Shown: piece by piece, positions 1-64,000 of the stretch
Numbering within the stretch: the stretch's first letter is position 1
Layout of the letters: each line of letters starts with the position of its first letter
Assembly (NCBI GenBank): GCA_000002445.1
Contig: CH464491.1
Span: forward strand, 320,001-384,000
Reading direction: 5' to 3'
Origin: Trypanosoma brucei
Lineage: Eukaryota
DNA length: 64,000 nt
Translations under genes and position numbers: made by a program
The notes under the pieces: model-generated
Database searches by the model: none
What the model saw: the letters and a program-made list of their open reading frames with translations, nothing else
Told to the model about the DNA's origin: nothing

Positions 1-1
1 T

Positions 2-859
2 TGGCAGGATGTTCAATTTCATGAAGCTAACCATTCCGTAGCGGAGATGTGGCCGCGAATCGGTGAGTTGTACCCTGAAGGAATCCGAAACTCTGTGTTT
101 CCGGAAATAACACAGCCGGGCGATACTTCATCTGCGCCTGGTGAACTTGGCTATTTAGCACCTTTCATTGCCGCTCTCAGTCAACACCCGCCTCTAATTC
201 ATCGGCTTCTGGAAACGAAAACACATCCCGTTAATGGTCCATATTCTTTCATCTTTTTTGATCCGAACAGCAACCCTGTTCGTGTTGACATTGATGACCG
301 TGTGCCAGTGGATGCGAAGTGTGAGCCCAAGTTTACACGCGTGCCACACCGGTCTTGGTACCCGCTGCTGCTGGAGAAGGCATATGCGAAGTTTGTTGGT
401 GGGTACGCAAAGCTCGACCAGTGCACACCACACGAAACCCTCCGTGATCTAACGGGCCGTCCAGTGCTACATATCCCTTTTGATGATCGACTCGCAGATG
501 CAGCGAATACGGGTGACTTCCGATCTGTGAAATTCTGGAAGGGGATTAAAAGGAACCTCGCGGCTGGAGATGTGATCACATGCATAAGCAACCACGAAAG
601 TGTGGACGGCCTTCACTCTCAATGCAGTTACGCTCTCCTTAGTGTAATCGAAACTGTGCATGAATCGAATGATGTCTCTGACATCGTGATCAAATTACAC
701 AACTGCTACTACGATAGCCCGACATACGACGGCCCACTGTGTAACGATGATGATAACTGGACCGATGGTTTGAAGAGACTTTGCCATTATAATCCTGAGG
801 AGGATGCACTTTACATACCTGTTCCTGTGTTTCTGCGTAACTTCTCGAGCATGCAGCGC
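2..859 (+). CDS. Calpain-like cysteine-peptidase-family protein, 3' part of an upstream paralogue. It is 5'-partial (runs off the window) and 3'-truncated by the scaffold gap.
   Basis: Frame 2 is open from base 2 (WQDVQFHEANHSVAEMWPRIGELYPEG...) and is homologous to the copy-2 segment LGWQDAEFHDRNRHLADDWVRISELYPEG. From ~200 to 859 it is nucleotide-identical to 4299..4958 (offset 4099). It carries calpain domain II motifs (PFIAALS, GPYSFIFFDPNSNPVRV, WYPLLLEKAYAKFVGGYAKL). Confidence 0.7.
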
Positions 860-959
860 NNNNNNNNNNNNNNNNNNNNNNNNNNNNNNNNNNNNNNNNN
901 NNNNNNNNNNNNNNNNNNNNNNNNNNNNNNNNNNNNNNNNNNNNNNNNNNNNNNNNNNN
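860..959. other. Run of 100 N: a scaffold/assembly gap inside a tandem calpain-like gene array. There is one more isolated n at 1011.
   Basis: Literal n characters in the sequence. Flanking sequences are paralogous calpain-like genes. Confidence 0.99.
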
Positions 960-3900
960 ATTCATAAAGAGGCGGAACAGCTACGGAACTTAAAAAGAGA
1001 CCCGCTTCGTNATAAGAGGGAGATAGATGACCTTGTGGAGCAAATGAATAATACTGTTGGTGAACTTGCCCTGAACTTACTACGTAGCGATCGTGACTAC
1101 TTGCATTTGGCTCCTGAGGGAGTACCGATTGAAGAGCTTCCACTGGAGGTCGATGCAAAGTTTTGTGCTTTGGAGGCGGAGCGTGCAATGTTAAAAGGCG
1201 AGAACAACCCGAAGAATGCGAGTATGATATTATCTTTGGAAGAGAAATTAAATGAGCGTGCTCGCCAGCTGGCTCAAGAGCAACTACTGGAAGACCTGAA
1301 GGAATTGAGTTCTTTTCAGCATTGTGTTCCTCTCTCACTTTTATCGCCTCATACTGACGTTCAGTTTGCTGCTGATGTTGCTGAATTTCGACGACTGAAA
1401 AAAGAAGGGGAGCAAAACACCCCTGCCATTCAGGGCGTTGTCGGGAGACTTAACGCACGTGCGAATGAGCTCGCGGAAGAGTATTTGCGTACCGATCGCG
1501 CATCGTATCTTAACCCTGAACAACTTGGTGTGCCACTTGACTTGCTATCTTTGGACACAGACTCTGAGTTCGTGTCACTGGAAGCTGAAAGGCTAAAATT
1601 GTTGTTGGACAGAGATGGTTATGTGTCTTATATTAATGTGTTGGAAACTCGTTTGAATGATAGGGTGCGGGAGCTGTGTCGTCTGAGTCTACTTGATTTT
1701 CCCGAATTTTTGTTGGATGTGTCGAACTTTGGGGTTCCTTTGGAGGAACTGTGCCTCTTCGAGGATGATGGTTATCGGCGTCACATTTGTTCGTGGTACA
1801 AGCTTCGTAGGACCCCGGAGGTTGATAACGAACGCATTTCTTGTGAAGCTTGTATTGTTGAAATAGTTCGGGAAAAAGCAAAATTGTATACTGAGGAGAT
1901 ACTTCGATCTCTTCCTCTCGTATATCGTGGTATACCGCTACGTGATGCCGATTTGTTTCGGAACGATGGTTTTATTAATAGTGTTAAACGTTTTCGGCGC
2001 GCCGTTCGTGAAAAGCGGGATGAGAGTGAGATTGTGGAGGCCGAAGATAATATGAAAAATATAGCATTTGATATAATTGATGGTTTGATTTTAAAGGAAC
2101 GTGGCAGTCTTGACCAAGAGCCGGAAGGAATATCTATCAATAACGTTCCACTTGATTACGACAACGCCTATCTTGAGATGGAAGCAGAACTCCATAGTCT
2201 TTTAAAGCAACAATCCATGTGTGAAGCGGCTTCCATATTGCAACTCCGAAAAGCAATGAACGACAGGGTACACCATCTTGCCCTTATTGAGCTGGCGAAG
2301 ATGAGGACTTTCTTGGACCCTGAGATATTCGGCATACCCATTAAAGATCTTCGTCTTGAAGGTGACATGGACTTCCGGAACGCGGAAATTAGTCGATATA
2401 AAAAATTAAAAAATGAGGCAAATGCTGATGTGAAAGACCTTGAAGTTTTAATGACAGCACGTGCACTTGAGGTAGCGAAGGCTTTTGTTGCGCGAGAGAG
2501 AGCTTTTTTAGAGCCAGAACCACATGGGTTGTTGTTAGAGGAATTGCTTCTAGATACGCATAAGGTGTTTACGGATTTGGAGAGGGAGCGCCGAGTGCTC
2601 CTCAAGGAGCCAGGGTTGTGTGAAAACACTGTGAAAATCAAATCACTGCAGGACAAAATGAGAGCTGTGGTCAACGAGTTGGCGGTAGCGTACGTTGCAG
2701 AGTCCCGTAAGTTCCTAGATCCTGCGCCAGAGGGTGTTCCGCTTGAGGAATTGTCTTTAGACTCGAACGAGCTATTTATTGAATTGGAGAAAAGGCGGTT
2801 TGGGCTCCTGCGGGAGGGGAAGGGAGATGAGGGTAATCTTAAAGATGTCGAGAAAAGTATGCAGGACTGCATTCGTGAGTTGGCTAAGGGGCTTTTGAAG
2901 GAAAATCGTGCCTATCTCAACCAAAAGCCATTAGGTATACCACTTGATTATCTACCCCTCAACAACGACAAGAAGCTCCGTGAATTAGAGAGGAAACGAC
3001 GGGAACTTCTGAATACCTACGATAATGATTCTCCCCAAGTGAAGTCTATAGAGGGGGTGATTATTAAGCGAATTGACAAAATTGCTGCTCGTTACCTTGA
3101 AGGAGAGCGCTCCTTTCTGGATCCTTGTCCACAAACTGTTCCCCTGCGTTACTTGCCTCTTAACGCAGACACCAATTTTTGTTCCCTGGAACAGAGGCGG
3201 AGGGAGCTGCGCAGGGGAGGAGACACTGCCGAAGATGATGCAATGATAAAGGAACTGGAAATTCGTATAAATGATCGCGCTCATGAACTGGCTAAAGAGG
3301 TACTACACAATGGTCGGCTTTTTCTTCATCCTGAAATTCTCGGTGTCGCAGTTTCTGATATTCCTTTGAGTGATCACGAACCGTTTGTTCAACTTGAAGA
3401 AGCTCTGAGAAGAATCAAGGTCGACAACCCAATAAACAGCTTTATGGAGGTTGACCTAAGGGAGAAATTAAAGCAGTGTGCGAGACAGGTAACTGAAAAG
3501 ATGCTCGATGAAGAACGGAGTTTCTTGGATCAAAATCCTTTGGGTATTCCACTGAACAGTTTGATGCTGAATTATGACCCGAAAATGCAAGAACTCGAGC
3601 GAGTGAGAAGGAAGAAACTGCGGGATAAAGTGGACGCTAACGAGGAGGAGAGGGAGATGGTGAGGCGCGTCAACGAGATGGCGGAGGAGGAATTACGCCG
3701 TCAACGTATGTACCTTCCGGCCACACCATTGGGAATCCCATTCCAGTACTTGGGTCTTGACAGCGATGGGAAATTTGGCCAAATGGAAAATTTTCTACGC
3801 ACATTGAAAAGGGATCCTCTGTCGAAAGAAAAAGCGATTCGTGATCAGGAGAACGCAAATAGGCAGTACGTATTTAGAACGGCAGCGGAATACAAACGAA

Positions 3901-5993
3901 GGGAGCGCGCGTATCTTAACCCCGAGCCTAATGGAGTTTCCCTTAAGCGGCTATCCCTAGATACTGATCCCAAGTTTCAGAAGTTAGAACAAATGAGAAG
4001 AATGCTGATGCATAGCTCTGATTCAAATGATGCCCAAATTGGTCATTTGGAACATTTGGCTAACGAATATGTGCTTCAACTCGCTTTGCAACAGCTCGGG
4101 TGGCAAGACGCAGAATTCCATGACAGAAATAGGCACCTCGCAGACGATTGGGTGCGCATTAGCGAACTATACCCTGAAGGTAAATACGTACCCTTTGAAC
4201 CCACAAAAGCTAACGGTTGCTCGGTTGTCTCCGCGCCCAACGACGCAAGTTACCTGGCACCTTTTATCGCCGCTTTGAGCCGCTGTCCAGATATGCTAAG
4301 GCAATTATGTGATACAACATCACATCCCGTTAATGGTCCATATTCTTTCATCTTTTTTGATCCGAACAGCAACCCTGTTCGTGTTGACATTGATGACCGT
4401 GTGCCAGTGGATGCGAAGTGTGAGCCCAAGTTTACACGCGTGCCACACCGGTCTTGGTACCCGCTGCTGCTGGAGAAGGCATATGCGAAGTTTGTTGGTG
4501 GGTACGCAAAGCTCGACCAGTGCACACCACACGAAACCCTCCGTGATCTAACGGGCCGTCCAGTGCTACATATCCCTTTTGATGATCGACTCGCAGATGC
4601 AGCGAATACGGGTGACTTCCGATCTGTGAAATTCTGGAAGGGGATTAAAAGGAACCTCGCGGCTGGAGATGTGATCACATGCATAAGCAACCACGAAAGT
4701 GTGGACGGCCTTCACTCTCAATGCAGTTACGCTCTCCTTAGTGTAATCGAAACTGTGCATGAATCGAATGATGTCTCTGACATCGTGATCAAATTACACA
4801 ACTGCTACTACGATAGCCCGACATACGACGGCCCACTGTGTAACGATGATGATAACTGGACCGATGGTTTGAAGAGACTTTGCCATTATAATCCTGAGGA
4901 GGATGCACTTTACATACCTGTTCCTGTGTTTCTGCGTAACTTCTCGAGCATGCAGCGCTGTCACATAAACTGTGGCGACCGTCTGACTGCGCCTGGTGAG
5001 TGGACTGGGGTAAGCTGTGGAGGAAACCCGAAGTTCACAACTTTCCGGAACAACCCCATCTATCTTGTGGAAAACAAAACCTCCCGTCCCGTTACCATTC
5101 TTGCTGAGCTGCGGCATCATGCGCCAGCATACCGTGACCCTGACGATGTAAATCACTATCACCAGTCTGGGCTTGCACTGCTAAAGGCGATAAACACGCG
5201 TATGCCTGTGAGTCCGATCTTGACAAGTGTGACACACCGCTTTTTGCATAGGGGCATGATGTTGGATGCACGGGAGGTGTGTGCTCAAATGGAGTTGCCT
5301 CCGAGTACCACGTGCTATCTCGTCCCATATACGTTGGGTCGTGAGAACTATGGAAAGTTTCACATATCTGTGTACCCCGGTCTTGCAAAGGTGAATCTTG
5401 CCCCTCTTCGAACTGCGGCTCTCTTTGCCTCTCCTGTTGTTATTTCTATGTCGTTGAAAACGGAACTGCGGAACGGTGTGAAGGTTGAGTTTGTTGTGAG
5501 CAGAGCATGTGATGCTCATGTTTTGCTTTGTCAGAGACGACCAAAGGTTATTGATGTATGTAAAAGTGATTTACTCGGTGATTTCAGTGTTAACATGGCA
5601 GTTTATGATGAAAATGGAATCCTGTTGATGAACACAGGGGAGCCTAGGAATGCGCGGGAGGTTGCGGTTTCCTTCCGAGTTCCCCAGCAAGGTTTGTATT
5701 CTGCTGTAATTATGGCTCTTGGCGTGGATCGCCGAGGAAATCATAGAGGATGTCCCTGCCACCTAACGATATTTACGTCGAAAAAAGCGAAAGTGAGACT
5801 CCTTGGTACGGTCCCTAATTTTCCCAGGCGTGCAACACCAAGAACCTCTATCCGAAGTCAGTCAGCGGAAATCATGACACCAGTTAGTTTAACACCAAGA
5901 GACGGTCCCAAAACTGCAGGTTCGTTTCATTTGCCGTATATTTCCGGTGGACAGTCAACGACAGACTCTCCTTTTGTAATGGGCATAAAATGA
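960..5993 (+). CDS. Large calpain-like protein with a central array of ~68-aa repeats and a C-terminal inactive calpain core (domains II+III). Similar to the H49/ClpGM6-type cytoskeletal calpain-like proteins of trypanosomes. The 5' end is lost in the gap.
   Basis: One continuous ORF from the gap to the TGA at 5991-5993. It has ~15 units with consensus (F/Y)L(D/N)PxPxG(V/I)PLxxLxLDxDxxFxxLExxRRxL at ~205-nt period. A calpain-like region follows (4140-5990) with the catalytic Cys and His positions substituted. The ORF-track start at 804 is an artefact of reading through the Ns. Confidence 0.8.
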   Translation: MHKEAEQLRNLKRDPLRXKREIDDLVEQMNNTVGELALNLLRSDRDYLHLAPEGVPIEELPLEVDAKFCALEAERAMLKGENNPKNASMILSLEEKLNERARQLAQEQLLEDLKELSSFQHCVPLSLLSPHTDVQFAADVAEFRRLKKEGEQNTPAIQGVVGRLNARANELAEEYLRTDRASYLNPEQLGVPLDLLSLDTDSEFVSLEAERLKLLLDRDGYVSYINVLETRLNDRVRELCRLSLLDFPEFLLDVSNFGVPLEELCLFEDDGYRRHICSWYKLRRTPEVDNERISCEACIVEIVREKAKLYTEEILRSLPLVYRGIPLRDADLFRNDGFINSVKRFRRAVREKRDESEIVEAEDNMKNIAFDIIDGLILKERGSLDQEPEGISINNVPLDYDNAYLEMEAELHSLLKQQSMCEAASILQLRKAMNDRVHHLALIELAKMRTFLDPEIFGIPIKDLRLEGDMDFRNAEISRYKKLKNEANADVKDLEVLMTARALEVAKAFVARERAFLEPEPHGLLLEELLLDTHKVFTDLERERRVLLKEPGLCENTVKIKSLQDKMRAVVNELAVAYVAESRKFLDPAPEGVPLEELSLDSNELFIELEKRRFGLLREGKGDEGNLKDVEKSMQDCIRELAKGLLKENRAYLNQKPLGIPLDYLPLNNDKKLRELERKRRELLNTYDNDSPQVKSIEGVIIKRIDKIAARYLEGERSFLDPCPQTVPLRYLPLNADTNFCSLEQRRRELRRGGDTAEDDAMIKELEIRINDRAHELAKEVLHNGRLFLHPEILGVAVSDIPLSDHEPFVQLEEALRRIKVDNPINSFMEVDLREKLKQCARQVTEKMLDEERSFLDQNPLGIPLNSLMLNYDPKMQELERVRRKKLRDKVDANEEEREMVRRVNEMAEEELRRQRMYLPATPLGIPFQYLGLDSDGKFGQMENFLRTLKRDPLSKEKAIRDQENANRQYVFRTAAEYKRRERAYLNPEPNGVSLKRLSLDTDPKFQKLEQMRRMLMHSSDSNDAQIGHLEHLANEYVLQLALQQLGWQDAEFHDRNRHLADDWVRISELYPEGKYVPFEPTKANGCSVVSAPNDASYLAPFIAALSRCPDMLRQLCDTTSHPVNGPYSFIFFDPNSNPVRVDIDDRVPVDAKCEPKFTRVPHRSWYPLLLEKAYAKFVGGYAKLDQCTPHETLRDLTGRPVLHIPFDDRLADAANTGDFRSVKFWKGIKRNLAAGDVITCISNHESVDGLHSQCSYALLSVIETVHESNDVSDIVIKLHNCYYDSPTYDGPLCNDDDNWTDGLKRLCHYNPEEDALYIPVPVFLRNFSSMQRCHINCGDRLTAPGEWTGVSCGGNPKFTTFRNNPIYLVENKTSRPVTILAELRHHAPAYRDPDDVNHYHQSGLALLKAINTRMPVSPILTSVTHRFLHRGMMLDAREVCAQMELPPSTTCYLVPYTLGRENYGKFHISVYPGLAKVNLAPLRTAALFASPVVISMSLKTELRNGVKVEFVVSRACDAHVLLCQRRPKVIDVCKSDLLGDFSVNMAVYDENGILLMNTGEPRNAREVAVSFRVPQQGLYSAVIMALGVDRRGNHRGCPCHLTIFTSKKAKVRLLGTVPNFPRRATPRTSIRSQSAEIMTPVSLTPRDGPKTAGSFHLPYISGGQSTTDSPFVMGIK
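1096..4130 (+). repeat. Coding tandem repeat array, ~15 degenerate units of ~204-207 nt (68-69 aa).
   Basis: Recurrent FLDPEPxGVPLEELxLDxDxxFxxLExxRR blocks beginning near 1100, 1305, 1510, 1715, 1920, 2125, 2310, 2505, 2710, 2915, 3115, 3320, 3525, 3715 and 3910. Confidence 0.75.
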
Positions 5994-8167
5994 TTTTTTT
6001 TTCCAGCCTCCAGGCAAGTGAAACCATCGTTATCGTTTTTTTTGTTTTTGTGATCGTTTTTTTTTTGTTCTGTCGTCTCTTTCGTCATTTTGTGTGGGAT
6101 CCTCAAAGTATAAGTGCTTTTTTTCCTTTCTTTCGACGGCCTTGTCACGCGGTCGACATCGTATTATCGTAGCGCAAATGCGCGATTAATGTTTTCATTC
6201 TTTGTATTGATGCACCCAACGGCGACAAGTATAGTAATATTCTACCACTATTCTTCGCAAACGCACTTTCCCCCCTTTTTTATTTGTAGTGTGTTAAAAT
6301 GGTAGCAGTTTGCTGACTTGCGTGTGTATGAGGTATATACCTTCATTCTATTTGTTATACTCGCTTTTTTGCTATATTCGTTATATTCTCTGCCATTTTA
6401 CCTCCTTTACTCTTAGCAAGTGTCCACTTTTCCGTATACTTACTCATTTTTTTACACGTGTTCCTCTCTTTTTTTTTTCTTGAGTGTAATATCTTGCCCT
6501 TACATGTTTGTATTTATTTAACCTTTATCACCGCACGCTTCGTTGGCCAGATGATTGTAGTTTGCGCCCTATGATTTTTAGCTTTTTTGTGTGTGCTTTG
6601 CGTTCACACTTTTATGCGACGCATTTATTCCGTTGTATCGATCATTTTGTATCGTGTCACTGTAACATCAACAACGGACAATTAAAATGAATTTGTTCAC
6701 ATATTTATCACTCGTCCGGCGCTTTCAAGAATTTTTTTGAAAAGACAATTTTTACTGCTAGTTTGCATAATTTAATTCTTCCTAAAGGTGGTTCGGCAAC
6801 TGTAACGGGTCTGATGGGACATAAAATACTTTTTTTTAAAAAAAAGAAAAGGAAGGAAGAAAAAAAAAGACAAAAAGAAATGAGGAATGACGCTGCAATA
6901 ACTGACAGCCTCTCATTTATTTCGTCATTCCTTTTACATGCGCTTGTGTTTATTATTTTCGTATCTTTCTGAAGGGGGAAGAGAGAGAAGGATAATTCGG
7001 CATTGGGCATTTGAAGGAAATGACAGGAAGGGTGGTGAAGGGAATTGTTTCGTTTTCATTTTGAAGTAGAGACAATAATCGCAAATAAACGGAATTATTA
7101 TTATTATTATTTAGTGCTTTGTTTCAAAAATACGGACCTCTTTTTTTTTTGTATGTGTGCTTTCTTATTTTGATTTTCCTATTTTTTCTCCTCCTTTTTT
7201 TTAAAAAAAAAGAAACTTTATCTGCCCTGTTTTTTTTAATTCCACAGGAACAGATGCACGTTTTGTTGATGCAACGGCAATTGATGCGGATTTTAAGCAT
7301 ATCAGCACGCTGCCATAGTCCAAAGAGGGAGTAAAACATCATCTAATGTTTTTATTTTGAGTATTTATTTGGTATTCCCTTACACACTATTTTTTTTCGG
7401 GTCTATTTCCCTGTCGCCGACCGTTTTTTTTTCCCCCTCTTTCATTCTATTTTTTCCATTTTCATTGTTAGTGAACCAATGATATCAAGATTATTTATAC
7501 TTTTTGTTGTTATTGAACAAGTGCGAATTGTTTTACTCCAAATCCAATTCCTTCAAGGTGCTTTTTTTAAAAAAATATTATTACTCTTCATGTTAACATT
7601 AGAGTTAAATATTTTATTGTTCCCTCTTCTTTTCCCTTGCTGTTTTTTCTTCCTTCTCGTTGGGGAACCAAAACGTGCTGAACAAAAAAAAACAATCAAC
7701 AAAAGGGAAGGTGTAGGACAATAGGAAAGATTAGAAAGACCAGAGAAAGAAGCCGAATCAGTACGAAGGCCAAGCAGAGAGATTGCAGTAGTTAAATAAG
7801 AGAGGAATAAGCAAGAAGAAGGATAACGCGGTTTCATACGTTTATTTTTTGTGTGGTCCTGACAACACCGGGCTCTCTGTGTTTAAAACAAATTTACTGG
7901 TACTTGTGTGACCAAGTGTGTCGAGCCATTAAAACGCACAGGACATTAGACAGCTAAGAGAACAAGGAAGAGGTTTAAGTTGAATAAAGAGGGTTATTGT
8001 GAGCAGAAAATATCATCACTGTACCGCCGAGATAAATCTAAAAAGAAAAAAAAAAGAGAAATTAACAACCCTTTCCTCCAGAGAAAAAAAAAAAGAGGAA
8101 AAGAAGAGGGCGAAAGAAGAGTCAAAATAAACAATCAAGATATTGGTGGTAGAAAGTGTTTTGAATC

Positions 8168-9166
8168 ATGCAAGGGCAAAACCAAGCAGCAGTGGATGGC
8201 ACTATGGCCTACACCTTTCAGCACCCACCACAGGGGTTCTTACACGCACAATACAGGGATCCTCACAGCAGTGTAGGCCGTAAGCAATATGCCAATATTA
8301 TGCATGACCGTCGTGTGTATCGCGGGAATACGTACGCCGCCGTGCCCATGTCAACATATGCGCGAGACGAGGAAGAGCGAGTGGTTCGCGAGGCAAACAG
8401 ACGTCGCAAGGAACTTCAGCAGCGGGCCACTTCTATAAAGCGTCGTAAAGAACTTGACGCAGCCCAACGGAAACTTGCGACTCCGCCCCCCGTTGTTGGA
8501 CGGCAGCACATAGAAGTACAAACGGAGGAATTCCTCGAGGAACTGAAGGATGAGGTGGAAGTGGTTCAGCAGGAAACACAAACTGATCCCCTTCTCGACC
8601 GCCCTGCGACACCACCGTATGTTCCTGTAAAGTCTGGTCGTGATGCGGAGTCGCAAATTAATGAAGGAGATTTGTTTCACTTCGACGACGCCGTTGACCC
8701 GATTCTCGATGTTATGGTTGGAAAGACACTTGAACAAGCGATGTTGGAGGTATTGCAGGAGGAAGAACTGGAACTTCTGCGGCAGCAGCAACTGGAGTTT
8801 GAGCAACGACGCAAGGAGGAGTTACTGGAGGCACAGCGACTTGAAGCTCGTGAGAAACGCCTCTTTGAGGAGAAGGAGCGGCGGAAAAAGCAGGAAATCG
8901 AGCGCATCAAGCGCGAGAAGGCTACACGTGAGAAGCTCCAGGCCCGTCAGTTTGCCAAGATGTATTTAATGAACCTCGAAAACCGTGTCTTTGCAAGGCT
9001 TCAGGATGAGGGCTGGTTTCGTGATCGCGTATTACACGAGGTGGAGTTTGACTTCTTCCCGTGGCTCATGGATCAGGTCGCGGTGGAACTTGAAAAGAAG
9101 CAGCGGGCGCGTGTGTTGGTAGACGATCTCATTCGCCAAGTAGTTGCCATACAGTTGAATAGCTGA
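8168..9166 (+). CDS. RSP3: Radial spoke protein 3 (axonemal radial spoke stalk/AKAP).
   Basis: Carries the motif ANIMHDRRVYRGNTYA, characteristic of RSP3 (Chlamydomonas NIMFDRRVVRGNTYA). An acidic/coiled-coil C-terminal half follows, as in RSP3. The ORF is ATG-initiated and 332 aa. Confidence 0.8.
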   Translation: MQGQNQAAVDGTMAYTFQHPPQGFLHAQYRDPHSSVGRKQYANIMHDRRVYRGNTYAAVPMSTYARDEEERVVREANRRRKELQQRATSIKRRKELDAAQRKLATPPPVVGRQHIEVQTEEFLEELKDEVEVVQQETQTDPLLDRPATPPYVPVKSGRDAESQINEGDLFHFDDAVDPILDVMVGKTLEQAMLEVLQEEELELLRQQQLEFEQRRKEELLEAQRLEAREKRLFEEKERRKKQEIERIKREKATREKLQARQFAKMYLMNLENRVFARLQDEGWFRDRVLHEVEFDFFPWLMDQVAVELEKKQRARVLVDDLIRQVVAIQLNS

Positions 9167-9170
9167 GATA

Positions 9171-9185
9171 TAAATAAATAAATAA

Positions 9186-9218
<33 letters not shown>
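9171..9218. repeat. (AAAT)6 followed by an (AT)~14 microsatellite, immediately 3' of the RSP3 stop.
   Basis: The tract aaataaataaataaataaataaatatatatatatatatatatatatatata is seen directly. Confidence 0.95.
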
Positions 9219-9220
<2 letters not shown>

Positions 9221-10292
9221 CATATGCATAAATAAAATATGTGTATTTACATGTATTTATTCACTTTTTCTACTGTTGGAGAGGTAAAAGGAGAGTATGC
9301 ACTGACCAACGGCTAGTGCTGTGGTTAAGCGGCACGATACAATGAAGGGAAGCGAAGGAGGAGCGGGATATCGTCGGCCCGCAACCGGTTAGAGCAGAAA
9401 TAATGAATGAAAGACACGTGAGAAGGAAAGAGGATGTTAGATGTTAATCTTTTCCTTTAAGCGATTCCATCCTCTCTTCTGCTGCACTCTCTACTTGTAC
9501 GATGTCAATTTCTCACTCCTTCAACTTTTTAGGCTTGTGAATTTGCTCGCTATTTTTATCATCCTTTTTGTTTTTTTGTGTGTGTTTGTGGTTGTCGCCT
9601 TTCTTCCTACAGTCACCGCCCCCCTATTCGCTTCTCTTTCGGATCACGCTCTCCTTCTCGTCATTTGAGCATATGTCACCGCCAGTGTTATTGGCATGTT
9701 TCAGAGAGTTAAACCATTTCAAACTTTCTTTTTACTGCAGACGCTGTGTAGAACGGTTAGAGACAAGTTTATGGTTGGAAATGGCGAGAAACTTATTGTT
9801 GATCTTCTTACGGTGCTGCTGCTTCCGCAAATAGTTGTTTTACTCGCCGTTTTCACATGAGACTGTTTTGTTTCGTTTTTTGCAATTTTCTCACCAACAG
9901 TCGCTGTTGTCGTTGCGTGTGCGAAGTCATTTTTTTTTTTTTTTGATTCGTGCCGTGTCGTGTTCGGTCATATTTTCTTTGTGTGTGCTTGTGACGTCTT
10001 TTCTTCGTTCCGTCTCATGTAGTTGAAGCTATTGAGGGAACAAGCGAATACGTAAAGCACTCGTGCACAAAGAAATCTTTAAAGGAAAAACGAAAGAGAG
10101 AAAAAACACGTGTCAGCTCTTGAGGTAATTCAGAGAGGCTACATGTATATTTATAGCAGTTCTGTCACTACCAAGATTGCCATGCACGTGAAGAAGAAAA
10201 AAAAAGGAAACTGAGGGGTACTTGTATATTGAGGGATGATAATTAGGAGGGGGTGAAACATGAGGCAGCACCTTCATGTTTAATATAAGAAT

Positions 10293-10326
<34 letters not shown>

Positions 10327-11049
10327 CTTATTTAAAAAAAAACTCTTAGCCTCTTCTATTGTGCTCCTCTCACATCTACTCTCCTTCGGTACCTTTACCT
10401 TACCCTCGCTTTCTTTTTTCTTTTTTTTTTCTTTTTTTGTTTGATTTGTTTGATTTGTTTGACTGAGTGTTTTCTATTGGTGGTGTTGTTGTGGCGGTTG
10501 TTGTTGTTTGGCACTCTACTGTCGTGCACCGGATGTGTCTCATTCTAGAAAAGAAATCAGTTTTTTTTATTCAATATACATATATGTATATATCTTTTAT
10601 TTGTCCATTTTATTGTTATTATTATTTTTGGGGGGAGTGTGGGGGGAGAAATGTCATTGTAGAAGCCATCGCTTGTGGTTGCTGGTTTCTTCTTCCTCCA
10701 CCCCCAGTGCACGATATGTTGATGGTGCTATGAAATTCTCTGTTAGCCGGTTAACGTAATTTTACATCCCCTTCTTCTTCTTTCCCCCTCGGTCGTTTCC
10801 GCTACTCGCATTTCATTCCAGTTATATACGCTACGGTTTGAGATACTCAACCGCTTCCTGCATCGCGAACCTGCAAGCGGAAGAAGCAAGCTCGAAAAAG
10901 GGAGGTACAAAAGGGTTTGCTTCAAGAACTGTTGTTTTTTTTTTTGCTACAAGTTGTTGACCGACACCAGGACACAAAAAAACCGGAGAATCACCGTCTT
11001 AGCCGTTCCGAGTTTCAAAAAAGGAAATCAAAAAAAAAAAGGCGGTAGT

Positions 11050-14000
11050 ATGAAGGCGCTTAGTGACGATTCTCTACCTTCTTTCCGATTGGGATCACAG
11101 GGGAACTTAGCCGCGGTTCCCACGAAGGGACCATCACCGCGGTTTGAACTTGCACCTATTGTGAATGAACTTCAGCAGCAGATCATATCAGCGGACTGTC
11201 AAAGTGATGTCATTGCCATGCTTGGCGCATCCGGACGACTGGTGTTACGTGACACAATGCAAGATGGTCCACCACTAGTGACCTCTGTGCGTAACCCTTA
11301 CCGCGTGTTTATGAGCCCAGACGGCAACCACACTCTTGTCTCCACCACCGATGGGGAGTTGTGTTACTTTTCTGTACGGAATCGTAAATCAACAGGGCAT
11401 TTCACTCTCCACAATCGTGGTGCCAGTGGGAATGAGGCTGCGCGAAATAATGTGGCTTCGTGTGTTTGTTGGCTTTCATCTGATGCTGGGTTTATTGGAA
11501 GTCCACGCACTTCTATCAGTGGGGCAGAAGGAGTAAGCGGCAGTGGCAGTGGTTGGCAGTTGGGATCAGGAACCGTTTACTGCCTTGTGGGCACAAAGTT
11601 GGGTGGTCTTGTGTTTTTAGTGAAAGTGGAGGTACATGGAGACGGGGGTAGTGTGAAGTTAACGTGCTTCCGTTCTCTGCAACTTCCCGACGCCAACCCC
11701 CAACAACAAGTTGGGTCTGTTGAGGTCGAACATATAAACTCCTTATGGGTTTTGTTCGTGTCAACTCCTACAGTTCTCTATCGAGTGGAGGGGCTCATGG
11801 ATTCTCCAGCAGATTTCTTTGATAGTATCACTGCTTCAACAGGTATGTGGAATATTCGTAGGGTGTCTACTGCGGGGAATGCTTCAGCGTCGGGTGCTGT
11901 CGTGTTGTACCGTCCAGGTATTGGGATGCCGGCACAATCGTATGCATGGGCAAGTGTAGCTGGTGTGGTACATGGTTTGCTAAATAGCCGTTCAGATGGA
12001 AGTTCTGCTAATAGTGGTGAAGCAGCTCTTGTTGAATTAACCGACGGAGGTTCTGTTGTGAATGAACAGCTTCTTGACTTGGAGCACGTAGTGGTACCCA
12101 AAAGTAGTTCCAACGAAAGTGCCGCGATTACGGCGGCGGTGCCTGATCACTCCTTCAGAGGCGAGTCACAATTGCCGGTTGGTGCAACGTTGGTGGACGT
12201 TGGACTAACTGCTTTCCATATGTTGTTACTGTATAGGGATAGGTTCATTGTGCTCAACCACCCAGCCGGTCTTTCGTGGCGGGGAGCCTCCTCCACACTG
12301 CAGGGGGATTGGCCATACCTTTGTGAAATTGAGGAGCGTATTCGGTTCGATCCATTTCGTTATTCAAAGCGGGAGTCACCCCTACGCGGAATCGTTCGAG
12401 ACACTGCAGCACGGAAGGTGTACGTCTTTGATGCGAACACTTTCTGGGAGCTTCAGGTAGAACAGGAGCACCGACAGCAGTCGGAACTCTTCCTTGACCG
12501 AGCGGTCAACACAAGGGAGAGCTCTCATCTGCGAAACCGCTACTTCAGGGCCGCGTATCAACTATGCAAATACGATAAGACAATGAGAAATAAGGTTCAA
12601 TTTCTTCGTGGAAGGTTTCTCCTTCAAATAGGTGCTATTCGTCGGGCGATGGATGTTCTTGCGGAATGTGACTTCTTCGAGGACGTTTACCACCTCCTTA
12701 TGTCCTTTCGGAACAGTAAGGTGTTGCAACTGTACGTAGAGAAACGGTACAAGAACTTGGTCAGGCGTGTCACTGAGGGGAAAGGTGTGCAAATGCAGTT
12801 GGCGTGTTTGTTGGCGCTCATTGTAGTGTTGCGGTTGGACACCATTGCACGTAGTGAAAACATAACTGATGCACCTTCCGCAACTGCGGTAGCAGAGACT
12901 TTAACATCGGGGTTGACAGCTTTCATTGAAGAGACGTTGGAAGAGCGATTGCCCATGTTTAGTTGTGTTGGTTACGTTAATCTCATCGCACAGCTGTTGG
13001 AAGAGCAGTCTCGACCAGAATTAGTACTGAGGTTCGCTGAAAGGATGAACAAGATGCGCTACGTTATCACTTACCATGTATCGCGCGCCAACTATGTAGA
13101 GGCAGCAAATGTGCTTGGGGCTCATGCGCGGCGGATCGATATGCGGAGTACCTGGTACAGTCTTGCCCCCATCCTCATGAAGAAGTGTCCTATACAGTTT
13201 ACCAAAGCGATGCTGCGTGCGGTTAGCCGAGATGCCTATGACATGCCCTATTTGCTTTTGAATGCTGAAAAACTCATCCCAGTTTTCACCCAATATGAAC
13301 CGCACATGAACGAGGATCCTGACAATCAGGAGCATCAAGTTGTTTTATTTCTCGACAATTGCATCACGAAATTGGGTTGTGATTCTCCTGCCGTCCACAA
13401 TTACTACCTAAGCCTTGTGGTCAAACACGACACGAAGCGCCTAGATGAATTTCTCCAGTCTTCGCTTTACTATGATATAAGATTTGCCCTGCGGCAGTGC
13501 CTCGAGTCGCGCAGATATCGGCAGTGCGTGAGATTGTACAGCCAACTTCACCTTTATGAGGATGCATTGCGAGCAGCATTGGATTGTGCGGAGTTGACAC
13601 AGGACGAGACGCCAGGTGGCGCCAGCAGTGCCATCGTCGGTAGTGGTGTGAACGAATGTGCTGCGACATCTCTCGTAAGCGGAGCGGATTTGGGATGTAA
13701 TGAAGGTGAGGAAAGGGATGCATGGTCGAGGTTGAGCGTAGCGCAGGAATTACTTCTATCGCTTCCGGATGATATGCCGTTACCTCGGCGCAAGGCCTTA
13801 TGGCTCATTGTGGCTCAACATGTTATTCAGAAGAATGACAACCGTGCAGCACTCCGTATTTTAGCTGACTCCTGTGGAGTTTTGAAACTGGAGGATATTC
13901 TCGAGGAAATGAACGACGTTAGCGTCATGGAAAACTTCAAAGGGGCTATATGCAAGAGTCTTGAGGTTTATGCATCGTTGACTAAGCAGCTTCGGGAGAA

Positions 14001-14373
14001 GCAGTTGGAGGCGGGTCGCATGTCCGAGGAACTGAAACGGGAGATTGAACAGCCTCGCAACAGCTTTGGTTACGTAACAGCGAATCAGCGATGTATAATT
14101 TGCCGCTCAACTTTGCTTCAGGGGGATGCCCCGTTCTTCATTTACCCCCGCTGTTGCCATGCAGTACACGAGTCTTGCGCGGTGGCAAAATTAGAGAGCA
14201 TTGGGGGGTTGGAGGCTTTTGTTGTGGACGAAGGACTTCCAAAAAACTTCTTGGACGGCATTAACTCGACACGTGATTTGGCCCAGATGGATTGCGTGAT
14301 TTGCGGCGAAACTGCAATATTGGAGATTGACATGCCATTATTTACAGAGGACGATTCTTGGTTAGTGTTGTAG
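11050..14373 (+). CDS. VPS11/VPS18-family HOPS/CORVET tethering subunit. It has an N-terminal beta-propeller-like region, clathrin-heavy-chain-repeat-like helical region and a C-terminal RING-H2 zinc finger.
   Basis: 1107-aa ORF. The C-terminus reads CIICRSTLLQGDAPFFIYPRCCHAVHESC...CVIC (RING-H2 spacing). Alpha-solenoid segments (e.g. RFALRQCLESRRYRQCVRLYSQLHLYEDALRAAL) are typical of class C Vps proteins. The first in-frame ATG is at 11050; the ORF-track start at 10954 is TTG within a T/A tract. Confidence 0.6.
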   Translation: MKALSDDSLPSFRLGSQGNLAAVPTKGPSPRFELAPIVNELQQQIISADCQSDVIAMLGASGRLVLRDTMQDGPPLVTSVRNPYRVFMSPDGNHTLVSTTDGELCYFSVRNRKSTGHFTLHNRGASGNEAARNNVASCVCWLSSDAGFIGSPRTSISGAEGVSGSGSGWQLGSGTVYCLVGTKLGGLVFLVKVEVHGDGGSVKLTCFRSLQLPDANPQQQVGSVEVEHINSLWVLFVSTPTVLYRVEGLMDSPADFFDSITASTGMWNIRRVSTAGNASASGAVVLYRPGIGMPAQSYAWASVAGVVHGLLNSRSDGSSANSGEAALVELTDGGSVVNEQLLDLEHVVVPKSSSNESAAITAAVPDHSFRGESQLPVGATLVDVGLTAFHMLLLYRDRFIVLNHPAGLSWRGASSTLQGDWPYLCEIEERIRFDPFRYSKRESPLRGIVRDTAARKVYVFDANTFWELQVEQEHRQQSELFLDRAVNTRESSHLRNRYFRAAYQLCKYDKTMRNKVQFLRGRFLLQIGAIRRAMDVLAECDFFEDVYHLLMSFRNSKVLQLYVEKRYKNLVRRVTEGKGVQMQLACLLALIVVLRLDTIARSENITDAPSATAVAETLTSGLTAFIEETLEERLPMFSCVGYVNLIAQLLEEQSRPELVLRFAERMNKMRYVITYHVSRANYVEAANVLGAHARRIDMRSTWYSLAPILMKKCPIQFTKAMLRAVSRDAYDMPYLLLNAEKLIPVFTQYEPHMNEDPDNQEHQVVLFLDNCITKLGCDSPAVHNYYLSLVVKHDTKRLDEFLQSSLYYDIRFALRQCLESRRYRQCVRLYSQLHLYEDALRAALDCAELTQDETPGGASSAIVGSGVNECAATSLVSGADLGCNEGEERDAWSRLSVAQELLLSLPDDMPLPRRKALWLIVAQHVIQKNDNRAALRILADSCGVLKLEDILEEMNDVSVMENFKGAICKSLEVYASLTKQLREKQLEAGRMSEELKREIEQPRNSFGYVTANQRCIICRSTLLQGDAPFFIYPRCCHAVHESCAVAKLESIGGLEAFVVDEGLPKNFLDGINSTRDLAQMDCVICGETAILEIDMPLFTEDDSWLVL

Positions 14374-14976
14374 CGGCTGACTGTCGCTAAGGCGGTCGCA
14401 GCACGCCGTGTTCCACGTTCTCATTATTTTTTACTCATTCCGTTACCTTGCCGTGTGCTGTGGTGCCCGACGTTCACCCGGAAAACTGCAGGTATGCACG
14501 CTAGTGAGGGAGTCTACAGTACAAAACAAAAGGAAATTTACCGTTGCTATATAGTAATTAATTCACGACCCCTCTTTGTGTGTGTGTGTGTGTTATTTTT
14601 TTTTTTAATGTTATTCTGTGCTACTCGTATAACCTCCGCTATGCCATTTGTTTTCCATATTTGATTCTTGCGTCGATGACGTGAATAAATGTACATTAAT
14701 TCGCGAGATATATATTCATAGAAGTTGTTGGAATCTTTGAAAAAAAAAAACGACCGCCACGTGGCGTGGGGTGGACTAAAGATATTTCCAACCGACCGGT
14801 GCTGCAGTTCATCCGTTTCGCCGAAACGCTTGTCATCTGCTGTGGGTATTACTCACTTGTGATCAAAGAGTAACTGGGAGGAGGCTCACCACGCTGCCGG
14901 CACTCTCCTTGTTTTTCGTTTAGCGGTATCTTTATTTATTTTAGATCAACGTTACGGAACTAACAGCGTGTGTGCA

Positions 14977-17133
14977 ATGAAGTTTTGGGTGAAGGCAATA
15001 ACGGATAAAAACGTGCAAGAGCAACTTCTTGTTGACGCTGAGAGTTTAGATGAGCTCACGAAGGAGCTCAGCAGCTTACTCAACACGTGTGTGACTTCAA
15101 TATCCGTTTCCGACTTCCAGTCACAAGTAGTGGACAAGATCAACAGTGGTACCGATATTGTGACTGTCAACGTCGGCACATCAACCACCTGTAGTGATAA
15201 CAATTCAAAGGCGAATACTAACACCAGTCATTTTGAGACAAGTGTAACGAGCACAGGGCATTGGTTATGTAACGATGCAGCCTTGTCGTTGACTGAAGAT
15301 GACGAGTGGTTGTGTTCAACCGCCAGCACAGCTATTGCGGAAGGAACACCCGTAAGACGTACATTAGTAGCAAATCAGTTGCTCCTGGATGCTACACCGC
15401 AAATAGACCGTATTTGCCTTCGCCGTGACCAGTTGGAGTTACTACTTCGGCCGTCCCATAGGGGTGCCTACCACAGTGTTATCACGGGTTGTTTTGCACG
15501 CATGCGATGGCGACAGGGATACAGTCTGTACCAAATCGTTCGCCCTGCAAGTGATCAGATGCTCGTATTCGACATGATTCACTATGAGGAAACGCATGGA
15601 ATGGAGGTAGTTAGCAACGCTCCACCTGTTGCCCAGGAACTTACCACGTGGGGGAAGCGGATGCGTGCTGCCTCTCGTCCCTTCGTGACTGCAGGTTTTA
15701 TTGAGGCAAAGGTGGGAGATGTAAATTCTGCCCTGCGAACTGCAAGGGGATCCTCTGTGGAGCGCCCGTCGCTACAACCACAAATAATGGTCCCTTCAAC
15801 TCCCCCTGCTTCCAGCACAGATTCTTACCCAAGACGAGCGCGAAAAACGCTTAATGCGTATAGTCCCTCCCTAGCCTTCTTCAGCTTTGACCGCTTACTG
15901 ATAAAAACGAACGATACACTCAAACACTCGCAGTTTTGTATTGTGAATGAACCGGAAATGGATTCTTTCAGCGTCGTCATTTTCGCGTCACGGTTTTCCA
16001 ACACTTATGCGAAGAAACCAAGACGGTCAGACTTTGCGGGGTGTATGATTACCTTAGATAAGAATGCTCGAACCCCCGGAATAGCAAGTGAAAGAGATAT
16101 TACAGAGAAGGGTTACGAAATGCTTTGCTCTCCGCAGTGGTGGGGGTGCCGTTATATCGCACTGGTTAGACCCCAACCAACCGGAAGTAGTGAACCCTAC
16201 ATTGATAGTAGAGGAATTTGTATGCAGGACTTCACGGTGTTGTCCGGTCGCTTCTTGTCGAGTCTCTTTAATCCACCAACGACAACGTCCCTACCGGTTC
16301 CTACTTGGGCAACAGGCGAGGGTCTCTCTGCTAACATTTTGCGTCCCCAACTTGTTGTGCACCACAAAAAGCTTCATGTATTCTACCTTATTAGCATTGT
16401 GACATCGTCTCCGGTTCGACGTCCGTGCAGCGTTCGCTTAGGAGCTTGTGAGCCGTTAAATGTTGGTGCTGTGTCAAGCAATGCCAATGCAGACAGCCAA
16501 GCTGCTGAAGGTGGTGCTTCTTTGGATGGCTCGTTCGCGAACAGTGGTGCACTACCGCACAGGAACAGATCGAATAGTCCCGCACTTGTGGGTATATGCC
16601 AGTATAGTCTAGCACACGCGGTTTGTGAAGGGGATGCGTTTGGACAGTGGCATATTGTGTCAGATGAGGAACCGCTGCTGTCTTGTCAAACTAATATGCC
16701 CGTATTTACTGCTGCCTCAGTCCCTGCAGTCGATGCTAAGCGTGAGAAAAGTATTGTTAGCGACAATTCACCAGAAAGTGATCCATTGAACGTGCTGCAA
16801 TTACTGTGGTATGAAGGGGACGCTTCCGACAGTCAGTCCTCGGCCCCATCCAACCAATCCACATTGTCCTCCGCATCTCGAAGTAATAGCGTGAGTAACC
16901 GCCCTCTACTACCGTTTGAGCGATGGGTAAACACGCATGAGGATGCATCACCAGATGCTTGGGAACAGGAACCAAGTTATTCCGCTGTACGCATAAATAC
17001 GGAACTAATGAAATCCGGCGTTTGTTCCCTGTCATTATGTGAGCACGAGGGGATGGTACTTGCTGCCTCCGTCAACCGAGACGCTCAGCAGCGCACTGTT
17101 GTGATAGTGGCACCACTAACGACAGAACCGTGA
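14977..17133 (+). CDS. Plus3-domain protein, a possible Rtf1-like Paf1-complex component, with a long Ser/Ala-rich low-complexity C-terminus.
   Basis: The segment RICLRRDQLELLLRPSHRGAYHSVITGCFARMRWRQGYSLYQIVRP matches the Plus3 domain pattern (R..LE.....P.F...V.GCFVR.....Y.L.QI). The first ATG is 14977; the ORF-track start at 14968 is GTG. Confidence 0.45.
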   Translation: MKFWVKAITDKNVQEQLLVDAESLDELTKELSSLLNTCVTSISVSDFQSQVVDKINSGTDIVTVNVGTSTTCSDNNSKANTNTSHFETSVTSTGHWLCNDAALSLTEDDEWLCSTASTAIAEGTPVRRTLVANQLLLDATPQIDRICLRRDQLELLLRPSHRGAYHSVITGCFARMRWRQGYSLYQIVRPASDQMLVFDMIHYEETHGMEVVSNAPPVAQELTTWGKRMRAASRPFVTAGFIEAKVGDVNSALRTARGSSVERPSLQPQIMVPSTPPASSTDSYPRRARKTLNAYSPSLAFFSFDRLLIKTNDTLKHSQFCIVNEPEMDSFSVVIFASRFSNTYAKKPRRSDFAGCMITLDKNARTPGIASERDITEKGYEMLCSPQWWGCRYIALVRPQPTGSSEPYIDSRGICMQDFTVLSGRFLSSLFNPPTTTSLPVPTWATGEGLSANILRPQLVVHHKKLHVFYLISIVTSSPVRRPCSVRLGACEPLNVGAVSSNANADSQAAEGGASLDGSFANSGALPHRNRSNSPALVGICQYSLAHAVCEGDAFGQWHIVSDEEPLLSCQTNMPVFTAASVPAVDAKREKSIVSDNSPESDPLNVLQLLWYEGDASDSQSSAPSNQSTLSSASRSNSVSNRPLLPFERWVNTHEDASPDAWEQEPSYSAVRINTELMKSGVCSLSLCEHEGMVLAASVNRDAQQRTVVIVAPLTTEP

Positions 17134-18721
17134 ATACAACGAGAAAAAACCGGAAAGAAAAAAACATAACATATTGAACAAATCGAAGAAGGGTGTACTT
17201 TGTTCTGCGAGTAAGAAGAGGGTGGAGGAATCGTATTTTTCCGATTTCTTGATGAACGTTCGCCTTTTTTTTTTATATATTTTAAGAGGACTATTGTGGT
17301 TGCATGTGGGTACAAAAGAAGGAAATAAATGAAATGATAATAAAGTGTGCATTTATGTCTTTTTCGTTATCATTTTACTTTTCGTTCATTCATTTTATAT
17401 TCTTTTTTTCCAGCTTCAATAATTCCGTTGTACCTTATTGTTCTAAATAATGTATAATCGTGTTACAATCCCCGTGTCCCATGTTTTCTTCACCTACGAC
17501 TTTTCCCTCTCCTTCTAAAAAAAGAGAAGAATGAAAAATATAATATTAATGAGCTTTCTTTAATTGTGGTTACTGTTATCTGTACTATATTTTTCAATGT
17601 TTTTTTGTTTTTGTATTTTTCGCTTTAGCATATTTATGTCAATAAGATGCGGGAGCGTTCACGAGAATTATTAGTTGTGTGGTTGTCGTCTTTGTTATCT
17701 CCGGCACAACACCTTATGTGCTTATTGTGTGGACACAAGAGAAACAGAAATGGGAGAAGGGGGATTTTTTTTTTTTAAAAAAGAAGAACCTTTTTTCGTT
17801 TTATTTTCGTATTCGGTCGTATAATCCCACTTTTCGTTACTTTTATCTCTATTACCTCTTTTCATTTTGCTTCCCGCTTTCTTCTTTTAACTTTTCCCCC
17901 ATCTTCCTCTTCCCAAGTTTCTTTTTTGTATAGTGTGCTGAAGTTTGCGAGACTGAGCGAGACTGTTACACGTTACAACAGTCGTAATGGTATTATTATT
18001 ATTATTATTAAACAATGATAATAATAATGATAATAACTTTTGCTAGTGTTATTATTACTATTTTGATTTCCGTCTACGTTCTATTTATTTTGATTTTGCC
18101 TTCTGTTACTTTCTTTATTACTTTAGTTGTTTTAGTTCCAGTTTCACTTTTTTGTTGTTTTGTGTGTATGTGTGCATTTTGCGTGTTTGTAGTAGTTATT
18201 CAGTGCCCACTCCTCCCTTCTCCCATACGCTCAGATTTCCTTTATTACGCTAGAAGGAAGCAGAGCGAACACGCATACACAAAACGAATAAAGAAAATTT
18301 AAAATGAAAAAAGAGAAAGAAAAGAAAAGTACTCTCCATCATTCCTCTTTATTTTTCCATATGAGATCCTGTTGGCTCCCATCTCATCTCATCACTTCTC
18401 CCGTTATCTGTCTCCTCACAGTGTCAGTGGCATCGGCGCCAGATGATTATTTGCATGTTCATTGCTTGCGGTTCTTTCCAGTCTAAACTAAAAAACAACA
18501 AAAACTTCGCTTTTCCCCCTATTTCATCTGATTATTCCCTTTTGTAATCGATTTTTTAAAAAAAATGTTTATATGCGTACAACGTGCGTAGATACATTTT
18601 CTCTAATATATATATATATATATATTGATACGCAAGTAATTATAAGAGAATCAAGGCGGAGGGGTTCAGTACGTTACTTTAGGCGTAAGGGGTGGCGGGA
18701 AACTGAAACGGGTTGGATATC

Positions 18722-19699
18722 ATGTCTGATACATTAAGTAGCAAACTAGACGATGTCGATGCGGATGTTTTGCGCGGCGCGTATGAGCCCGTAGCGATTA
18801 TCGGAGAGGGAACTTATGGTGTTGTCTTCCGTGCACGTGGGGTTGCGAGCGGGGCCGAGTTTGCGATAAAGAAACTAAGAAGTGACAAGCTGAAGGAAGG
18901 CGTTCCTGCAACAACACTTCGAGAAGTGACGCTGCTGCACGAAATGAGTGACAATCCAAATGTGGTGCGACTGCTCGATGTTCTGTGCTCCAAGCGTCGT
19001 GTTTATTTGGTGTTTGAGTTGCTTAACGAAGATCTGAGGTCTTTTATTCGCCGCAACTATCCGCAACCACCCGCTACTGCCAGTAGCTCTGTTGTACCTT
19101 TGAGACTCGTGAAAAATTTTACCTGTCAAATGCTTCACGCCTTGTGGAGGTGCCACCAGAATCGAATCATTCACAGGGACCTTAAACCTGCAAATGTGCT
19201 TCTCGGGGTAAAGAAGTCAACGAGGAATGACGGCGAGGATTCGTACATTTTGAAACTGGCGGACTTTGGGCTTGCGCGTACTTATGAGATGACATTGTTG
19301 ACGTATACGAAAGAAGTAATGACGTTGTGGTATCGTGCACCAGAGATTTTGCTTGGGGAGCGGCACTACACGCCAGCCGCAGATGTGTGGTCGGTTGGTT
19401 GCATTGTGTTGGAGATGATTGTTGGTTGTCCTGTTTTTAGAGGTGAGTCCAACCGGGACCAGTTAGATAGGATCTTCTACACTGTGGGAACACCGACGGA
19501 AGAGACATGGGCTGGCGTAGCAATGATGCCAGGATATGACAAGGCAACGAAAATATATAAGGTGGCGCCTCTCCATGAGCGATTGCCGACATTCGATAAG
19601 GAGGCAGTACAGTTTGTTGCATTTCTTTTGCAAGTCAATCCAAAAAGCCGTCCCACTATTCCTACAATTCTTCAACATCCTTTTCTGCAAGGTGACTAG
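18722..19699 (+). CDS. cdc2-related protein kinase (CRK/CDK family).
   Basis: Carries the Gly-loop IGEGTYGVVFRA, AIKK lysine, a PSTAIRE-like helix EGVPATTLREVTLLHE, HRDLKPANVLL, DFGLAR, WYRAPE and DVWSVGCI. There is a ~12-aa insert before the DFG. The first ATG is 18722 (MSDTLSSK...). Confidence 0.85.
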   Translation: MSDTLSSKLDDVDADVLRGAYEPVAIIGEGTYGVVFRARGVASGAEFAIKKLRSDKLKEGVPATTLREVTLLHEMSDNPNVVRLLDVLCSKRRVYLVFELLNEDLRSFIRRNYPQPPATASSSVVPLRLVKNFTCQMLHALWRCHQNRIIHRDLKPANVLLGVKKSTRNDGEDSYILKLADFGLARTYEMTLLTYTKEVMTLWYRAPEILLGERHYTPAADVWSVGCIVLEMIVGCPVFRGESNRDQLDRIFYTVGTPTEETWAGVAMMPGYDKATKIYKVAPLHERLPTFDKEAVQFVAFLLQVNPKSRPTIPTILQHPFLQGD

Positions 19700-20897
19700 C
19701 TCCTTCCCCTCCTTCCACCCCCAACACGTTCGTTGCTTTGCTGTTGCTTTGTTTTATATCATGATTAATTTATCGGTGAAGATGTGGTAATCAGTTTTGA
19801 TTGAATAAAATCTCCGGGGTCTCGATCATTTGGTGAGGCGTTACGATTTAACAATGCGTATTTTTGTGCGTGTTTTGCAATCAACCATTGTAGTCGAATA
19901 GATATGAGAGGAATCAACATCCCGTAGAATTTCCAAAGGCTCAGACGTAATGAAATCACCTGAGTCGCGTAAATCATTTCTTAATTTTTTAATTTTTCGC
20001 CGTCGTTGTTTTTTTTTCTTTCTTTGTATTCTTGGAGGTTTCTTCGTAGCGGCTTTCTTGGCGCGGATCATACACATAATTAGTGCGGGGTGAGGGTCAT
20101 TGATTGAGGGAATGGGGAACCAACTTCAGTAACCGCTTTTGTATGAGGGGATGGGGCATGAGTTGTGTACTCAAAATAAGAAAAATAACGCAAAGAGAGT
20201 GAAAATCAGTACACACGGTCTGTACGCATAGCCGGTGTTCGCGACTGGGGAAACAACACAATGCTATTAGTTATTAAGTTGTTAGTGGAGGTGGTGTTTT
20301 TGATTATTTATGCACTTCACCTGTGGTAATGTCTCTGAGGTATCGTGGGGTACCTCGTTTTGTAAATCTATTGAAAATGTTTTTTAAATCTCCCACGTCT
20401 CTTGCTTCGTTTTCGTTTTGTTTAATAGTTGCTGAAGTGTTATTGGCATATTCTTCATTTCTCTTTTTATTTCCGTTTCATTTGTTTCTTCCTCCACCCC
20501 TTATCACCCTTTTCTTCTTTCGCTGTTTGGAGTATGAAAATGATTGATCACCACTCGCCATGTGCAGGGGTATGTTTCTTCTTGATATGAAATGCCGATC
20601 AAGGTTGCGGTTATTCCCTCCCTGAAATGCTAAAGCGAAAATATATATATGTCAGCGGTTTCTTCGTTAACACTTTTCTCGGCCGGTTTATATCGTGTGT
20701 AATTGCTTTTAAGGCTTGTGAAAGCTATGGTCGCCTCTGTAATTAGTTGAATGATTTTTTTAAAAAAAGCTTTCATTGTAATATTCTGGTCATCTCTTGG
20801 TTTCCCTTTTTTTCCCATCAAACATGTCCTTCTAACACTTCATTAAACTAACAAAATATAAAGAAAACAAGCAAGTATAGTGAGTCATATTTGTTGC

Positions 20898-22247
20898 ATG
20901 AGCACCTCAATTGAGGGAGACAATTGTGGTATATGTTTCACTTCGATTCATCCTCAGTGTAACCCACGTGGAAAACTGAATAGTTGTGGACACATATTTT
21001 GTGCATATTGTATTAAGAAGTGGGCGGAAAGCACAAATGTCTGCCCTCATTGCAAGGCAAGATTTACAACCATTACGGTGTCAAATACCAAAGGTAAAAA
21101 TGAAGTAAAGAAGGTTCGAAAGCGAAACTACAAACTATGGGAATTAAGTGATTCGGAAAGTGAGGGTGAGGGCGGTGAAGCCCTGGCACTGCCACGCGGT
21201 TCGGTGCGATGTGGCGTTTGCGGTGAAGGCGACAACGCCATTCGTATGATTTTTTGCGACCGCTCCCAATGTGACTATACCGTTCATTTGGATTGTGTTG
21301 GGATGTCCGACAGGCCATCTGAGTTCTTTTGTTCCGAGTGTCGTGCGATGTTCGGGGAAGGGGAAACTTCAACATGTCCGCCACCCAACGTCGGAAAGGA
21401 TCGCAGTTGTAACCCAACAGAATATAACGGCAGTAGCTCCTCGCCCAGTTCTAATGTTTGTGCGCCTGCTCCTTCACCTTGCACAACTACAGCGAGGAAA
21501 ATTAGTGTCCCACCGCCGGCATTTCTCCGAGAGGCAATGGAGCGATCCGCTGGGAAGAGGCTAAGAGACGCTAATGTGGAGAACCGCAGTGAAACGCCGG
21601 TCATGCCGCGCCGAAACGCAAATGACTGGAGTCCTGAAGGCGGATATGTAAATGTCGACAACGGCACCATCAACCACGCAGCACAAACCGCGATGCAGCA
21701 ATATCTTCAACGTATGGAGCAACGCGCGCATAGGGAGAAACTTCAATGCGCACACCGCCCCGCGCAACGGCAAGGAGGGGGAGACTGTTTGCGTCAAAAT
21801 ACCCAACTGCGTCTCGATAGAAGGTGCGCTCAGGTCAGGTCTGCTGCAAATGCTGCTGAAATGGAAGCGCTTCTCAATCCGATAACACGGCAGCGTGAAG
21901 AGGAGAGACTTGCAAGGCAACTGGCTAAGGACCTGATGCCCGTGCTTCGCCGCAATCAGTACCTTAAAGACAACCGATTAGTGTTGGACAGTGACGGGTG
22001 TGTGGTTATGAATCCGCCACCGTCGGAACTGGAGGCTTCTGGACGTGAAGCTGAATTGTACAGTCAAGCCATGGTGGAAGGGCGGCGCATGGCTCAGCAA
22101 CGCATTAGTGCAAAGGTGGCAAGTGCACGCCTTCGGAAGGAACAATTACTCATGATTCAGGCAGAAAGGGAGGCTCTTGCGCTTAACCAGCTGGCGATGA
22201 TGATTGCCTCACGTCGCACCGGGGGGGGGGATCCGAAGGTTGACTGA
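20898..22247 (+). CDS. RING (C3HC4) plus PHD zinc-finger protein, PHRF1-like.
   Basis: The RING is CGICFTS...CGHIFCAYCIKKW...CPHCK. The PHD is CGVCGEGDN...IFCDRSQCDYTVHLDCVG...FFCSECR. The first ATG is 20898. The 3' end contains a G10 homopolymer (22220-22229) just before the stop. Confidence 0.7.
   Translation: MSTSIEGDNCGICFTSIHPQCNPRGKLNSCGHIFCAYCIKKWAESTNVCPHCKARFTTITVSNTKGKNEVKKVRKRNYKLWELSDSESEGEGGEALALPRGSVRCGVCGEGDNAIRMIFCDRSQCDYTVHLDCVGMSDRPSEFFCSECRAMFGEGETSTCPPPNVGKDRSCNPTEYNGSSSSPSSNVCAPAPSPCTTTARKISVPPPAFLREAMERSAGKRLRDANVENRSETPVMPRRNANDWSPEGGYVNVDNGTINHAAQTAMQQYLQRMEQRAHREKLQCAHRPAQRQGGGDCLRQNTQLRLDRRCAQVRSAANAAEMEALLNPITRQREEERLARQLAKDLMPVLRRNQYLKDNRLVLDSDGCVVMNPPPSELEASGREAELYSQAMVEGRRMAQQRISAKVASARLRKEQLLMIQAEREALALNQLAMMIASRRTGGGDPKVD
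22220..22229. repeat. G10 homopolymer inside the last codons of the RING-PHD gene.
   Basis: caccggggggggggatcc seen directly. Runs of this length are prone to length errors and slippage. Confidence 0.9.
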
Positions 22248-22782
22248 TTTTGTGATATCCTATCCGAAATTTTATTATTTTTGGTGAGTGTGTGGAGCTG
22301 GAGTAAGGACTCCATGATTTTTGTCTTTTTTTTTCTTGGTGGATGCTGCTGTTACTTCTCTACCGCAGTTGTTTCGGTTTTTTTTGTTTTTTGAAAAGTC
22401 AGTTCGTTGATACGACAAATTACTTTGAGGTTTTTTTTTTTAAAAAATGGAAGCAGACACAACAATTATTAAGCGAGGTTATTGCGAGAGAGCCTATACA
22501 TTACATGTATACGTTTGTGCGTGTTTAATTGATTAAGTTGCAGTTGGTTGTGTTGCGTCACTTAGATTATTATGTTGTTTTGTTGATGTCTGAATAGTCA
22601 TTACCATATTGCGTTCTACTCTTGCACTGCTGTCCGCTACTTTCACTCCGCTTCGTGATCAACTTTGCTATTTGCTCCATTTACAATATCAAATATGTAC
22701 CAATATTGAAGAACTGCTAGGTTTGTATCACTAAAGAACAGATAGTGAGATCAAACAGAAGGGCAGTAATCCATCACCCTTC

Positions 22783-24627
22783 ATGGGAGACAGTGTGATA
22801 CCCCATCACACGGTGGTGCAGTGTATTTACTCATTTTTAAAGGCACATGGGTACAAAAACTCACTTCTCGCCCTGCAGAGCGAGTCCCGTGTGCCGTATA
22901 ATACCATTGATGTTGTTGAGATTGATGAAGCAAGCAAAGACACACCGTGTGTGAACCCGAAGTCACTGGAGCGCGCAGTTCTAGGAGGCAAATGGGACGT
23001 TGTACTCCACAATTATGTGGATACTTTGTTACTCCCTGAGGAGATTGTTTTTGCTCTCTATGAGCTCATATTTGAGGAGCTGCTGGCGTTGGGAGGGTTT
23101 GTTCATGCGGCGCGTGCTTTGTTTACATCTTCGCCGGTGTTTGCCAACATGAAGCGCTCTTCCGGCGCCCGATACGCTCGGTTGGAGCGAATGCTCGCTT
23201 CTTTCAAAAACGAAAACATTAACGACGTAGGAACTGGAGGAACTGAAGTGGTTCCTCGCCATCTTATGGAGAAGCGTGAGGCATTGTTGAAAACCTTACA
23301 GGAAGCTATCACTTGGAATGAAGAACCATACGATGGTGCTCTCCCCGCAGCGTTATGCCGGATGTTCAGTAATGATGGACGTATTGGTGGGCCCCCTTCA
23401 CAGCAATCGACCATGGCGAAAGGGAATGATGCTGTAAGCGTTGGTGATGCCTCAGCAGTTTGTGCTCCTACCACCTTTTTGCGCTATCCGCTTTGCTGCC
23501 CAAAGAAACTCAAAAGCCAAACGCTACCTGGGGGCGGAAGACCATCCGCTTGCATCGTCACACCTCTGTCCAGGAGTGGAGGGGAACAAAGGAAGTTTAC
23601 TGCCCTCGTTGTTGGCACGACTGACGGTGTAGTTAATATTCTTGATGCTGAATCTGCGGGTCCTGTGGAAGGTTCTGTCAAACACACCGATGAGGTTTTG
23701 AGTGTAACCGTGGACGCAGGAGCGGACGGCGGCGTTGCATGGGTTGCGGTTGGGTATCGGGATGGTTGGGTGAAGATTTATAACACAGAGACTAGGAAGT
23801 TGGTGCGCCGTTTCACACAAGTCCACAGTGGGGGCGTAACGTCTGTTGTTTTTACTGGGTCAAGGGCGCCTGAGCTTTTTGGGCACCGGACGCACCTTGT
23901 TTCGGGATCATACGATGGCAGCGTGCAGCTCCTTAACATTCTTAGTGGGGTTTCGCTTCAGCGTATCGGTGATGCACATCATTCCAAGTATGTGTTGTCC
24001 TTGTGTGGGATTTGTTCGGAATCTAGCGAGGATTACCACGTCGTGTCGGCTGGGAATGACGGCGTTCTTTGCTTCTGGAGCTTCTCCGAAGAAAAAATCC
24101 AGCGAGTGGGACATCCGCGAGCGTTGACGACAATTCATGCCGCCTTGAGGGATGACATTCCAACCCGGTTGCTGCCTATAGATGACAGTGGGACAACGAA
24201 GGAAATCTTGGTTCTTACCCGCGGGCAGTGGGCGCTGGTGCTGAGTACCTGTTTTACAAATAACTCAGCGGAACCGCTTGTACTAACACTCCACTGCACC
24301 ATTTACACTCCTCGACCGATGTTTGGCGGTTGCTTGAGGGTTGTGAATACTCCGGCGCAACCGGAGCCTATGTTGACCGTCTTTCTAACTGATAGAAGTG
24401 GTACCATTATACTTTACAATATTGAAATGAGGTGGCGCGGGTCTACTACTGTTGGTACAACCAAGGAATTTCGTCCTGTCGATGAGAGCTCTATTGTGGT
24501 GATAGAACACGGAAAGACTGTAGAAACTCTTAACGTAGCATACGTTCCGGGGAAGCTCGACAATCTTTTGGCTTATTCCCCTTCGATTCCTGCCATGTAT
24601 CTTCTTTCGTGGGAAGCAGAGGCGTGA
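22783..24627 (+). CDS. LisH-CTLH-WD40 repeat protein (WDR26/SMU1-like).
   Basis: N-terminal LisH (VVQCIYSFLKAHGYKNSLLALQSE) and CTLH (LERAVLGGKWDVVLHNYVDTLLLPEEIVFALYELIFEELL) motifs. Multiple WD-like blades follow (GSYDGSVQLL, SAGNDGVLCFWSF). The ORF is ATG-initiated. Confidence 0.65.
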   Translation: MGDSVIPHHTVVQCIYSFLKAHGYKNSLLALQSESRVPYNTIDVVEIDEASKDTPCVNPKSLERAVLGGKWDVVLHNYVDTLLLPEEIVFALYELIFEELLALGGFVHAARALFTSSPVFANMKRSSGARYARLERMLASFKNENINDVGTGGTEVVPRHLMEKREALLKTLQEAITWNEEPYDGALPAALCRMFSNDGRIGGPPSQQSTMAKGNDAVSVGDASAVCAPTTFLRYPLCCPKKLKSQTLPGGGRPSACIVTPLSRSGGEQRKFTALVVGTTDGVVNILDAESAGPVEGSVKHTDEVLSVTVDAGADGGVAWVAVGYRDGWVKIYNTETRKLVRRFTQVHSGGVTSVVFTGSRAPELFGHRTHLVSGSYDGSVQLLNILSGVSLQRIGDAHHSKYVLSLCGICSESSEDYHVVSAGNDGVLCFWSFSEEKIQRVGHPRALTTIHAALRDDIPTRLLPIDDSGTTKEILVLTRGQWALVLSTCFTNNSAEPLVLTLHCTIYTPRPMFGGCLRVVNTPAQPEPMLTVFLTDRSGTIILYNIEMRWRGSTTVGTTKEFRPVDESSIVVIEHGKTVETLNVAYVPGKLDNLLAYSPSIPAMYLLSWEAEA

Positions 24628-25086
24628 AGTTGACTTGAAATGTTCGCACTGATGGTTTTGCGCAGTGATTTTACAAACTTTTGTGCATTTCTGGAATAGC
24701 TGCCAACTATCTGGATGCGGCATCGGTGTCTTCTCTCTCTCTCTATATATATATACGTTTTTTTTAAAAAGTCATGAATGTCCTTACCCACGAAATTCCC
24801 TTGACGTTACGTGGTCATCTGGGTTTGGCTTATTGGGGGAGTTGGGTGTGATCAAAAGTCCCCTTAATAGTTTTCACGCGAATTCATTGCATCGGTTTAA
24901 AATATTATTATTATTATTATTACCGTTATATATGTTCCTTTTTTTTTTGTCGTCAGCAAGTGCGTAAGTTGAGCACTTCCCATTCCCCTTCCCCTCATCT
25001 TTTTTTCTTTTGACCACCGTAGCTCTTCTCTGGTTTTTCTTCTATAATGATAAGTTTTAGTACAGTAAGTGGAAATAACTGACTCC

Positions 25087-26778
25087 ATGAGCAACAAATA
25101 CCTTTTGGATGAGAAGCAACAGTTTATTAATGGGATTGGCACCGAGTTGGCATGGGGATGGTCTCCAGCGATAGATTTTACCGAATTTTTGAATACAAGG
25201 AAGAGGGAACAAACTCTTGGAAAGGGGCCTGAGGGCACCTCAGAAGTGGTGAATCCAACTGTATCCGATGACAAAAAGTCCAGCCAAGAATCAAGTTGCC
25301 TTACCAAAGAAGAAAAGGATATTGAGTCGATGATTGCGACTATCAAACAGCGCTCAGTGGAAGATAAGGAAAGAAATGGATCTGATGAGCCCGGTGACGT
25401 GCGTGTGCTTCTTTGCGGAGCATGTGATATACGCCATGTTTTCCGCACCCTTTCCAGTTTACGGGTGAAGGGATCACTCACATCATCGGGGGAGTCAGTT
25501 GATCCTACGTGGCACTTCTATTTTTATGAGCCCAATCTGCGCGTGCATGCTCGTCACCTATTTTTCCTCAAGTGGCTGTTAGACAGTACTTTTTCTCTCG
25601 ATGAGCTTGAAGAGAGGGTGCTAATGTTCCTTGATGTTTTTGGTAATGCCATGACACGTGACACAACGGCTGCGCAGGTGCGAAATGTCGCCCAACAGCT
25701 ACTCAATGCGTTGCGCTCTGAGGGTGGAGGAGATCTCGCTGAGTTGGTGTCCTTTGCAGAAATGAAGGAAAAGGAACGCGACTTTGTGGAGCAGCAGATT
25801 GTGCACTGGACGCGTGATCGCTCGGTAGCTCACGTGGAAGAGACCCGCTCCAAACGCCTGAGGCAAGAGATGGCGGAGCGTTTCGATAACCGGGACAATA
25901 TCATTGACTGGGACTTCCACTTTCATCTGAATGACTACACAAACCTAATCAAATTTACAGAATATCGCACATGGCGCAACAATGGTGTTGCTTTCGATGC
26001 GACACACATCAACCCACGCCGTGAGTTCACGTATACTTACTCGGTTCCTAACAAAACGCTCTGCCACTTTAACAATAAAGGGGATGGTGTTTTCTTGGGT
26101 GATGTGAAGAATGGGCCGTTCTTTGCCTTGGGGGCACAAACTGCGAATACACACATTCGTTCCAGAACTTTCGATGGCACGTGTAAATATGGCAATGGTG
26201 TTGTCTCGATGCATAATATTCGTGCGTGGTTATATGGTCTCATGACAGGGTTGCGGTGGCCGTGGAGTGACCACTTATTTGCGTGGGATGATGCCTCTAA
26301 CTACAATTGGCTTCCAGAAGGTACCCCCAAAGACGTTACGCACCAAACCACATTACCTAAGGTGAAGTTTCATTTCATTGGTTTGGACTTGGACCGCTTC
26401 CTAAAGCGGATGCGGGATAAGGGAAGACAGAAGTTTGATGCAGCCTTTGTTGGGACAGGATGCACGCAGTTTATGACTCCCTCCTTTTTTGAGATTGCAA
26501 TGATGGAGGACGCTGTCGTGGTTGCGGAAACTGCAAAGTTTGTTATAGATATGAGAGATGAGGGCAAAAAAGCTTTTGTTAACAAAATATGCGAACTGGC
26601 TCGTGCGGCTAACTGGAACCGAAACGAAGACATAACCAAATCTCTTCACAAGGACCAGCCAGATCCTCAGAAAGTTGACGAGAACTCATCAAATAACAAG
26701 GCAGCGCTAATGGCGAAGGAGCGGTACGAAATGCCCTACCAAATAGCCCTTACGCGTTGCTGCTCTGTGGTGGCGTGA
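25087..26778 (+). CDS. DNAAF3: Axonemal dynein assembly factor 3-like (DNAAF3/PF22 family).
   Basis: The N-terminal WGWSPAIDF...VRVLLCGACDIRHVFRTLSS resembles the DNAAF3 signature (human ...SWWGLSPALD...DVLLLGSVDGRHLLRTLS). The size (~560 aa) is compatible. The first ATG is 25087; the ORF-track start at 25069 is GTG. Confidence 0.5.
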   Translation: MSNKYLLDEKQQFINGIGTELAWGWSPAIDFTEFLNTRKREQTLGKGPEGTSEVVNPTVSDDKKSSQESSCLTKEEKDIESMIATIKQRSVEDKERNGSDEPGDVRVLLCGACDIRHVFRTLSSLRVKGSLTSSGESVDPTWHFYFYEPNLRVHARHLFFLKWLLDSTFSLDELEERVLMFLDVFGNAMTRDTTAAQVRNVAQQLLNALRSEGGGDLAELVSFAEMKEKERDFVEQQIVHWTRDRSVAHVEETRSKRLRQEMAERFDNRDNIIDWDFHFHLNDYTNLIKFTEYRTWRNNGVAFDATHINPRREFTYTYSVPNKTLCHFNNKGDGVFLGDVKNGPFFALGAQTANTHIRSRTFDGTCKYGNGVVSMHNIRAWLYGLMTGLRWPWSDHLFAWDDASNYNWLPEGTPKDVTHQTTLPKVKFHFIGLDLDRFLKRMRDKGRQKFDAAFVGTGCTQFMTPSFFEIAMMEDAVVVAETAKFVIDMRDEGKKAFVNKICELARAANWNRNEDITKSLHKDQPDPQKVDENSSNNKAALMAKERYEMPYQIALTRCCSVVA

Positions 26779-27166
26779 TGTGCTTTATTTTAACTTGGCC
26801 GTTACTTTTCTAAATACCTTCCCGTGTCACTTTCCATGTGCTATTCTCATTACTGAGCGTAACTCACGTTTCTGACGTTACCGCTAGCTTTTCATGGATG
26901 AATGTGACGGAAACTGAAATCTTACGTGACTTATCTTCTGCTGCGTCTTCGTTGAACTACCGTTGTCGCTATCATACATTGTGCCTTTACCCTCACTTTA
27001 TGTGTTTTGTTAAGTTTCGGCTTCGTATGCGCCCCTATTAAACCTTTACCCTCCGCTTTCTGTCTTCTTGTTACGCACTGTTTTTTCCCCCTCTCGTTTT
27101 TTTCTTTGCTTTCTCATCGTTGTTATATTGCCTTTGCAATTTTTTTTAAAAAGAAGGTACCTCATT

Positions 27167-29509
27167 ATGTCGGATTTCGTCGATATTAATGTGAATACGC
27201 AGCCGGCCAGGGCGAATACCATCAGTTGGTTTGACGCAATTAGCCCTGGACGTGCCTCCCGGGTTGTAACACCTGCCACTTGTCCTCCACCCAGCAGCAC
27301 AAACATGTCCACAAAGGAAATACGCCAGAGTGACCTTGCGGTTACACAACGTCATCAGGAAAATGACCTCACCGTTTCGACAATATGTTACGACGACGAA
27401 AGTAACAGCTCACTGTTAAGGCGCTTAAACTCCACAGTAACGCCACCTCGTCCGCATACTAATTTAACCGATGGCGAAATGGGCACTTCTGTGGTCCTGG
27501 GTGAATATTCTACCGCTGCTGCCGCATCGCCACAACGACGGATGGTGAGTTCAGGAGCCGTTCCTCGTTCGCGTAGGCGGTGTGATGACATGTATGAGGA
27601 AGCTGTTCGAGGGAAATTGGCTAAAAGGCAGTGGGCTGCCGCCGAGCAAATTCGGCAATCGATTCTCGAGAGAGCGCGTATTGAGCGGGATTGCACGTTC
27701 CAACCTCAACTCTCCCCATATGCAAAAAAATTACACCGCCCTTCTCACCTTGCACCGGAAAACCGCATTTATGAAGAGCTTATGCGAAAGAGTGAATGGC
27801 GTGCACAGAAGCAAAAGGAGCACATTGAGGATGAGTTGAAGGGTTGCACTTTTCGACCGCTGACTGTGCAAGCAGCTAAGCTGAAATCATCGGCTCATGT
27901 ACGTGACTCTCATATCTTTAGCGAGCTCTATAATCACCATGAAGAGCAGCAATACTTTCGCGACGAACTTCGCCCGCGCGTGGTACAGCATTTGGAACAG
28001 CAAATACTGTACAAAAACCCATCCAATAAAATAGTCTCGGAGAACAAGATGAGTGAGGTTGTGGAGCGACTTATTTCCCGGGGCGCCATTGTACAGGCCG
28101 ATCGGCAAAGGGCGAAAAGCGCTGCTATTAGTTCTGAGACATTCAAACCAGCTATCAGCACCAAGTCGGAGCGTATTGTCTCACGACAACAGGATGCCGG
28201 TTTACTGTCGGAGGATGTGTTGGAACGGTTAATGAATCCGCCAAAGACGATGTCGCAGGATCGGTGTCAGCGCCGTGAACGTGAAGAAAAGTTATTTGAT
28301 GAGGATTTCAAGGAGATATGCTCCGAGTATTTGAAAGGTGTTCGCGTTTCGTTGCGGAAGGAATTAGAAAAGAACTTTATCTCCGCCAAATTCGATGCAT
28401 TGGCAGATTACATTCATAGAGAAGAACCCGATTACAAGGGATGTGACAGTCGTGTTGACAAGTACCCCATCAAACAACTGTTGAAGGCTGCTGTTTCTAT
28501 TCTCTCAGCAGAAGAGGGAGATGAGTTGGTGCACATACTAACACACAGTAGGTCTCCCGCTCTCAACCGAAAGGGATTTGTTACTCTGTGTCTGAAGGCT
28601 TTAGCAGTGGTTGAAGACCCACGCAGTAGTGCTCTGGCATCACTACCACCACCCCCTTCTAATTCAGGAAATGGAAACCGCACCGGATTTGTCGATAACA
28701 CCGACAAGAATCGTAGGGATCATTTGAACCGCTTGCGCCACAACATGTCACCCGAGGAAGTTGCGGCCATAAAGGCAAGCGCATTGGAGCGGCAGCAACG
28801 GCGCACTGAGGAGGAACTGCAACGGCAACGTGCAAAAGAAGAGGAAGAGATGAGGGAATGTACCTTCCGACCTCAGACAACCAGAAAAATACCACGTGAA
28901 TGTCGTTCTGGTCGGTACACAAACGTGAGGATCACCAAGGGGGAGATGCTCCGCCGAGCGCATATTCGAAAATCAAGGACTGAAAGCGTGGAAACCCCTA
29001 GTTTAGACCTACCAATTCCTCTGGTGAGGGATATATTTAAAAAACTAAAGATTCCAACAGCGTTTCCTTCACCGCAACGCAGAGCGCATAGCGCCGGTGC
29101 ACACCCTGGCGTTTGTGGGAAGCACCGCCAGATACGTACAACGGCCGTGTTGAAGTCACCCAAACAGCGGGTGAAATCCACGAGCAGACGAAGCAGAGCA
29201 GAAGGGGACCAACAGGGCGTTGCTACGCGTGCCGCTTCTGCCGTCGATAAAAAGAGTCATTTCCCAGCAAAGTCAAAGGGTAAAGAAGAGGCCGCATGTG
29301 CAGCAGTTCCGTCTGAACAAAGTTCGGAGGATGCTGCTGAAACTTATACCGGCCGCTCGTTTGATGGCAACCCTTGGCCAAATGCAGGAGCCCTGTTTCG
29401 TGATGCGGCTTCTGAGCATGGCGTTTTTGGTGGTGAGGGAGCGCTCACTGATCTTGGAAGGCAGCTGATTTTACAGCAACTGCGCGAATACAGAAGTAGG
29501 CAACGGTAA
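27167..29509 (+). CDS. Hypothetical protein with three dispersed (D/E/G)CTF(Q/R)P motifs and basic/charged low-complexity regions.
   Basis: 780-aa ORF. The motifs are IERDCTFQPQ, LKGCTFRPLT and MRECTFRPQT. The first ATG is 27167 (MSDFVDINV). Upstream ORF-track sequence (27068-27166) is a translated pyrimidine tract. Confidence 0.5.
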   Translation: MSDFVDINVNTQPARANTISWFDAISPGRASRVVTPATCPPPSSTNMSTKEIRQSDLAVTQRHQENDLTVSTICYDDESNSSLLRRLNSTVTPPRPHTNLTDGEMGTSVVLGEYSTAAAASPQRRMVSSGAVPRSRRRCDDMYEEAVRGKLAKRQWAAAEQIRQSILERARIERDCTFQPQLSPYAKKLHRPSHLAPENRIYEELMRKSEWRAQKQKEHIEDELKGCTFRPLTVQAAKLKSSAHVRDSHIFSELYNHHEEQQYFRDELRPRVVQHLEQQILYKNPSNKIVSENKMSEVVERLISRGAIVQADRQRAKSAAISSETFKPAISTKSERIVSRQQDAGLLSEDVLERLMNPPKTMSQDRCQRREREEKLFDEDFKEICSEYLKGVRVSLRKELEKNFISAKFDALADYIHREEPDYKGCDSRVDKYPIKQLLKAAVSILSAEEGDELVHILTHSRSPALNRKGFVTLCLKALAVVEDPRSSALASLPPPPSNSGNGNRTGFVDNTDKNRRDHLNRLRHNMSPEEVAAIKASALERQQRRTEEELQRQRAKEEEEMRECTFRPQTTRKIPRECRSGRYTNVRITKGEMLRRAHIRKSRTESVETPSLDLPIPLVRDIFKKLKIPTAFPSPQRRAHSAGAHPGVCGKHRQIRTTAVLKSPKQRVKSTSRRSRAEGDQQGVATRAASAVDKKSHFPAKSKGKEEAACAAVPSEQSSEDAAETYTGRSFDGNPWPNAGALFRDAASEHGVFGGEGALTDLGRQLILQQLREYRSRQR

Positions 29510-30885
29510 GCCGTGTGGTACTCTCAACCACTGACGAGGGATGCGATGAGTTGAAAAGGTGGGGACTTTATTGCCCATAAGGGAGAATACATATGTTTGC
29601 CAATTCATTTCTCATCTTAGATGGGTTTACCCATAGATGCACCCTGATGTGTGCGTACGGACTTGTATTTGTGTGTCTGTATTGATGAGTACAGCTGTAG
29701 CATGTTTTGCAGCATCACGGGTGAAGCGCAGGCCGATGGGGGGAAAAAATCTATCTTTATTTTTTGCCATTCGTTTAACTTTTTTTTTTCGGATCCCCAA
29801 TCTACCTTCTCTCTCTTTTTTTGCTTTGTATGCATTTTCTTGTACGATTTTTACTAGTATTATTACTACCATAGAGATTTCGGTATTTTCCGCGGGTTTA
29901 ATTTACACTGTATTCGCACACTGTATACGAATTCGGAGGAGGGGATGCCATAGTAACCATAAAGATATCCATACATGAATGTATAAAAATATATACACTT
30001 ACGTATTTTATTTGTTTCCGCCTTCGTTCCTCGAATTTCTTTTGTTCTCATTTTTTGTGCAGAAGTGTCCTTCGGCATCTACATGAGCGAATGCAACATT
30101 GCATGTATTGTCGCTTGTCTCCCATCAGTTCCTCCTTCGTTTTTTTTTACCTGCGACCATTGAATGTAACGGGCATTGATAGCAGGTGCCGCATAAAGCG
30201 AATAATGTGGCAAAAAAAAAAAAAGAAGGTTAATGAGTGGATACGGGAAAATAAATGAGGGAATAGAGGGTTCATACTGCGATTGTAAACTGATGGGAAA
30301 GTTCGAAAGTAGTTTCGATGACACAACATATCGGGATTGGGAGGTAAAGTACTGCAGTGGACCATTTTGTTAGTTATAAGTGTGAATATGGAGGCTTTTG
30401 AAGCGTTTCACGATATTAAAAGTGTGTGAGGATTTCACGCACTCGGACATTATGATTTTTTTCAAAATGGCCCATATAATTCTTTCTTGATCTTAAATAG
30501 AATAGGAGAGGGGAAGATGAGAGTGCGTTGAAACCGCTGAGTCTCCTGCTTCCTGTGTGGCGGTTTCTCTCCTTTTTTTTCCTTTTTTTTCTTTTTTCTT
30601 TGTGAGGAATGATCAAATACATTAATAATTAATTTATTTTTGCATGTTCGCCTGAGAAGGTCTGCTTCTGTCTTCGATCGGTGGTTATCAACATAAACCC
30701 CCTTCACACTCATACACGCATCATAGCAGCTCTCTTCTACCTTTCTGTTAAATTCGTCGATCACCTTCCTTTAATATTAAGCATTAGGCAGGTCAGATTG
30801 ATTTTGCTTTTTGCTGTTCGGTTGCCGTATTGCGGTGTAGCTTGCGGTACTTGAGTAGGCGGGATTCTTTAGGTTCACTGATACA

Positions 30886-32232
30886 ATGGTGACCACACAA
30901 CCTAACCAGAGGCGGAAGCAGGGGCGTGCGCATTCTTTGGGTATGGCGTCAGAGCAACGTGAGTATGAAGCCATAATGGCACAAATAAAGAATATCATGC
31001 TACTGGCCAATGAGGAACCACCACAAGGTGAAGATGAGGCCTCCATTGCGAAGCGCATTGACTTGCTTCAACAGGCCCTTGGAGCATTGGAGCAGAGGGC
31101 GAAGGACAACCAACTGATGGTGGAAGTGATGCGGACAAATTTACTGAACAAACGGCAGGAGCGGCTCGTGGAAACGGCTCAGCAGAGACAGGAAAAGTTG
31201 TCCAAGAAGCTAGAGGAAAGAGAAAAGTTTATCCACCTTTTGCAAGAGGACCGTAAGTATATGCTAAGTCAAAAACATGAGGTAGCGGACTCACGAATGG
31301 GTTTGGTGCAAGAGAACGCGTACAACTTGTTCACAACAGCACATGCAAAGGCTGAGGCCGAAAGGCAGCGCAGGGAGAAGGCCGTAGAAAGGATTTATGA
31401 GGAACGGGCGCGTGCGGTAAAGGAACACAGGGACAGAACACAACAGCGCGAAGACCAGAATCGTGAAGCTCTGCTGAGGCAAAAGAAACAGGAGAAGCTC
31501 CAGCGCCGGCAGAGGGAGTTGGAAATTCAAGAGCACGATAAGTACGTGGCGAAACGGCAATACGAAGCGGACAGAAAGCAACAAGAGGCAATGAGGGAGC
31601 AGTGGCAACCGTATTTGCGTAACGGCGCTTCAAGCGCGAATGCCCTGCAACGTTGCGGATCTGGTATGACTGCACATGAGGCTGCGCGTCAGAACCTTAT
31701 GGATGAGTTGAAGGAAAAGGAAAAGCAACACCAGGAACGATACGAAGAAGAGCAGATAACTAGACGTTACGAAATAGAGAGACGGGCCTACAAACATAAG
31801 GAGCGGCAAGAGAGGCAACGCCAGCGATACAGTCAACAGCTGGACGAGAGAATAAAGCGTGGTGACGAAATAATTGCGAAAGCGCAAGAAAAAAAGCGAC
31901 GTGCTGAAAAGGCTCAGGAAAATCGTCAGAAGCAAGAATCAGACGCGGGCGCTGCATTTGCTCGGGACGTAGAGGAACACCGAAAGCGGGCTGAGGCCAT
32001 TCAGTTGCAGCGCCGAGAAAAATTTTTGAGACAGAATTATCTTCGATGGAATGAGCGTGCTGCTCTCGTCATGCAGCATCTGCAGGATGTCTTTCCGCCT
32101 GATGGACGTTGCACACTTTCGGGAGAGAAACCTTGCGGGTTCCTCCCCACGCTTGCTCCATTTCTTGTTAACAAGCGCGGAAATCAGCAACAGAAGAGAG
32201 CTAACACCGTAGGTTCTAACAAGGTTTCATAA
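30886..32232 (+). CDS. Highly charged R/E/K/Q-rich coiled-coil protein (trichohyalin/TPH-like; possibly flagellum or cytoskeleton associated).
   Basis: 448-aa ATG ORF dominated by ERQRREKAVERIYEERARAVKEHRDRTQQRED-type heptads. Confidence 0.45.
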   Translation: MVTTQPNQRRKQGRAHSLGMASEQREYEAIMAQIKNIMLLANEEPPQGEDEASIAKRIDLLQQALGALEQRAKDNQLMVEVMRTNLLNKRQERLVETAQQRQEKLSKKLEEREKFIHLLQEDRKYMLSQKHEVADSRMGLVQENAYNLFTTAHAKAEAERQRREKAVERIYEERARAVKEHRDRTQQREDQNREALLRQKKQEKLQRRQRELEIQEHDKYVAKRQYEADRKQQEAMREQWQPYLRNGASSANALQRCGSGMTAHEAARQNLMDELKEKEKQHQERYEEEQITRRYEIERRAYKHKERQERQRQRYSQQLDERIKRGDEIIAKAQEKKRRAEKAQENRQKQESDAGAAFARDVEEHRKRAEAIQLQRREKFLRQNYLRWNERAALVMQHLQDVFPPDGRCTLSGEKPCGFLPTLAPFLVNKRGNQQQKRANTVGSNKVS

Positions 32233-34559
32233 GCAACCGCGTGGCCGAATGGTGATTTTTCTTTTTTTTTAAAAAAAAAGAGGCATACGTCTCTTGGTGT
32301 TCATTGTAAATAAATAAACGTATATATAAATGTAAATATATGCCACTTTGTTGAAGTGTACTCGTATAAAAGTTTTTTTTGTTTGTGTCTCTTTGCGCGG
32401 GTGTTTTCTTATATATAAACATATACAAATCCTCATGTGTGCACAAGGTGTAGACCTCTTTCAACAGGACGAAAAACGATATACTTTTTATACTTCGTGT
32501 GCCATCATCGATCAAACAAATCAAAAAGGAAAGATGTGGTTTATGCAGCGGGAAGTGGCAAATTTCTTTTTTCGTTTGCTCATTTCTTTAATATTTCAGT
32601 TTAATTGTGTAGGTTATACTGGAATAGAAGGGATTGAAAAGGGAAAAGAAATACATACGAGAGAGGAGGAGTGGTGGAGGTGAACAGGTGTGAATGACAC
32701 AATTTTTTTTTCTAAATTTCTCTTCCACTGTGCTTCAGTAGAGGAGTTAAAAAACGGAAGAAGGGGAGAACATTGTGCATGAAATTATGAGAAGACAAAA
32801 AAGGAAGAAGGAAATACCAGAATAAAATATTTAATTTTTTTTGAAATATACACGCTTATATTTTTTTCCCCCTGTTTTTAAAATCCTACCCCTTTTTTTC
32901 CTATATTTTTCTTTTGCGTGCATGATTGATTTCGCTCACTCCACTTGCGTCTCCCCGTGGATGGAATGGTTGGAAATTTAAAATATTAAGTGAAAACTAA
33001 AGCACAAATACGACATTAAAAGCGCTGGACAAGGTGGAAGGAGAATGAACGTGTGTGTTTGTGTGTGTTGGGTGTCAAAAGATGAAAATTAAGAACAAAA
33101 ACATTACGTATATAACTAATTATAAATATGAACAAATATATAATCATGTATAAACGGATAAATATATGTATTCGAATGTCAAACTAGAAGAGAAGGCAGG
33201 GAAGGTATCCTTATAATTTATTCGTTGGGTGCGGTTGGCGACGTAAGTGTTCGATATCACCTCTCTTCTGCCGCTGCCCATGTGCTTTATTATTTTAGAC
33301 GCGTGCGCCTGCAGGCGCATCATCCGGAAATTATTTTTTAAATTTCCTATTATACTTTACTGCGTTGTTGACGCTGTGGAACAGCAGCCGTCACGCAACT
33401 CGCACACGTTATCTTCTTCTCACTCTTTGGGGGAAAAAAAGGGAAAAGAATTAAAGGAGTAAAGGTGAGAAAGAAGAAAAGAAGAAAGACCTAAACTTTG
33501 GGTACACGTCAGTGATTTTTTTTTTTTAAATTCAAGTTGTTGTTGCTTTTGTTGGTTCCTTTTGCTAATGAACGGGAGCGGATATGCCATATCATCTTTT
33601 ATTGCGTTTCTGCTTTTATTGTGCTCGGTTGCTCGTTGGAGTGGGGCACATTGAGCGGCGTTTAATATGCTGTCAGTAGAGAGAAGGAAATAAAGAAAAA
33701 CGAAGGGGAGAAAATAAGAAACGAAAGAAAAGGATATAAAATAGCAAATGGATACCCGCATGGTAATCATTTGTCCCTCGTGTTTGTGTGCACGAATTTA
33801 TACTTTTTTTTTGCGCGTTATCATCGTTTTGTTATGCGTTGGTGGGTGCGCATGAATAGAGAGAGAAAAGGAAACGATGCGTGTACTCGTGTAAAAGTGA
33901 GGATGACTCATCTAATCCCACGTATTTACTTCAATATATTACACCACAAGTGTGATTTTCTCCCCCCCCTTTTTAAAAAATTCCTTTATTGTTATACGCC
34001 CTTCTTTTTTTTCTTTTTACTCAACCAACTTCTCGCTTATCGAGACGACAGCTCTTTATGTTTTTGTGTTTGTATTGTATTATTACCTCAATACATGCAA
34101 TCTATTCTATTTATCATCTTCTCTTCTTTTCTTTTTTTTTTCGTGTTGTGTGTTTAATCGAATTGGAGCGTTTTTGCATGCACATCGCCCCCTTTTCCCT
34201 TCTTTTCTTTTTTTTTTGCTTTACTTCTTTTCTTTAGTCCTTCTCTTCTACCGTCACGATCATTCCCCCTCTCTTGTTATTTACTGGGGGAGGGAAACTG
34301 CCGCAGTTGATGATAAAGGGTGCAAGGAGCGAAATAAATTAACATATATATATATATATGTTTATACGCCTACCTGTAATGTATATGTATGTATACCCAC
34401 ATCACACTCTTTTTTTGTTGCTTTTGGTGATGCGCTTGTTAACCGCAATATGCGAATGGATATGCCCTCTTCTGGTGCTCTTTTAGAGCCTTTGTTCTTT
34501 CTCTCACTTTCTTACAAATCATTGAAATTTTTGGTTTATTATTATGCAAGTACTTGTTT

Positions 34560-34662
34560 GTTTTTTTCACTTCCCTCATTTCTCATCGGACAGTTGCGTT
34601 TGCATTCTTTTCTTTTCTTTTTTTCTTAATTGTATTCCCCCCTCCCCCTTGGCACTGAAGTT
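34560..34662 (+). promoter_or_regulatory. Example poly-pyrimidine tract plus AG, a putative spliced-leader trans-splice acceptor region, upstream of the membrane-protein CDS.
   Basis: ttttttttcacttccctcatttctc...tttcttttcttttttttcttaattgtattcccccctcccccttggcactgaag precedes the first ATG at 34693. Comparable tracts precede every CDS in the window. Confidence 0.4.
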
Positions 34663-34692
34663 AGTGTATGGGAGGAAATAGTTGAGAATACA

Positions 34693-35940
34693 ATGAGTCA
34701 CACAATGACAAATGCTTCTACTCTCATGAGCATAACAGTTTGCGACCCCAACATGAAAGGTACAGGATTGGAAATGGAATGTTTACGTCCATCCATGCAC
34801 ATTCCCGAACTGGTGCTCATTCCTCCCATTTATGTGTTGATAATATCGGGGTTTCTTTGCACTTTAGTTAATGCCTTCTTCAACTACGTGTCTTTCGGGC
34901 GGAGCAGCATCACAACCGCTATGGAAAAACACACTCGTGTGAAAATGCTTATTCACCATTCACTTATCGTCCGAGATATGGAGGGGCACACCAGCGTGTC
35001 GAGGAGGGACAATATTTACAATGAAACTGATCATCTACTAACTCATAGTAATGTTAGCGTAGACCATAATGACAGCGCTGTTTTCTTTCAGGGAATATTA
35101 AATTCTGATGCTTTAGGGTTCGAATCACCAAGAGTTCCCGCCTCCGTGGCGGACGAGGCGCTATATGGTTCGTTGGAATGTATCCGACGCGTAGGACAGC
35201 AAATTGTATTTTCACACAACCCCAAGTATATGATCATATCGATCACGAAAAGTTTGGTGATGCTCTTGGTGTTACAATACCATTTTGACTACAATGGAGG
35301 GTGGGACAGGTTTGTAGTGTGTACGGCTGCGAACTTGATGAGTGGTTTGCTTACTCCCGTTTTGGAGTATGGTGCCGAGTTCCTGTTACAACTCGACCCC
35401 GATAGCAATCTAAAGGTTGCTCAGGAGCACGATGAATTGGATGATGTGGTACTTATTTCGAGAATACTCACGCGGATCGGTGAATTCAAGTTGGAAGACC
35501 TTGAAACGGTTTTGGTGCAGGGCTGTACATTTATTGTCTTTGGTGCGGTTCTCCTGCCTCCGGTATTTGTCTTTTGTTTGGTGGGTGCTGCTATGTTTTT
35601 GTGGTTGTTCGGACCGTTGTGGTTCGCTTACGGATACTTCCGTCACCTTTACTATAAGCCAAGGCAAAGCAAAGGGTTGTCATCTCCGAATGCCCGCGGG
35701 TGGCTGCGTATTACCCCATTCCGTGAACTTGCGAGGATAGTGTTATTAAAAGCAGTGACGTTGTTTTTACTTCAGTGGACAGTTCAATGCAGTTTTTTGC
35801 TCGGTTTGATGTTGTTGCAAGGTGAAAGCTATTTGAAGGCTCTCCATTTAGAGGTGAAACATCAGTTATGGAGATGGAATAACCCTCTGAAGATGGGTGG
35901 TTTCCGACTTCTTTGCCTTGTCAGCCAACTTTTGTTTTAG
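34693..35940 (+). CDS. Hypothetical polytopic membrane protein.
   Basis: The ORF has several hydrophobic helices: LVLIPPIYVLIISGFLCTLVNAFF, VFGAVLLPPVFVFCLVGAAMFLWLFGPLWFAYGYF and VTLFLLQWTVQCSFLLGLMLL. The first ATG is 34693, after a C/T tract and AG. The ORF-track start at 34630 is TTG. Confidence 0.45.
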   Translation: MSHTMTNASTLMSITVCDPNMKGTGLEMECLRPSMHIPELVLIPPIYVLIISGFLCTLVNAFFNYVSFGRSSITTAMEKHTRVKMLIHHSLIVRDMEGHTSVSRRDNIYNETDHLLTHSNVSVDHNDSAVFFQGILNSDALGFESPRVPASVADEALYGSLECIRRVGQQIVFSHNPKYMIISITKSLVMLLVLQYHFDYNGGWDRFVVCTAANLMSGLLTPVLEYGAEFLLQLDPDSNLKVAQEHDELDDVVLISRILTRIGEFKLEDLETVLVQGCTFIVFGAVLLPPVFVFCLVGAAMFLWLFGPLWFAYGYFRHLYYKPRQSKGLSSPNARGWLRITPFRELARIVLLKAVTLFLLQWTVQCSFLLGLMLLQGESYLKALHLEVKHQLWRWNNPLKMGGFRLLCLVSQLLF

Positions 35941-36178
35941 GTGTACCGCACTGCACTGGTGGCTTTTGTGTACCAGTACGTAAACCGGTACAAATTTCCC
36001 GGTTTTCCAAATCACTTCTTCATTTTGTGAAGCATAGTTGCCTGTTGCGCTTCGCTCTTCCCTTTGAATGGTTGGCGATATTGTGACACGTTTCTGTAAC
36101 TTTCATTGCTGCTTTCTCCGCTTTCTTATATCTACTGTAAAGCATCCGCAATTTTTTTTTTGGTGCTACTGATTTCCC

Positions 36179-38803
36179 ATGCGGCGTTGGCACCGTTCAC
36201 TGAATCCTGCACTTTTCGGTGAGCGCGGGTCGGGCCATTATTTTTCGACCACGAGGGCCCGCCTTCAGCTTCAAGCACAAGACCGCATCATTTGTGGAAC
36301 GCATGGCGCCGGAATTGTGGCTCATCAAACTGCAGTTAATTCTTCGGATAATCCCATGCTTAGTTCCGTTACTACTGCTGCTCCTGCTGCGGATTTGAGT
36401 CGGACGAAACCACATGAAGGTACCGGCACTAGTGAGAGAGACCCTTACATCCGCACCCTTCACAATCAGCGGAGCGCGGCGCCCGAAAGCTCCGTATTGC
36501 AGTCGCACACGGTGAATGCCCCAACGGTGGATGAGTGCGAGATGCTTGCAGAAAGGTGGGGAACCATGAACTATTGGCATAACGATACATTTCCGCGCCT
36601 TGTGGTGCTCTTAAAGAAGTTGTTAGTCCCTGACGTGTCTCCACTTTCGCCCACTGCGGAGTCACTTTTGTCAATGTTCGAGAAGGTTGTGATACCAAAG
36701 CTAACATCGGATGAGGAAGACAGACGGAAACTTGTTTCCTTGTGGTCTGAAACGACACTGCAAGCTGAGGCAGCAGTCACAAAATTCTTATTTCAACGAG
36801 GGTCGTTTGAGTCAATGTTGCACCGCATAATCACCGATGCACTAGAGAAGATGAGCACCTTAGCGCTTGGTGGTCAGGAAGGGAATTTGGCACTGGAAGC
36901 CTTGAAGCGCCAAACACTATTCAAGCGGAACGATTTCATTCAAAAGCGATTGATTGATGTAGTGAGTAACAGTGCTTACCTTGGGTATGGTGATTCAGTA
37001 TGGCAAGTTTTTTTTGCAGCCGTGGAGGCAAATGAGGAAAACTTGCTCAGCGACCGGGCCACCACAGATGCCATTCGTGCCGCCTGGGAGGGAGTTATGC
37101 GAGAAGATGTTGTTCGTCTGCCGGATGTCACTGGAGTTGTAGCACTGTATCTCACGCTCGTATGCATTAGGGAAAGTGGACGCCTCGTTCCGGTGGAACT
37201 AAAGGAACTTTCCTCTGGTTTGGAAGATGGCGTTCGACCCGGCGTGAGAAAACTGCAGCAATATCCTCTGATTTTCCTTCATCCTACGGTAAAGCGTCGG
37301 TTTGTTGTAAAGGCTGTTGCTGAGATTCTCCACAATTCATCTTCAAATGCTTTCTCGAATATGCTTCGGGAAAATGGTTTACATGATACAGCTCGAGAAG
37401 TTGCGCTATGCGAGGCCATGAACAGGAACAAAGAACTTGCTGAAGGCGATGTTGGTGACGCCGTAGGCCGCTTTGTAAGTAAGGGTGAGGTCAAGACACT
37501 GCTTTCATCCCTCGTCAGTGGTACGGACGCCGTTGTGCGTGATGCAGTTGCCGGTATCTTTGGTATAGGCACCACAATCACCATTGATTGGGACGCCGTT
37601 ATGCAAAATGTTGACTGGTCGAACAACTGGCAGCGGCTGGCTACTGCTTTGCTTAGTAATTCAGCTGTTTTGTCGGCAATCGTCAAACTCGTGAAGAATG
37701 CGATTGGTGCTAAGGGAATGTCGAAGCATCTATTTACTGATGAGTATGCAGACCAGTTGCAACTTATTTTGGATGCTCGCGAAGAAAGAGCGGCGTCAAG
37801 GAAACAGAGGATCGAAAACATCGCTCAAGAACTCTCTTCCTTTGAGAGGGTCGATTTGAGTTGTGACCTTCTCCGGAAACTGGGTGTCGATATGACAGAG
37901 TTGGACACGGCAGCCGCGGCAACGCGGAACATGAATGTTGTGCAGAGACCATGCATAGAAGACGGTCTGCTTTCACTCGTGTTGGAAGCTGTGACTAAGC
38001 GCCACCCGAATTGGGTGAAGGCGGGAGTTATACAGACGACTCTCAAAGACCCATTTGACGCGCTGCGGTGGATGATGCACATTTTTATTCGTCTTTCGTA
38101 CGTTCCGCATGCTGGTGCAGCGACCATCGCGCGACTTTCTCGACGCCGCATTGGACCAATTGGGTTGGAACCGCATCAGTTCAACGTCCCTGCGGAACTT
38201 GGTTTCGTAGAGCAGTACGACAATTTGCAGTACAAACGGTACGATTGGCAGGGATGGTACCAGCGCATGTTAGATGTGCACAACCGAAACGTATCGCTAC
38301 GCTGCCGGATTTGCGACTTGCAACGTCTGGACGGCAACGGCGTGCAGTTTGTTGACATGCAGACGGAGCGTAGATTGCGTATATTAGCACAACATCGGGT
38401 TGGAATGGGTGTGCTTAAGTTGGACGCTGATAAATATGAGGATCAGGCGGATAACGTAACCTTCGGCACAACAAAACTATCAGAACTTCTTGCTGATGCC
38501 CGCAAAGCTCAGCTGGGTGAAGAGTACTGGCCTTCCGTCGAGCTGAAGGTGCGCAAACCAAGTGGACAGAGTAAAGCGCACTATTCACTCATTGACAATG
38601 AACGGATTGAGAAACGGAGTAGGGAACTCTACGAAAAGTACCGTGACGCCAAGAAGCGTAGTCTGTTCGTAACACCCATGGAAACATGGTTGGAAGTGAA
38701 GGGAATGCAGGTAAGGAAGTCAGTGGATAATGCCGACGAAGATGGGTACACTCTCGATGCACTTCAAGATATGATGGATGGGGACGACGAGGACAAGGTT
38801 TAA
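36179..38803 (+). CDS. Large hypothetical protein with an N-terminal Arg-rich, acid-free presequence (mitochondrial-targeting-like).
   Basis: 874-aa ATG ORF. The N-terminus is MRRWHRSLNPALFGERGSGHYFSTTRARLQLQ. There is no recognisable catalytic motif. Confidence 0.5.
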   Translation: MRRWHRSLNPALFGERGSGHYFSTTRARLQLQAQDRIICGTHGAGIVAHQTAVNSSDNPMLSSVTTAAPAADLSRTKPHEGTGTSERDPYIRTLHNQRSAAPESSVLQSHTVNAPTVDECEMLAERWGTMNYWHNDTFPRLVVLLKKLLVPDVSPLSPTAESLLSMFEKVVIPKLTSDEEDRRKLVSLWSETTLQAEAAVTKFLFQRGSFESMLHRIITDALEKMSTLALGGQEGNLALEALKRQTLFKRNDFIQKRLIDVVSNSAYLGYGDSVWQVFFAAVEANEENLLSDRATTDAIRAAWEGVMREDVVRLPDVTGVVALYLTLVCIRESGRLVPVELKELSSGLEDGVRPGVRKLQQYPLIFLHPTVKRRFVVKAVAEILHNSSSNAFSNMLRENGLHDTAREVALCEAMNRNKELAEGDVGDAVGRFVSKGEVKTLLSSLVSGTDAVVRDAVAGIFGIGTTITIDWDAVMQNVDWSNNWQRLATALLSNSAVLSAIVKLVKNAIGAKGMSKHLFTDEYADQLQLILDAREERAASRKQRIENIAQELSSFERVDLSCDLLRKLGVDMTELDTAAAATRNMNVVQRPCIEDGLLSLVLEAVTKRHPNWVKAGVIQTTLKDPFDALRWMMHIFIRLSYVPHAGAATIARLSRRRIGPIGLEPHQFNVPAELGFVEQYDNLQYKRYDWQGWYQRMLDVHNRNVSLRCRICDLQRLDGNGVQFVDMQTERRLRILAQHRVGMGVLKLDADKYEDQADNVTFGTTKLSELLADARKAQLGEEYWPSVELKVRKPSGQSKAHYSLIDNERIEKRSRELYEKYRDAKKRSLFVTPMETWLEVKGMQVRKSVDNADEDGYTLDALQDMMDGDDEDKV

Positions 38804-39412
38804 ACAGCTTTGTTGAGGTCTCCATTATCTAGTTGAGAGATTTTTTATCGTAATAGTGTAGTCATTATACGCAGTTTATATTTGTTTCCCCTCCCCCAGA
38901 GGTTTATGTGTAATGGTCACACGACAGGAGAGCACAACGTCTGTGCGAATATATGGTGTACTGTTCCCGTTGGAGCAGTTGTTGGGAGACAGAGAAGTGC
39001 TACGGAAAGGAAAGGGGTCACACTCTGGAAGTCGAAAATGAAGTAAGTACCTTCATTGTCTATGGTTTGAAGGTGGTGGATGAGTGGGATCTGTCCCCCC
39101 TTGTCGCCTTGTACGTGGGGATTTTCTTGCCACTATTTCACACAGTCTTTTTTTTTGCCTTTACCTGAGATACTTGGTTGCCTCTTCTACATTGAATACT
39201 GTTCCGCGGTTGAATAGTAAAGACGCAGTCGAAGTGGGCTTCAATAGTGTCATCAGTTACTAAGCGATCATCTTGCTTACAATATCGGAAACATCTCCGA
39301 CTGAAGCCAACACAGACAGAAAAGGCTCGGCGTATCGTGAATACCATTGTGACTCTTATTTACGGCCGCTTCAGTCTACATCGGCAGTCTTCAACGTTGA
39401 GACGTGCCAGTA

Positions 39413-42298
39413 ATGGAGGAGAACAACGCAACTACAGGGCAGAAGCGAAGGCGCAGAAAAAACAAACGAGGACGGGAAGCTCAGCGGCCCACTGATTCAG
39501 ATGAACTCCAGCCTCTCGTTTCCTATGGTTCGTTGGCACAAACTCCCCTCTTAGCGGAAGAGCAGTCAGTGGGAGCAGTGAGCTTGAGCGCGCAGACGGC
39601 TGCTGCACCTTCCCCTGTCGTTGTGCCGGAGTTTACGGAAGCCGCTAAGAGTTCACCAAGTAGTGTTCAATTGCTGGGTGGTAGTACTGTCGCTCTGGTC
39701 GATAAGACGGTGGAAAGCCACTTCAGCCTCCACGGCCTTCCGTGTGCATCGTGCGCTTCGCATATTGAATCTCACATCGGTGAAATGGGTGGTGTGGCGC
39801 AAGTTACTGTGAACTTTGCATCTTCTCATGCTGTCGTCGTCCACAATCCTCATGTGGTGGGGGCAAGTCGCATCACGGAGGAAATGGAAGCAATGGGATA
39901 CACCGCTGTACTGATCTCCGCCCATTCAGACGATGCCGAACAGTTAGATAACTTGGGGGTGAGGGAATTTGAGCTGCTCATTGGTGGAATGACTTGTGGT
40001 TCATGCGTTTCAAGAGTGCAGTCGGCTCTTCTGGAGATCGATGTCGTGAAAAGCTGCACGATTAACTTTTCGACAGGTACCTGTAAATTAACTATGACCG
40101 GGGGTCGCGACTCTCTGAACTGCGTACAAGAAGAGGTGAAAAAGCTGGGTTACACTGCAACACCTTTGGAGGAGCGAGGGTCGGGAAATGCAGTGGATGT
40201 TATGAAAGAAGCTCTTGAGCGAACGAAGGAAATTCAGGCCCATAAGCGTGCCTTTGTCTTATCCGCCGTTTTGGCGACGCCGCTAGCTGTCTTTATGATC
40301 TTGATGACTGTCACCAAGTACTTCGAGGACATTACTACCATGGTCATCGTCAACACTATTCAACTATACCTCGCAACACCCATCGTTTTTTACTGTGGTT
40401 CTGGTTTCTTTTCTCGCGCGTGGGTTAATCTGAAACACCGTACGTTTACAATGGATACGTTAGTTGCCCTCGGCGCAGGCTGTTCCTATCTTTATTCGGT
40501 GGCGGGGCTGATCACAATGTTTTTAATGAAGCGGCACGTTACAACATATTTTGACACAGCGGGGATGTTAGTGGCTTTTATGTTACTCGGCCGCTACCTG
40601 GAGGCGTACGCTAAGCGTCATACTAATGATGCTCTCATTAAGCTCATGAACCTTGTTCCACCGACGTCACTTGTTGTCACTCCCGCAGGTGATGTTTCGA
40701 TGCCGTCCTCGACTGTAAAAAAGGGAATGCGAGTTCGCGTGCTCGCCGGTGACCGCGTTCCAGTTGACGGCGTACTTGTGGAAGGAAATTCCGACGTCGA
40801 TGAGCAGATGGTAACTGGAGAATCAGTGCCAAAACCTGTAAGTGCTGGCGGGACTGTTGTTGGTGGTACCACGAACCTCACGGCCATGATCGTCATAGAG
40901 GCAACAAAGGTTGGTGAGGAGGCCGTGTTGTCCCAAATCCTTCGCGTAGTTCGGGAGGCCCAGAACAGTAAACCGGCTATTCAGCGGATTGCCGACAAGG
41001 TTGCAGCCCGATTTGTTCCCGCTGTTATTATCTTTTCCCTGGTTGTCTTAGCGGTTTGGTTACTTCTTGGGGCTTTCAACCTTTACCCGAGTGAGTGGCG
41101 TGGAAACAATGAATCGACAACGGTCTTTGCGTTTGACTTCTTCATTGCGACGATTGTCGCAGCCTGCCCTTGCGCCCTTGGCTTGGCAACGCCTACGGCC
41201 ATTATGGTGGGAACTGGTGTTGGGGCAAAACATGGAATACTGGTTAAATGTGGGATGACTCTCGAGGCTATGCGCCGCACTCGCTGCGTTGTGTTTGACA
41301 AAACGGGAACCATTACGAACGGTACCTTGTGCGTTGTATTCCAAAGGCGCTGGGGTAATGGCGCCGATGCAGCAGTTGACGCGGTAGGGGCAGTTGAACA
41401 ACGGTCGAATCACCCAATCTCTCGAGCAATCGCGGTTTGCGTTGCCTCTGATCCTAAAAGTCAAGTAGCCGCCTATGAAGTAGTGACTTCCACGGTACAC
41501 AGCGGCCTCGGTGTGAAGGCAACGGTACAACGCAAGGACAGCGGTCACCAACTTAACGTTTTCATTGGTAACATGGACATGATGTTGAGTTCCGGTATTG
41601 ATGTTTCTGGGGAAGTGGCTAAGGTTGTGCGTTGGCAGATGGGGCTTGGCCGAACAGTCACTCTCGCTGCCGTTGATGGAAGCGTACGATTTCTTGCTGC
41701 TCTGGCAGATGAGCCAAAGGCAGAAGCTGCTGGTGTCATTCGATTCTTAAAGCGACAAAACATTCGTGTTTTCATGGTAACAGGCGACAATCCCGGCGTC
41801 GCAGCGGCTGTAGCGCAAGCAGTGGGGATTTCTCAGGAGGATGTCTATGCAGGTGCCCTTCCTGTCACCAAGGCTGCTGTTGTGAAGGCGTTTCAGGAGG
41901 AATATCGGGATGTTGTGTTTGTGGGCGATGGAATAAATGACGGCCCAGCACTGGCGCAAGCGAGTGTGGGTGTTGCCCTTGGTGCGGGTACTGAAATTGC
42001 CATTGAAGCTGCCGATGCGGTGCTGGTGCGAAACAGTTTAGTTGACTTGCTAAATCTTCGAGCACTTTCCATTACAACAGTGCGCCATGTTTACGGTAAT
42101 TTTATGTGGGCCTTTGGCTACAACGTGTTGATCCTCCCACTAGCAAGCGGGATGTTGTATCCTTTTCTGCACGTAAGGGTGCCCCCTGTCGTCGCCGGGG
42201 TTGCAATGATTCTTTCGAGCCTTAGTGTGCTTATGTCTAGCCTTTCCATTCGCTGTTTCTCACCTTACAAACGGGAACAGTTCATTGATATCATTTAG
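39413..42298 (+). CDS. Copper-transporting P1B-type ATPase (ATP7/CopA-like).
   Basis: Two N-terminal HMA domains (GLPCASCASHIE; GMTCGSCVSRVQ). It has the TM CPC motif (ACPCALGLATPTA, ~41160), the DKTGTIT phosphorylation site (~41296) and TGDN and GDGINDGPALAQASVGVALG hinge motifs. Confidence 0.9.
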   Translation: MEENNATTGQKRRRRKNKRGREAQRPTDSDELQPLVSYGSLAQTPLLAEEQSVGAVSLSAQTAAAPSPVVVPEFTEAAKSSPSSVQLLGGSTVALVDKTVESHFSLHGLPCASCASHIESHIGEMGGVAQVTVNFASSHAVVVHNPHVVGASRITEEMEAMGYTAVLISAHSDDAEQLDNLGVREFELLIGGMTCGSCVSRVQSALLEIDVVKSCTINFSTGTCKLTMTGGRDSLNCVQEEVKKLGYTATPLEERGSGNAVDVMKEALERTKEIQAHKRAFVLSAVLATPLAVFMILMTVTKYFEDITTMVIVNTIQLYLATPIVFYCGSGFFSRAWVNLKHRTFTMDTLVALGAGCSYLYSVAGLITMFLMKRHVTTYFDTAGMLVAFMLLGRYLEAYAKRHTNDALIKLMNLVPPTSLVVTPAGDVSMPSSTVKKGMRVRVLAGDRVPVDGVLVEGNSDVDEQMVTGESVPKPVSAGGTVVGGTTNLTAMIVIEATKVGEEAVLSQILRVVREAQNSKPAIQRIADKVAARFVPAVIIFSLVVLAVWLLLGAFNLYPSEWRGNNESTTVFAFDFFIATIVAACPCALGLATPTAIMVGTGVGAKHGILVKCGMTLEAMRRTRCVVFDKTGTITNGTLCVVFQRRWGNGADAAVDAVGAVEQRSNHPISRAIAVCVASDPKSQVAAYEVVTSTVHSGLGVKATVQRKDSGHQLNVFIGNMDMMLSSGIDVSGEVAKVVRWQMGLGRTVTLAAVDGSVRFLAALADEPKAEAAGVIRFLKRQNIRVFMVTGDNPGVAAAVAQAVGISQEDVYAGALPVTKAAVVKAFQEEYRDVVFVGDGINDGPALAQASVGVALGAGTEIAIEAADAVLVRNSLVDLLNLRALSITTVRHVYGNFMWAFGYNVLILPLASGMLYPFLHVRVPPVVAGVAMILSSLSVLMSSLSIRCFSPYKREQFIDII

Positions 42299-43593
42299 AA
42301 TTGGTGAAAGAATACTCAACAACGGCACTAATAATTGTGATGAAAAATAATGGTAATAACAACGGTAATAATAACGGGTGAGGAGAAGGAGACAAGGAGT
42401 ATGATAGTTTTATATATTTTAATATGCAGAAAACTTTTGCGTGCGTGCGTGTGTGTGTGTAGAGGGGGGTGGGAGGAGCGGTTACATGCGGGGGAAATAC
42501 TTTCAGTGGCCGAGACCAGATTTTACTGGCCGGAAAACATACCAAATTCACTACTGTGCTCAGTTTATTATTGCGAATAGCTTATAGGAGCTACCTTCAC
42601 ATTTCTACAATGCGTTACTGTGAAGTACGGTGCAGGTCTCTGCGATTGCATTACGACCAAACAGAAGCTGAGAAGGGAGGAAACGCGGGCTATATTATGG
42701 TAGACATTTACAATCATGGAGTAAGCACTAATGACGAACACACATCCCAATGCCCTTTTTGATTTTGCGGGTCTGCTTTTATCTTATTTCTTAGTTGTTT
42801 ATGCCTTTAGTATACACCAAACATAAGTGTGCCACCGATGTAAAAGTCGTGATAATCCTTCATACACCACACATTTTTTCATGTGTTCACGTGATTTTAG
42901 GGCTTCTTCCTCCCTTCTTCTTTGGCTGCTGATGATGGCGGTGAAAAATCATTTTGGGGTGACAGACGGAACAGGTTCTGTTGTAATTGCGGTTCTTAGG
43001 GATATATAAATGTGTAGAATAAAAGCAGTGCTAGGGCACCAGGGGTTCCTTTTTTCTGAGTTTTTTGTGCTGATGTTTGTCGTGGAAGCTTCTTTCTTTT
43101 TTATGTTACACTGGATCTCCTCATTTACGCATTCGAGTAATTTATTTTCTGCCATTTGTATGTGCGTATACGCTTTTTAATTTTGTTTCTGTTCAATGTT
43201 TGTGGTTGTTTTTTTTTTTTAGGATGTTGAGTATTCATCAGTGTGTTCTCGACTTTACGGTTCCGCGTTACGCATCATAATGGGAAATGAAAGAAGGTCA
43301 AGGGGGGGGAGTTATATATATATATATATATATATACCATCTGCGTTGTTTGTTGACCCTTATTTTCCATGTTATTTCCCTTTTCTTATTTGTCTTTTTC
43401 CCTCTCCTTTTACCATTGTGCTCTTCCATGTCCCGTATTTTCTTTTTCCCCCCCCCATTGGGGTGCGATGGGAAACAAACAAACAAACAAAAAGATACTA
43501 GCAGCAACAGACGGCGGTAACCAGCCTCGGTTGAGGAATACAATAAAAGAAAAAAAAGATCTTGTAGCGTCGGCATAGGAGAAGTAACGAGAG

Positions 43594-44103
43594 ATGACAA
43601 AATATGAGCTGAAGATGCAGTACTTTGACGAATGGATGATTCGCTGGCGCAAGTTCCAAACCGAATCGGATTGGGAAATTGAAAAGGGCCGTCAGTGGTG
43701 GCGCCGATTCAACATGGCAGTATCCGGTGCATTGTTTTGTGGTCTTGTGCTTTACACATCGGGAACAGCGACGCTGAAACGGCAGTACGGCCTCCCACAC
43801 TTCTTCGATATCGGAGTGGACGGTCAAGCAAAGGAAACAATGCTGAAAACTCTCACCTCCCGCTGGCGTTACACACCACAGGGTTATGGCCGAGTGCTGA
43901 TTACCGGCGTACCGACGTATATCCTCTTCGTGTCTTTGGAACATTACCGCGAGCGACGCCGCATGCAGCAATACTTGCAGCAGAACACGGTTTTTGGTGA
44001 GCAGATGCGGCGGTTGCTCAGTACTGGAAAGATTGAGGAGTACCTTCCAGTTAACATCAAAGCCACTTTACCAGCTTCTCAGCAGGCCATCTACAATTAT
44101 TAG
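43594..44103 (+). CDS. Small hypothetical protein (169 aa) with one predicted TM helix.
   Basis: ATG ORF with the hydrophobic segment MAVSGALFCGLVLYTSGTA and a W/R-rich N-terminus. (GGT)7 and (GT)11 microsatellites lie immediately downstream. Confidence 0.4.
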   Translation: MTKYELKMQYFDEWMIRWRKFQTESDWEIEKGRQWWRRFNMAVSGALFCGLVLYTSGTATLKRQYGLPHFFDIGVDGQAKETMLKTLTSRWRYTPQGYGRVLITGVPTYILFVSLEHYRERRRMQQYLQQNTVFGEQMRRLLSTGKIEEYLPVNIKATLPASQQAIYNY

Positions 44104-45900
44104 TGGCGGTGGTGGTGGTGGTGGTCGTTGCACGTTTAATGAGGTGTGTGTGTGTGTGTGTGTGTGGGAGGAAGGGGAATCCGTCAAGTAGCGATTTCAT
44201 TTATTTAAGTATGATACATGTGTTGGATTCGATGTGTCGGTGTCTTTTGTAGGATTGTTATAGCAAGGAGATGTGCAGTAGGGGGGTGACAAGCGTTTGT
44301 GAGAGTCGGTGACATAAAACGAACAGAGTTTGGGGGAATTCATTCTTCTCTCTAGTATGCGCTTTAGTTTGTTGTATGTCACAACGGAGCGGAACTTTGT
44401 GACGTTGGGGATATGTCCTTTATTTTTCTCTTCTACCCTTCTTAGTTTTTTTGTTATTGTGATTATATTTGTGATGTGCCCTGCTTAACTGACGGAGGAG
44501 TCAGAACCCTACATGTTTACTTTTTTCTATTCTCTTTTTTAACTCATGATCTCTGCAGTGTTTTCACAATCTCTCACTTAGGTTTTTTTTTTTAGCATCG
44601 TATGTCAACAACAATACCTGCAGTTACTGCGAGTGTGAGTGTTTGGTGAGAAACATCAAGGAAGAAGCTTAAGGGAATGAAGCAGTGGCTTAGGATAATT
44701 TTATGCTTGAAAAAGAGAAGAGAGAAAATGAGAAAATCTCGCACACAGAAGCGGAAAGACATAGGTGGGGTCAATGATTAACTATTTTTTACACCGTAGG
44801 GTAGAGGCTTATGAAAAGGTGAAAATAGTTCCAACATGACTCATTTTACCAATGGAGCAACAACAGTTGGGTTTCCCCAAGAAGCGTTCTCTAATGTATT
44901 ATATTTGCGGATAGTAACAATTGCTCGTGACAGAAAATGATTTGCCGCTTCTAACTGTATACCTGCTTACGGAGGGGTGTTGCATGGGGGTTAATATTAC
45001 TTCTTTTTCTTTTTTTTAAAAAAATATATATGTATGCATATACATATGTGTAAGTTTGCGTGCGTGTATTTCCCCTCCCCTGAAAGTAACTACATCGTGA
45101 CTCTCTGTTTGGTGTTATGTTAGCAACCGTTTCATTCATATAAATTCTACTGTACGCCATTCCTCCTCCTCCCCCCCTCCCAGATTTGTTGAGGTCGGCT
45201 CCCTTTTGCTGTCGGTAAGTTATCCATTGTATATGTTGTTTTATTGTTTTTGTTTCTTATCCTCTCTTCTTTCTTTTTTTTGTGTGTGTGTATGTGTGTT
45301 GACGTTGCGCAATCGCACACGTACAATTTGACCATCTCGTTTAATCGATTAAAATAGGTAGCCTGGGAGCATCCCAAAAATAGCTAACACTTGCTCGGTT
45401 ATCATCGAAGGAGACTTCGTTGTTTTACTTTTTTTTTTTTCGTGCGCGTTCTTCGGTCCTATTTGGTTGGGCGACGTTTACGGAGAGTTTGGTGTTGAGA
45501 AAAGGGATATATACGTACAATTTTCTCTTTTGTGTTCACGTTCGTGTGGTTGGTCTACAATCTGCGGAAGGTAGCGCAAAAAAAAGGAGGGTTTATCATT
45601 TTCACTGCACTTAACACCGGCAGCATCGCAGGCGCTTGTGAAAAGGGGTTTACAACGCTATAGACTGTTTGGTTTAACGGTTTACGTGAAGAAACAAAAT
45701 AAAAAGTACAAAAAAAACCAGCGGTTTGTAGGTGTTGCCGTTGAACAAAGGAAAGGAAGTAAAGAGTGAAGGAAGGAAGAATAGCAAGGGTTTCGGCTAC
45801 CGTCAACAAACTCCTTACAATTAAAGAAATAAAGAAAGAGAGAGTGCGAGAGAAAGAAAGAGAAAAGGGGTCTAAAATCAGCACAGTTAAAATAAGAGTG

Positions 45901-46710
45901 ATGAGGCCAACAGGAGAGTCTGAGAAGTTTATAACACTTCCAACCGCCTCGCGGGTACTTCCCACGGGAGGAAGCCCTGCTGATGGCGGTCAGAGGTTGC
46001 AAACTACTATGGGCATAGTATCCCACGGCGCTCAACAGCAAAGGCACAACTCCCAGAACAATGTTACATGGAGGTTGGGAGTAGATGATAGCGTGGAGTC
46101 AAACGGCCTGAATGTTCATGTCCGTGTGCGCGACAGCCGTACTCCAACGCCATTTACTTCCATGTTTGTATCGAGCAGTAGCTCCTCGCCCCTGACAGCT
46201 CGAAGCATGTCCGGATATCAGGAGGAAGAAACATCTCCATATTCCATCAGCGGTGCTGAATACTTGTCTGCTGGTGAACACATAGCACACACAGCACTAA
46301 GTGGGAAATGCAGTTTTTTTTCCTTTCCGGAAGGTTTGCCATCCTTTCGGCCGCCGTCAGTTCCCGCCGAGCGCACCCACAAATTGTTTATTGGACAGCT
46401 ACGCTTTGAAATGTCGCTGGAGGCGCTCGTCTGGTTCCTGCACGAAACCATCAATGTTAATGTGTGCAACATTGAGAAGCGTGGTTGTGGCTGCGCAATT
46501 ATTTCACTGTCGAGTGAGGCGGACCGTGAGGCCGTATTGCAGCTGAAGGAACGGCTCCTCGTTGACATTGGCGGTATGTGGTATGCACGGAGCGATGAGG
46601 AGTGCTGTAACCTCCACAACTACATTGATTGCAGCGTTGCACATATTCCACGACCGCAGAAAGTTCCTCAGCGGCTAGTGGTAATTGAGGAGGCCCGGAC
46701 GGGCAGATAA
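45901..46710 (+). CDS. RNA-recognition-motif (RRM) containing RNA-binding protein.
   Basis: It has an RNP2-like KLFIGQL and a beta-alpha-beta pattern ...LEALVWFLHETINVNVCNIEKRGCGCAIISLSSEADREAVLQ. The first ATG is 45901. The ORF-track GTG start at 45766 lies in purine-rich UTR-like sequence. Confidence 0.5.
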   Translation: MRPTGESEKFITLPTASRVLPTGGSPADGGQRLQTTMGIVSHGAQQQRHNSQNNVTWRLGVDDSVESNGLNVHVRVRDSRTPTPFTSMFVSSSSSSPLTARSMSGYQEEETSPYSISGAEYLSAGEHIAHTALSGKCSFFSFPEGLPSFRPPSVPAERTHKLFIGQLRFEMSLEALVWFLHETINVNVCNIEKRGCGCAIISLSSEADREAVLQLKERLLVDIGGMWYARSDEECCNLHNYIDCSVAHIPRPQKVPQRLVVIEEARTGR

Positions 46711-49700
46711 GTCCGTCTGTCCTGCGCATGCATGTGTGTCCTTTTTGTATTTAATCTTTTATATTTCCCACCTTTTCTCGTCCCATTTTTTGACTTGTTT
46801 TTTGTTCACTTTTGGGTGGATGGGAGTGCAAAAACTGGGGCGTTGCGATACATGAGGTCAACGAAGGTGAGGAAATGTAGTGGACGCGCATGTTGCGTTG
46901 TGCTGTAGAGACAGGGAGTTTTTTTTTTTTTAATTGTAAATAAAAACACCGACGGAAGACAGATTGTTAGTATATTTGGGCAAATTTTGTTCGGTAGTGA
47001 TAGCTAACGATAACGACAGAAGTTACTCACCATTAACGGAAACCGAAATGGGCACAAACGGCAAATATGATGAATGAAAATATCGGAAAAGAATAACAGT
47101 GGGAAGATACAAATCAATAAAGACAACTTCACAACATAAAAGGGCGGTAAAGCATAAGAGGTCAACACCTTTTCGGGTGTTTATTCATTCATTTATTTAT
47201 TCATTTATTAGTCGTTATCAATTTTGAATATCAATAACGATAAAGTGATAATAATAACTTTTAAGGGACGTTTCATTTAATTTAACTCCATTTCTTTTTT
47301 ACTTGTATGTGTGTATATTTTGAGTGTATGTGCATCAGCGACACAATTTCGTTTTGGTCGTTTTTATGACTAGAAGATTTTATGGGAAGGTGATGCAACC
47401 TTTCTTCTTCCTTTTCTTTCCCTTCCCTTCCCTTTCCTTCCCTTCCCTTTTTTTTTAAAAAGAAAATTGACTGTTTCCTGTGGAAAGTGCGTTACCGAAA
47501 GAAGCTTCTGCAGGAACATTTTGGGGTTTTATAATTAAAATAAAAAAAATATTAAAAAATAAAATAATGATAATAATGAAATAACAACAGTAATGAGGAG
47601 AAAGAACTGGGAAAACCGGGTTCGATGGTGACGAAGAAATTCTTTCAAAAGGATTCCGTTACCTTTTTCTCTTCAAATTAAATAACAACAACGGCAGCGA
47701 CAAAAACAAAAAACGGAGTGAAAAGGAATAAAAATATCATAATGAAGAGCGTCACTGGAACCTCCAACGGAGTAATTCCGTTTCCTCCGGCAGTTTTCAA
47801 CATCACGATTTAGTCGGATAATCACGGTAATTTTTTTTAAAAACCTTTTTTTTATTTTTGAAAAGGAATATGTATATAAACATGTGTATTCAAATATATT
47901 TAAATCTAAAAGCGGTAGACACACAAACACAAACATATAACATTTATTTATATAATATGAATGGGTTTGTTTGCATGTGTGACTGCATATTGTAAATATT
48001 CGTCACTATCATAGAAAAAAAACAAGATTGTACATGTATGATTATATGTAAAACATAAATTATAGACCCAATCGACGCACACTTTTTCTTTTGTTTTCCT
48101 TTTATTGAAACTTCACCAATATTGACGATGCACCGGAGGAAAAAAAAAAGGAAAAGAAATACCGTTGGTTATTATTATTATTATTATTATTTAAATTTAA
48201 AAAGAGAACATTTTTTTTTTTGTGCCTCGCTTTTCCACCGCCCTTTTCATGTTTTTATTTTCCCCCTCTCACCCTTAACACCTGAAAAAAAAAGCCGTTA
48301 TTTCAAAGCCCGCTTTCTTCCTTAAATTAATTAAACTCTCGAAATTGCACCTCTACCTGTGTCCTTGTCCACGAAATTAACAGCAGTTTTTAATTTTCTT
48401 TTTCCTCCTTAATTTTATCCCAACATTTTTTTTAATAACCTTTTTTAATTTCCTTTTCTTTTTACCTTCCAATCCTCACTTTACTTTCTCTTTTTTTTGT
48501 TTTGTTTTCATTTTTGTCACACTGCCCGCACCCACCCACCCCCTCCACTCCAATAAGCAAACACACACATATATTTATATATATTTATATATATATTTAT
48601 TTATATGAAGAAAGAAAGAAAGAAAAAAATGCGTTTACTCAACACTGTTTAAAAAACACCTCTTTTATTTCTCCTTTTTTTACTTTTAGTTTTGCATTTG
48701 TTTTATTGTGCATACGCCGTTTTTTTTTTTTGTTGGCATTGTTGTAGTGTTCCGTCGCCCGCCCACAATGTTCATTGTTTTGTTTTGTTTCTGGTCAGGT
48801 TAGAGAGAAAAGGGTGACACCTCAAGCAAAAAAAAATGGTGAAGGAAAGTTAATTATTTAATAAAAGAGTTGGGGAATCGAGAATGCATAACAGGTCGCA
48901 GCATCACATTGCCCGTCCTTTTTTTTTCCTCTTTCTCTCCACTACTTTCTTTCTTATTACAATATTAATAATTATTATTATTACTTCCCCCTTTTAAATA
49001 TTTAAATATTTTTTTCCCCTTCTGGTGTTGTTCCACCGCATCACACGCCTCAAAAACATCTTCGCTTTAACTCATGCTAACAATTTAAAGCAGCGAAAAA
49101 TGATTGAATAATTAGCGACAGCATTTATTCAATAATTTTTGCTTGTTTGCTCTTTACAGCTGATGGAATGAAATGGCTCAGGGGCAAAAGTTGCAGCTTT
49201 TATAATAAAGGCGACGATGGTGTGATGGTGGAGTCATATATATATATATATATTTATTTATTTATTTATTTATATATTTATATATTTATATTTATTTCAT
49301 TTGCCTGCATTTTCACACCTGTTTTTTTTTGAATTGTGTGTGTGTGTGTACATGTGCATGCATATTTTGTTTCAATTTTTCATGTATCTTCCTTTCCTAT
49401 TTTTTTATATTTTTCTTTATATATATATATATATTTATTCAACCATTCATATACACACCACTTGACACTATCACGTTTGTCTCTGTGTGTTCTTTTTTTT
49501 TTGAAAAAAAAATAATTTCCCATATATATACGTCTTCTATATATCCACGTTTGTGCGCTTATCTATACATGTATATATATACATCTATATGCATCTGTAT
49601 TTGATTTTTGATTGATTTGACTGAACTGCGGGCGGCGGAATCGTAAAAGAAAAAAAGAATGAGGCATTGATTTTTTTTTTTTGAAAAAGCAAATATGTAG

Positions 49701-51261
49701 AGAAGGCGGACACAAATGTACAAACGTGAAACAAATCAGCAACTTAAAAGTTAAAAGGAGAAAAGTGAAAAAAATAAAATAAGGTATGATACATTGAGTG
49801 ATATGAGGTGTCTTTTTTTTTTTTACTTAGAGGGTACAGTGTGCACCATTTTTTCTTTCTTTCTTTTTTTGTTATTGAGGTGTGGTTGGGGGGGAAACAG
49901 AAACTTTTTTTTTAAAAAAGGAGAATCAATTTTTAATTTTATTTTTACCTTCACACAAATAACTTTTTTTAAAAAAATATGTTTTTCTCTTGATTCCCTA
50001 CCCACCGTTACGGTACTGGATTTCTTTACTTTCTTTTTTTCATCAATGTTTATATTTATTACTTGTGCTTTTTTTTTTTTCGTAAAAAAAAGGATTAAAA
50101 ATTTTTTTTAATTATATACCCCTATCTTTCATTTTATTATTGTAAATTGTATACACCATGTTAATTATTTATCTGAAATGAGTGAAAAGGTGACAAATGT
50201 AAAAAAAAAACAGCAAAGTGTGGCAGCCCTGTTTCGCTTGAAGTTTACTTTGAATGTAGTTGGGCGCTTCCCTTTATTAATATTGTTAATTATTTTTATT
50301 TTGTTATGCTTTATTTTACTTTGTTTTTATTTCATTTTTTTTTCTATTCACTGGGTTTTCACTTTGTTGCCTTTTCCTCTTCGTCACTGCCGTTGCCGTT
50401 GCTCCTATCGCTCCTCACTGGTGTGGTATCTTTTTGTTTGATTCCCTTTCTCTTCTTCTCTTTTTTTTTCTTCCTCTTTATCCCTCTACTATATTACGTT
50501 ATATTTTAAAATATCCCTCATGTATGATTAGATGGAGACAAGGGAAAAGAAAGAAAGAACGAAACCTCCTTTACTCGTGTATGCATTATAATACGGCATA
50601 TGTCATATTATTCTCTTTTTTAAAAAAAAAAACATATTCGTATAGGAGTAGTGCACACTTTATGTTGTTAGGTAGAGGCAAAGATATAAATGTATAATAC
50701 ATGCATATATATATATATATATATTGTGCATCTAAAAGGCGGAAGGAAACGAAAGAGAGCGTTGTTGCGATATGTTTCTTCAGTTATTTGTGTTGCTGGT
50801 GGTGGTGCGTGAGCGAGAAAATAATTAGAATTCGCGTATTAGATGAATTACCGGAGGTTTCCGCTCCCACCACCAAAAAAAATAATATAAGTACGGCGTG
50901 ATTCACCGGAGACGTTGCCGTTCATCTTATTTTTTGAGGAGACATGAAAGAAAAAAAGAGAAAGAACGAAGGAGTCTGTGGGCCAACCAGCTACTCGGGG
51001 TTTTTGGAGTGATACATCGTGTCGTTGTGTTTCATAGAATGTTGGTGCCTTTTTTTTTAAAAAAAAATCGAATAATACGATTTGGACGATCCCTTTAATG
51101 TTTTTGTGTGTTGTATTCACCTGTACCCAGTCAAATGCAGTGCGTCGTGTATCGTCTTTTCTCCCCATACCTCTGAAACGATTGTTTGCTCATACAGACA
51201 CACACACACACAAAAAAAAAGGCCGGAGCCACGATAAATTATACACGTGCATGCTGGAATA
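46711..51261 (+). other. ~4.5 kb gene-free AT-rich tract, probably a very long 3'UTR/intergenic region. It contains AUUUA-type AU-rich elements and many microsatellites.
   Basis: No ORF above 105 aa on either strand, and all ORFs are low complexity. UAUUUAUUUAUUUAUUUAUAUAUUUAUAUAUUUAUAUUUAUUU lies at 49247-49295. ATTTA clusters sit at 47170-47210. (TTCCC)n is at 47400-47450 and TnAn tracts are present. Confidence 0.6.
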
Positions 51262-52458
51262 ATGAAATTGTCACAACGGTTCCTATCAAACACTTTAGCG
51301 GAGGCCGGCACGCTTCCTTCCCGTGGGACGAGCCATTCTGAAGCAATACGGCAGTTGATCATGTCTACATTTCCTACAGCAACCATCTCATTTATCACCA
51401 CAGGTTCTAATGGTGCTCACAGTGCCAACGTTACTGATACTACCGCTAGTGTCACTAATGCAGGAACCTGCGCAGAAGAGGACGAAAAACTTATGGAACA
51501 ATTACGTATGAAGGACCAGGAGTCCAAACAATCGGTAGGATGCAGTGAATCACTCGGAGCTCGGCGTGGGCCCTTCACAGATTGCTGCTCACCTCAAGGA
51601 GTTGCGGAGTGGCAACGTTTGCATCAGTTGTTCCCAGCAGAAGCTTTCGTAAATGCTCCACAACCCTGTTGGACTCCACATGCTGTAGTTTACATTGGTG
51701 GATTTGAAGCCCCCGACTTGCGCCGTACAGTTGCACCGCGACTTTTCGAAAAGGTGCCCGCCTTCGTAACGGATAGCGAGCGGGAGCAAACCGTTGGAGG
51801 TCGGACGGCTGTAGGAGGGCGGCAGAAAAATCCCAAGTATGCAACCAAAACACTCCACACGGGACTCCTCATGAGTGAAAAGGGTTGTGCACTGCACGAA
51901 CCAGATTTACTGCAGTTGGCTCTACCACATGTGGGACCATCTGCTATGATACGTACTCGCACATATCTTTCATTTGCTGGTGCGGAGCCTAATGTAACGG
52001 CGTTGAATGGCGCAGTGGACCCGATGCAGCGGGTGGCGCTTCGTCCAGCCTTTGGTTATTCCGCTGCGGCGCTGAGGAACACACTTCCATTTGTTGTCGT
52101 GGGGGCATCTCTGTTACTCCGCCGCTGGAATGCACGATGGTCCTCCACAACTTTGAGTAGCGCCTTTTGGCTTTCTGCAGTTGGTCATGCGGTGGAGAGC
52201 GGACGCATGAGTGAAGCCGGATTGTTAGTGCAGAAGGGAGGCGTGGATGCAAATTCAGTGATGCGGGTGCTGGCAATGGAGGCAAGTTCAATAGCGAAAA
52301 ACTGCCCAGAGGATTGTTGTGTAAACTACTTTTTGCCATCGGAGACATTTGAGTTAGAGAGAGGTTTTGCCGAGTTGATGAATGTTGGACCTCGTCTTCC
52401 CATCGATGATCTAAAGGTATTACCCGTGTACCCTCTTTTGGTGCGTCAAACACGTTAG
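51262..52458 (+). CDS. Hypothetical protein. The N-terminus is presequence-like.
   Basis: ORF from the first ATG (MKLSQRFLSNTLAEAGTLPSRG...), with codon-like composition throughout. The ORF-track start at 51247 is GTG. Confidence 0.5.
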   Translation: MKLSQRFLSNTLAEAGTLPSRGTSHSEAIRQLIMSTFPTATISFITTGSNGAHSANVTDTTASVTNAGTCAEEDEKLMEQLRMKDQESKQSVGCSESLGARRGPFTDCCSPQGVAEWQRLHQLFPAEAFVNAPQPCWTPHAVVYIGGFEAPDLRRTVAPRLFEKVPAFVTDSEREQTVGGRTAVGGRQKNPKYATKTLHTGLLMSEKGCALHEPDLLQLALPHVGPSAMIRTRTYLSFAGAEPNVTALNGAVDPMQRVALRPAFGYSAAALRNTLPFVVVGASLLLRRWNARWSSTTLSSAFWLSAVGHAVESGRMSEAGLLVQKGGVDANSVMRVLAMEASSIAKNCPEDCCVNYFLPSETFELERGFAELMNVGPRLPIDDLKVLPVYPLLVRQTR

Positions 52459-52952
52459 TGTTGTTGTTGTTGCTGTTGTTTTTCTTAGTTATTAGGGGCG
52501 AATGTTTCTCATCCGCCGTCATGAGGATAGAAAGGTATTTATTTTTATAGTTAAGGCCTCCTTTGCGTGTGATGTGTGTCTGTTTGTGTTGTCAAAGCTT
52601 TATCGGCAAATGGGTGGTGGTCTACCCGAGGGAAGGCCTTTTGTTGTTGTTGTTGTTGTTGTCTTATTGGGGAAGAAGTCAGCGCATAGAATTTTTTTTA
52701 AAAGAAAAAATGGTGGCAAATTTGGGTAATATTCTTTTTCTTTCTATTTCTTTAAAAAGAAAAAAACGGTATTATAACAACATCTCGGCTAGAGTATATA
52801 TATATATGTATATTACCTCCAACGTGCCGTCACGTTTTGTGCTTCTTAATCTATATATTTATCTCTCGGTACTGTTTTTTATGCCTTACCCGACAAGTTA
52901 CCATATTGCCCTTTGTCAAGCAACAAAACGCAAAGAACGTGGTTCGTTGAGA

Positions 52953-54035
52953 ATGAATGTTTTTGATTCCAACAGCATGCTCTGTCAAGTTGTTAGCAAT
53001 ATCACAGACCCGGTGGAACTTTTCATCGAACCAGAAATGACTGTGGGTGAGGTGCGTGCATTGGTTGCGGAGATGACAGTTGACTCCAACGATTGGAATG
53101 TTCGTCTCACATTCCAAGGTCACACTTTAGAGGACGACGAGGAGACATGGAGTTCCGTGACTCAGCAGTACCCCGTCGCACAAGGAGTTGCTCCTAAACT
53201 CTTTTCACATGCATCTAAGAAACGAGAAGAAAAGGCGCGACGACCGGTGAGTTTACCTCTGATGGAAGAACAAAAGGATCGACAGCAGGCAAAACTTATG
53301 GAACCGATAATCGACACGTTGGTTAACGATCCAAATTTTTCGGAGATGATGATCTCGGGTCAGCCGTCGCTTCGTCGTTTGATTGATGCGAACCCGGAGG
53401 TGGGGCGCTTGTTCCGGAACCCAGAAACCCTCAAGAGTCTCATTATGTCACAAATCGACCCTGATCAGCGAAGGGCAATGAATCGAAATGTGCAGTTGCA
53501 GTTGGCACAAATTAGCGCGATTCCCGGTGGTGAGCAGCTTCTTGAACGGTATACCAGTGGGCTTATGGACGATATGGACCTAAACTTGGACCTTGTGAGG
53601 AACACAAAGATTAAGGTTCCAGAAGACGAAAAAGATGATAATTCCGAGTCTGTGAGAGGGGTAAATAGCGAAGCCCTTCCAAACCCTTGGAGTCAGTCGA
53701 CTAACACCGCCGACTCGGGTAACACAAACACTTTTAGTAACGCCGCGATGAACCTTTTTGGGATTCCTGGGAATGTGGGCCATCCGAGTTTAGGAAACCT
53801 TTTTGGGTCCGGTTTGGGGGGACCGTTTCCTTTTATGTCTCCCGGCATCTCAATACCCCAAACAGGCGTAACCGCATCGCAACGGGGAGATGACGCCACG
53901 CGGTGGTCTCAGCAACTCGCCATGTTGAAGGATATGGGTTTCATGGATGAAGAGTTGTGTTTGGACGCACTTCGAATGACTAATGGAGATGTGGACATGG
54001 CAGTAAACTTCATTGTGAACAAAGATAGCTCTTGA
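52953..54035 (+). CDS. Ubiquilin/Dsk2-like protein: N-terminal ubiquitin-like domain, STI1-like repeats and a C-terminal UBA domain.
   Basis: The UBL is MNVFDSNSMLCQVVSNITDPVELFIEPEMTVGEVRALVAEM...LTFQGHTLEDDE. The STI1-like repeats include QPSLRRLIDANPEV...FRNPETLKSL. The UBA is WSQQLAMLKDMGFMDEELCLDALRMTNGDVDMAVNFIV. The ORF-track upstream extension (52563-52952) is a translated poly-pyrimidine/(GTT)n tract. Confidence 0.75.
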   Translation: MNVFDSNSMLCQVVSNITDPVELFIEPEMTVGEVRALVAEMTVDSNDWNVRLTFQGHTLEDDEETWSSVTQQYPVAQGVAPKLFSHASKKREEKARRPVSLPLMEEQKDRQQAKLMEPIIDTLVNDPNFSEMMISGQPSLRRLIDANPEVGRLFRNPETLKSLIMSQIDPDQRRAMNRNVQLQLAQISAIPGGEQLLERYTSGLMDDMDLNLDLVRNTKIKVPEDEKDDNSESVRGVNSEALPNPWSQSTNTADSGNTNTFSNAAMNLFGIPGNVGHPSLGNLFGSGLGGPFPFMSPGISIPQTGVTASQRGDDATRWSQQLAMLKDMGFMDEELCLDALRMTNGDVDMAVNFIVNKDSS

Positions 54036-54890
54036 TGTTTCTGTCAAAAAGGAAAAAAAACTTGTCGCACAGAATGGTGGGTGCGGTTGCGCGTGTACGT
54101 TTTCACGAAAGGAGAATTGATGGATGTGGCGTGTAGTTTAGACATATGTGGACGGCCCCGCGGCGGAGGATTTGGGTTTTAAGTGTGTCTCCTTTTCCAT
54201 TTTTAAAAAAAAATTCCAATGCTTTACTTTGGATATATCTGGATGGGGGCACTCTTATATGCTACACCCTTGCGACTTACTTTTCCGTTCATTTACTGTG
54301 GGGTGAGGTTTAAAAAAAAAAACTCGTGTTACTGGAATGGTAAGCGTCGTTTGTTCGTGAACCACATGCTTACATTGGCTATTTAACCTCATTTCATACG
54401 CTCAAGGAGGGGATCAGGGACTTTAATCCACAAGCTTTTGTCACTTTCCCCCTTGTTTTTTGTTTGTATGCACCTTAATGTATGTCTGTCTATTTTCTTT
54501 TTTTCTTCCGAGGTAATATATATATATATATTTTACGTATATATTGGGCACAAACGAACACCTTTTTTTTGCCGGTCAACTTAAAGAATGGGTGGAGCGA
54601 CTTCATCTGAAAGGGGGAATACGAAAAAAAAAAAGGGGGTGTAGCGTTGAGGAACTACTTTCCACTACGGAACGAGCCCTAAAAGAAGGGAAATAGGGAA
54701 GTAATACGCAAAGCACATTTATAAATATTTATATAAAGGGAAAGAGAGCACAGGAGGGCTGTTGGAAACGCAATAAAGCACTTGTGGTACCTCTTCTTTT
54801 TGCGAAAGTGAGGTTACGCTTTGGGTTGCTACTTTTCAGGCGGTAAACTAAGTGATTAGGGTGTGCGTAATTAAAAGTTCCCACCACTTT

Positions 54891-55868
54891 ATGCGCTTTG
54901 TTCCACCTTTCCTTGCGGGTGCAGCACTCGCAACTTACTACCGACCTCTGGACAAGTCGAAATCTGCATATTGCTACGCGAGTATTGAAAATGCCTTACA
55001 CTTTCAACCTAAACCAAAGCCCGGAAAAGTTTTTTCCCAACGATACCAACCGTATACCCTTGGGGATGTTGTTCCGATAACACATGACACTGCTCTTTTT
55101 CGTTTCCTTATTGATGGAAATGAAGAGTTTAACCTAAAGCCATGCTCCACACTACAGGCATGCTACAAATATGGCGTGCAACCTATGGATCAATGCCAGC
55201 GCTTCTACACTCCTGTGACGGCTAATCACACGAAAGGTTATTTCGATATTATTGTGAAGCGCAAGCAAGGGGGACTCATGACAGAGCATTTATTTGGTAT
55301 GCACATAGGAGATAAACTTCTGTTTCGATCAGTCACATTCAAACTGCAGTATCGTCCGAATAGGTGGAAACACGTGGGAATGATAGCGGGTGGCACTGGG
55401 TTCACTCCAATGTTGCAAATCATCCGTCATTCGCTCCAGGAAGAATGGGACAACGGTATGGTTGATCGGACTAAATTATCTTTTCTTTTCTGTAACCGAA
55501 CGGAGAGACACATTTTGTTGAAGGGACTCTTTGATGATCTCGCACAAAAGTATTCCAATCGTTTTAAGGTATATTACACAATTGATCAGGCTGTCGAGCC
55601 TGACGTATGGCCGCACTACACCGGACTCGTAACAAAAGAGATGGTGCATGAGACCATGCCGGCACCGAATGAGGAAAAAAAGATTATATTATTGTGTGGT
55701 CCCGATCAGCTGTTGAATCATGTCGCTGGAACACCAATGGGAACAATGAACACCATGTCGAGTGGAATGAATATCCAACCGATGGCACCAGACCTCAATA
55801 ATTTAGTAAATCTTGGGGGGATATTAGGGGAACTCGGGTACTCCAATGATGAAGTTTATCGCTTCTAA
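54891..55868 (+). CDS. NADH-cytochrome b5 reductase-like FAD/NAD oxidoreductase.
   Basis: It has the FAD motif RFYTPVT (RxYTP), the NAD(H) motif GGTGFTPM and CGPDQLL (CGPxxM). The N-terminal hydrophobic anchor is MRFVPPFLAGAALATYY. Confidence 0.8.
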   Translation: MRFVPPFLAGAALATYYRPLDKSKSAYCYASIENALHFQPKPKPGKVFSQRYQPYTLGDVVPITHDTALFRFLIDGNEEFNLKPCSTLQACYKYGVQPMDQCQRFYTPVTANHTKGYFDIIVKRKQGGLMTEHLFGMHIGDKLLFRSVTFKLQYRPNRWKHVGMIAGGTGFTPMLQIIRHSLQEEWDNGMVDRTKLSFLFCNRTERHILLKGLFDDLAQKYSNRFKVYYTIDQAVEPDVWPHYTGLVTKEMVHETMPAPNEEKKIILLCGPDQLLNHVAGTPMGTMNTMSSGMNIQPMAPDLNNLVNLGGILGELGYSNDEVYRF

Positions 55869-56810
55869 TAATAACAACAAAAAATAATAGGAAACGAGAA
55901 TGTTTGATGAACAAAAAAGTAAATAGGGGGAGACTGCATGGTTTTTACTCATGCTTACACGCGTGAAGTAGCGCATACGGAAAAACGATATTTATTCCCT
56001 TTACTTTTCCTCTCGTCACGTGCTTGATCCTGCATAGTTTCCGTTTTTTGTTCTTTTCATTTAAGATTTTGTCTCCCTGTACAACATGGCGGATGATACT
56101 ATAGCGGCCGACACTATGGGGTTTTTTTTTACGAGAATACATATTTGTTATTGATTTATTTGGTTTATATATATATATATATATTAGTTCCACTTCACCT
56201 CCAAAAGTACCGGCATTTCTTCGAGGCAGTGGCACTAAGTTAAATCCATTGGGTTTTGTAATCGTTCGATGCAGAAATGGTTCAATTTAAAAGGACCCTT
56301 TTCTCTATATCGTCTTTTTTTACCCTCCACCTTTCAGTCGCGTCATTTCGTCGCATGCGAAGGGGAGTTATAAATATAAATATATATATCGCCATTTTTA
56401 ATTGCTTTACTTTTTCGCAACTCCATCCTTTTTACCATTTCATTTTGTTTCTTGCGCCCCAATCGGTATTAACATGAACAAGTAGTTGCGAGAAGGAAAA
56501 GGGAGAGATATATACAGAGAAAGAGCGGCAGCAACAGCGGTGGTAGACATTCCTGGGGGGAAATATATATATATATATATTACACTTCGCTGTCATTTGT
56601 TTTGTTGTCACCACCGTCATCTCCATCATTCCCTTTTTCAACTTTGTTTTTGTTTTTGCTGTTACTGAGATAATAAATTTACGTACACTTACAAAATAGG
56701 GGATACAAAAAAAAAAACTTCCTCTACTGCGGGGTTAGATAGAGGACAAAGTAGGAAATAGAATCTTTTTTAAAAAAAAAAGAAAGAAGAGGATAGATAA
56801 ATAGTTTGCA

Positions 56811-57419
56811 ATGCTTCGTCGCACGTCGTTTAATTTCACAGGGCGTGCGATGATTTCGCGCGGCAGCCCCGAGTGGTCGCATCGTTTGGATCTCAAGAAG
56901 GGGAAAAAGACGACAATGATGCACAAACTTGGCACCAGTAAACCCAATAATGCATTGCAGTATGCACAAATGACTTTACACGACCTTACGGAGTGGTGCC
57001 TCGCTTACTCGCCGTGGCCTCTCACCTTCGGTTTGGCATGTTGCGCCGTAGAAATGATGCATGCATATGCTTCTCGGTATGATTTGGATCGTTTTGGTAT
57101 TGTACCGCGTCCAACACCCCGTCAAGCAGAAATTATTATTGTCTCCGGCACTGTGACAAATAAAATGGCTCCAATCTTGCGGAACATATATGTTCAAATG
57201 GTGAACCCCAAGTGGGTTATTTCCATGGGAAGCTGCGCTAACGGTGGTGGTTACTATCACTTCTCCTACGCCGTGCTCCGAGGCTGTGAAAGAGCAATAC
57301 CAGTTGATTTCTGGATTCCCGGTTGCCCTCCTTCAGCGGAAAGTCTTGTCTTTTGCTTGCATACATTACAGAAGAAAATACGCTGGCACGAAATTCAAAA
57401 GTATTCTGTTCGAGATTAA
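56811..57419 (+). CDS. NDUFS7: NADH:ubiquinone oxidoreductase 20 kDa subunit (NDUFS7/PSST/NuoB) with an N-terminal mitochondrial presequence.
   Basis: It has the motifs [25 protein letters not shown] and GCPP (N2 cluster Cys ligands). The presequence is [19 protein letters not shown]. Confidence 0.9.
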
Positions 57420-58071
57420 AGAATCATGGTACAATAGGAGTTTCTATTTTTGGTGTGCATATGTGTTTGTGTGTGTGTCACCCGATAGAAAAGATTTACA
57501 TCGTTACGGCCGTTGGCAAATTAGCGGCAGGCGTCTGCGGGAAATCAAATCCCTCTTTTTCTCCGTCCTTTTTTGACTTTTCCCTTTCCTTCTTTTGTTT
57601 TGGATCAGGGGATGGTGTTCCATTCTTTTGTTCATGCTCAGAAAACTTACTGAACCGGAAAAGGAAAGAAAAAAGGGGGAATAAGTGGAGGTCCATAGGT
57701 TATTATAAGTTGCAACTGCATGTGTGTGCGTTTCACGGTTATTGGTGAGTCGTGAGTTAGTGACGTTAGTTAATTGTTTTTGCGACGGAAGAGTATTCGT
57801 GTGTAACTGCTAAACTACCTTCATTATTCGTTAGCGATATAATATCACCGCTCCTGTTGTCAAACAATGTATTTTCTCTCTTTCCCTCTCTCCCTACTGC
57901 CACTGTTTCCACACTCTTTCACCCCCTTTCCCCTTAATCTTGCATTTATTTCTTAACTGCAAGTAGTTTCAGTATCATTTCTATCGTGTTAAAGCCATCA
58001 CTTAAACGAAAATCAAACGTAACGGTCGCAACTGAGAAGTAACACATCATCATTTACGGGAACGAAAGGAG

Positions 58072-58407
58072 ATGTCCGCGAAGATGTGCCACGTCGTCAT
58101 GTTTGCTCTCGACGCAACGAAGTTCGCCGCCAATCTTCCGGGTTCCGAGTTGCAGCGGCACCTGAAATTACTTCGCGAAACAGTTCCGGGTTTGCTCGAA
58201 ATTAATATGGGCCCAACTGGAACGGATCTTTTTCCCGGTTATGTGGATTGCAGCGGTGGTTTTACTCATTGCCTTGTCTCAAAGCACACAGATGTAAAGG
58301 CACTGCAGGAATATGTGGCGCATCCGAACCACGTCACGTTTGCGGAATTACTAAAGGCCTCATATTCCAAACCTCCCATCCGTGTGGACTTTGAGCTGAA
58401 GGAGTGA
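58072..58407 (+). CDS. Dabb-type stress-responsive dimeric alpha/beta-barrel protein.
   Basis: 111 aa. HVVMFAL...GFTHCLVSKHTDVKALQEYVAHPNHVTFAELL matches the Dabb family pattern (HVLLFKF...GFTHIFESTFES.EAVAEYIAHPAHVEF). Confidence 0.7.
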   Translation: MSAKMCHVVMFALDATKFAANLPGSELQRHLKLLRETVPGLLEINMGPTGTDLFPGYVDCSGGFTHCLVSKHTDVKALQEYVAHPNHVTFAELLKASYSKPPIRVDFELKE

Positions 58408-58570
58408 TAATTTGTCCCTTAGTGGTGCCAGGCATGAGGAAGAAGAGGGAGTGAAGGCACAAAAGGCAAAACGAAACACAACACAACAAAGGGTTTTGTC
58501 CCCACTTCTGAGACACGAAATGCAGCCTGCTTCTTCATTCATTCAATCACCTTAACTACATATATATATA

Positions 58571-58571
<1 letters not shown>

Positions 58572-58601
<30 letters not shown>
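58572..58601. repeat. (GT)n microsatellite.
   Basis: gtgtttgtgtgtgtgtgtgtgtgtgtgtg seen directly. Similar (GT)n/(CA)n tracts occur at 44145-44166, 51197-51212 and 59563-59576. Confidence 0.95.
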
Positions 58602-58602
<1 letters not shown>

Positions 58603-59620
58603 GGTTTTCTTCCTTCAGCTCTTCATTTTATTTTGCAGGCGTTTATCGCGGTCATTTCTTCCCCCTCCCCTTTTCATCCTCCGGTGTGCGGCGTAAAAGG
58701 CAAGTAAGCTGCAAGGAATGCAATTATCAACCGCTAACTTAAAGTGTTGGAGTGAGCCCGAGTGGTTTCGTTTTGATATTGTTGGGGCGTAATGTTTGCG
58801 GTTGGTAATGAATAAAATGAAGTGAATGGGAAGAAGGTTTTATTATTTGAATTCCAGAGGGGATGGAGGAATAAATTATGGTTTTGCTCATTTTCAGTGT
58901 TGGCAGCACTGTGCACGTGTGTAGGGATATGCAGGCAGATATATGTTATTTGTAACACTTACCTCGTACTGAATGTGTGGCACCGCATCCTATTTTGTTT
59001 CCTCTTCTTGTTGTTTCATTGAACCTTTTATTTTATATCAACTAACAAAAATCAGATTTAGCAAAAAAAATTGGGGGAAAGTGAGGAGAAAATAGAATTG
59101 TGGTTGTGTGTATACCTTAAGCAGAAGGTATATACAGTTTTATAGTAATTTCTAAGTGTAATAGTGTTAGAGGGGAAGGGACAAGTGGTGTCACAGAGGA
59201 AACCACGTAAGCAAGGGGAACGTGGGCTTTTGCGTGCTGTTGAAGTAAAGCCTCAGCACAAAAAAGAAAAACCCACCCAACCTACGGACTTACTGTGCCT
59301 TGATTTGCGAACAAAAGCATAGTGGATATCAACCGCTGCTCGCTCACGAATCTGGCAGAGCAATTCCTCCCCGTGCAAAACCCAGTCATCATTAGTTCCA
59401 AAGTGTTCGTATTAAAAAGGATACTTAGCCCACTTTTGGTGCACTGTTACACACATAGTTATATATACTTACACATATTTGTTTATTGATCATACACATC
59501 CAGTCGGCGTGAGTCCGACTAAAAATAGAATTTGAGTTACACAACCAAACACACACACACACATATATATATATACACACAAAGTTATATCACATTTTTC
59601 TCCTACACGCAGCTCCGTCA

Positions 59621-62600
59621 ATGAGTTCTGTGAGGCTTCTACTTGGTCAGGTGATGCACATCACTCCGTCGAGTGTTATTTTCTCTGCTGATGAAGTGGA
59701 CACACTTGACTTTCAGACAGTGAGCACCATTCCGAAAGCACACCGGGACTTTGTTCAAAAAAATGGACTCATTGCGAAGGTTATGCTCTCAGTGACATCA
59801 AAAATAACGAGCTGGAGCACACGGGAGGAGCGACAAAAGATTTGGTGGGACGCACTGACGAGCACTGGGCTCGTCAGGTCCAAAGCGACCACCGTTGAGG
59901 TGCCAACTAACCTGAGCGGTGTGTTTTGGCCCATTATAGACGATGAACAATTGATGATATATGCCGATGCGGCGATAAAGCGCCATGCGAATCTGAAACT
60001 TAATGAGTGCCCTTACGTTGTTCCAGTTTTATATGCGCAGCAAATATTTTATAAGTGCCAGGAGGTCAAGGGGACGCTTTGTGTAGTTTGGATGCCGAAA
60101 TGTAGGTACAACTTGGCTCACTGGACTAAGGTGCAAGTGCCCAGACGGTTCATCCCCGAATCTGTACTATACAAACTTATATACGACATCACCAATGCTC
60201 TAATTTTCCTTCGCGATGTTTGTGTGGAGTATCCAGCCTGTATCTCCATGGAAGACATCCTCGTCGGAGGAGTTAGTGATGCGGAACCATCTTTTTTGTT
60301 GAACACATTAACCAGTAGACCAACCTGCAATCAGAGCGAGGCGAACAGCAGATCGTCGTCCACGGTGCTTTTCGCACCTGAGTTGTTGATTCAACCTTGC
60401 AAATTGCTTACCAACTCGGCTTGTAATGTTTGGTCGCTGGGGATGATCGCTTACCAAATTGCATCGGGACTACCTAGCGAGGAAAGTAAAGCACATCTTA
60501 TGGGGACACGCCACGCGGCAGGTGAGATGATGCTTAATCATTATCGATTGAAACCAAGCGATGTTGTACTTCGTGTGCGGGCAGTACTGCAGGCGGGTTC
60601 TTACAACAACCCGTTTATTCACCTCCTGCTTCTTATGCTAGGTCAGGACCCACACACGCGACCAACACCCTATGTGGTCTATGAAATGCTCCGTGATATT
60701 ATGCGTTTCAAGCCTGTCATTCGCTTCCCGTTTGCCATTGGACCCTTCACTCTGGTGCACTTGTGGTCGGATGACAAAATAGCAGTCGATCCAGTACAGC
60801 GGCGGTACGATACAGAGGCTACCTGTATCGTATGCAACGAAAGCCGCAGCAATTTGATGTGCGGGGACAATGAGCACACGTCTGCACTGTGTTCACCCTT
60901 GTGGTCCGCGGAGGAGCCGCTTCCGGGGTACGCAGTAGCTCGTGAAACTTCCATGACTTACTTGTATCCCATGCTTGGGAGATTGGACAAAAAAGCGCAG
61001 CGGCGGTACATCGATGCAGCATTACGTGGCGACAAAATGAATAGAGGCAGCTTGCTTCAACTGCTCGGTGGTTTCGCTTTGTTGAAACCCAATGAGGGGA
61101 AAAGTGCTGTGGCTCACGACGTGATGATTCCTTTACCTAATGGTGTTCTTCATAAGGATGAAAAAGTCGCAGTGGCTGCGGAACTCAATTTCACCGCGGC
61201 ACTGCCGTGGCCTTCGCAGTGCACTTTCAAACTCCAGCAGGAGGGGAGAATACAGTGGTCCATACCTGGGTTATTCGGCTTCTCCAATGCCCGTTGGTAT
61301 GCGTGGATATTACCGGGAGAGAAGCTGGAGTTGAATGGGGAACCGTGGGTACCGGCCCCTGATGGTGCTTTCGTGTTTTGGTTTAACGAAAGTCTACAAC
61401 CCTCAGAGTATGATCGGTATTTCGTTGTCTGCAGTGTCCTCTCCTTGACGTGGCAGGCGAAAATGAAGAGCAACGTGCTTCCCGACCACGTCTTCAAGAG
61501 AAAGGGTGATGTCGGTGGTTTGACACCCAGCAACGGATCTGAGGGCGGTTTCTCAAGCTGTACAACATCCCACAACGGCGAAGGGTCGGCGGAACGTCAC
61601 TCCAAAAAAGATGTGGACGGTGTGAACAAAAGTGGTCGTAGCGCGTTAGGGCAACGCTCTGTGAACTCGTTGCTCAATCTCCCCAAAGTTGGGGATCTGC
61701 AGTGCACAAAGGGAGATGGTATATTGCCCGCCCGGAGGCAGGTGAGTAGCACTGCAAATACCACCTCATCATCATCCAACTCTTGTGATTCTGATAACTC
61801 AAATCCTAACCACCGACGGCCTCCGAGGCGTGGAAGTGCGGTTGTGCGCATGGACTATGTGGATGATGTTGTGCCGGATATGATTTTTGATGGCACAGGG
61901 GAGACAAACAGCAAAGGGCAGCCGCTGCAACCTCAGCAGCGAAACGGGGTTACCGGACACCGATCAAACTCAACAGAAGGTATCATATCTGTACTTCATA
62001 GGAGTGAAGACGGGATGGCTTGTTCCACACCTCGTGAGCCAACGTACCCTCGAGAGAGACCTCAGGGCAGGCACATAAACCCTCAACCAACCGAACCAAC
62101 GGCTAACCCCCGTCCTCCACCTCCGAATAATTCCCCCGGAAGACGTCAACGGCACGAAGGTGAGGGCAAGTTTGGTCGACTACCAAGTGGAATGGTTACA
62201 ACACCAACCCTCTCCAAATCACCATCCGGATCCCGCTTCTCTGGTCGGCCATCATCGCCAAGCGCCGCGGATGTTAACCGGACGTTGTCACCGAAGGAGA
62301 GCGCAGTGCTTCAACAGAGTAAAACCGGATTCCCACTGCAATCGCCCCCATTACGTGTGTTTGGACGTTGGCATCCTCCGCGGCACATTGACGCGCCGTT
62401 TCAATCGCTTACATTCTGCACATCGTCAACTGCTGAGCATGGGACCTTATCGCCACCAGTGATGCTGTCGATGGGAGTCCGCACGGCCCTCCATGCTCCT
62501 GCCGCCGCAACTCACATGGCGTTCGCCGCCAATATTATGCCATTAGTTCGCCGAAATCATCCAAAGAGCTCTGCGGCACTTGTTGTTAAGGAAAACAATG

Positions 62601-63091
62601 CGCGAGACATCATCCCCCACCATGGTTTGGTGTTTTATGATGAAAAGGAGGAGGTAGTTGGTCTTTTGGCACTGCGATTCGCCCTGACAAGATCTCCGGA
62701 CATCACTACAGGAGAAATGCTTCTTCCAATAAGGCTACTGCCGCCAGTTGTTGCGACAGCCGCCTTTAACGCGCAGTTGAATGCTGCTTATTTTACCGGT
62801 AATGCAGTTTTCCACAGTATCACACGCGTTGGGAGTGAAAGTGAAGTATTGCGTCACTCAGAGAGTCTCCAACACCTCGGAAACTTCGAAACTCTTTCGC
62901 CCTTATCTAAGAAACTAACCCTTTCAGGGGCGCGTTTCGGAGCAAGCGATGATCCACCGCACAAAGTAGTCTGCGGTGACGACGACGTCCTGCCGTTCTG
63001 TTGGATTGGTTTTGAAAACCAGTCGCGTATGTTGATGATTTCAGATGTGCATCGCCTCTCCTGGTATCCATTATACTTCACTGATGAATAA
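59621..63091 (+). CDS. Large protein with an N-terminal degenerate protein-kinase-like (pseudokinase) domain and a long Ser/Pro/Thr/Arg-rich low-complexity C-terminal region.
   Basis: The kinase-like fold motifs are KRHANLKLNE.PYVV..LYA...GTLCVVWMPKCRYNLAHW, ESVLYKLIYDITNALIFLRD and FAPELL...NVWSLGMIAYQIASG. The catalytic-loop HRD is replaced (YPACISMEDILVGG) and the DFG is replaced (LLNTLTS). Confidence 0.55.
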   Translation: MSSVRLLLGQVMHITPSSVIFSADEVDTLDFQTVSTIPKAHRDFVQKNGLIAKVMLSVTSKITSWSTREERQKIWWDALTSTGLVRSKATTVEVPTNLSGVFWPIIDDEQLMIYADAAIKRHANLKLNECPYVVPVLYAQQIFYKCQEVKGTLCVVWMPKCRYNLAHWTKVQVPRRFIPESVLYKLIYDITNALIFLRDVCVEYPACISMEDILVGGVSDAEPSFLLNTLTSRPTCNQSEANSRSSSTVLFAPELLIQPCKLLTNSACNVWSLGMIAYQIASGLPSEESKAHLMGTRHAAGEMMLNHYRLKPSDVVLRVRAVLQAGSYNNPFIHLLLLMLGQDPHTRPTPYVVYEMLRDIMRFKPVIRFPFAIGPFTLVHLWSDDKIAVDPVQRRYDTEATCIVCNESRSNLMCGDNEHTSALCSPLWSAEEPLPGYAVARETSMTYLYPMLGRLDKKAQRRYIDAALRGDKMNRGSLLQLLGGFALLKPNEGKSAVAHDVMIPLPNGVLHKDEKVAVAAELNFTAALPWPSQCTFKLQQEGRIQWSIPGLFGFSNARWYAWILPGEKLELNGEPWVPAPDGAFVFWFNESLQPSEYDRYFVVCSVLSLTWQAKMKSNVLPDHVFKRKGDVGGLTPSNGSEGGFSSCTTSHNGEGSAERHSKKDVDGVNKSGRSALGQRSVNSLLNLPKVGDLQCTKGDGILPARRQVSSTANTTSSSSNSCDSDNSNPNHRRPPRRGSAVVRMDYVDDVVPDMIFDGTGETNSKGQPLQPQQRNGVTGHRSNSTEGIISVLHRSEDGMACSTPREPTYPRERPQGRHINPQPTEPTANPRPPPPNNSPGRRQRHEGEGKFGRLPSGMVTTPTLSKSPSGSRFSGRPSSPSAADVNRTLSPKESAVLQQSKTGFPLQSPPLRVFGRWHPPRHIDAPFQSLTFCTSSTAEHGTLSPPVMLSMGVRTALHAPAAATHMAFAANIMPLVRRNHPKSSAALVVKENNARDIIPHHGLVFYDEKEEVVGLLALRFALTRSPDITTGEMLLPIRLLPPVVATAAFNAQLNAAYFTGNAVFHSITRVGSESEVLRHSESLQHLGNFETLSPLSKKLTLSGARFGASDDPPHKVVCGDDDVLPFCWIGFENQSRMLMISDVHRLSWYPLYFTDE

Positions 63092-64000
63092 GCATTGGTG
63101 TGATTGTTGCCGCTTGGGCGTAGATTTTTCTTTTCCTTTTTCCTTTTTTTTGTTTTTGAAGAGTATGAATCACTTCCTTCTTTTCGTCGATGATTTCTAT
63201 TATTCCCCATCCCTCCCTCGGTTGATTTTTTTTTTTACACCTGTACGTGTATAGTTTTTTTTTTAATTAACTTGTGTTACCGCAGTGAATGTTGTCAAGA
63301 ATGGGAAATATTATGAAGGGGAAAATGAATAAGCAACCTTCACTGTTTGGCTGGAGCAGTAAGGTGTACAACAAACATTTCCCAGTCTTTTTTTTTTCAT
63401 CGGATCCCCCCCCCATTTTTTGTGCCCGTTTGTGTCCGCCTTTCATGCAGAAACGAATTGAATAGCGGTAACTGTGCTTCACGGGAAAACAAGTAATGAA
63501 AGCTGAATAAAATGAATATTTCTCGTTTTGAGTTGTTTTTATGCTTTTATTTATCTCTTCGGGCAGGCATCCATTTTATTTCCTGCGTTTGTTTCCTTTT
63601 TTTGTCCGTGCCATTTCCCCCGTTCAGTCCCGAGGCTCCTCCGCGCTATCGCAGTAGATTTTCGTAGATCCACGTATTAATTTTCTTTCTGAATAATTAT
63701 TTTAACTATTTCCTCCTCATCTGCGCTACTCTAACACAAAAGGGCTTTCCACAAGTGAGTTGGTGCAGGAAATTCTCCTACAAATTATATATAATTGTAT
63801 ATAGTAGTTTCATTTCTACTATTTATTTTTTTTCCTATCGAAGTTTATTTTTTTTTTTGTTTCTGATGTGCATATCGCAGACATCAAACCCTTGTCTTGT
63901 ATTTGAAATTATGCATGGGGATCTATGTATCGGCGCACGCACGCACGCAAACACATGCACAAATACTATTTCCATTATTTGTTCTTATAGAGAGAAAGAA

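What the first reader, a model, noticed from the sequence alone, without database searches (positions are those of the whole stretch)
45901..51261. RRM-protein gene followed by a 4.5 kb coding-free tract rich in AUUUA/U-rich elements
After the RRM CDS stop (46710) no plausible CDS occurs for ~4.5 kb on either strand. All ORFs there are low-complexity translations of microsatellites. The tract contains dense UAUUUAU(n) blocks (49247-49295; 47170-47210) and many TnAn junctions. RNA-binding-protein genes in trypanosomes often carry very long regulatory 3'UTRs. Alternatively the region may hide a non-coding RNA.
Basis: partly seen in the sequence, partly recalled or inferred. Interest (0 to 1): 0.55.

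Follow-up and report, generated by a model that had tools for sequence, protein, structure and literature searches.

The report
Long 3'UTR of trypanosome gene Tb927.11.1280
The 4.5 kb gene-free stretch is mostly the already-mapped 3.65 kb untranslated tail of a bloodstream-stage Trypanosoma brucei mRNA, followed by a short published non-coding transcript, so it is real but ordinary for this parasite and already on record.

Summary
The window is T. brucei TREU927 chromosome 11 (Tb927_11_01_v4 320001-384000). The gene at 45901-46710 is Tb927.11.1280 (old ID Tb11.47.0021).

- There are 4551 nt with no credible CDS, the longest of 19 spacers in the window.
- GC is 0.32.
- UAUUUAU occurs 17 times on the sense strand and 0 times on the antisense strand.

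Published RNA-seq (Kolev 2010) already resolves the tract:
- The mRNA spans window 45295-50360, giving a 3650-nt 3'UTR flagged as alternatively processed.
- After a polypyrimidine gap comes a separate spliced-leader-capped, polyadenylated 518-nt "novel transcript", Tb11.NT.17 (50538-51056).
- Next comes the upstream region of Tb927.11.1290.

Other findings:
- ORFs in the tract are frame-broken in T. b. gambiense and T. b. equiperdum.
- There are no Rfam or tRNA hits, and predicted folding is no stronger than in control spacers.
- The main AU block is a length-polymorphic microsatellite.
- The mRNA is bloodstream-enriched and modestly RBP10-associated in published data.
- A regulatory role for the UTR is inferred, not shown.
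- The protein has no Pfam RRM hit, but a confident AlphaFold model matches only RRM structures.

Verdict: already known, low interest.

The parts
45295..45900 (+). 5'UTR of the Tb927.11.1280 (Tb11.47.0021) mRNA, as published
   Evidence: Kolev 2010 Table S3 gives the transcript start as chr 365295. In the TREU927 reference this position is not preceded by AG, so it may be a coverage-based boundary or a strain difference.
45901..46710 (+). CDS of Tb927.11.1280: 269 aa, disordered N-terminal half, divergent RRM-fold domain at residues ~130-269
   Evidence: Exact match to EAN79107.1/Q387C4. The CDS is 810 nt in Mugo & Clayton S2 Table. AF2 pLDDT is 89-98 for residues 130-269. The top 50 Foldseek PDB hits are all RRM proteins. 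No Pfam hit.
46711..50360 (+). Mapped 3650-nt 3'UTR of Tb927.11.1280, flagged as alternatively processed
   Evidence: Kolev 2010 Table S3 gives the transcript end as chr 370360 with the flag 'alt 3UTR'. The end lies 178 nt upstream of the next mapped splice site, within Kolev's interquartile range of 123-178 nt. Composition is A 0.30, C 0.16, G 0.15, T 0.39.
47180..47209 (+). AU-rich block (UUUAUUCAUUCA repeats), invariant among three Trypanozoon genomes
47399..47456 (+). 58-nt polypyrimidine tract with AG at 47461-47462. It is the strongest candidate for the internal (alternative) processing signal; this is an inference.
   Evidence: The tract is conserved with small changes in T. b. gambiense and T. 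b. equiperdum. The actual internal site is not given in the published table.
48569..48606 (+). AU microsatellite (UAUAUUUAU-type)
49236..49295 (+). (AU)9 plus (UAUU)n block, the main source of UAUUUAU matches; length-polymorphic
   Evidence: Indels of 6-20 nt between T. b. brucei, T. b. gambiense and T. b. equiperdum. This is an indel hot spot: 51 indel columns in 49104-49603.
50442..50487 (+). Polypyrimidine tract driving trans-splicing of Tb11.NT.17 and, by coupling, polyadenylation of the upstream mRNA
   Evidence: The AG at 50536-50537 sits immediately before the mapped 5' end at 50538 and is conserved. The upstream AG at 50530-31 is AA in the other two genomes.
50538..51056 (+). Tb11.NT.17: published 518-nt trans-spliced, polyadenylated 'novel transcript'; most likely non-coding
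   Evidence: Kolev 2010 Table S7 gives chr 370538-371056. A poly(A) site at chr 370950/370958 appears in a second table. Its 66-aa ORF (50701-50901) is frame-broken in T. b. gambiense and T. b. equiperdum. It has the highest substitution rate of the locus, 35-37/kb.
51155..51166 (+). Polypyrimidine tract, followed by AG at 51196-97, that probably serves Tb927.11.1290 (inferred)
   Evidence: No published site was retrieved for this gene.
51262..52458 (+). CDS of Tb927.11.1290 (Q387C3, 398 aa, hypothetical), the downstream limit of the tract

Best explanation
The tract is ordinary trypanosome post-transcriptional architecture, and it has already been mapped.

Anatomy (shown by published mapping):
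- 46711-50360 is the 3650-nt 3'UTR of the Tb927.11.1280 mRNA.
- The polypyrimidine tract at 50442-50487 and the AG at 50536-37 direct spliced-leader addition at 50538.
- By the known coupling of the two reactions, that splicing sets the upstream poly(A) site about 178 nt before it.
- The product of that splice is a short, weakly expressed transcript, Tb11.NT.17 (50538-51056).
- A further polypyrimidine tract then serves Tb927.11.1290 (this step is inferred).

Alternative processing. The 3'UTR holds about 20 other polypyrimidine tracts. Kolev et al. list it among genes with alternative 3'UTR processing, meaning a full-length mRNA, a shorter coding mRNA and a UTR-internal non-coding RNA.

Function (inferred, not shown). 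The mRNA is much more abundant in bloodstream forms than in insect stages. The long UTR is therefore probably the platform for several redundant stage-specific stability and translation elements and their binding proteins, as was demonstrated for the 7.3-kb RBP10 3'UTR.

AU-rich blocks. They are microsatellites. They may contribute in a context-dependent way but are not demonstrated AREs.
For: Identity of window and gene:
- Exact protein matches to TREU927 chromosome 11.
- Cu-ATPase = Tb927.11.1260.
- Tb927.11.1280 has an 810-nt CDS.
- Old IDs follow from gene order and protein sizes.
- CDS coordinates chr 365901-366710 equal window 45901-46710 plus 320000.
- The offset is verified to the base: both published novel-transcript 5' ends fall right after an AG.

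Transcript map:
- Kolev Tables S3, S7 and the PAS table, with their meaning taken from the main text.
- Median 3'UTR is 388 nt, range up to about 6000 nt. PAS-to-SAS distance has a median of 142 nt and an interquartile range of 123-178 nt.

Non-coding nature:
- No gene calls in two other annotated genomes.
- ORFs are frame-broken between subspecies.
- Indels run at about 7/kb against 0 in CDSs, and substitutions at 16-18/kb against 6/kb in CDSs.
- No Rfam or tRNA hit.
- Fold z-scores equal those of control spacers.
- Only microsatellites, no dispersed repeat.

Regulation of the mRNA:
- 94-fold higher in bloodstream forms than in salivary-gland parasites (PMC3998935).
- Flagged 'Down PC/BS polys', and RBP10 pull-down ratios of 2.65 and 3.50 (PMC5568443 S2 Table).
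- Among 23 genes commonly differentially expressed in clones selected for monomorphism, in the paper's section on downregulated gene regulators, and listed there as a predicted RBP10 target (PMC11612274).

Precedent and comparison:
- RBP10 3'UTR dissection and the role of (AU)n repeats (PMC8982893).
- DRBD18 masking of UTR-internal polypyrimidine tracts (PMC9380746).
- In syntenic loci the spacer after the ortholog is 1642 nt in T. conorhini, the longest of that locus, and 530 nt in Angomonas, near the longest.
Against: - The published map comes from procyclic T. b. rhodesiense, where this mRNA is scarce. The bloodstream-form 3' end was not retrieved.
- The position of the internal alternative site is not given.
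- The published 5' end (45295) is not preceded by AG in the reference.
- No reporter or deletion data exist for this UTR.
- The UTR is not clearly more conserved than other non-coding DNA: 16.3 against 21.8 substitutions/kb, p=0.056, using the wider control. The p=8e-4 depended on a narrow control.
- It shows no sequence conservation with T. vivax or T. conorhini.
- The RBP10 motif UAUUUUUU is not enriched: 3 copies in the tract against 3.2 +/- 1.7 expected, and only 2 of them inside the UTR.
Confidence: 0.8

Rival explanations
1. Mostly neutral spacer. The tract is an expansion of low-complexity, microsatellite-rich DNA with no specific regulatory content. Its length and the extra transcripts (UTR-internal RNA, Tb11.NT.17) are by-products of promiscuous trans-splicing and polyadenylation at chance polypyrimidine tracts.
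For: - The substitution rate is indistinguishable from other non-coding DNA.
- The AU blocks are length-polymorphic.
- There is no cross-species conservation.
- The spacer is only 1642 nt in T. conorhini and 530 nt in Angomonas.
- Kolev reports highly heterogeneous processing sites genome-wide.
- Tb11.NT.17 has the lowest abundance value of its neighbours in the table (0.34) and the fastest divergence.
Against: - The mRNA is strongly stage-regulated. In trypanosomes such regulation is normally carried by the 3'UTR (PMC8982893).
- The spacer after this gene is the longest or near-longest in each syntenic locus examined.
Confidence: 0.3
2. Functional long non-coding RNA(s). Tb11.NT.17 and/or the UTR-internal transcript act as regulators in their own right, for example of neighbouring genes or of differentiation, as reported for the lncRNA grumpy next to RBP7.
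For: - Tb11.NT.17 is trans-spliced and polyadenylated with a conserved acceptor AG.
- Kolev lists a UTR-internal non-coding transcript class for this gene.
- A precedent exists in T. brucei (PMC9200285, abstract only).
- The host gene is among those altered during selection for monomorphism.
Against: - There is no structure signal above control and no Rfam family.
- Tb11.NT.17 is the fastest-evolving segment, 35-37 substitutions/kb with indels.
- Its abundance value is low.
- No functional data were found. The lncRNA catalogue supplements could not be searched.
Confidence: 0.1
3. A missed protein-coding gene or small-peptide gene lies in the tract.
For: ORFs of 66-106 aa exist. Tb11.NT.17 is not in Kolev's list of transcripts without an ORF of >=25 aa.
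Against: - The 66-aa and 105-aa ORFs are frame-shifted or stopped in T. b. gambiense and T. b. equiperdum.
- Their translations are low-complexity.
- No gene is called there in two other annotations.
- Tb11.NT.17 was absent from the other Kolev supplementary files searched, which should include the tables of conserved or peptide-supported novel ORFs; some files were cut when stored.
Confidence: 0.02
4. A structured small RNA gene or cluster (snoRNA, tRNA, other) is hidden in the tract.
For: Kolev notes that some snoRNAs map in 3'UTRs.
Against: - A permissive Rfam scan of 44000-53000 gave only two sub-threshold miRNA-model matches, E 0.25-0.3, far below gathering scores.
- There are no tRNAs.
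- Fold z-scores have a mean of -0.67 against -0.52 in control spacers. The extremes coincide with self-complementary AU microsatellites.
Confidence: 0.03

Closest known systems
RBP10 (Tb927.8.2780) 7.3-kb 3'UTR of T. brucei
   Same: - A very long, CDS-free, AU/U-rich 3'UTR on a bloodstream-form-enriched mRNA.
- Many internal polypyrimidine tracts, (AU)n repeats and poly(A) tracts.
- Subject to alternative processing (PMC8982893; PMC9380746).
   Different: - Half the length (3.65 kb).
- No reporter dissection, and no evidence retrieved here of DRBD18 dependence.
- The encoded protein is an uncharacterised divergent-RRM protein rather than a proven regulator.
Kolev 2010 class of 394 genes with alternative 3'UTR processing, and the 1,114 'novel transcripts'
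   Same: Tb11.47.0021 is literally listed in the first class. Tb11.NT.17 (and the upstream Tb11.NT.16) are listed in the second.
   Different: Nothing differs. This is membership by listing. Only the internal site coordinates and bloodstream-form data are missing.
Mammalian class II AU-rich elements (overlapping UUAUUUAUU nonamers) and trypanosomatid U-rich/ARE instability elements
   Same: Four UUAUUUAUU nonamers and 17 UAUUUAU heptamers lie on the sense strand within a U-rich context.
   Different: - They arise from (TATT)n/(AT)n microsatellites that vary in length between subspecies.
- The same repeat occurs in the opposite orientation in another spacer of the window, 9168-9215.
- No binding or decay data exist.
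Canonical RRM domain (Pfam PF00076), e.g. CELF1 and hnRNP A1 RRMs
   Same: - The confident model has the beta-alpha-beta-beta-alpha-beta core, and all top 50 structural matches are RRMs.
- There is an RNP2-like L162-F-I-G-Q-L167.
- The family profile's best PDB sequence hits are CELF1 and hnRNP A1, in register at RNP2 and RNP1.
   Different: - No Pfam match for any of 59 family members.
- RNP1 aromatic positions appear to be C198, I200 and L203, by a weak alignment.
- Extra N- and C-terminal strands and a third helix.

Membership tests
Trypanosome long 3'UTR (part of one mature mRNA) | Sequence is contiguous with the CDS in a mapped mature transcript | tested here: met
   Taken from published RNA-seq, not from my own data. 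Kolev 2010 Table S3 gives the transcript as chr 365295-370360 around CDS 365901-366710. The coordinate offset is verified at two independent AG acceptor sites.
Trypanosome long 3'UTR (part of one mature mRNA) | No protein-coding gene inside | tested here: met
   ORFs are <=106 aa and low-complexity. They are frame-broken between subspecies. No gene calls in two annotations.
Trypanosome long 3'UTR (part of one mature mRNA) | The 3' end is set by a downstream polypyrimidine tract / trans-splice site at about 100-200 nt | tested here: met
   End at 50360, polypyrimidine tract at 50442-50487, splice site at 50538. The distance is 178 nt against a published interquartile range of 123-178 nt.
Regulatory 3'UTR of the RBP10 type | UTR or its fragments confer stage-specific expression on a reporter | not testable with these tools
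   Only correlative evidence: the mRNA is 94x higher in bloodstream than in salivary-gland forms, is flagged 'Down PC/BS polys', and has RBP10 pull-down ratios of 2.65/3.50.
Regulatory 3'UTR of the RBP10 type | Sequence constraint above the neutral non-coding background | tested here: inconclusive
   16.3 against 21.8 substitutions/kb, p=0.056, with the wide control. With local control only, p=8e-4. No conservation with T. vivax or T. conorhini.
AU-rich element (AUUUA / UUAUUUAUU type) | Clustered or overlapping AUUUA pentamers in a U-rich 3'UTR context | tested here: met
   17 TATTTAT and 4 TTATTTATT on the sense strand, 0 on the antisense strand; shuffles give 2.0 +/- 1.5 and 0.4 +/- 0.7.
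AU-rich element (AUUUA / UUAUUUAUU type) | Element is conserved, or shown to bind an ARE-binding protein or destabilise the mRNA | tested here: inconclusive
   The main block 49236-49295 is length-polymorphic among three Trypanozoon genomes, while block 47180-47209 is invariant. Binding and decay are not testable here.
RRM domain (PF00076 and relatives) | Significant match to a Pfam RRM profile | tested here: not met
   No family at E<=0.1 for the whole protein. None at E<=10 for the C-terminal domain. None for 59 homologues.
RRM domain (PF00076 and relatives) | beta1-alpha1-beta2-beta3-alpha2-beta4 fold matching solved RRMs | tested here: met
   AF2 with a 59-sequence alignment gives pLDDT 89-98 for residues 130-269. 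The Foldseek PDB top 50 are all RRM proteins, E 6e-4 to 5e-3, probability 0.87-1.0. An earlier shallow model was uninformative.
RRM domain (PF00076 and relatives) | RNP2 and RNP1 motifs with conserved aromatic residues on beta1 and beta3 | tested here: inconclusive
   RNP2 L-F-I-G-Q-L is present and F163 is nearly invariant. RNP1 positions 3, 5 and 8 map to C198, I200 and L203 by a weak profile alignment to CELF1, E=0.06.
RRM domain (PF00076 and relatives) | Binds RNA | not testable with these tools
   No data found.
Trypanosome lncRNA / Kolev 'novel transcript' | Independent SL-trans-spliced and polyadenylated RNA lacking a conserved ORF | tested here: met
   Tb11.NT.17 is listed at chr 370538-371056 with a poly(A) site at 370950/370958. 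An AG lies directly upstream. Its ORF is not conserved.
Rfam ncRNA families (snoRNA, tRNA etc.) | Covariance-model or tRNA-scan match | tested here: not met

The most novel reading that the evidence does not exclude
Tb927.11.1280 may be an unrecognised divergent-RRM developmental regulator. On this reading, its 3.65-kb alternatively processed 3'UTR, together with the UTR-internal RNA and Tb11.NT.17, forms an RBP10-linked switch that helps set bloodstream-form identity or competence for slender-to-stumpy differentiation. The non-coding products would act like the lncRNA grumpy at the RBP7 locus.
Probability: 0.08. Interest if true: 0.6.

Novelty: already known. Interest (0 to 1): 0.18.

Why it matters
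It matters little as a discovery. The transcript boundaries, the alternative-processing flag and the small downstream transcript have been in a public supplement since 2010. Long, polypyrimidine-rich, AU-rich 3'UTRs on regulated mRNAs are a recognised feature of T. brucei.

Two modest points of value remain:
- This is a clean, compact second example alongside RBP10 of a very long 3'UTR on a bloodstream-enriched mRNA. It could be dissected with reporters.
- The encoded protein belongs to a kinetoplastid-wide family that Pfam does not recognise, with at least 220 homologues, and it now has fold-level evidence for a divergent RRM. Together with its reported RBP10 association and its altered expression in clones selected for monomorphism, that makes it a reasonable candidate regulator.

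Tried and rejected
Searches that found nothing:
- Hidden ncRNA: Rfam permissive scan, tRNA scan, and sliding-window fold z-scores against control spacers (the first attempt, timed out).
- Hidden gene: ORF listing, other annotations and subspecies frame check. Rejected.
- Transposon or dispersed repeat origin: window-wide repeat search and TRF found only microsatellites.
- Cross-species conservation of the UTR: blastn against the T. vivax, T. conorhini and Angomonas downstream spacers gave only low-complexity matches.

Data that could not be retrieved:
- The T. congolense locus.
- Supplement searches came back empty or unavailable for PMC8982893, PMC11405848, PMC9380746, PMC9200285 and PMC2926603. 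I therefore have no bloodstream-form poly(A)/SL sites, no DRBD18 data and no lncRNA-catalogue entry for this locus.

Ideas tested and weakened or dropped:
- Constraint on the UTR: the apparent signal (p=8e-4) weakened to p=0.056 with a wider control, so it is not claimed.
- RBP10 motif enrichment: rejected, 3 copies against 3.2 expected.

RRM detection by sequence failed before structure worked:
- Pfam and PDB phmmer found nothing.
- The first AlphaFold model from 3 sequences was too poor, pLDDT 39. It matched generic ferredoxin-like folds.

Full report
WHAT THE WINDOW IS

All ORFs of 150 aa or more that look like genes lie on the plus strand, so the window is one polycistronic unit. Three proteins flanking the finding match T. 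brucei brucei TREU927 chromosome 11 entries exactly: EAN79106, EAN79107 and EAN79108, equal to Q387C5, Q387C4 and Q387C3.

The gene identifiers were worked out as follows:
- The P-type Cu-ATPase at 39404-42298 (Pfam) is Tb927.11.1260 (PMC11537032).
- Tb927.11.1270 is the 169-aa ATP-synthase subunit.
- Tb927.11.1280 is listed with an 810-nt CDS, exactly the length of 45901-46710.
- Old identifiers follow from gene order and protein sizes. Tb11.47.0024 is 98 kDa and Tb11.47.0022 is 20.2 kDa, so the gene here is Tb11.47.0021.
- Kolev et al. 2010 give the Tb11.47.0021 CDS as Tb927_11_01_v4 365901-366710. The window is therefore chr 320001-384000.
- The offset is verified to the base. The published 5' ends of two neighbouring 'novel transcripts' (window 44559 and 50538) each fall directly after an AG preceded by a polypyrimidine tract.

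CHECK OF THE OBSERVATION

The stop codon is at 46708-46710 and the next CDS (Tb927.11.1290, Q387C3) starts at 51262. The CDS-free gap is 4551 nt.

- It is the longest of 19 spacers in the window. The median is 1180 nt and the next longest is 2201 nt.
- It is the most AT-rich spacer, GC 0.324.
- The longest ORFs inside are 105-106 aa and are visibly translations of low-complexity DNA.
- The T. b. gambiense and T. b. equiperdum annotations call no gene there.
- The AU-rich blocks are at the stated places: 47180-47209, 49236-49295, and also 48569-48606.

Motif counts:
- UAUUUAU: 17 on the sense strand and 0 on the antisense strand, against 2.0 +/- 1.5 in dinucleotide shuffles and 0.70/kb in the other spacers.
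- AUUUA: 31 against 21.7 +/- 4.5, only mildly enriched.
- TnAn junctions: 1.76/kb against 0.55/kb.

The caveat is that most of the heptamer excess comes from two or three microsatellites.

WHAT THE TRACT IS

Published single-nucleotide RNA-seq of procyclic T. b. rhodesiense (Kolev et al. 2010, PMC2936537) already dissects it.

- Table S3 lists Tb11.47.0021 with transcript limits chr 365295-370360 and the flag 'alt 3UTR'. In window terms this is a 606-nt 5'UTR, the 810-nt CDS and a 3650-nt 3'UTR (46711-50360).
- The paper defines this class as genes with 'unambiguous alternative processing'. Such genes yield a full-length transcript, a shorter ORF-containing transcript and a putative non-coding UTR-internal transcript.
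- The median 3'UTR in that study is 388 nt with a range to about 6000 nt. This UTR is therefore about nine times the median but within the known range.
- Table S7 lists a separate trans-spliced, polyadenylated novel transcript, Tb11.NT.17, at chr 370538-371056, which is window 50538-51056 (518 nt). A poly(A) site at chr 370950/370958 appears in another table.

The sequence agrees with this map:
- A 46-nt polypyrimidine tract (50442-50487) is followed by an AG at 50536-37.
- The upstream poly(A) site lies 178 nt before the splice site. That is inside the published interquartile range of 123-178 nt for this coupled reaction.
- The used AG is conserved in T. b. gambiense and T. b. equiperdum, while a nearby unused AG is not.
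- The remaining 200 nt contain another polypyrimidine tract (51155-51166) and an AG that presumably serve Tb927.11.1290. This last point is inferred.

TESTS OF THE ALTERNATIVES

Coding.
- The 66-aa ORF inside Tb11.NT.17 and the 105-aa ORF at 49794-50111 are frame-shifted or interrupted in the two other Trypanozoon genomes.
- The tract carries about 7 indel events/kb against none in the flanking CDSs.
- Substitutions run at 16-18/kb against about 6/kb in CDSs.

Structured RNA.
- A permissive Rfam scan of 44000-53000 returned only two far-sub-threshold miRNA-model matches.
- There are no tRNAs.
- Sliding-window fold z-scores have a mean of -0.67, with 16% of windows below -2. Control spacers have a mean of -0.52, with 12% below -2.
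- The extremes sit on self-complementary AU repeats.

Mobile or dispersed repeats. Only microsatellites were found.

Constraint.
- A first comparison suggested the UTR evolves more slowly than its immediate non-coding neighbours (p=8e-4).
- With a 6.9-kb non-coding control the difference is 16.3 against 21.8/kb, p=0.056.
- I do not claim constraint.

Cross-species comparison.
- The orthologous locus is syntenic in T. vivax, T. conorhini and Angomonas deanei.
- The spacer after the ortholog is 1642 nt in T. conorhini, the longest of that locus.
- It is 530 nt in Angomonas, near the longest of that locus.
- It is at least 1056 nt in T. vivax, where the contig ends.
- There is no sequence similarity beyond low-complexity runs.

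HOW IT MOST LIKELY WORKS

Shown (by published mapping plus sequence signals): the tract is one long 3'UTR, then a processing signal, then a short independent transcript, then the next gene's upstream region.

Inferred: the UTR is the regulatory platform of a stage-regulated mRNA. The supporting correlations are:
- Tb11.47.0021 is 94-fold higher in bloodstream forms than in salivary-gland parasites (PMC3998935).
- Tb927.11.1280 is flagged as lower on procyclic than on bloodstream polysomes (PMC5568443 S2 Table).
- It is 2.65- and 3.5-fold enriched in RBP10 pull-downs (same table).
- It is one of 23 genes commonly differentially expressed in clones selected for monomorphism, in the paper's section on downregulated gene regulators. 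It is listed there as a predicted RBP10 target (PMC11612274).

The precedent is the 7.3-kb RBP10 3'UTR:
- It carries at least six independent bloodstream-specific elements with no shared short motif.
- An (AU)n repeat in it affects expression in a context-dependent way (PMC8982893).
- In long UTRs, internal polypyrimidine tracts are proposed to be masked by DRBD18 (PMC9380746).

The UTR here has about 20 polypyrimidine tracts of 12 nt or more. The strongest is the 58-nt tract at 47399-47456, with an AG 6 nt downstream. It is my candidate for the internal processing site. The published table does not give the site.

The AU blocks are best described as microsatellites:
- The main one (49236-49295) differs by 6-20 nt between the three genomes.
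- The same repeat occurs in reverse orientation in another spacer of the window.
- The RBP10 motif UAUUUUUU is not enriched: 3 copies, of which 2 lie in the UTR, against 3.2 +/- 1.7 expected.

THE 'RRM' LABEL

Sequence methods do not see an RRM:
- No Pfam family for the protein.
- None for its C-terminal domain at E<=10.
- None for 59 homologues.
- No PDB sequence hit.

An exhaustive profile search found 220 homologues (E<=1e-3) that share residues ~125-267. Those with names come from T. vivax, T. conorhini and Angomonas, and all are 'hypothetical'.

The family profile's best PDB sequence hits are weak (E 0.06-0.9). All 17 are RRM proteins (CELF1, hnRNP A1), aligned at RNP2 and RNP1.

A first AlphaFold model from three sequences was poor, pLDDT 39. 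It matched generic ferredoxin-like folds.

With the 59-sequence alignment:
- Residues 130-269 reach pLDDT 89-98.
- The top 50 Foldseek PDB matches are all RRM-containing proteins, with E 6e-4 to 5e-3. They include SFPQ/NONO/PSPC1, CELF/Bruno-like, SRp46, eIF4B/4H, CBP20 and PTB.

The fold is therefore an RRM variant:
- The RNP2-like L162-F-I-G-Q-L167 is present.
- The RNP1 aromatic positions appear to be C198, I200 and L203, by a weak alignment.
- RNA binding is untested.

COMPARISON WITH WHAT IS KNOWN, AND NOVELTY

The feature is a listed member of Kolev's 'alternative 3'UTR processing' class, and Tb11.NT.17 is a listed 'novel transcript'. In kind it is the same as the RBP10 3'UTR, at half the length and without functional dissection. 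It resembles class II AREs in motif content only. It is not a member of any Rfam family.

Nothing here is new in kind, and the anatomy is already public, so I rate it 'already known'.

VERDICT

The mechanism is ordinary for T. brucei and the mapping is already published. Interest is 0.18.

The most novel reading not excluded is a divergent-RRM regulator whose long UTR and associated non-coding RNAs form an RBP10-linked developmental switch. I give it about 8% probability.

Noticed in passing
window 44559-45158 (+): A second published 'novel transcript', Tb11.NT.16 (599 nt), lies between Tb927.11.1270 and Tb927.11.1280. Its 5' end falls directly after CTGCAG and a polypyrimidine tract.
   Followed up: partly
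window 45901-46710; proteins P0013-P0160: Tb927.11.1280 belongs to a kinetoplastid-wide family of at least 220 homologues that share a ~140-residue C-terminal domain. No member hits any Pfam family. The confident model is an RRM variant with extra strands and a third helix, so this is a candidate for a new family entry.
   Followed up: partly
window 45295: The published 5' end of the Tb11.47.0021 transcript is preceded by TG, not AG, in TREU927 and in the two other genomes. It sits in a GT-microsatellite just after a polypyrimidine tract. It may be a coverage-based boundary or a strain difference.
   Followed up: partly
window 212-511 and 4311-4610: A 300-nt direct repeat, 99% identical and 4.1 kb apart. 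The copies lie within the ORF at 47-967 and the 1729-aa ORF at 804-5993.
   Followed up: no
L002 3892-6404 (T. b. equiperdum), equivalent to window 39404-42298: The Cu-ATPase (Tb927.11.1260 ortholog) is called as two genes, 490 aa and 241 aa, in the T. b. equiperdum assembly. It is one gene in T. b. gambiense and in the window. This could be a frameshift, a pseudogene or an assembly error.
   Followed up: no
window 52563-54035: The ubiquilin/UBA gene Tb927.11.1300 has an ORF extending upstream to 52563. It is called at 384 aa in T. b. gambiense and 360 aa in T. b. equiperdum. It carries a 51-94-column in-frame indel between genomes. A paper mentions it as a possible alternatively spliced mRNA.
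   Followed up: no
window 9168-9215 versus 49236-49283: The (ATAA)n(AT)n microsatellite in another spacer is the near-perfect reverse complement (94-100%) of the AU block in this tract. This shows that such repeats occur in both orientations relative to transcription.
   Followed up: partly

What the first reader, a model, noticed from the sequence alone, without database searches (positions are those of the whole stretch)
59621..63091. Pseudokinase with HRD and DFG replaced, fused to a ~750-aa disordered S/P/T/R-rich tail
Kinase subdomain signatures are recognisable (APE-like FAPELL, DVWSLG-like NVWSLGMIAYQIASG). The catalytic Asp (HRD replaced by YPACISMED) and the Mg-binding DFG (replaced by LNTLTS) are absent, which predicts no phosphotransfer activity. 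The tail is rich in SP/TP/RRxS motifs, consistent with a phospho-regulated scaffold.
Basis: partly seen in the sequence, partly recalled or inferred. Interest (0 to 1): 0.5.

Follow-up and report, generated by a model that had tools for sequence, protein, structure and literature searches.

The report
FC1, a dead-kinase flagella connector protein

Summary
The ORF 59621..63091 (+), 1156 aa, is real. [quoted passage not shown]

The "750-aa disordered tail" is largely wrong. AlphaFold and conservation show:
- a CCCH zinc-knuckle segment (366-470);
- a ~130-aa module (476-606) shared with C-terminal-RING proteins of other protists;
- a folded C-terminal domain (911-1156).
Only residues 629-907 are disordered and S/P/T/R/G-rich; this linker carries the PLK sites.

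None of the three extra domains matches Pfam or PDB sequences, and none resembles the KKT2/3/20 or polo-box domains.

The gene is already known. The additions are modest: FC1 is catalytically dead, contrary to the paper that named it, and its domain map is new.

The parts
59621..63091 (+). Complete FC1 (Tb927.11.1340) coding sequence: 1156 codons plus TAA.
   Evidence: ORF list. 100% identity to T. equiperdum/T. brucei proteins. Gene ID from neighbour order: Tb927.11.1260 Cu-ATPase and Tb927.11.1320 NDUFS7. Exact match of published phosphosites T888/S890.
59621..60706 (+). Pseudokinase domain (aa 1-362): complete bilobal kinase fold without catalytic residues.
59777..59779 (+). K53, equivalent to the beta3 (VAIK) lysine; retained in all 23 family members.
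59789..59941 (+). Trypanosomatid-specific insert (aa 57-107) between beta3 and alphaC, partly helical; absent from the bodonid-type relatives.
   Evidence: Alignment. Helix 68-81 in the model, pLDDT 76-89.
60230..60262 (+). Degenerate catalytic loop YPACISMEDIL (aa 204-214): HRD becomes P205-A206-C207, the loop Lys becomes S209, the loop Asn becomes D212.
60299..60316 (+). Degenerate DFG region LNTLTS (aa 227-232): the DFG Asp becomes T229 (MAFFT) or N228 (HMMER); no Asp in either register.
60374..60382 (+). Retained APE motif (A252-P253-E254). Its salt-bridge partner R347 (60659-60661) is also retained.
60716..61030 (+). Zinc-knuckle segment (aa 366-470), starting with the conserved F-P-F-x-x-G-P motif. 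Family-invariant C402-x2-C405-x3-R409...C414-x4-H419 (nt 60824-60877).
   Evidence: Alignment A6 invariants. No Pfam or PDB relative. pLDDT mostly 78-89, low at 412-416. Zinc binding is inferred, not shown.
61046..61438 (+). Conserved ~130-aa module (aa 476-606; GGFA...PWPS.CT..LQ..GRIQ...W.WILPGE...W.PAPDGAFVFWF...DRYF). It is also found next to C-terminal RING fingers in non-kinetoplastid protists.
   Evidence: HMMER hits restricted to profile positions ~480-610. RING domains in those proteins. Local hmmsearch E 1e-14 to 1e-30. Alignment A4. No Pfam or PDB relative. pLDDT 87-94.
61505..62341 (+). Intrinsically disordered, S/P/T/R/G-rich linker (aa 629-907).
   Evidence: Composition and conservation. 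pLDDT 30-44. A comparable linker of 220-420 aa is present in every trypanosomatid orthologue.
61814..61870 (+). Conserved island in the linker, RRPPRRGSAVVRMDYVDDV (aa 732-750): candidate short linear docking motif; holds the only RRxS site.
   Evidence: Invariant R732, R733, R743, M744, D745, Y746, V747 among four Trypanosoma species. Related RRP.[LM]RV..[FI]N[DE] in the Leishmaniinae-like orthologues.
62276..62293 (+). N886-R-T888-L-S890-P: the published TbPLK-dependent phosphosites. T888 lies in a polo-kinase consensus [D/E/N]-x-[S/T]-hydrophobic; S890 is proline-directed.
   Evidence: PMC4551316. The consensus assignment rests on general knowledge of PLK specificity.
62351..63088 (+). Conserved C-terminal domain (aa 911-1156), mixed alpha/beta, with an internal disordered loop at aa 1061-1120 (nt 62801-62980). 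Family motifs: FGRW, TGEHG, RNHP, PHHG.VFY, CW.GFD.
   Evidence: Alignment A5. pLDDT 84-95 outside the loop. No Pfam or PDB relative. Not similar to the PLK1 polo-box domain or to the module.

Best explanation
The ORF encodes FC1 (Tb927.11.1340), a structural component of the flagella connector. [quoted passage not shown]

Shown here. Its N-terminal domain is a complete kinase fold that cannot carry out canonical phosphotransfer: there is no Gly-rich loop, no catalytic Asp, no DFG Asp and no conserved alphaC Glu. It is followed by three further conserved parts: a CCCH zinc-knuckle segment, a ~130-aa module shared with RING-finger proteins of other protists, and a C-terminal alpha/beta domain. 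A ~280-aa disordered linker separates the module from the C-terminal domain.

Shown by others. FC1 localises to the connector throughout its existence. Its depletion uncouples the two flagella without a growth defect. T888 and S890 respond to TbPLK inhibition. Its translation rises about 13-fold in procyclic forms.

Inferred. FC1 acts as a non-catalytic scaffold. The pseudokinase, module and C-terminal domains are protein-binding surfaces that build or anchor the connector plate. The linker is the regulated element: TbPLK (at T888, a polo consensus site) and a proline-directed kinase (at S890), 20 residues before the C-terminal domain, would tune assembly or release of the junction. The conserved basic/hydrophobic island at 732-750 would be a docking motif.

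The dead catalytic site is ancestral to trypanosomatids. It appears to derive from a catalytically equipped kinase still seen in free-living kinetoplastid-type relatives.
For: Identity: 100% match to the T. brucei-group protein; gene order Tb927.11.1260 ... 1320 ... 1340; published T888/S890 fall exactly on R-T-L-S-P in this ORF.

Loss of catalytic residues in 16/16 trypanosomatid orthologues, against retention of HLD, N171, D184 and G52 in 7/7 bodonid-type relatives of the same architecture (Pfam E 1e-12 to 1e-18 for those relatives).

The residues at the dead positions vary between species (C/S/T/Y/N/P/A), as expected for relaxed constraint, while the fold-stabilising APE Glu and R347 are invariant.

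Folded versus disordered map.

Function and regulation: PMC4551316, PMC4210626, PMC11555346, PMC9826329.
Against: No biochemical test of FC1 activity or nucleotide binding was found. K53 is invariant and an acidic residue (D212) sits at the catalytic-loop Asn position in 11 of 16 orthologues, so nucleotide or metal binding, or a non-canonical mechanism, is not excluded. The paper that named FC1 assumed it is an active kinase. The scaffold role of each domain, zinc binding, and the regulatory role of the phosphosites are inferences with no partner identified here. FC1 is placed in connector zone 3, described as lying between the two membranes. The sequence has no signal peptide or transmembrane segment, which is hard to reconcile with that placement. 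Orthology, rather than paralogy, of the catalytically equipped relatives is not proven; only one is assigned to an organism (Neobodo designis).
Confidence: 0.8

Rival explanations
1. FC1 is an active but atypical protein kinase that uses relocated or alternative catalytic residues, as WNK, CASK or haspin-type exceptions do. It would signal together with TbPLK at the connector, as the paper that named it suggested.
For: K53 (beta3 Lys) is invariant in all 23 family members. D212 occupies the catalytic-loop Asn position in most orthologues, next to the Trypanosoma-invariant E211. APE and R347 are intact. The domain is under purifying selection (40-77% identity per bin). The authors speak of 'FC1 and TbPLK activity'.
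Against: Four separate elements are lost together: the Gly-rich loop, the alphaC Glu, the HRD Asp and the DFG Asp. The residues replacing the two Asp positions are not conserved even among Trypanosoma species (C/S/T/Y and T/I/V/A), so no substitute catalytic residue is evident at those sites. Pfam Pkinase scores below threshold (20 bits), against 209 bits for the canonical CDK-type kinase in the same window.
Confidence: 0.1
2. FC1 is a nucleotide-binding pseudokinase 'switch'. It binds ATP without turnover, and the bound state controls its conformation and partner binding at the connector.
For: The invariant K53 and the near-invariant acidic D212 could contribute to nucleotide or cation contacts. 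Structural neighbours include the pseudokinases ILK, MLKL and ULK4; that these bind nucleotide is general knowledge, not tested here.
Against: The Gly-rich loop is completely replaced (H13, T15, S18). There is no conserved alphaC Glu to position K53 and no DFG Asp for metal binding. From general knowledge, pseudokinases with this combination of losses usually do not bind nucleotide.
Confidence: 0.15
3. FC1 is a diverged paralogue of the kinetochore proteins KKT2/KKT3/KKT20 (kinase + Cys-rich central domain + divergent polo boxes) that was redeployed to the flagellum.
For: There is a superficial likeness in layout: N-terminal kinase-like domain, central Cys-containing segment, linker, conserved C-terminal domain. 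FC1 also has a functional link to polo-like kinase.
Against: The exhaustive HMMER search with the full-length family profile returned no protein matching KKT2 (1260 aa) or KKT3 (1058 aa) in length and domain pattern. Profiles of the Cys-rich segment and the C-terminal domain find no KKT2 central-domain or polo-box entry in the PDB. The C-terminal profile against the PLK1 polo-box domain gives probability 0.1%. FC1 has one C3H site, whereas the KKT2 CL domain binds two zinc ions and is followed by a C2H2 finger. KKT20 is a different gene, Tb927.8.4760.
Confidence: 0.02

Closest known systems
FC1 / Tb927.11.1340, flagella connector protein 1 of Trypanosoma brucei (McAllaster et al. 2015, PMC4551316)
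   Same: It is the same gene. [quoted passage not shown]
   Different: Nothing differs in the molecule. What differs is the description. The literature held here calls it a kinase and speculates about its activity, and treats everything after the kinase domain as one unknown 'C-terminal domain'. The present analysis shows a dead catalytic site and resolves the rest into a zinc-knuckle segment, a shared module, a disordered linker and a C-terminal domain.
Scaffolding pseudokinases such as ILK, MLKL and ULK4 (ULK4 = FCP5 is itself a flagella connector/groove protein in T. brucei, PMC9826329)
   Same: They have a complete kinase fold retained under selection with loss of catalytic motifs, they serve as structural or adaptor elements in cytoskeletal or membrane-associated assemblies, and they are among the structural neighbours of the model.
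   Different: There is no specific sequence affiliation with any of them (11-18% identity). FC1 has lost more motifs than ILK or ULK4, which from general knowledge still bind ATP. FC1 also carries a trypanosomatid-specific insert between beta3 and alphaC and a unique set of downstream domains.
Bodonid-type kinases with the same architecture (e.g. Neobodo designis A0A7S1MLZ3, P0037/P0089)
   Same: They share the order of kinase domain, F-P-x-x-L-x-P motif, C-x2-C...C...H segment, GGFA...PWPS...GRI/F...W.PAP.GGFVF module and C-terminal ...SGE.G...PHHG... domain.
   Different: They keep H-L-D, the catalytic-loop Asn, D-L-E (DFG Asp) and a glycine in the Gly-rich loop. They lack the beta3-alphaC insert and mostly have a much shorter linker of 80-140 aa.
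KKT2/KKT3/KKT20 kinetoplastid kinetochore proteins
   Same: They are kinetoplastid-specific multi-domain proteins with a kinase (or lost kinase), a Cys-rich centre and a conserved C-terminal domain.
   Different: No detectable homology outside the generic kinase fold. KKT2 and KKT3 are described in the cited papers as protein kinases. They localise to kinetochores, not the flagellum.

Membership tests
Eukaryotic protein kinase-like (ePK) fold | Bilobal fold: N-lobe beta-sheet plus alphaC, C-lobe helices alphaD-alphaI. | tested here: met
Eukaryotic protein kinase-like (ePK) fold | Significant match to the Pfam Pkinase profile. | tested here: inconclusive
   The T. brucei sequence scores 20 bits (E 5e-4), below the 31.7-bit gathering cutoff, and covers the C-lobe only. 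Orthologues score 22-27 bits. Bodonid-type relatives score 46-68 bits, above the cutoff.
Catalytically competent protein kinase | Catalytic Asp of the HRD motif (PKA D166). | tested here: not met
   C207 in T. brucei; C/S/T/Y/N/P/A in 16/16 trypanosomatid orthologues; same register in the HMMER alignment.
Catalytically competent protein kinase | Mg-binding Asp of the DFG motif (PKA D184). | tested here: not met
   T229 (MAFFT) or N228 (HMMER). No Asp at this position in any of the 16 trypanosomatid orthologues.
Catalytically competent protein kinase | Gly-rich loop GxGxxG. | tested here: not met
   H13, T15 and S18 at the three Gly positions.
Catalytically competent protein kinase | beta3 Lys (K72) paired with alphaC Glu (E91). 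| tested here: inconclusive
   The Lys is kept (K53, invariant). The aligned alphaC position is K120 and varies (K/Q/A/R/E/S) across orthologues, but the alignment of this helix is less certain because of the 50-aa insert.
Pseudokinase (sequence definition: lacks at least one of VAIK Lys, HRD Asp, DFG Asp) | [quoted passage not shown] | tested here: met
   Two of the three are missing (HRD Asp, DFG Asp) in all 16 orthologues, with the fold retained.
Pseudokinase (functional definition) | No phosphotransfer activity in vitro. | not testable with these tools
   Requires recombinant protein and a kinase assay. None was found in the literature searched.
FC1 / flagella connector component | Sequence identity with Tb927.11.1340, including the reported phosphosites T888 and S890. 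| tested here: met
   Neighbour-based ID. R887-T888-L889-S890-P891 in the ORF. The description matches. The TriTrypDB record itself could not be read.
FC1 / flagella connector component | Localisation at the new-flagellum tip/old-flagellum junction, and flagellar detachment on depletion. | not testable with these tools
   Taken from PMC4551316 and PMC11555346; not re-testable here.
KKT2/KKT3/KKT20 family | Central CL-type zinc domain homologous to the KKT2 central domain (solved for Bodo saltans and Perkinsela). | tested here: not met
   The profile of aa 362-475 against all PDB sequences has best E 4.4, to ZRANB3, with no KKT2 entry. There is a single C3H ligand set, against two zinc ions plus a C2H2 finger in KKT2.
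KKT2/KKT3/KKT20 family | C-terminal divergent polo-box domain. | tested here: not met
   The C-terminal profile against PDB sequences has best E 1.8, to an unrelated protein. A domain-level structural comparison could not be run.

The most novel reading that the evidence does not exclude
FC1 is the trypanosomatid descendant of an ancient kinetoplastid kinase whose catalytic site died before the flagella connector evolved. Its real working parts would then be two undescribed domains: (a) a ~130-aa module that in other protists is the presumed substrate-binding part of RING E3 ligases, and (b) a C-terminal domain with no known relative. These domains, rather than any kinase activity, would build the inter-flagellar junction. 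The family would have an older, unknown flagellar or cytoskeletal role in Leishmania and other species that lack a connector.
Probability: 0.4. Interest if true: 0.5.

Novelty: already known. Interest (0 to 1): 0.3.

Why it matters
The flagella connector is one of the few known mobile transmembrane junctions between two cilia, and FC1 was its first molecular component. The paper that named FC1 proposed that FC1 and TbPLK form a kinase signalling network controlling connector movement. If FC1 is catalytically dead, that model needs revising: FC1 would be a substrate and scaffold, not a signalling enzyme, and TbPLK (plus a proline-directed kinase) would be the only enzymatic input known so far.

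The domain map gives concrete constructs for dissecting connector assembly: pseudokinase 1-362, zinc knuckle 366-470, module 476-606, linker 629-907 with T888/S890 and the 732-750 island, and C-terminal domain 911-1156.

The contrast between dead trypanosomatid orthologues and catalytically equipped bodonid-type relatives is a clean natural example of kinase-to-pseudokinase conversion. The shared module also defines an un-curated domain family linking kinetoplastid kinases with RING-type proteins of distant protists. These are useful refinements, not a discovery of a new kind of system.

Tried and rejected
1. KKT2/KKT3/KKT20 relationship. This was my own early lead, from the kinase + Cys-rich + C-terminal-domain layout. 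KKT20 is Tb927.8.4760 and lacks a kinase domain. No KKT-like hit appeared in the exhaustive search. There were no PDB hits to the KKT2 central domain or to polo boxes. hhalign against the PLK1 PBD was negative. Rejected.

2. Internal duplication (module = C-terminal domain). hhalign probability 0.7%. Rejected.

3. Full-length AlphaFold with the four-sequence Trypanosoma alignment gave pLDDT 27.7 and was unusable. It was rescued with a 23-sequence alignment.

4. The word-indexed homologue search found only Trypanosoma sequences in all three tries, including a linker-free query. The exhaustive HMMER search was needed to reach Leishmaniinae and bodonid-type relatives.

5. Fold searches with the full-length model were saturated by kinases, so the folds of the central and C-terminal domains could not be classified.

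6. Literature searches by accession (Q387B8, XP_828225, etc.) and by 'NUKM' found nothing. The gene ID came from the copper ATPase neighbour, followed by a search of adjacent IDs. Varga et al. 2017 (PMC5559017) is not held, so I could not check whether it comments on FC1's catalytic residues.

7. Transmembrane or secreted protein: maximum 19-residue hydropathy is 1.39 and the N-terminus is part of the kinase N-lobe. Rejected.
Full report
**What is in the sequence**

The finding's coordinates are exact. An uninterrupted ATG-to-TAA ORF of 1156 codons lies at 59621..63091 on the + strand. All but one of the 22 ORFs of at least 200 aa in the window are on the + strand, and GC content is about 45%. 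That is the pattern of a trypanosomatid polycistronic unit. The protein is 100% identical to TEOVI_000293900 of Trypanosoma equiperdum, and it clusters at 90% identity or more with 1156-aa proteins of T. brucei TREU927 (XP_828225.1), T. b. gambiense and T. b. equiperdum. These records are deposited as 'hypothetical protein, conserved' or 'protein kinase domain-containing protein'.

**Identity**

The 964-aa P-type ATPase ORF at 39404-42298 corresponds to Tb927.11.1260, the copper-transporting ATPase TbATP7 of 102 kDa (PMC11537032). The NDUFS7-like ORF at 56811-57419 corresponds to Tb927.11.1320 (PMC8312217). One small Dabb-domain ORF follows, which puts the target at Tb927.11.1340.

That ID belongs to FC1, 'flagella connector 1'. 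[quoted passage not shown] In this ORF, residues 887-892 are R-T-L-S-P-K, so T888 and S890 coincide exactly. I regard the identification as secure, although I could not read the TriTrypDB record itself.

**What is already known about FC1**

- It partly co-localises with TbPLK.
- RNAi gives no growth defect but frees the new flagellum tip in 48% of 1N2K and 59% of 2N2K cells.
- Later work places FC1, with FCP1, in connector 'zone 3' (PMC11555346), and lists FC1 among four proteins whose loss severs the connection (PMC9826329).
- Ribosome profiling found about 13-fold more ribosome footprints in procyclic forms at nearly unchanged mRNA (PMC4210626). This fits a structure that exists only in procyclic forms.

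**The pseudokinase claim**

The T. brucei sequence alone matches Pfam Pkinase only weakly: 20 bits against a cutoff of 31.7, over the C-lobe only. A canonical CDK-type kinase in the same window scores 209 bits. A profile of four Trypanosoma orthologues reaches E 1e-4 against PDB kinases.

An alignment with PKA gives the following equivalences:

| PKA position | FC1 (T. brucei) |
|---|---|
| G50 / G52 / G55 | H13 / T15 / S18 |
| K72 | K53 (kept) |
| E91 | K120 (variable across orthologues) |
| Y164-R165-D166 | P205-A206-C207 |
| K168 | S209 |
| N171 | D212 |
| D184-F185-G186 | T229-L230-T231 (HMMER shifts this by one, to N228) |
| APE | A252-P253-E254 (kept) |
| D220 | N269 |
| R280 | R347 (kept) |

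All 16 trypanosomatid orthologues lack both Asp residues, and the replacing residues differ from species to species. Named sources include T. congolense, T. vivax, T. grayi, T. theileri, T. conorhini, Leishmania martiniquensis and Lotmaria passim.

In contrast, seven relatives share the whole downstream architecture, one of them from the free-living bodonid Neobodo designis. These keep H-L-D, the loop Asn, D-L-E or D-F-E, and a Gly-loop glycine. They also pass the Pfam threshold.

The simplest reading is that a catalytically equipped kinetoplastid kinase lost its active site in the trypanosomatid stem lineage, while the fold stayed under selection. Whether those relatives are strict orthologues is unresolved.

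No paper I could search calls FC1 a pseudokinase. [quoted passage not shown]

**The 'tail'**

Conservation and composition by segment, together with the AlphaFold confidence profile, divide the remaining 790 residues as follows.

1. **aa 366-470, zinc-knuckle segment.** It starts with the family-wide F-P-F-x-x-G-P motif. It contains an invariant C402-x2-C405-x3-R409...C414-x4-H419 set, most simply a single zinc site; this is an inference.
2. **aa 476-606, shared module.** This is the best conserved part of the protein (up to 87% identity per bin, pLDDT about 90). The exhaustive HMMER search shows it is a mobile module. It recurs in the bodonid-type kinases. It also recurs in short proteins of unrelated protists that end in a C3HC4 RING finger, for example one from the centrohelid Pterocystis.
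3. **aa 629-907, linker.** This is the only truly disordered, S/P/T/R/G-rich stretch.
4. **aa 911-1156, C-terminal domain.** It is a confident alpha/beta domain interrupted by a disordered loop at 1061-1120, with family motifs FGRW, TGEHG, RNHP, PHHG-VFY and CW-GFD.

None of the three folded parts matches any Pfam family or the sequence of any solved structure. Their folds could not be classified, because the only model available is full-length and kinase hits saturate both fold searches.

**The linker**

A biased linker of 220-420 aa is present in every trypanosomatid orthologue, but it is mostly much shorter (80-140 aa) in the bodonid-type relatives.

It contains 7 SP/TP sites and one RRxS site, fewer than the finding implies.

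Two features stand out:
- The published phosphosites sit 20 residues before the C-terminal domain. T888 is in N-R-T-L, a polo-kinase-type context, and S890 is followed by Pro. Both are conserved in T. congolense.
- A conserved island, RRPPRRGSAVVRMDYVDDV (aa 732-750), is invariant at seven positions among four Trypanosoma species. It is recognisable as RRP-x-[LM]-RV-x-x-[FI]-N-[DE] in the Leishmaniinae-like sequences.

**Mechanism**

Three statements are shown here: the protein is FC1, it has a kinase fold without the catalytic apparatus, and three further conserved domains and one disordered linker follow.

Others have shown its connector localisation, the attachment phenotype, its TbPLK-dependent phosphorylation and its procyclic-specific translation.

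The rest is inferred. FC1 would be a non-catalytic scaffold whose folded domains bind other connector components. Its linker would be the point where TbPLK and a proline-directed kinase regulate assembly or release.

I give about 0.8 to the combined statement 'FC1, catalytically dead, structural'. I give about 0.1 to a non-canonical active kinase. I give about 0.15 to a nucleotide-binding but inactive switch, which is a variant of the main model rather than an alternative to it.

**Comparison with known systems, and verdict**

An early resemblance to the kinetochore proteins KKT2, KKT3 and KKT20 was tested and not supported.

The gene is already known and experimentally characterised, so the finding is not novel as an object. 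The architectural claim of a 750-aa disordered tail is largely wrong.

The extra results are useful but incremental: the active bodonid-type relatives, the un-curated module shared with RING proteins, the C3H site, the domain boundaries, and the presence of FC1 orthologues in species without a flagella connector. Interest: 0.3.

Noticed in passing
window 61046-61438 (aa 476-606); P0047, P0058, P0063, P0070, P0071: The best conserved block of FC1 is a ~130-aa module. It also occurs, without any kinase, in small proteins of non-kinetoplastid protists (one from the centrohelid Pterocystis) that end in a C3HC4 RING finger. It has no Pfam family and no PDB sequence relative, so it appears to be an un-curated domain family.
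   Followed up: partly
P0029-P0031, P0035-P0039 (search hits, not in the window): Relatives with the full FC1 architecture keep HLD, the catalytic Asn, D-L-E and a Gly-loop glycine. Only one has a named source (Neobodo designis). Orthology versus paralogy with FC1 is unresolved.
   Followed up: partly
whole ORF 59621-63091: FC1 is assigned in the literature to connector zone 3, described as lying between the two flagellar membranes. The sequence has no signal peptide and no transmembrane-grade hydrophobic segment (maximum 19-aa hydropathy 1.39).
   Followed up: partly
P0021 (Lotmaria passim), P0022 (Leishmania martiniquensis), P0014 (T. theileri), P0015 (T. conorhini), P0005 (T. grayi): Full-length FC1 orthologues with the same dead active site exist in trypanosomatids beyond T. 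brucei. One paper read here reports the connector only in procyclic T. brucei; its absence from these species is my recollection, not checked. The family therefore probably has an older, unknown role.
   Followed up: no
window 61814-61870 (aa 732-750): A conserved island, RRPPRRGSAVVRMDYVDDV, sits inside the otherwise unconserved disordered linker. A related motif occurs in the Leishmaniinae-like orthologues. It is a candidate docking motif.
   Followed up: partly
window 47-967 and 804-5993: A calpain-like ORF is followed by (and overlaps in another frame) a 1729-aa ORF with 13 DUF7623 repeats plus a calpain domain. By its features this resembles the ClpGM6 flagellar/FAZ calpain-like protein. 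The window starts inside the first ORF.
   Followed up: no
window 18713-19699: A fully canonical CDK-type protein kinase (Pfam Pkinase 208.9 bits), probably CRK6 (Tb927.11.1180) by position. It serves as an internal positive control against FC1's 20 bits.
   Followed up: no
window 8168-9166; 10954-14373; 20880-22247; 25069-26778; 52563-54035; 54852-55868; 58072-58407: Other annotatable neighbours: radial spoke protein 3, a Vps18/Pep3-like protein, a RING-PHD protein, a DUF4470/DUF4471 protein, a ubiquilin-like UBA protein, a cytochrome-b5-reductase-like oxidoreductase and a Dabb stress-responsive barrel protein. Several long ORFs (27068-29509, 30886-32232, 34630-35940, 36179-38803, 45766-46710, 51247-52458) have no Pfam match.
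   Followed up: no
window 48001-50000: This is the most AT-rich stretch of the window (GC 0.30), with a (TATATATT)6.6 microsatellite at 49239-49291 and no long ORF. It is probably a long intergenic/UTR region within the polycistron.
   Followed up: no
P0017 (1764 aa, EukProt): This orthologue continues for about 600 residues beyond the family's conserved C-terminus with unrelated, partly low-complexity sequence. It is probably a gene-model fusion or read-through in the source assembly.
   Followed up: no
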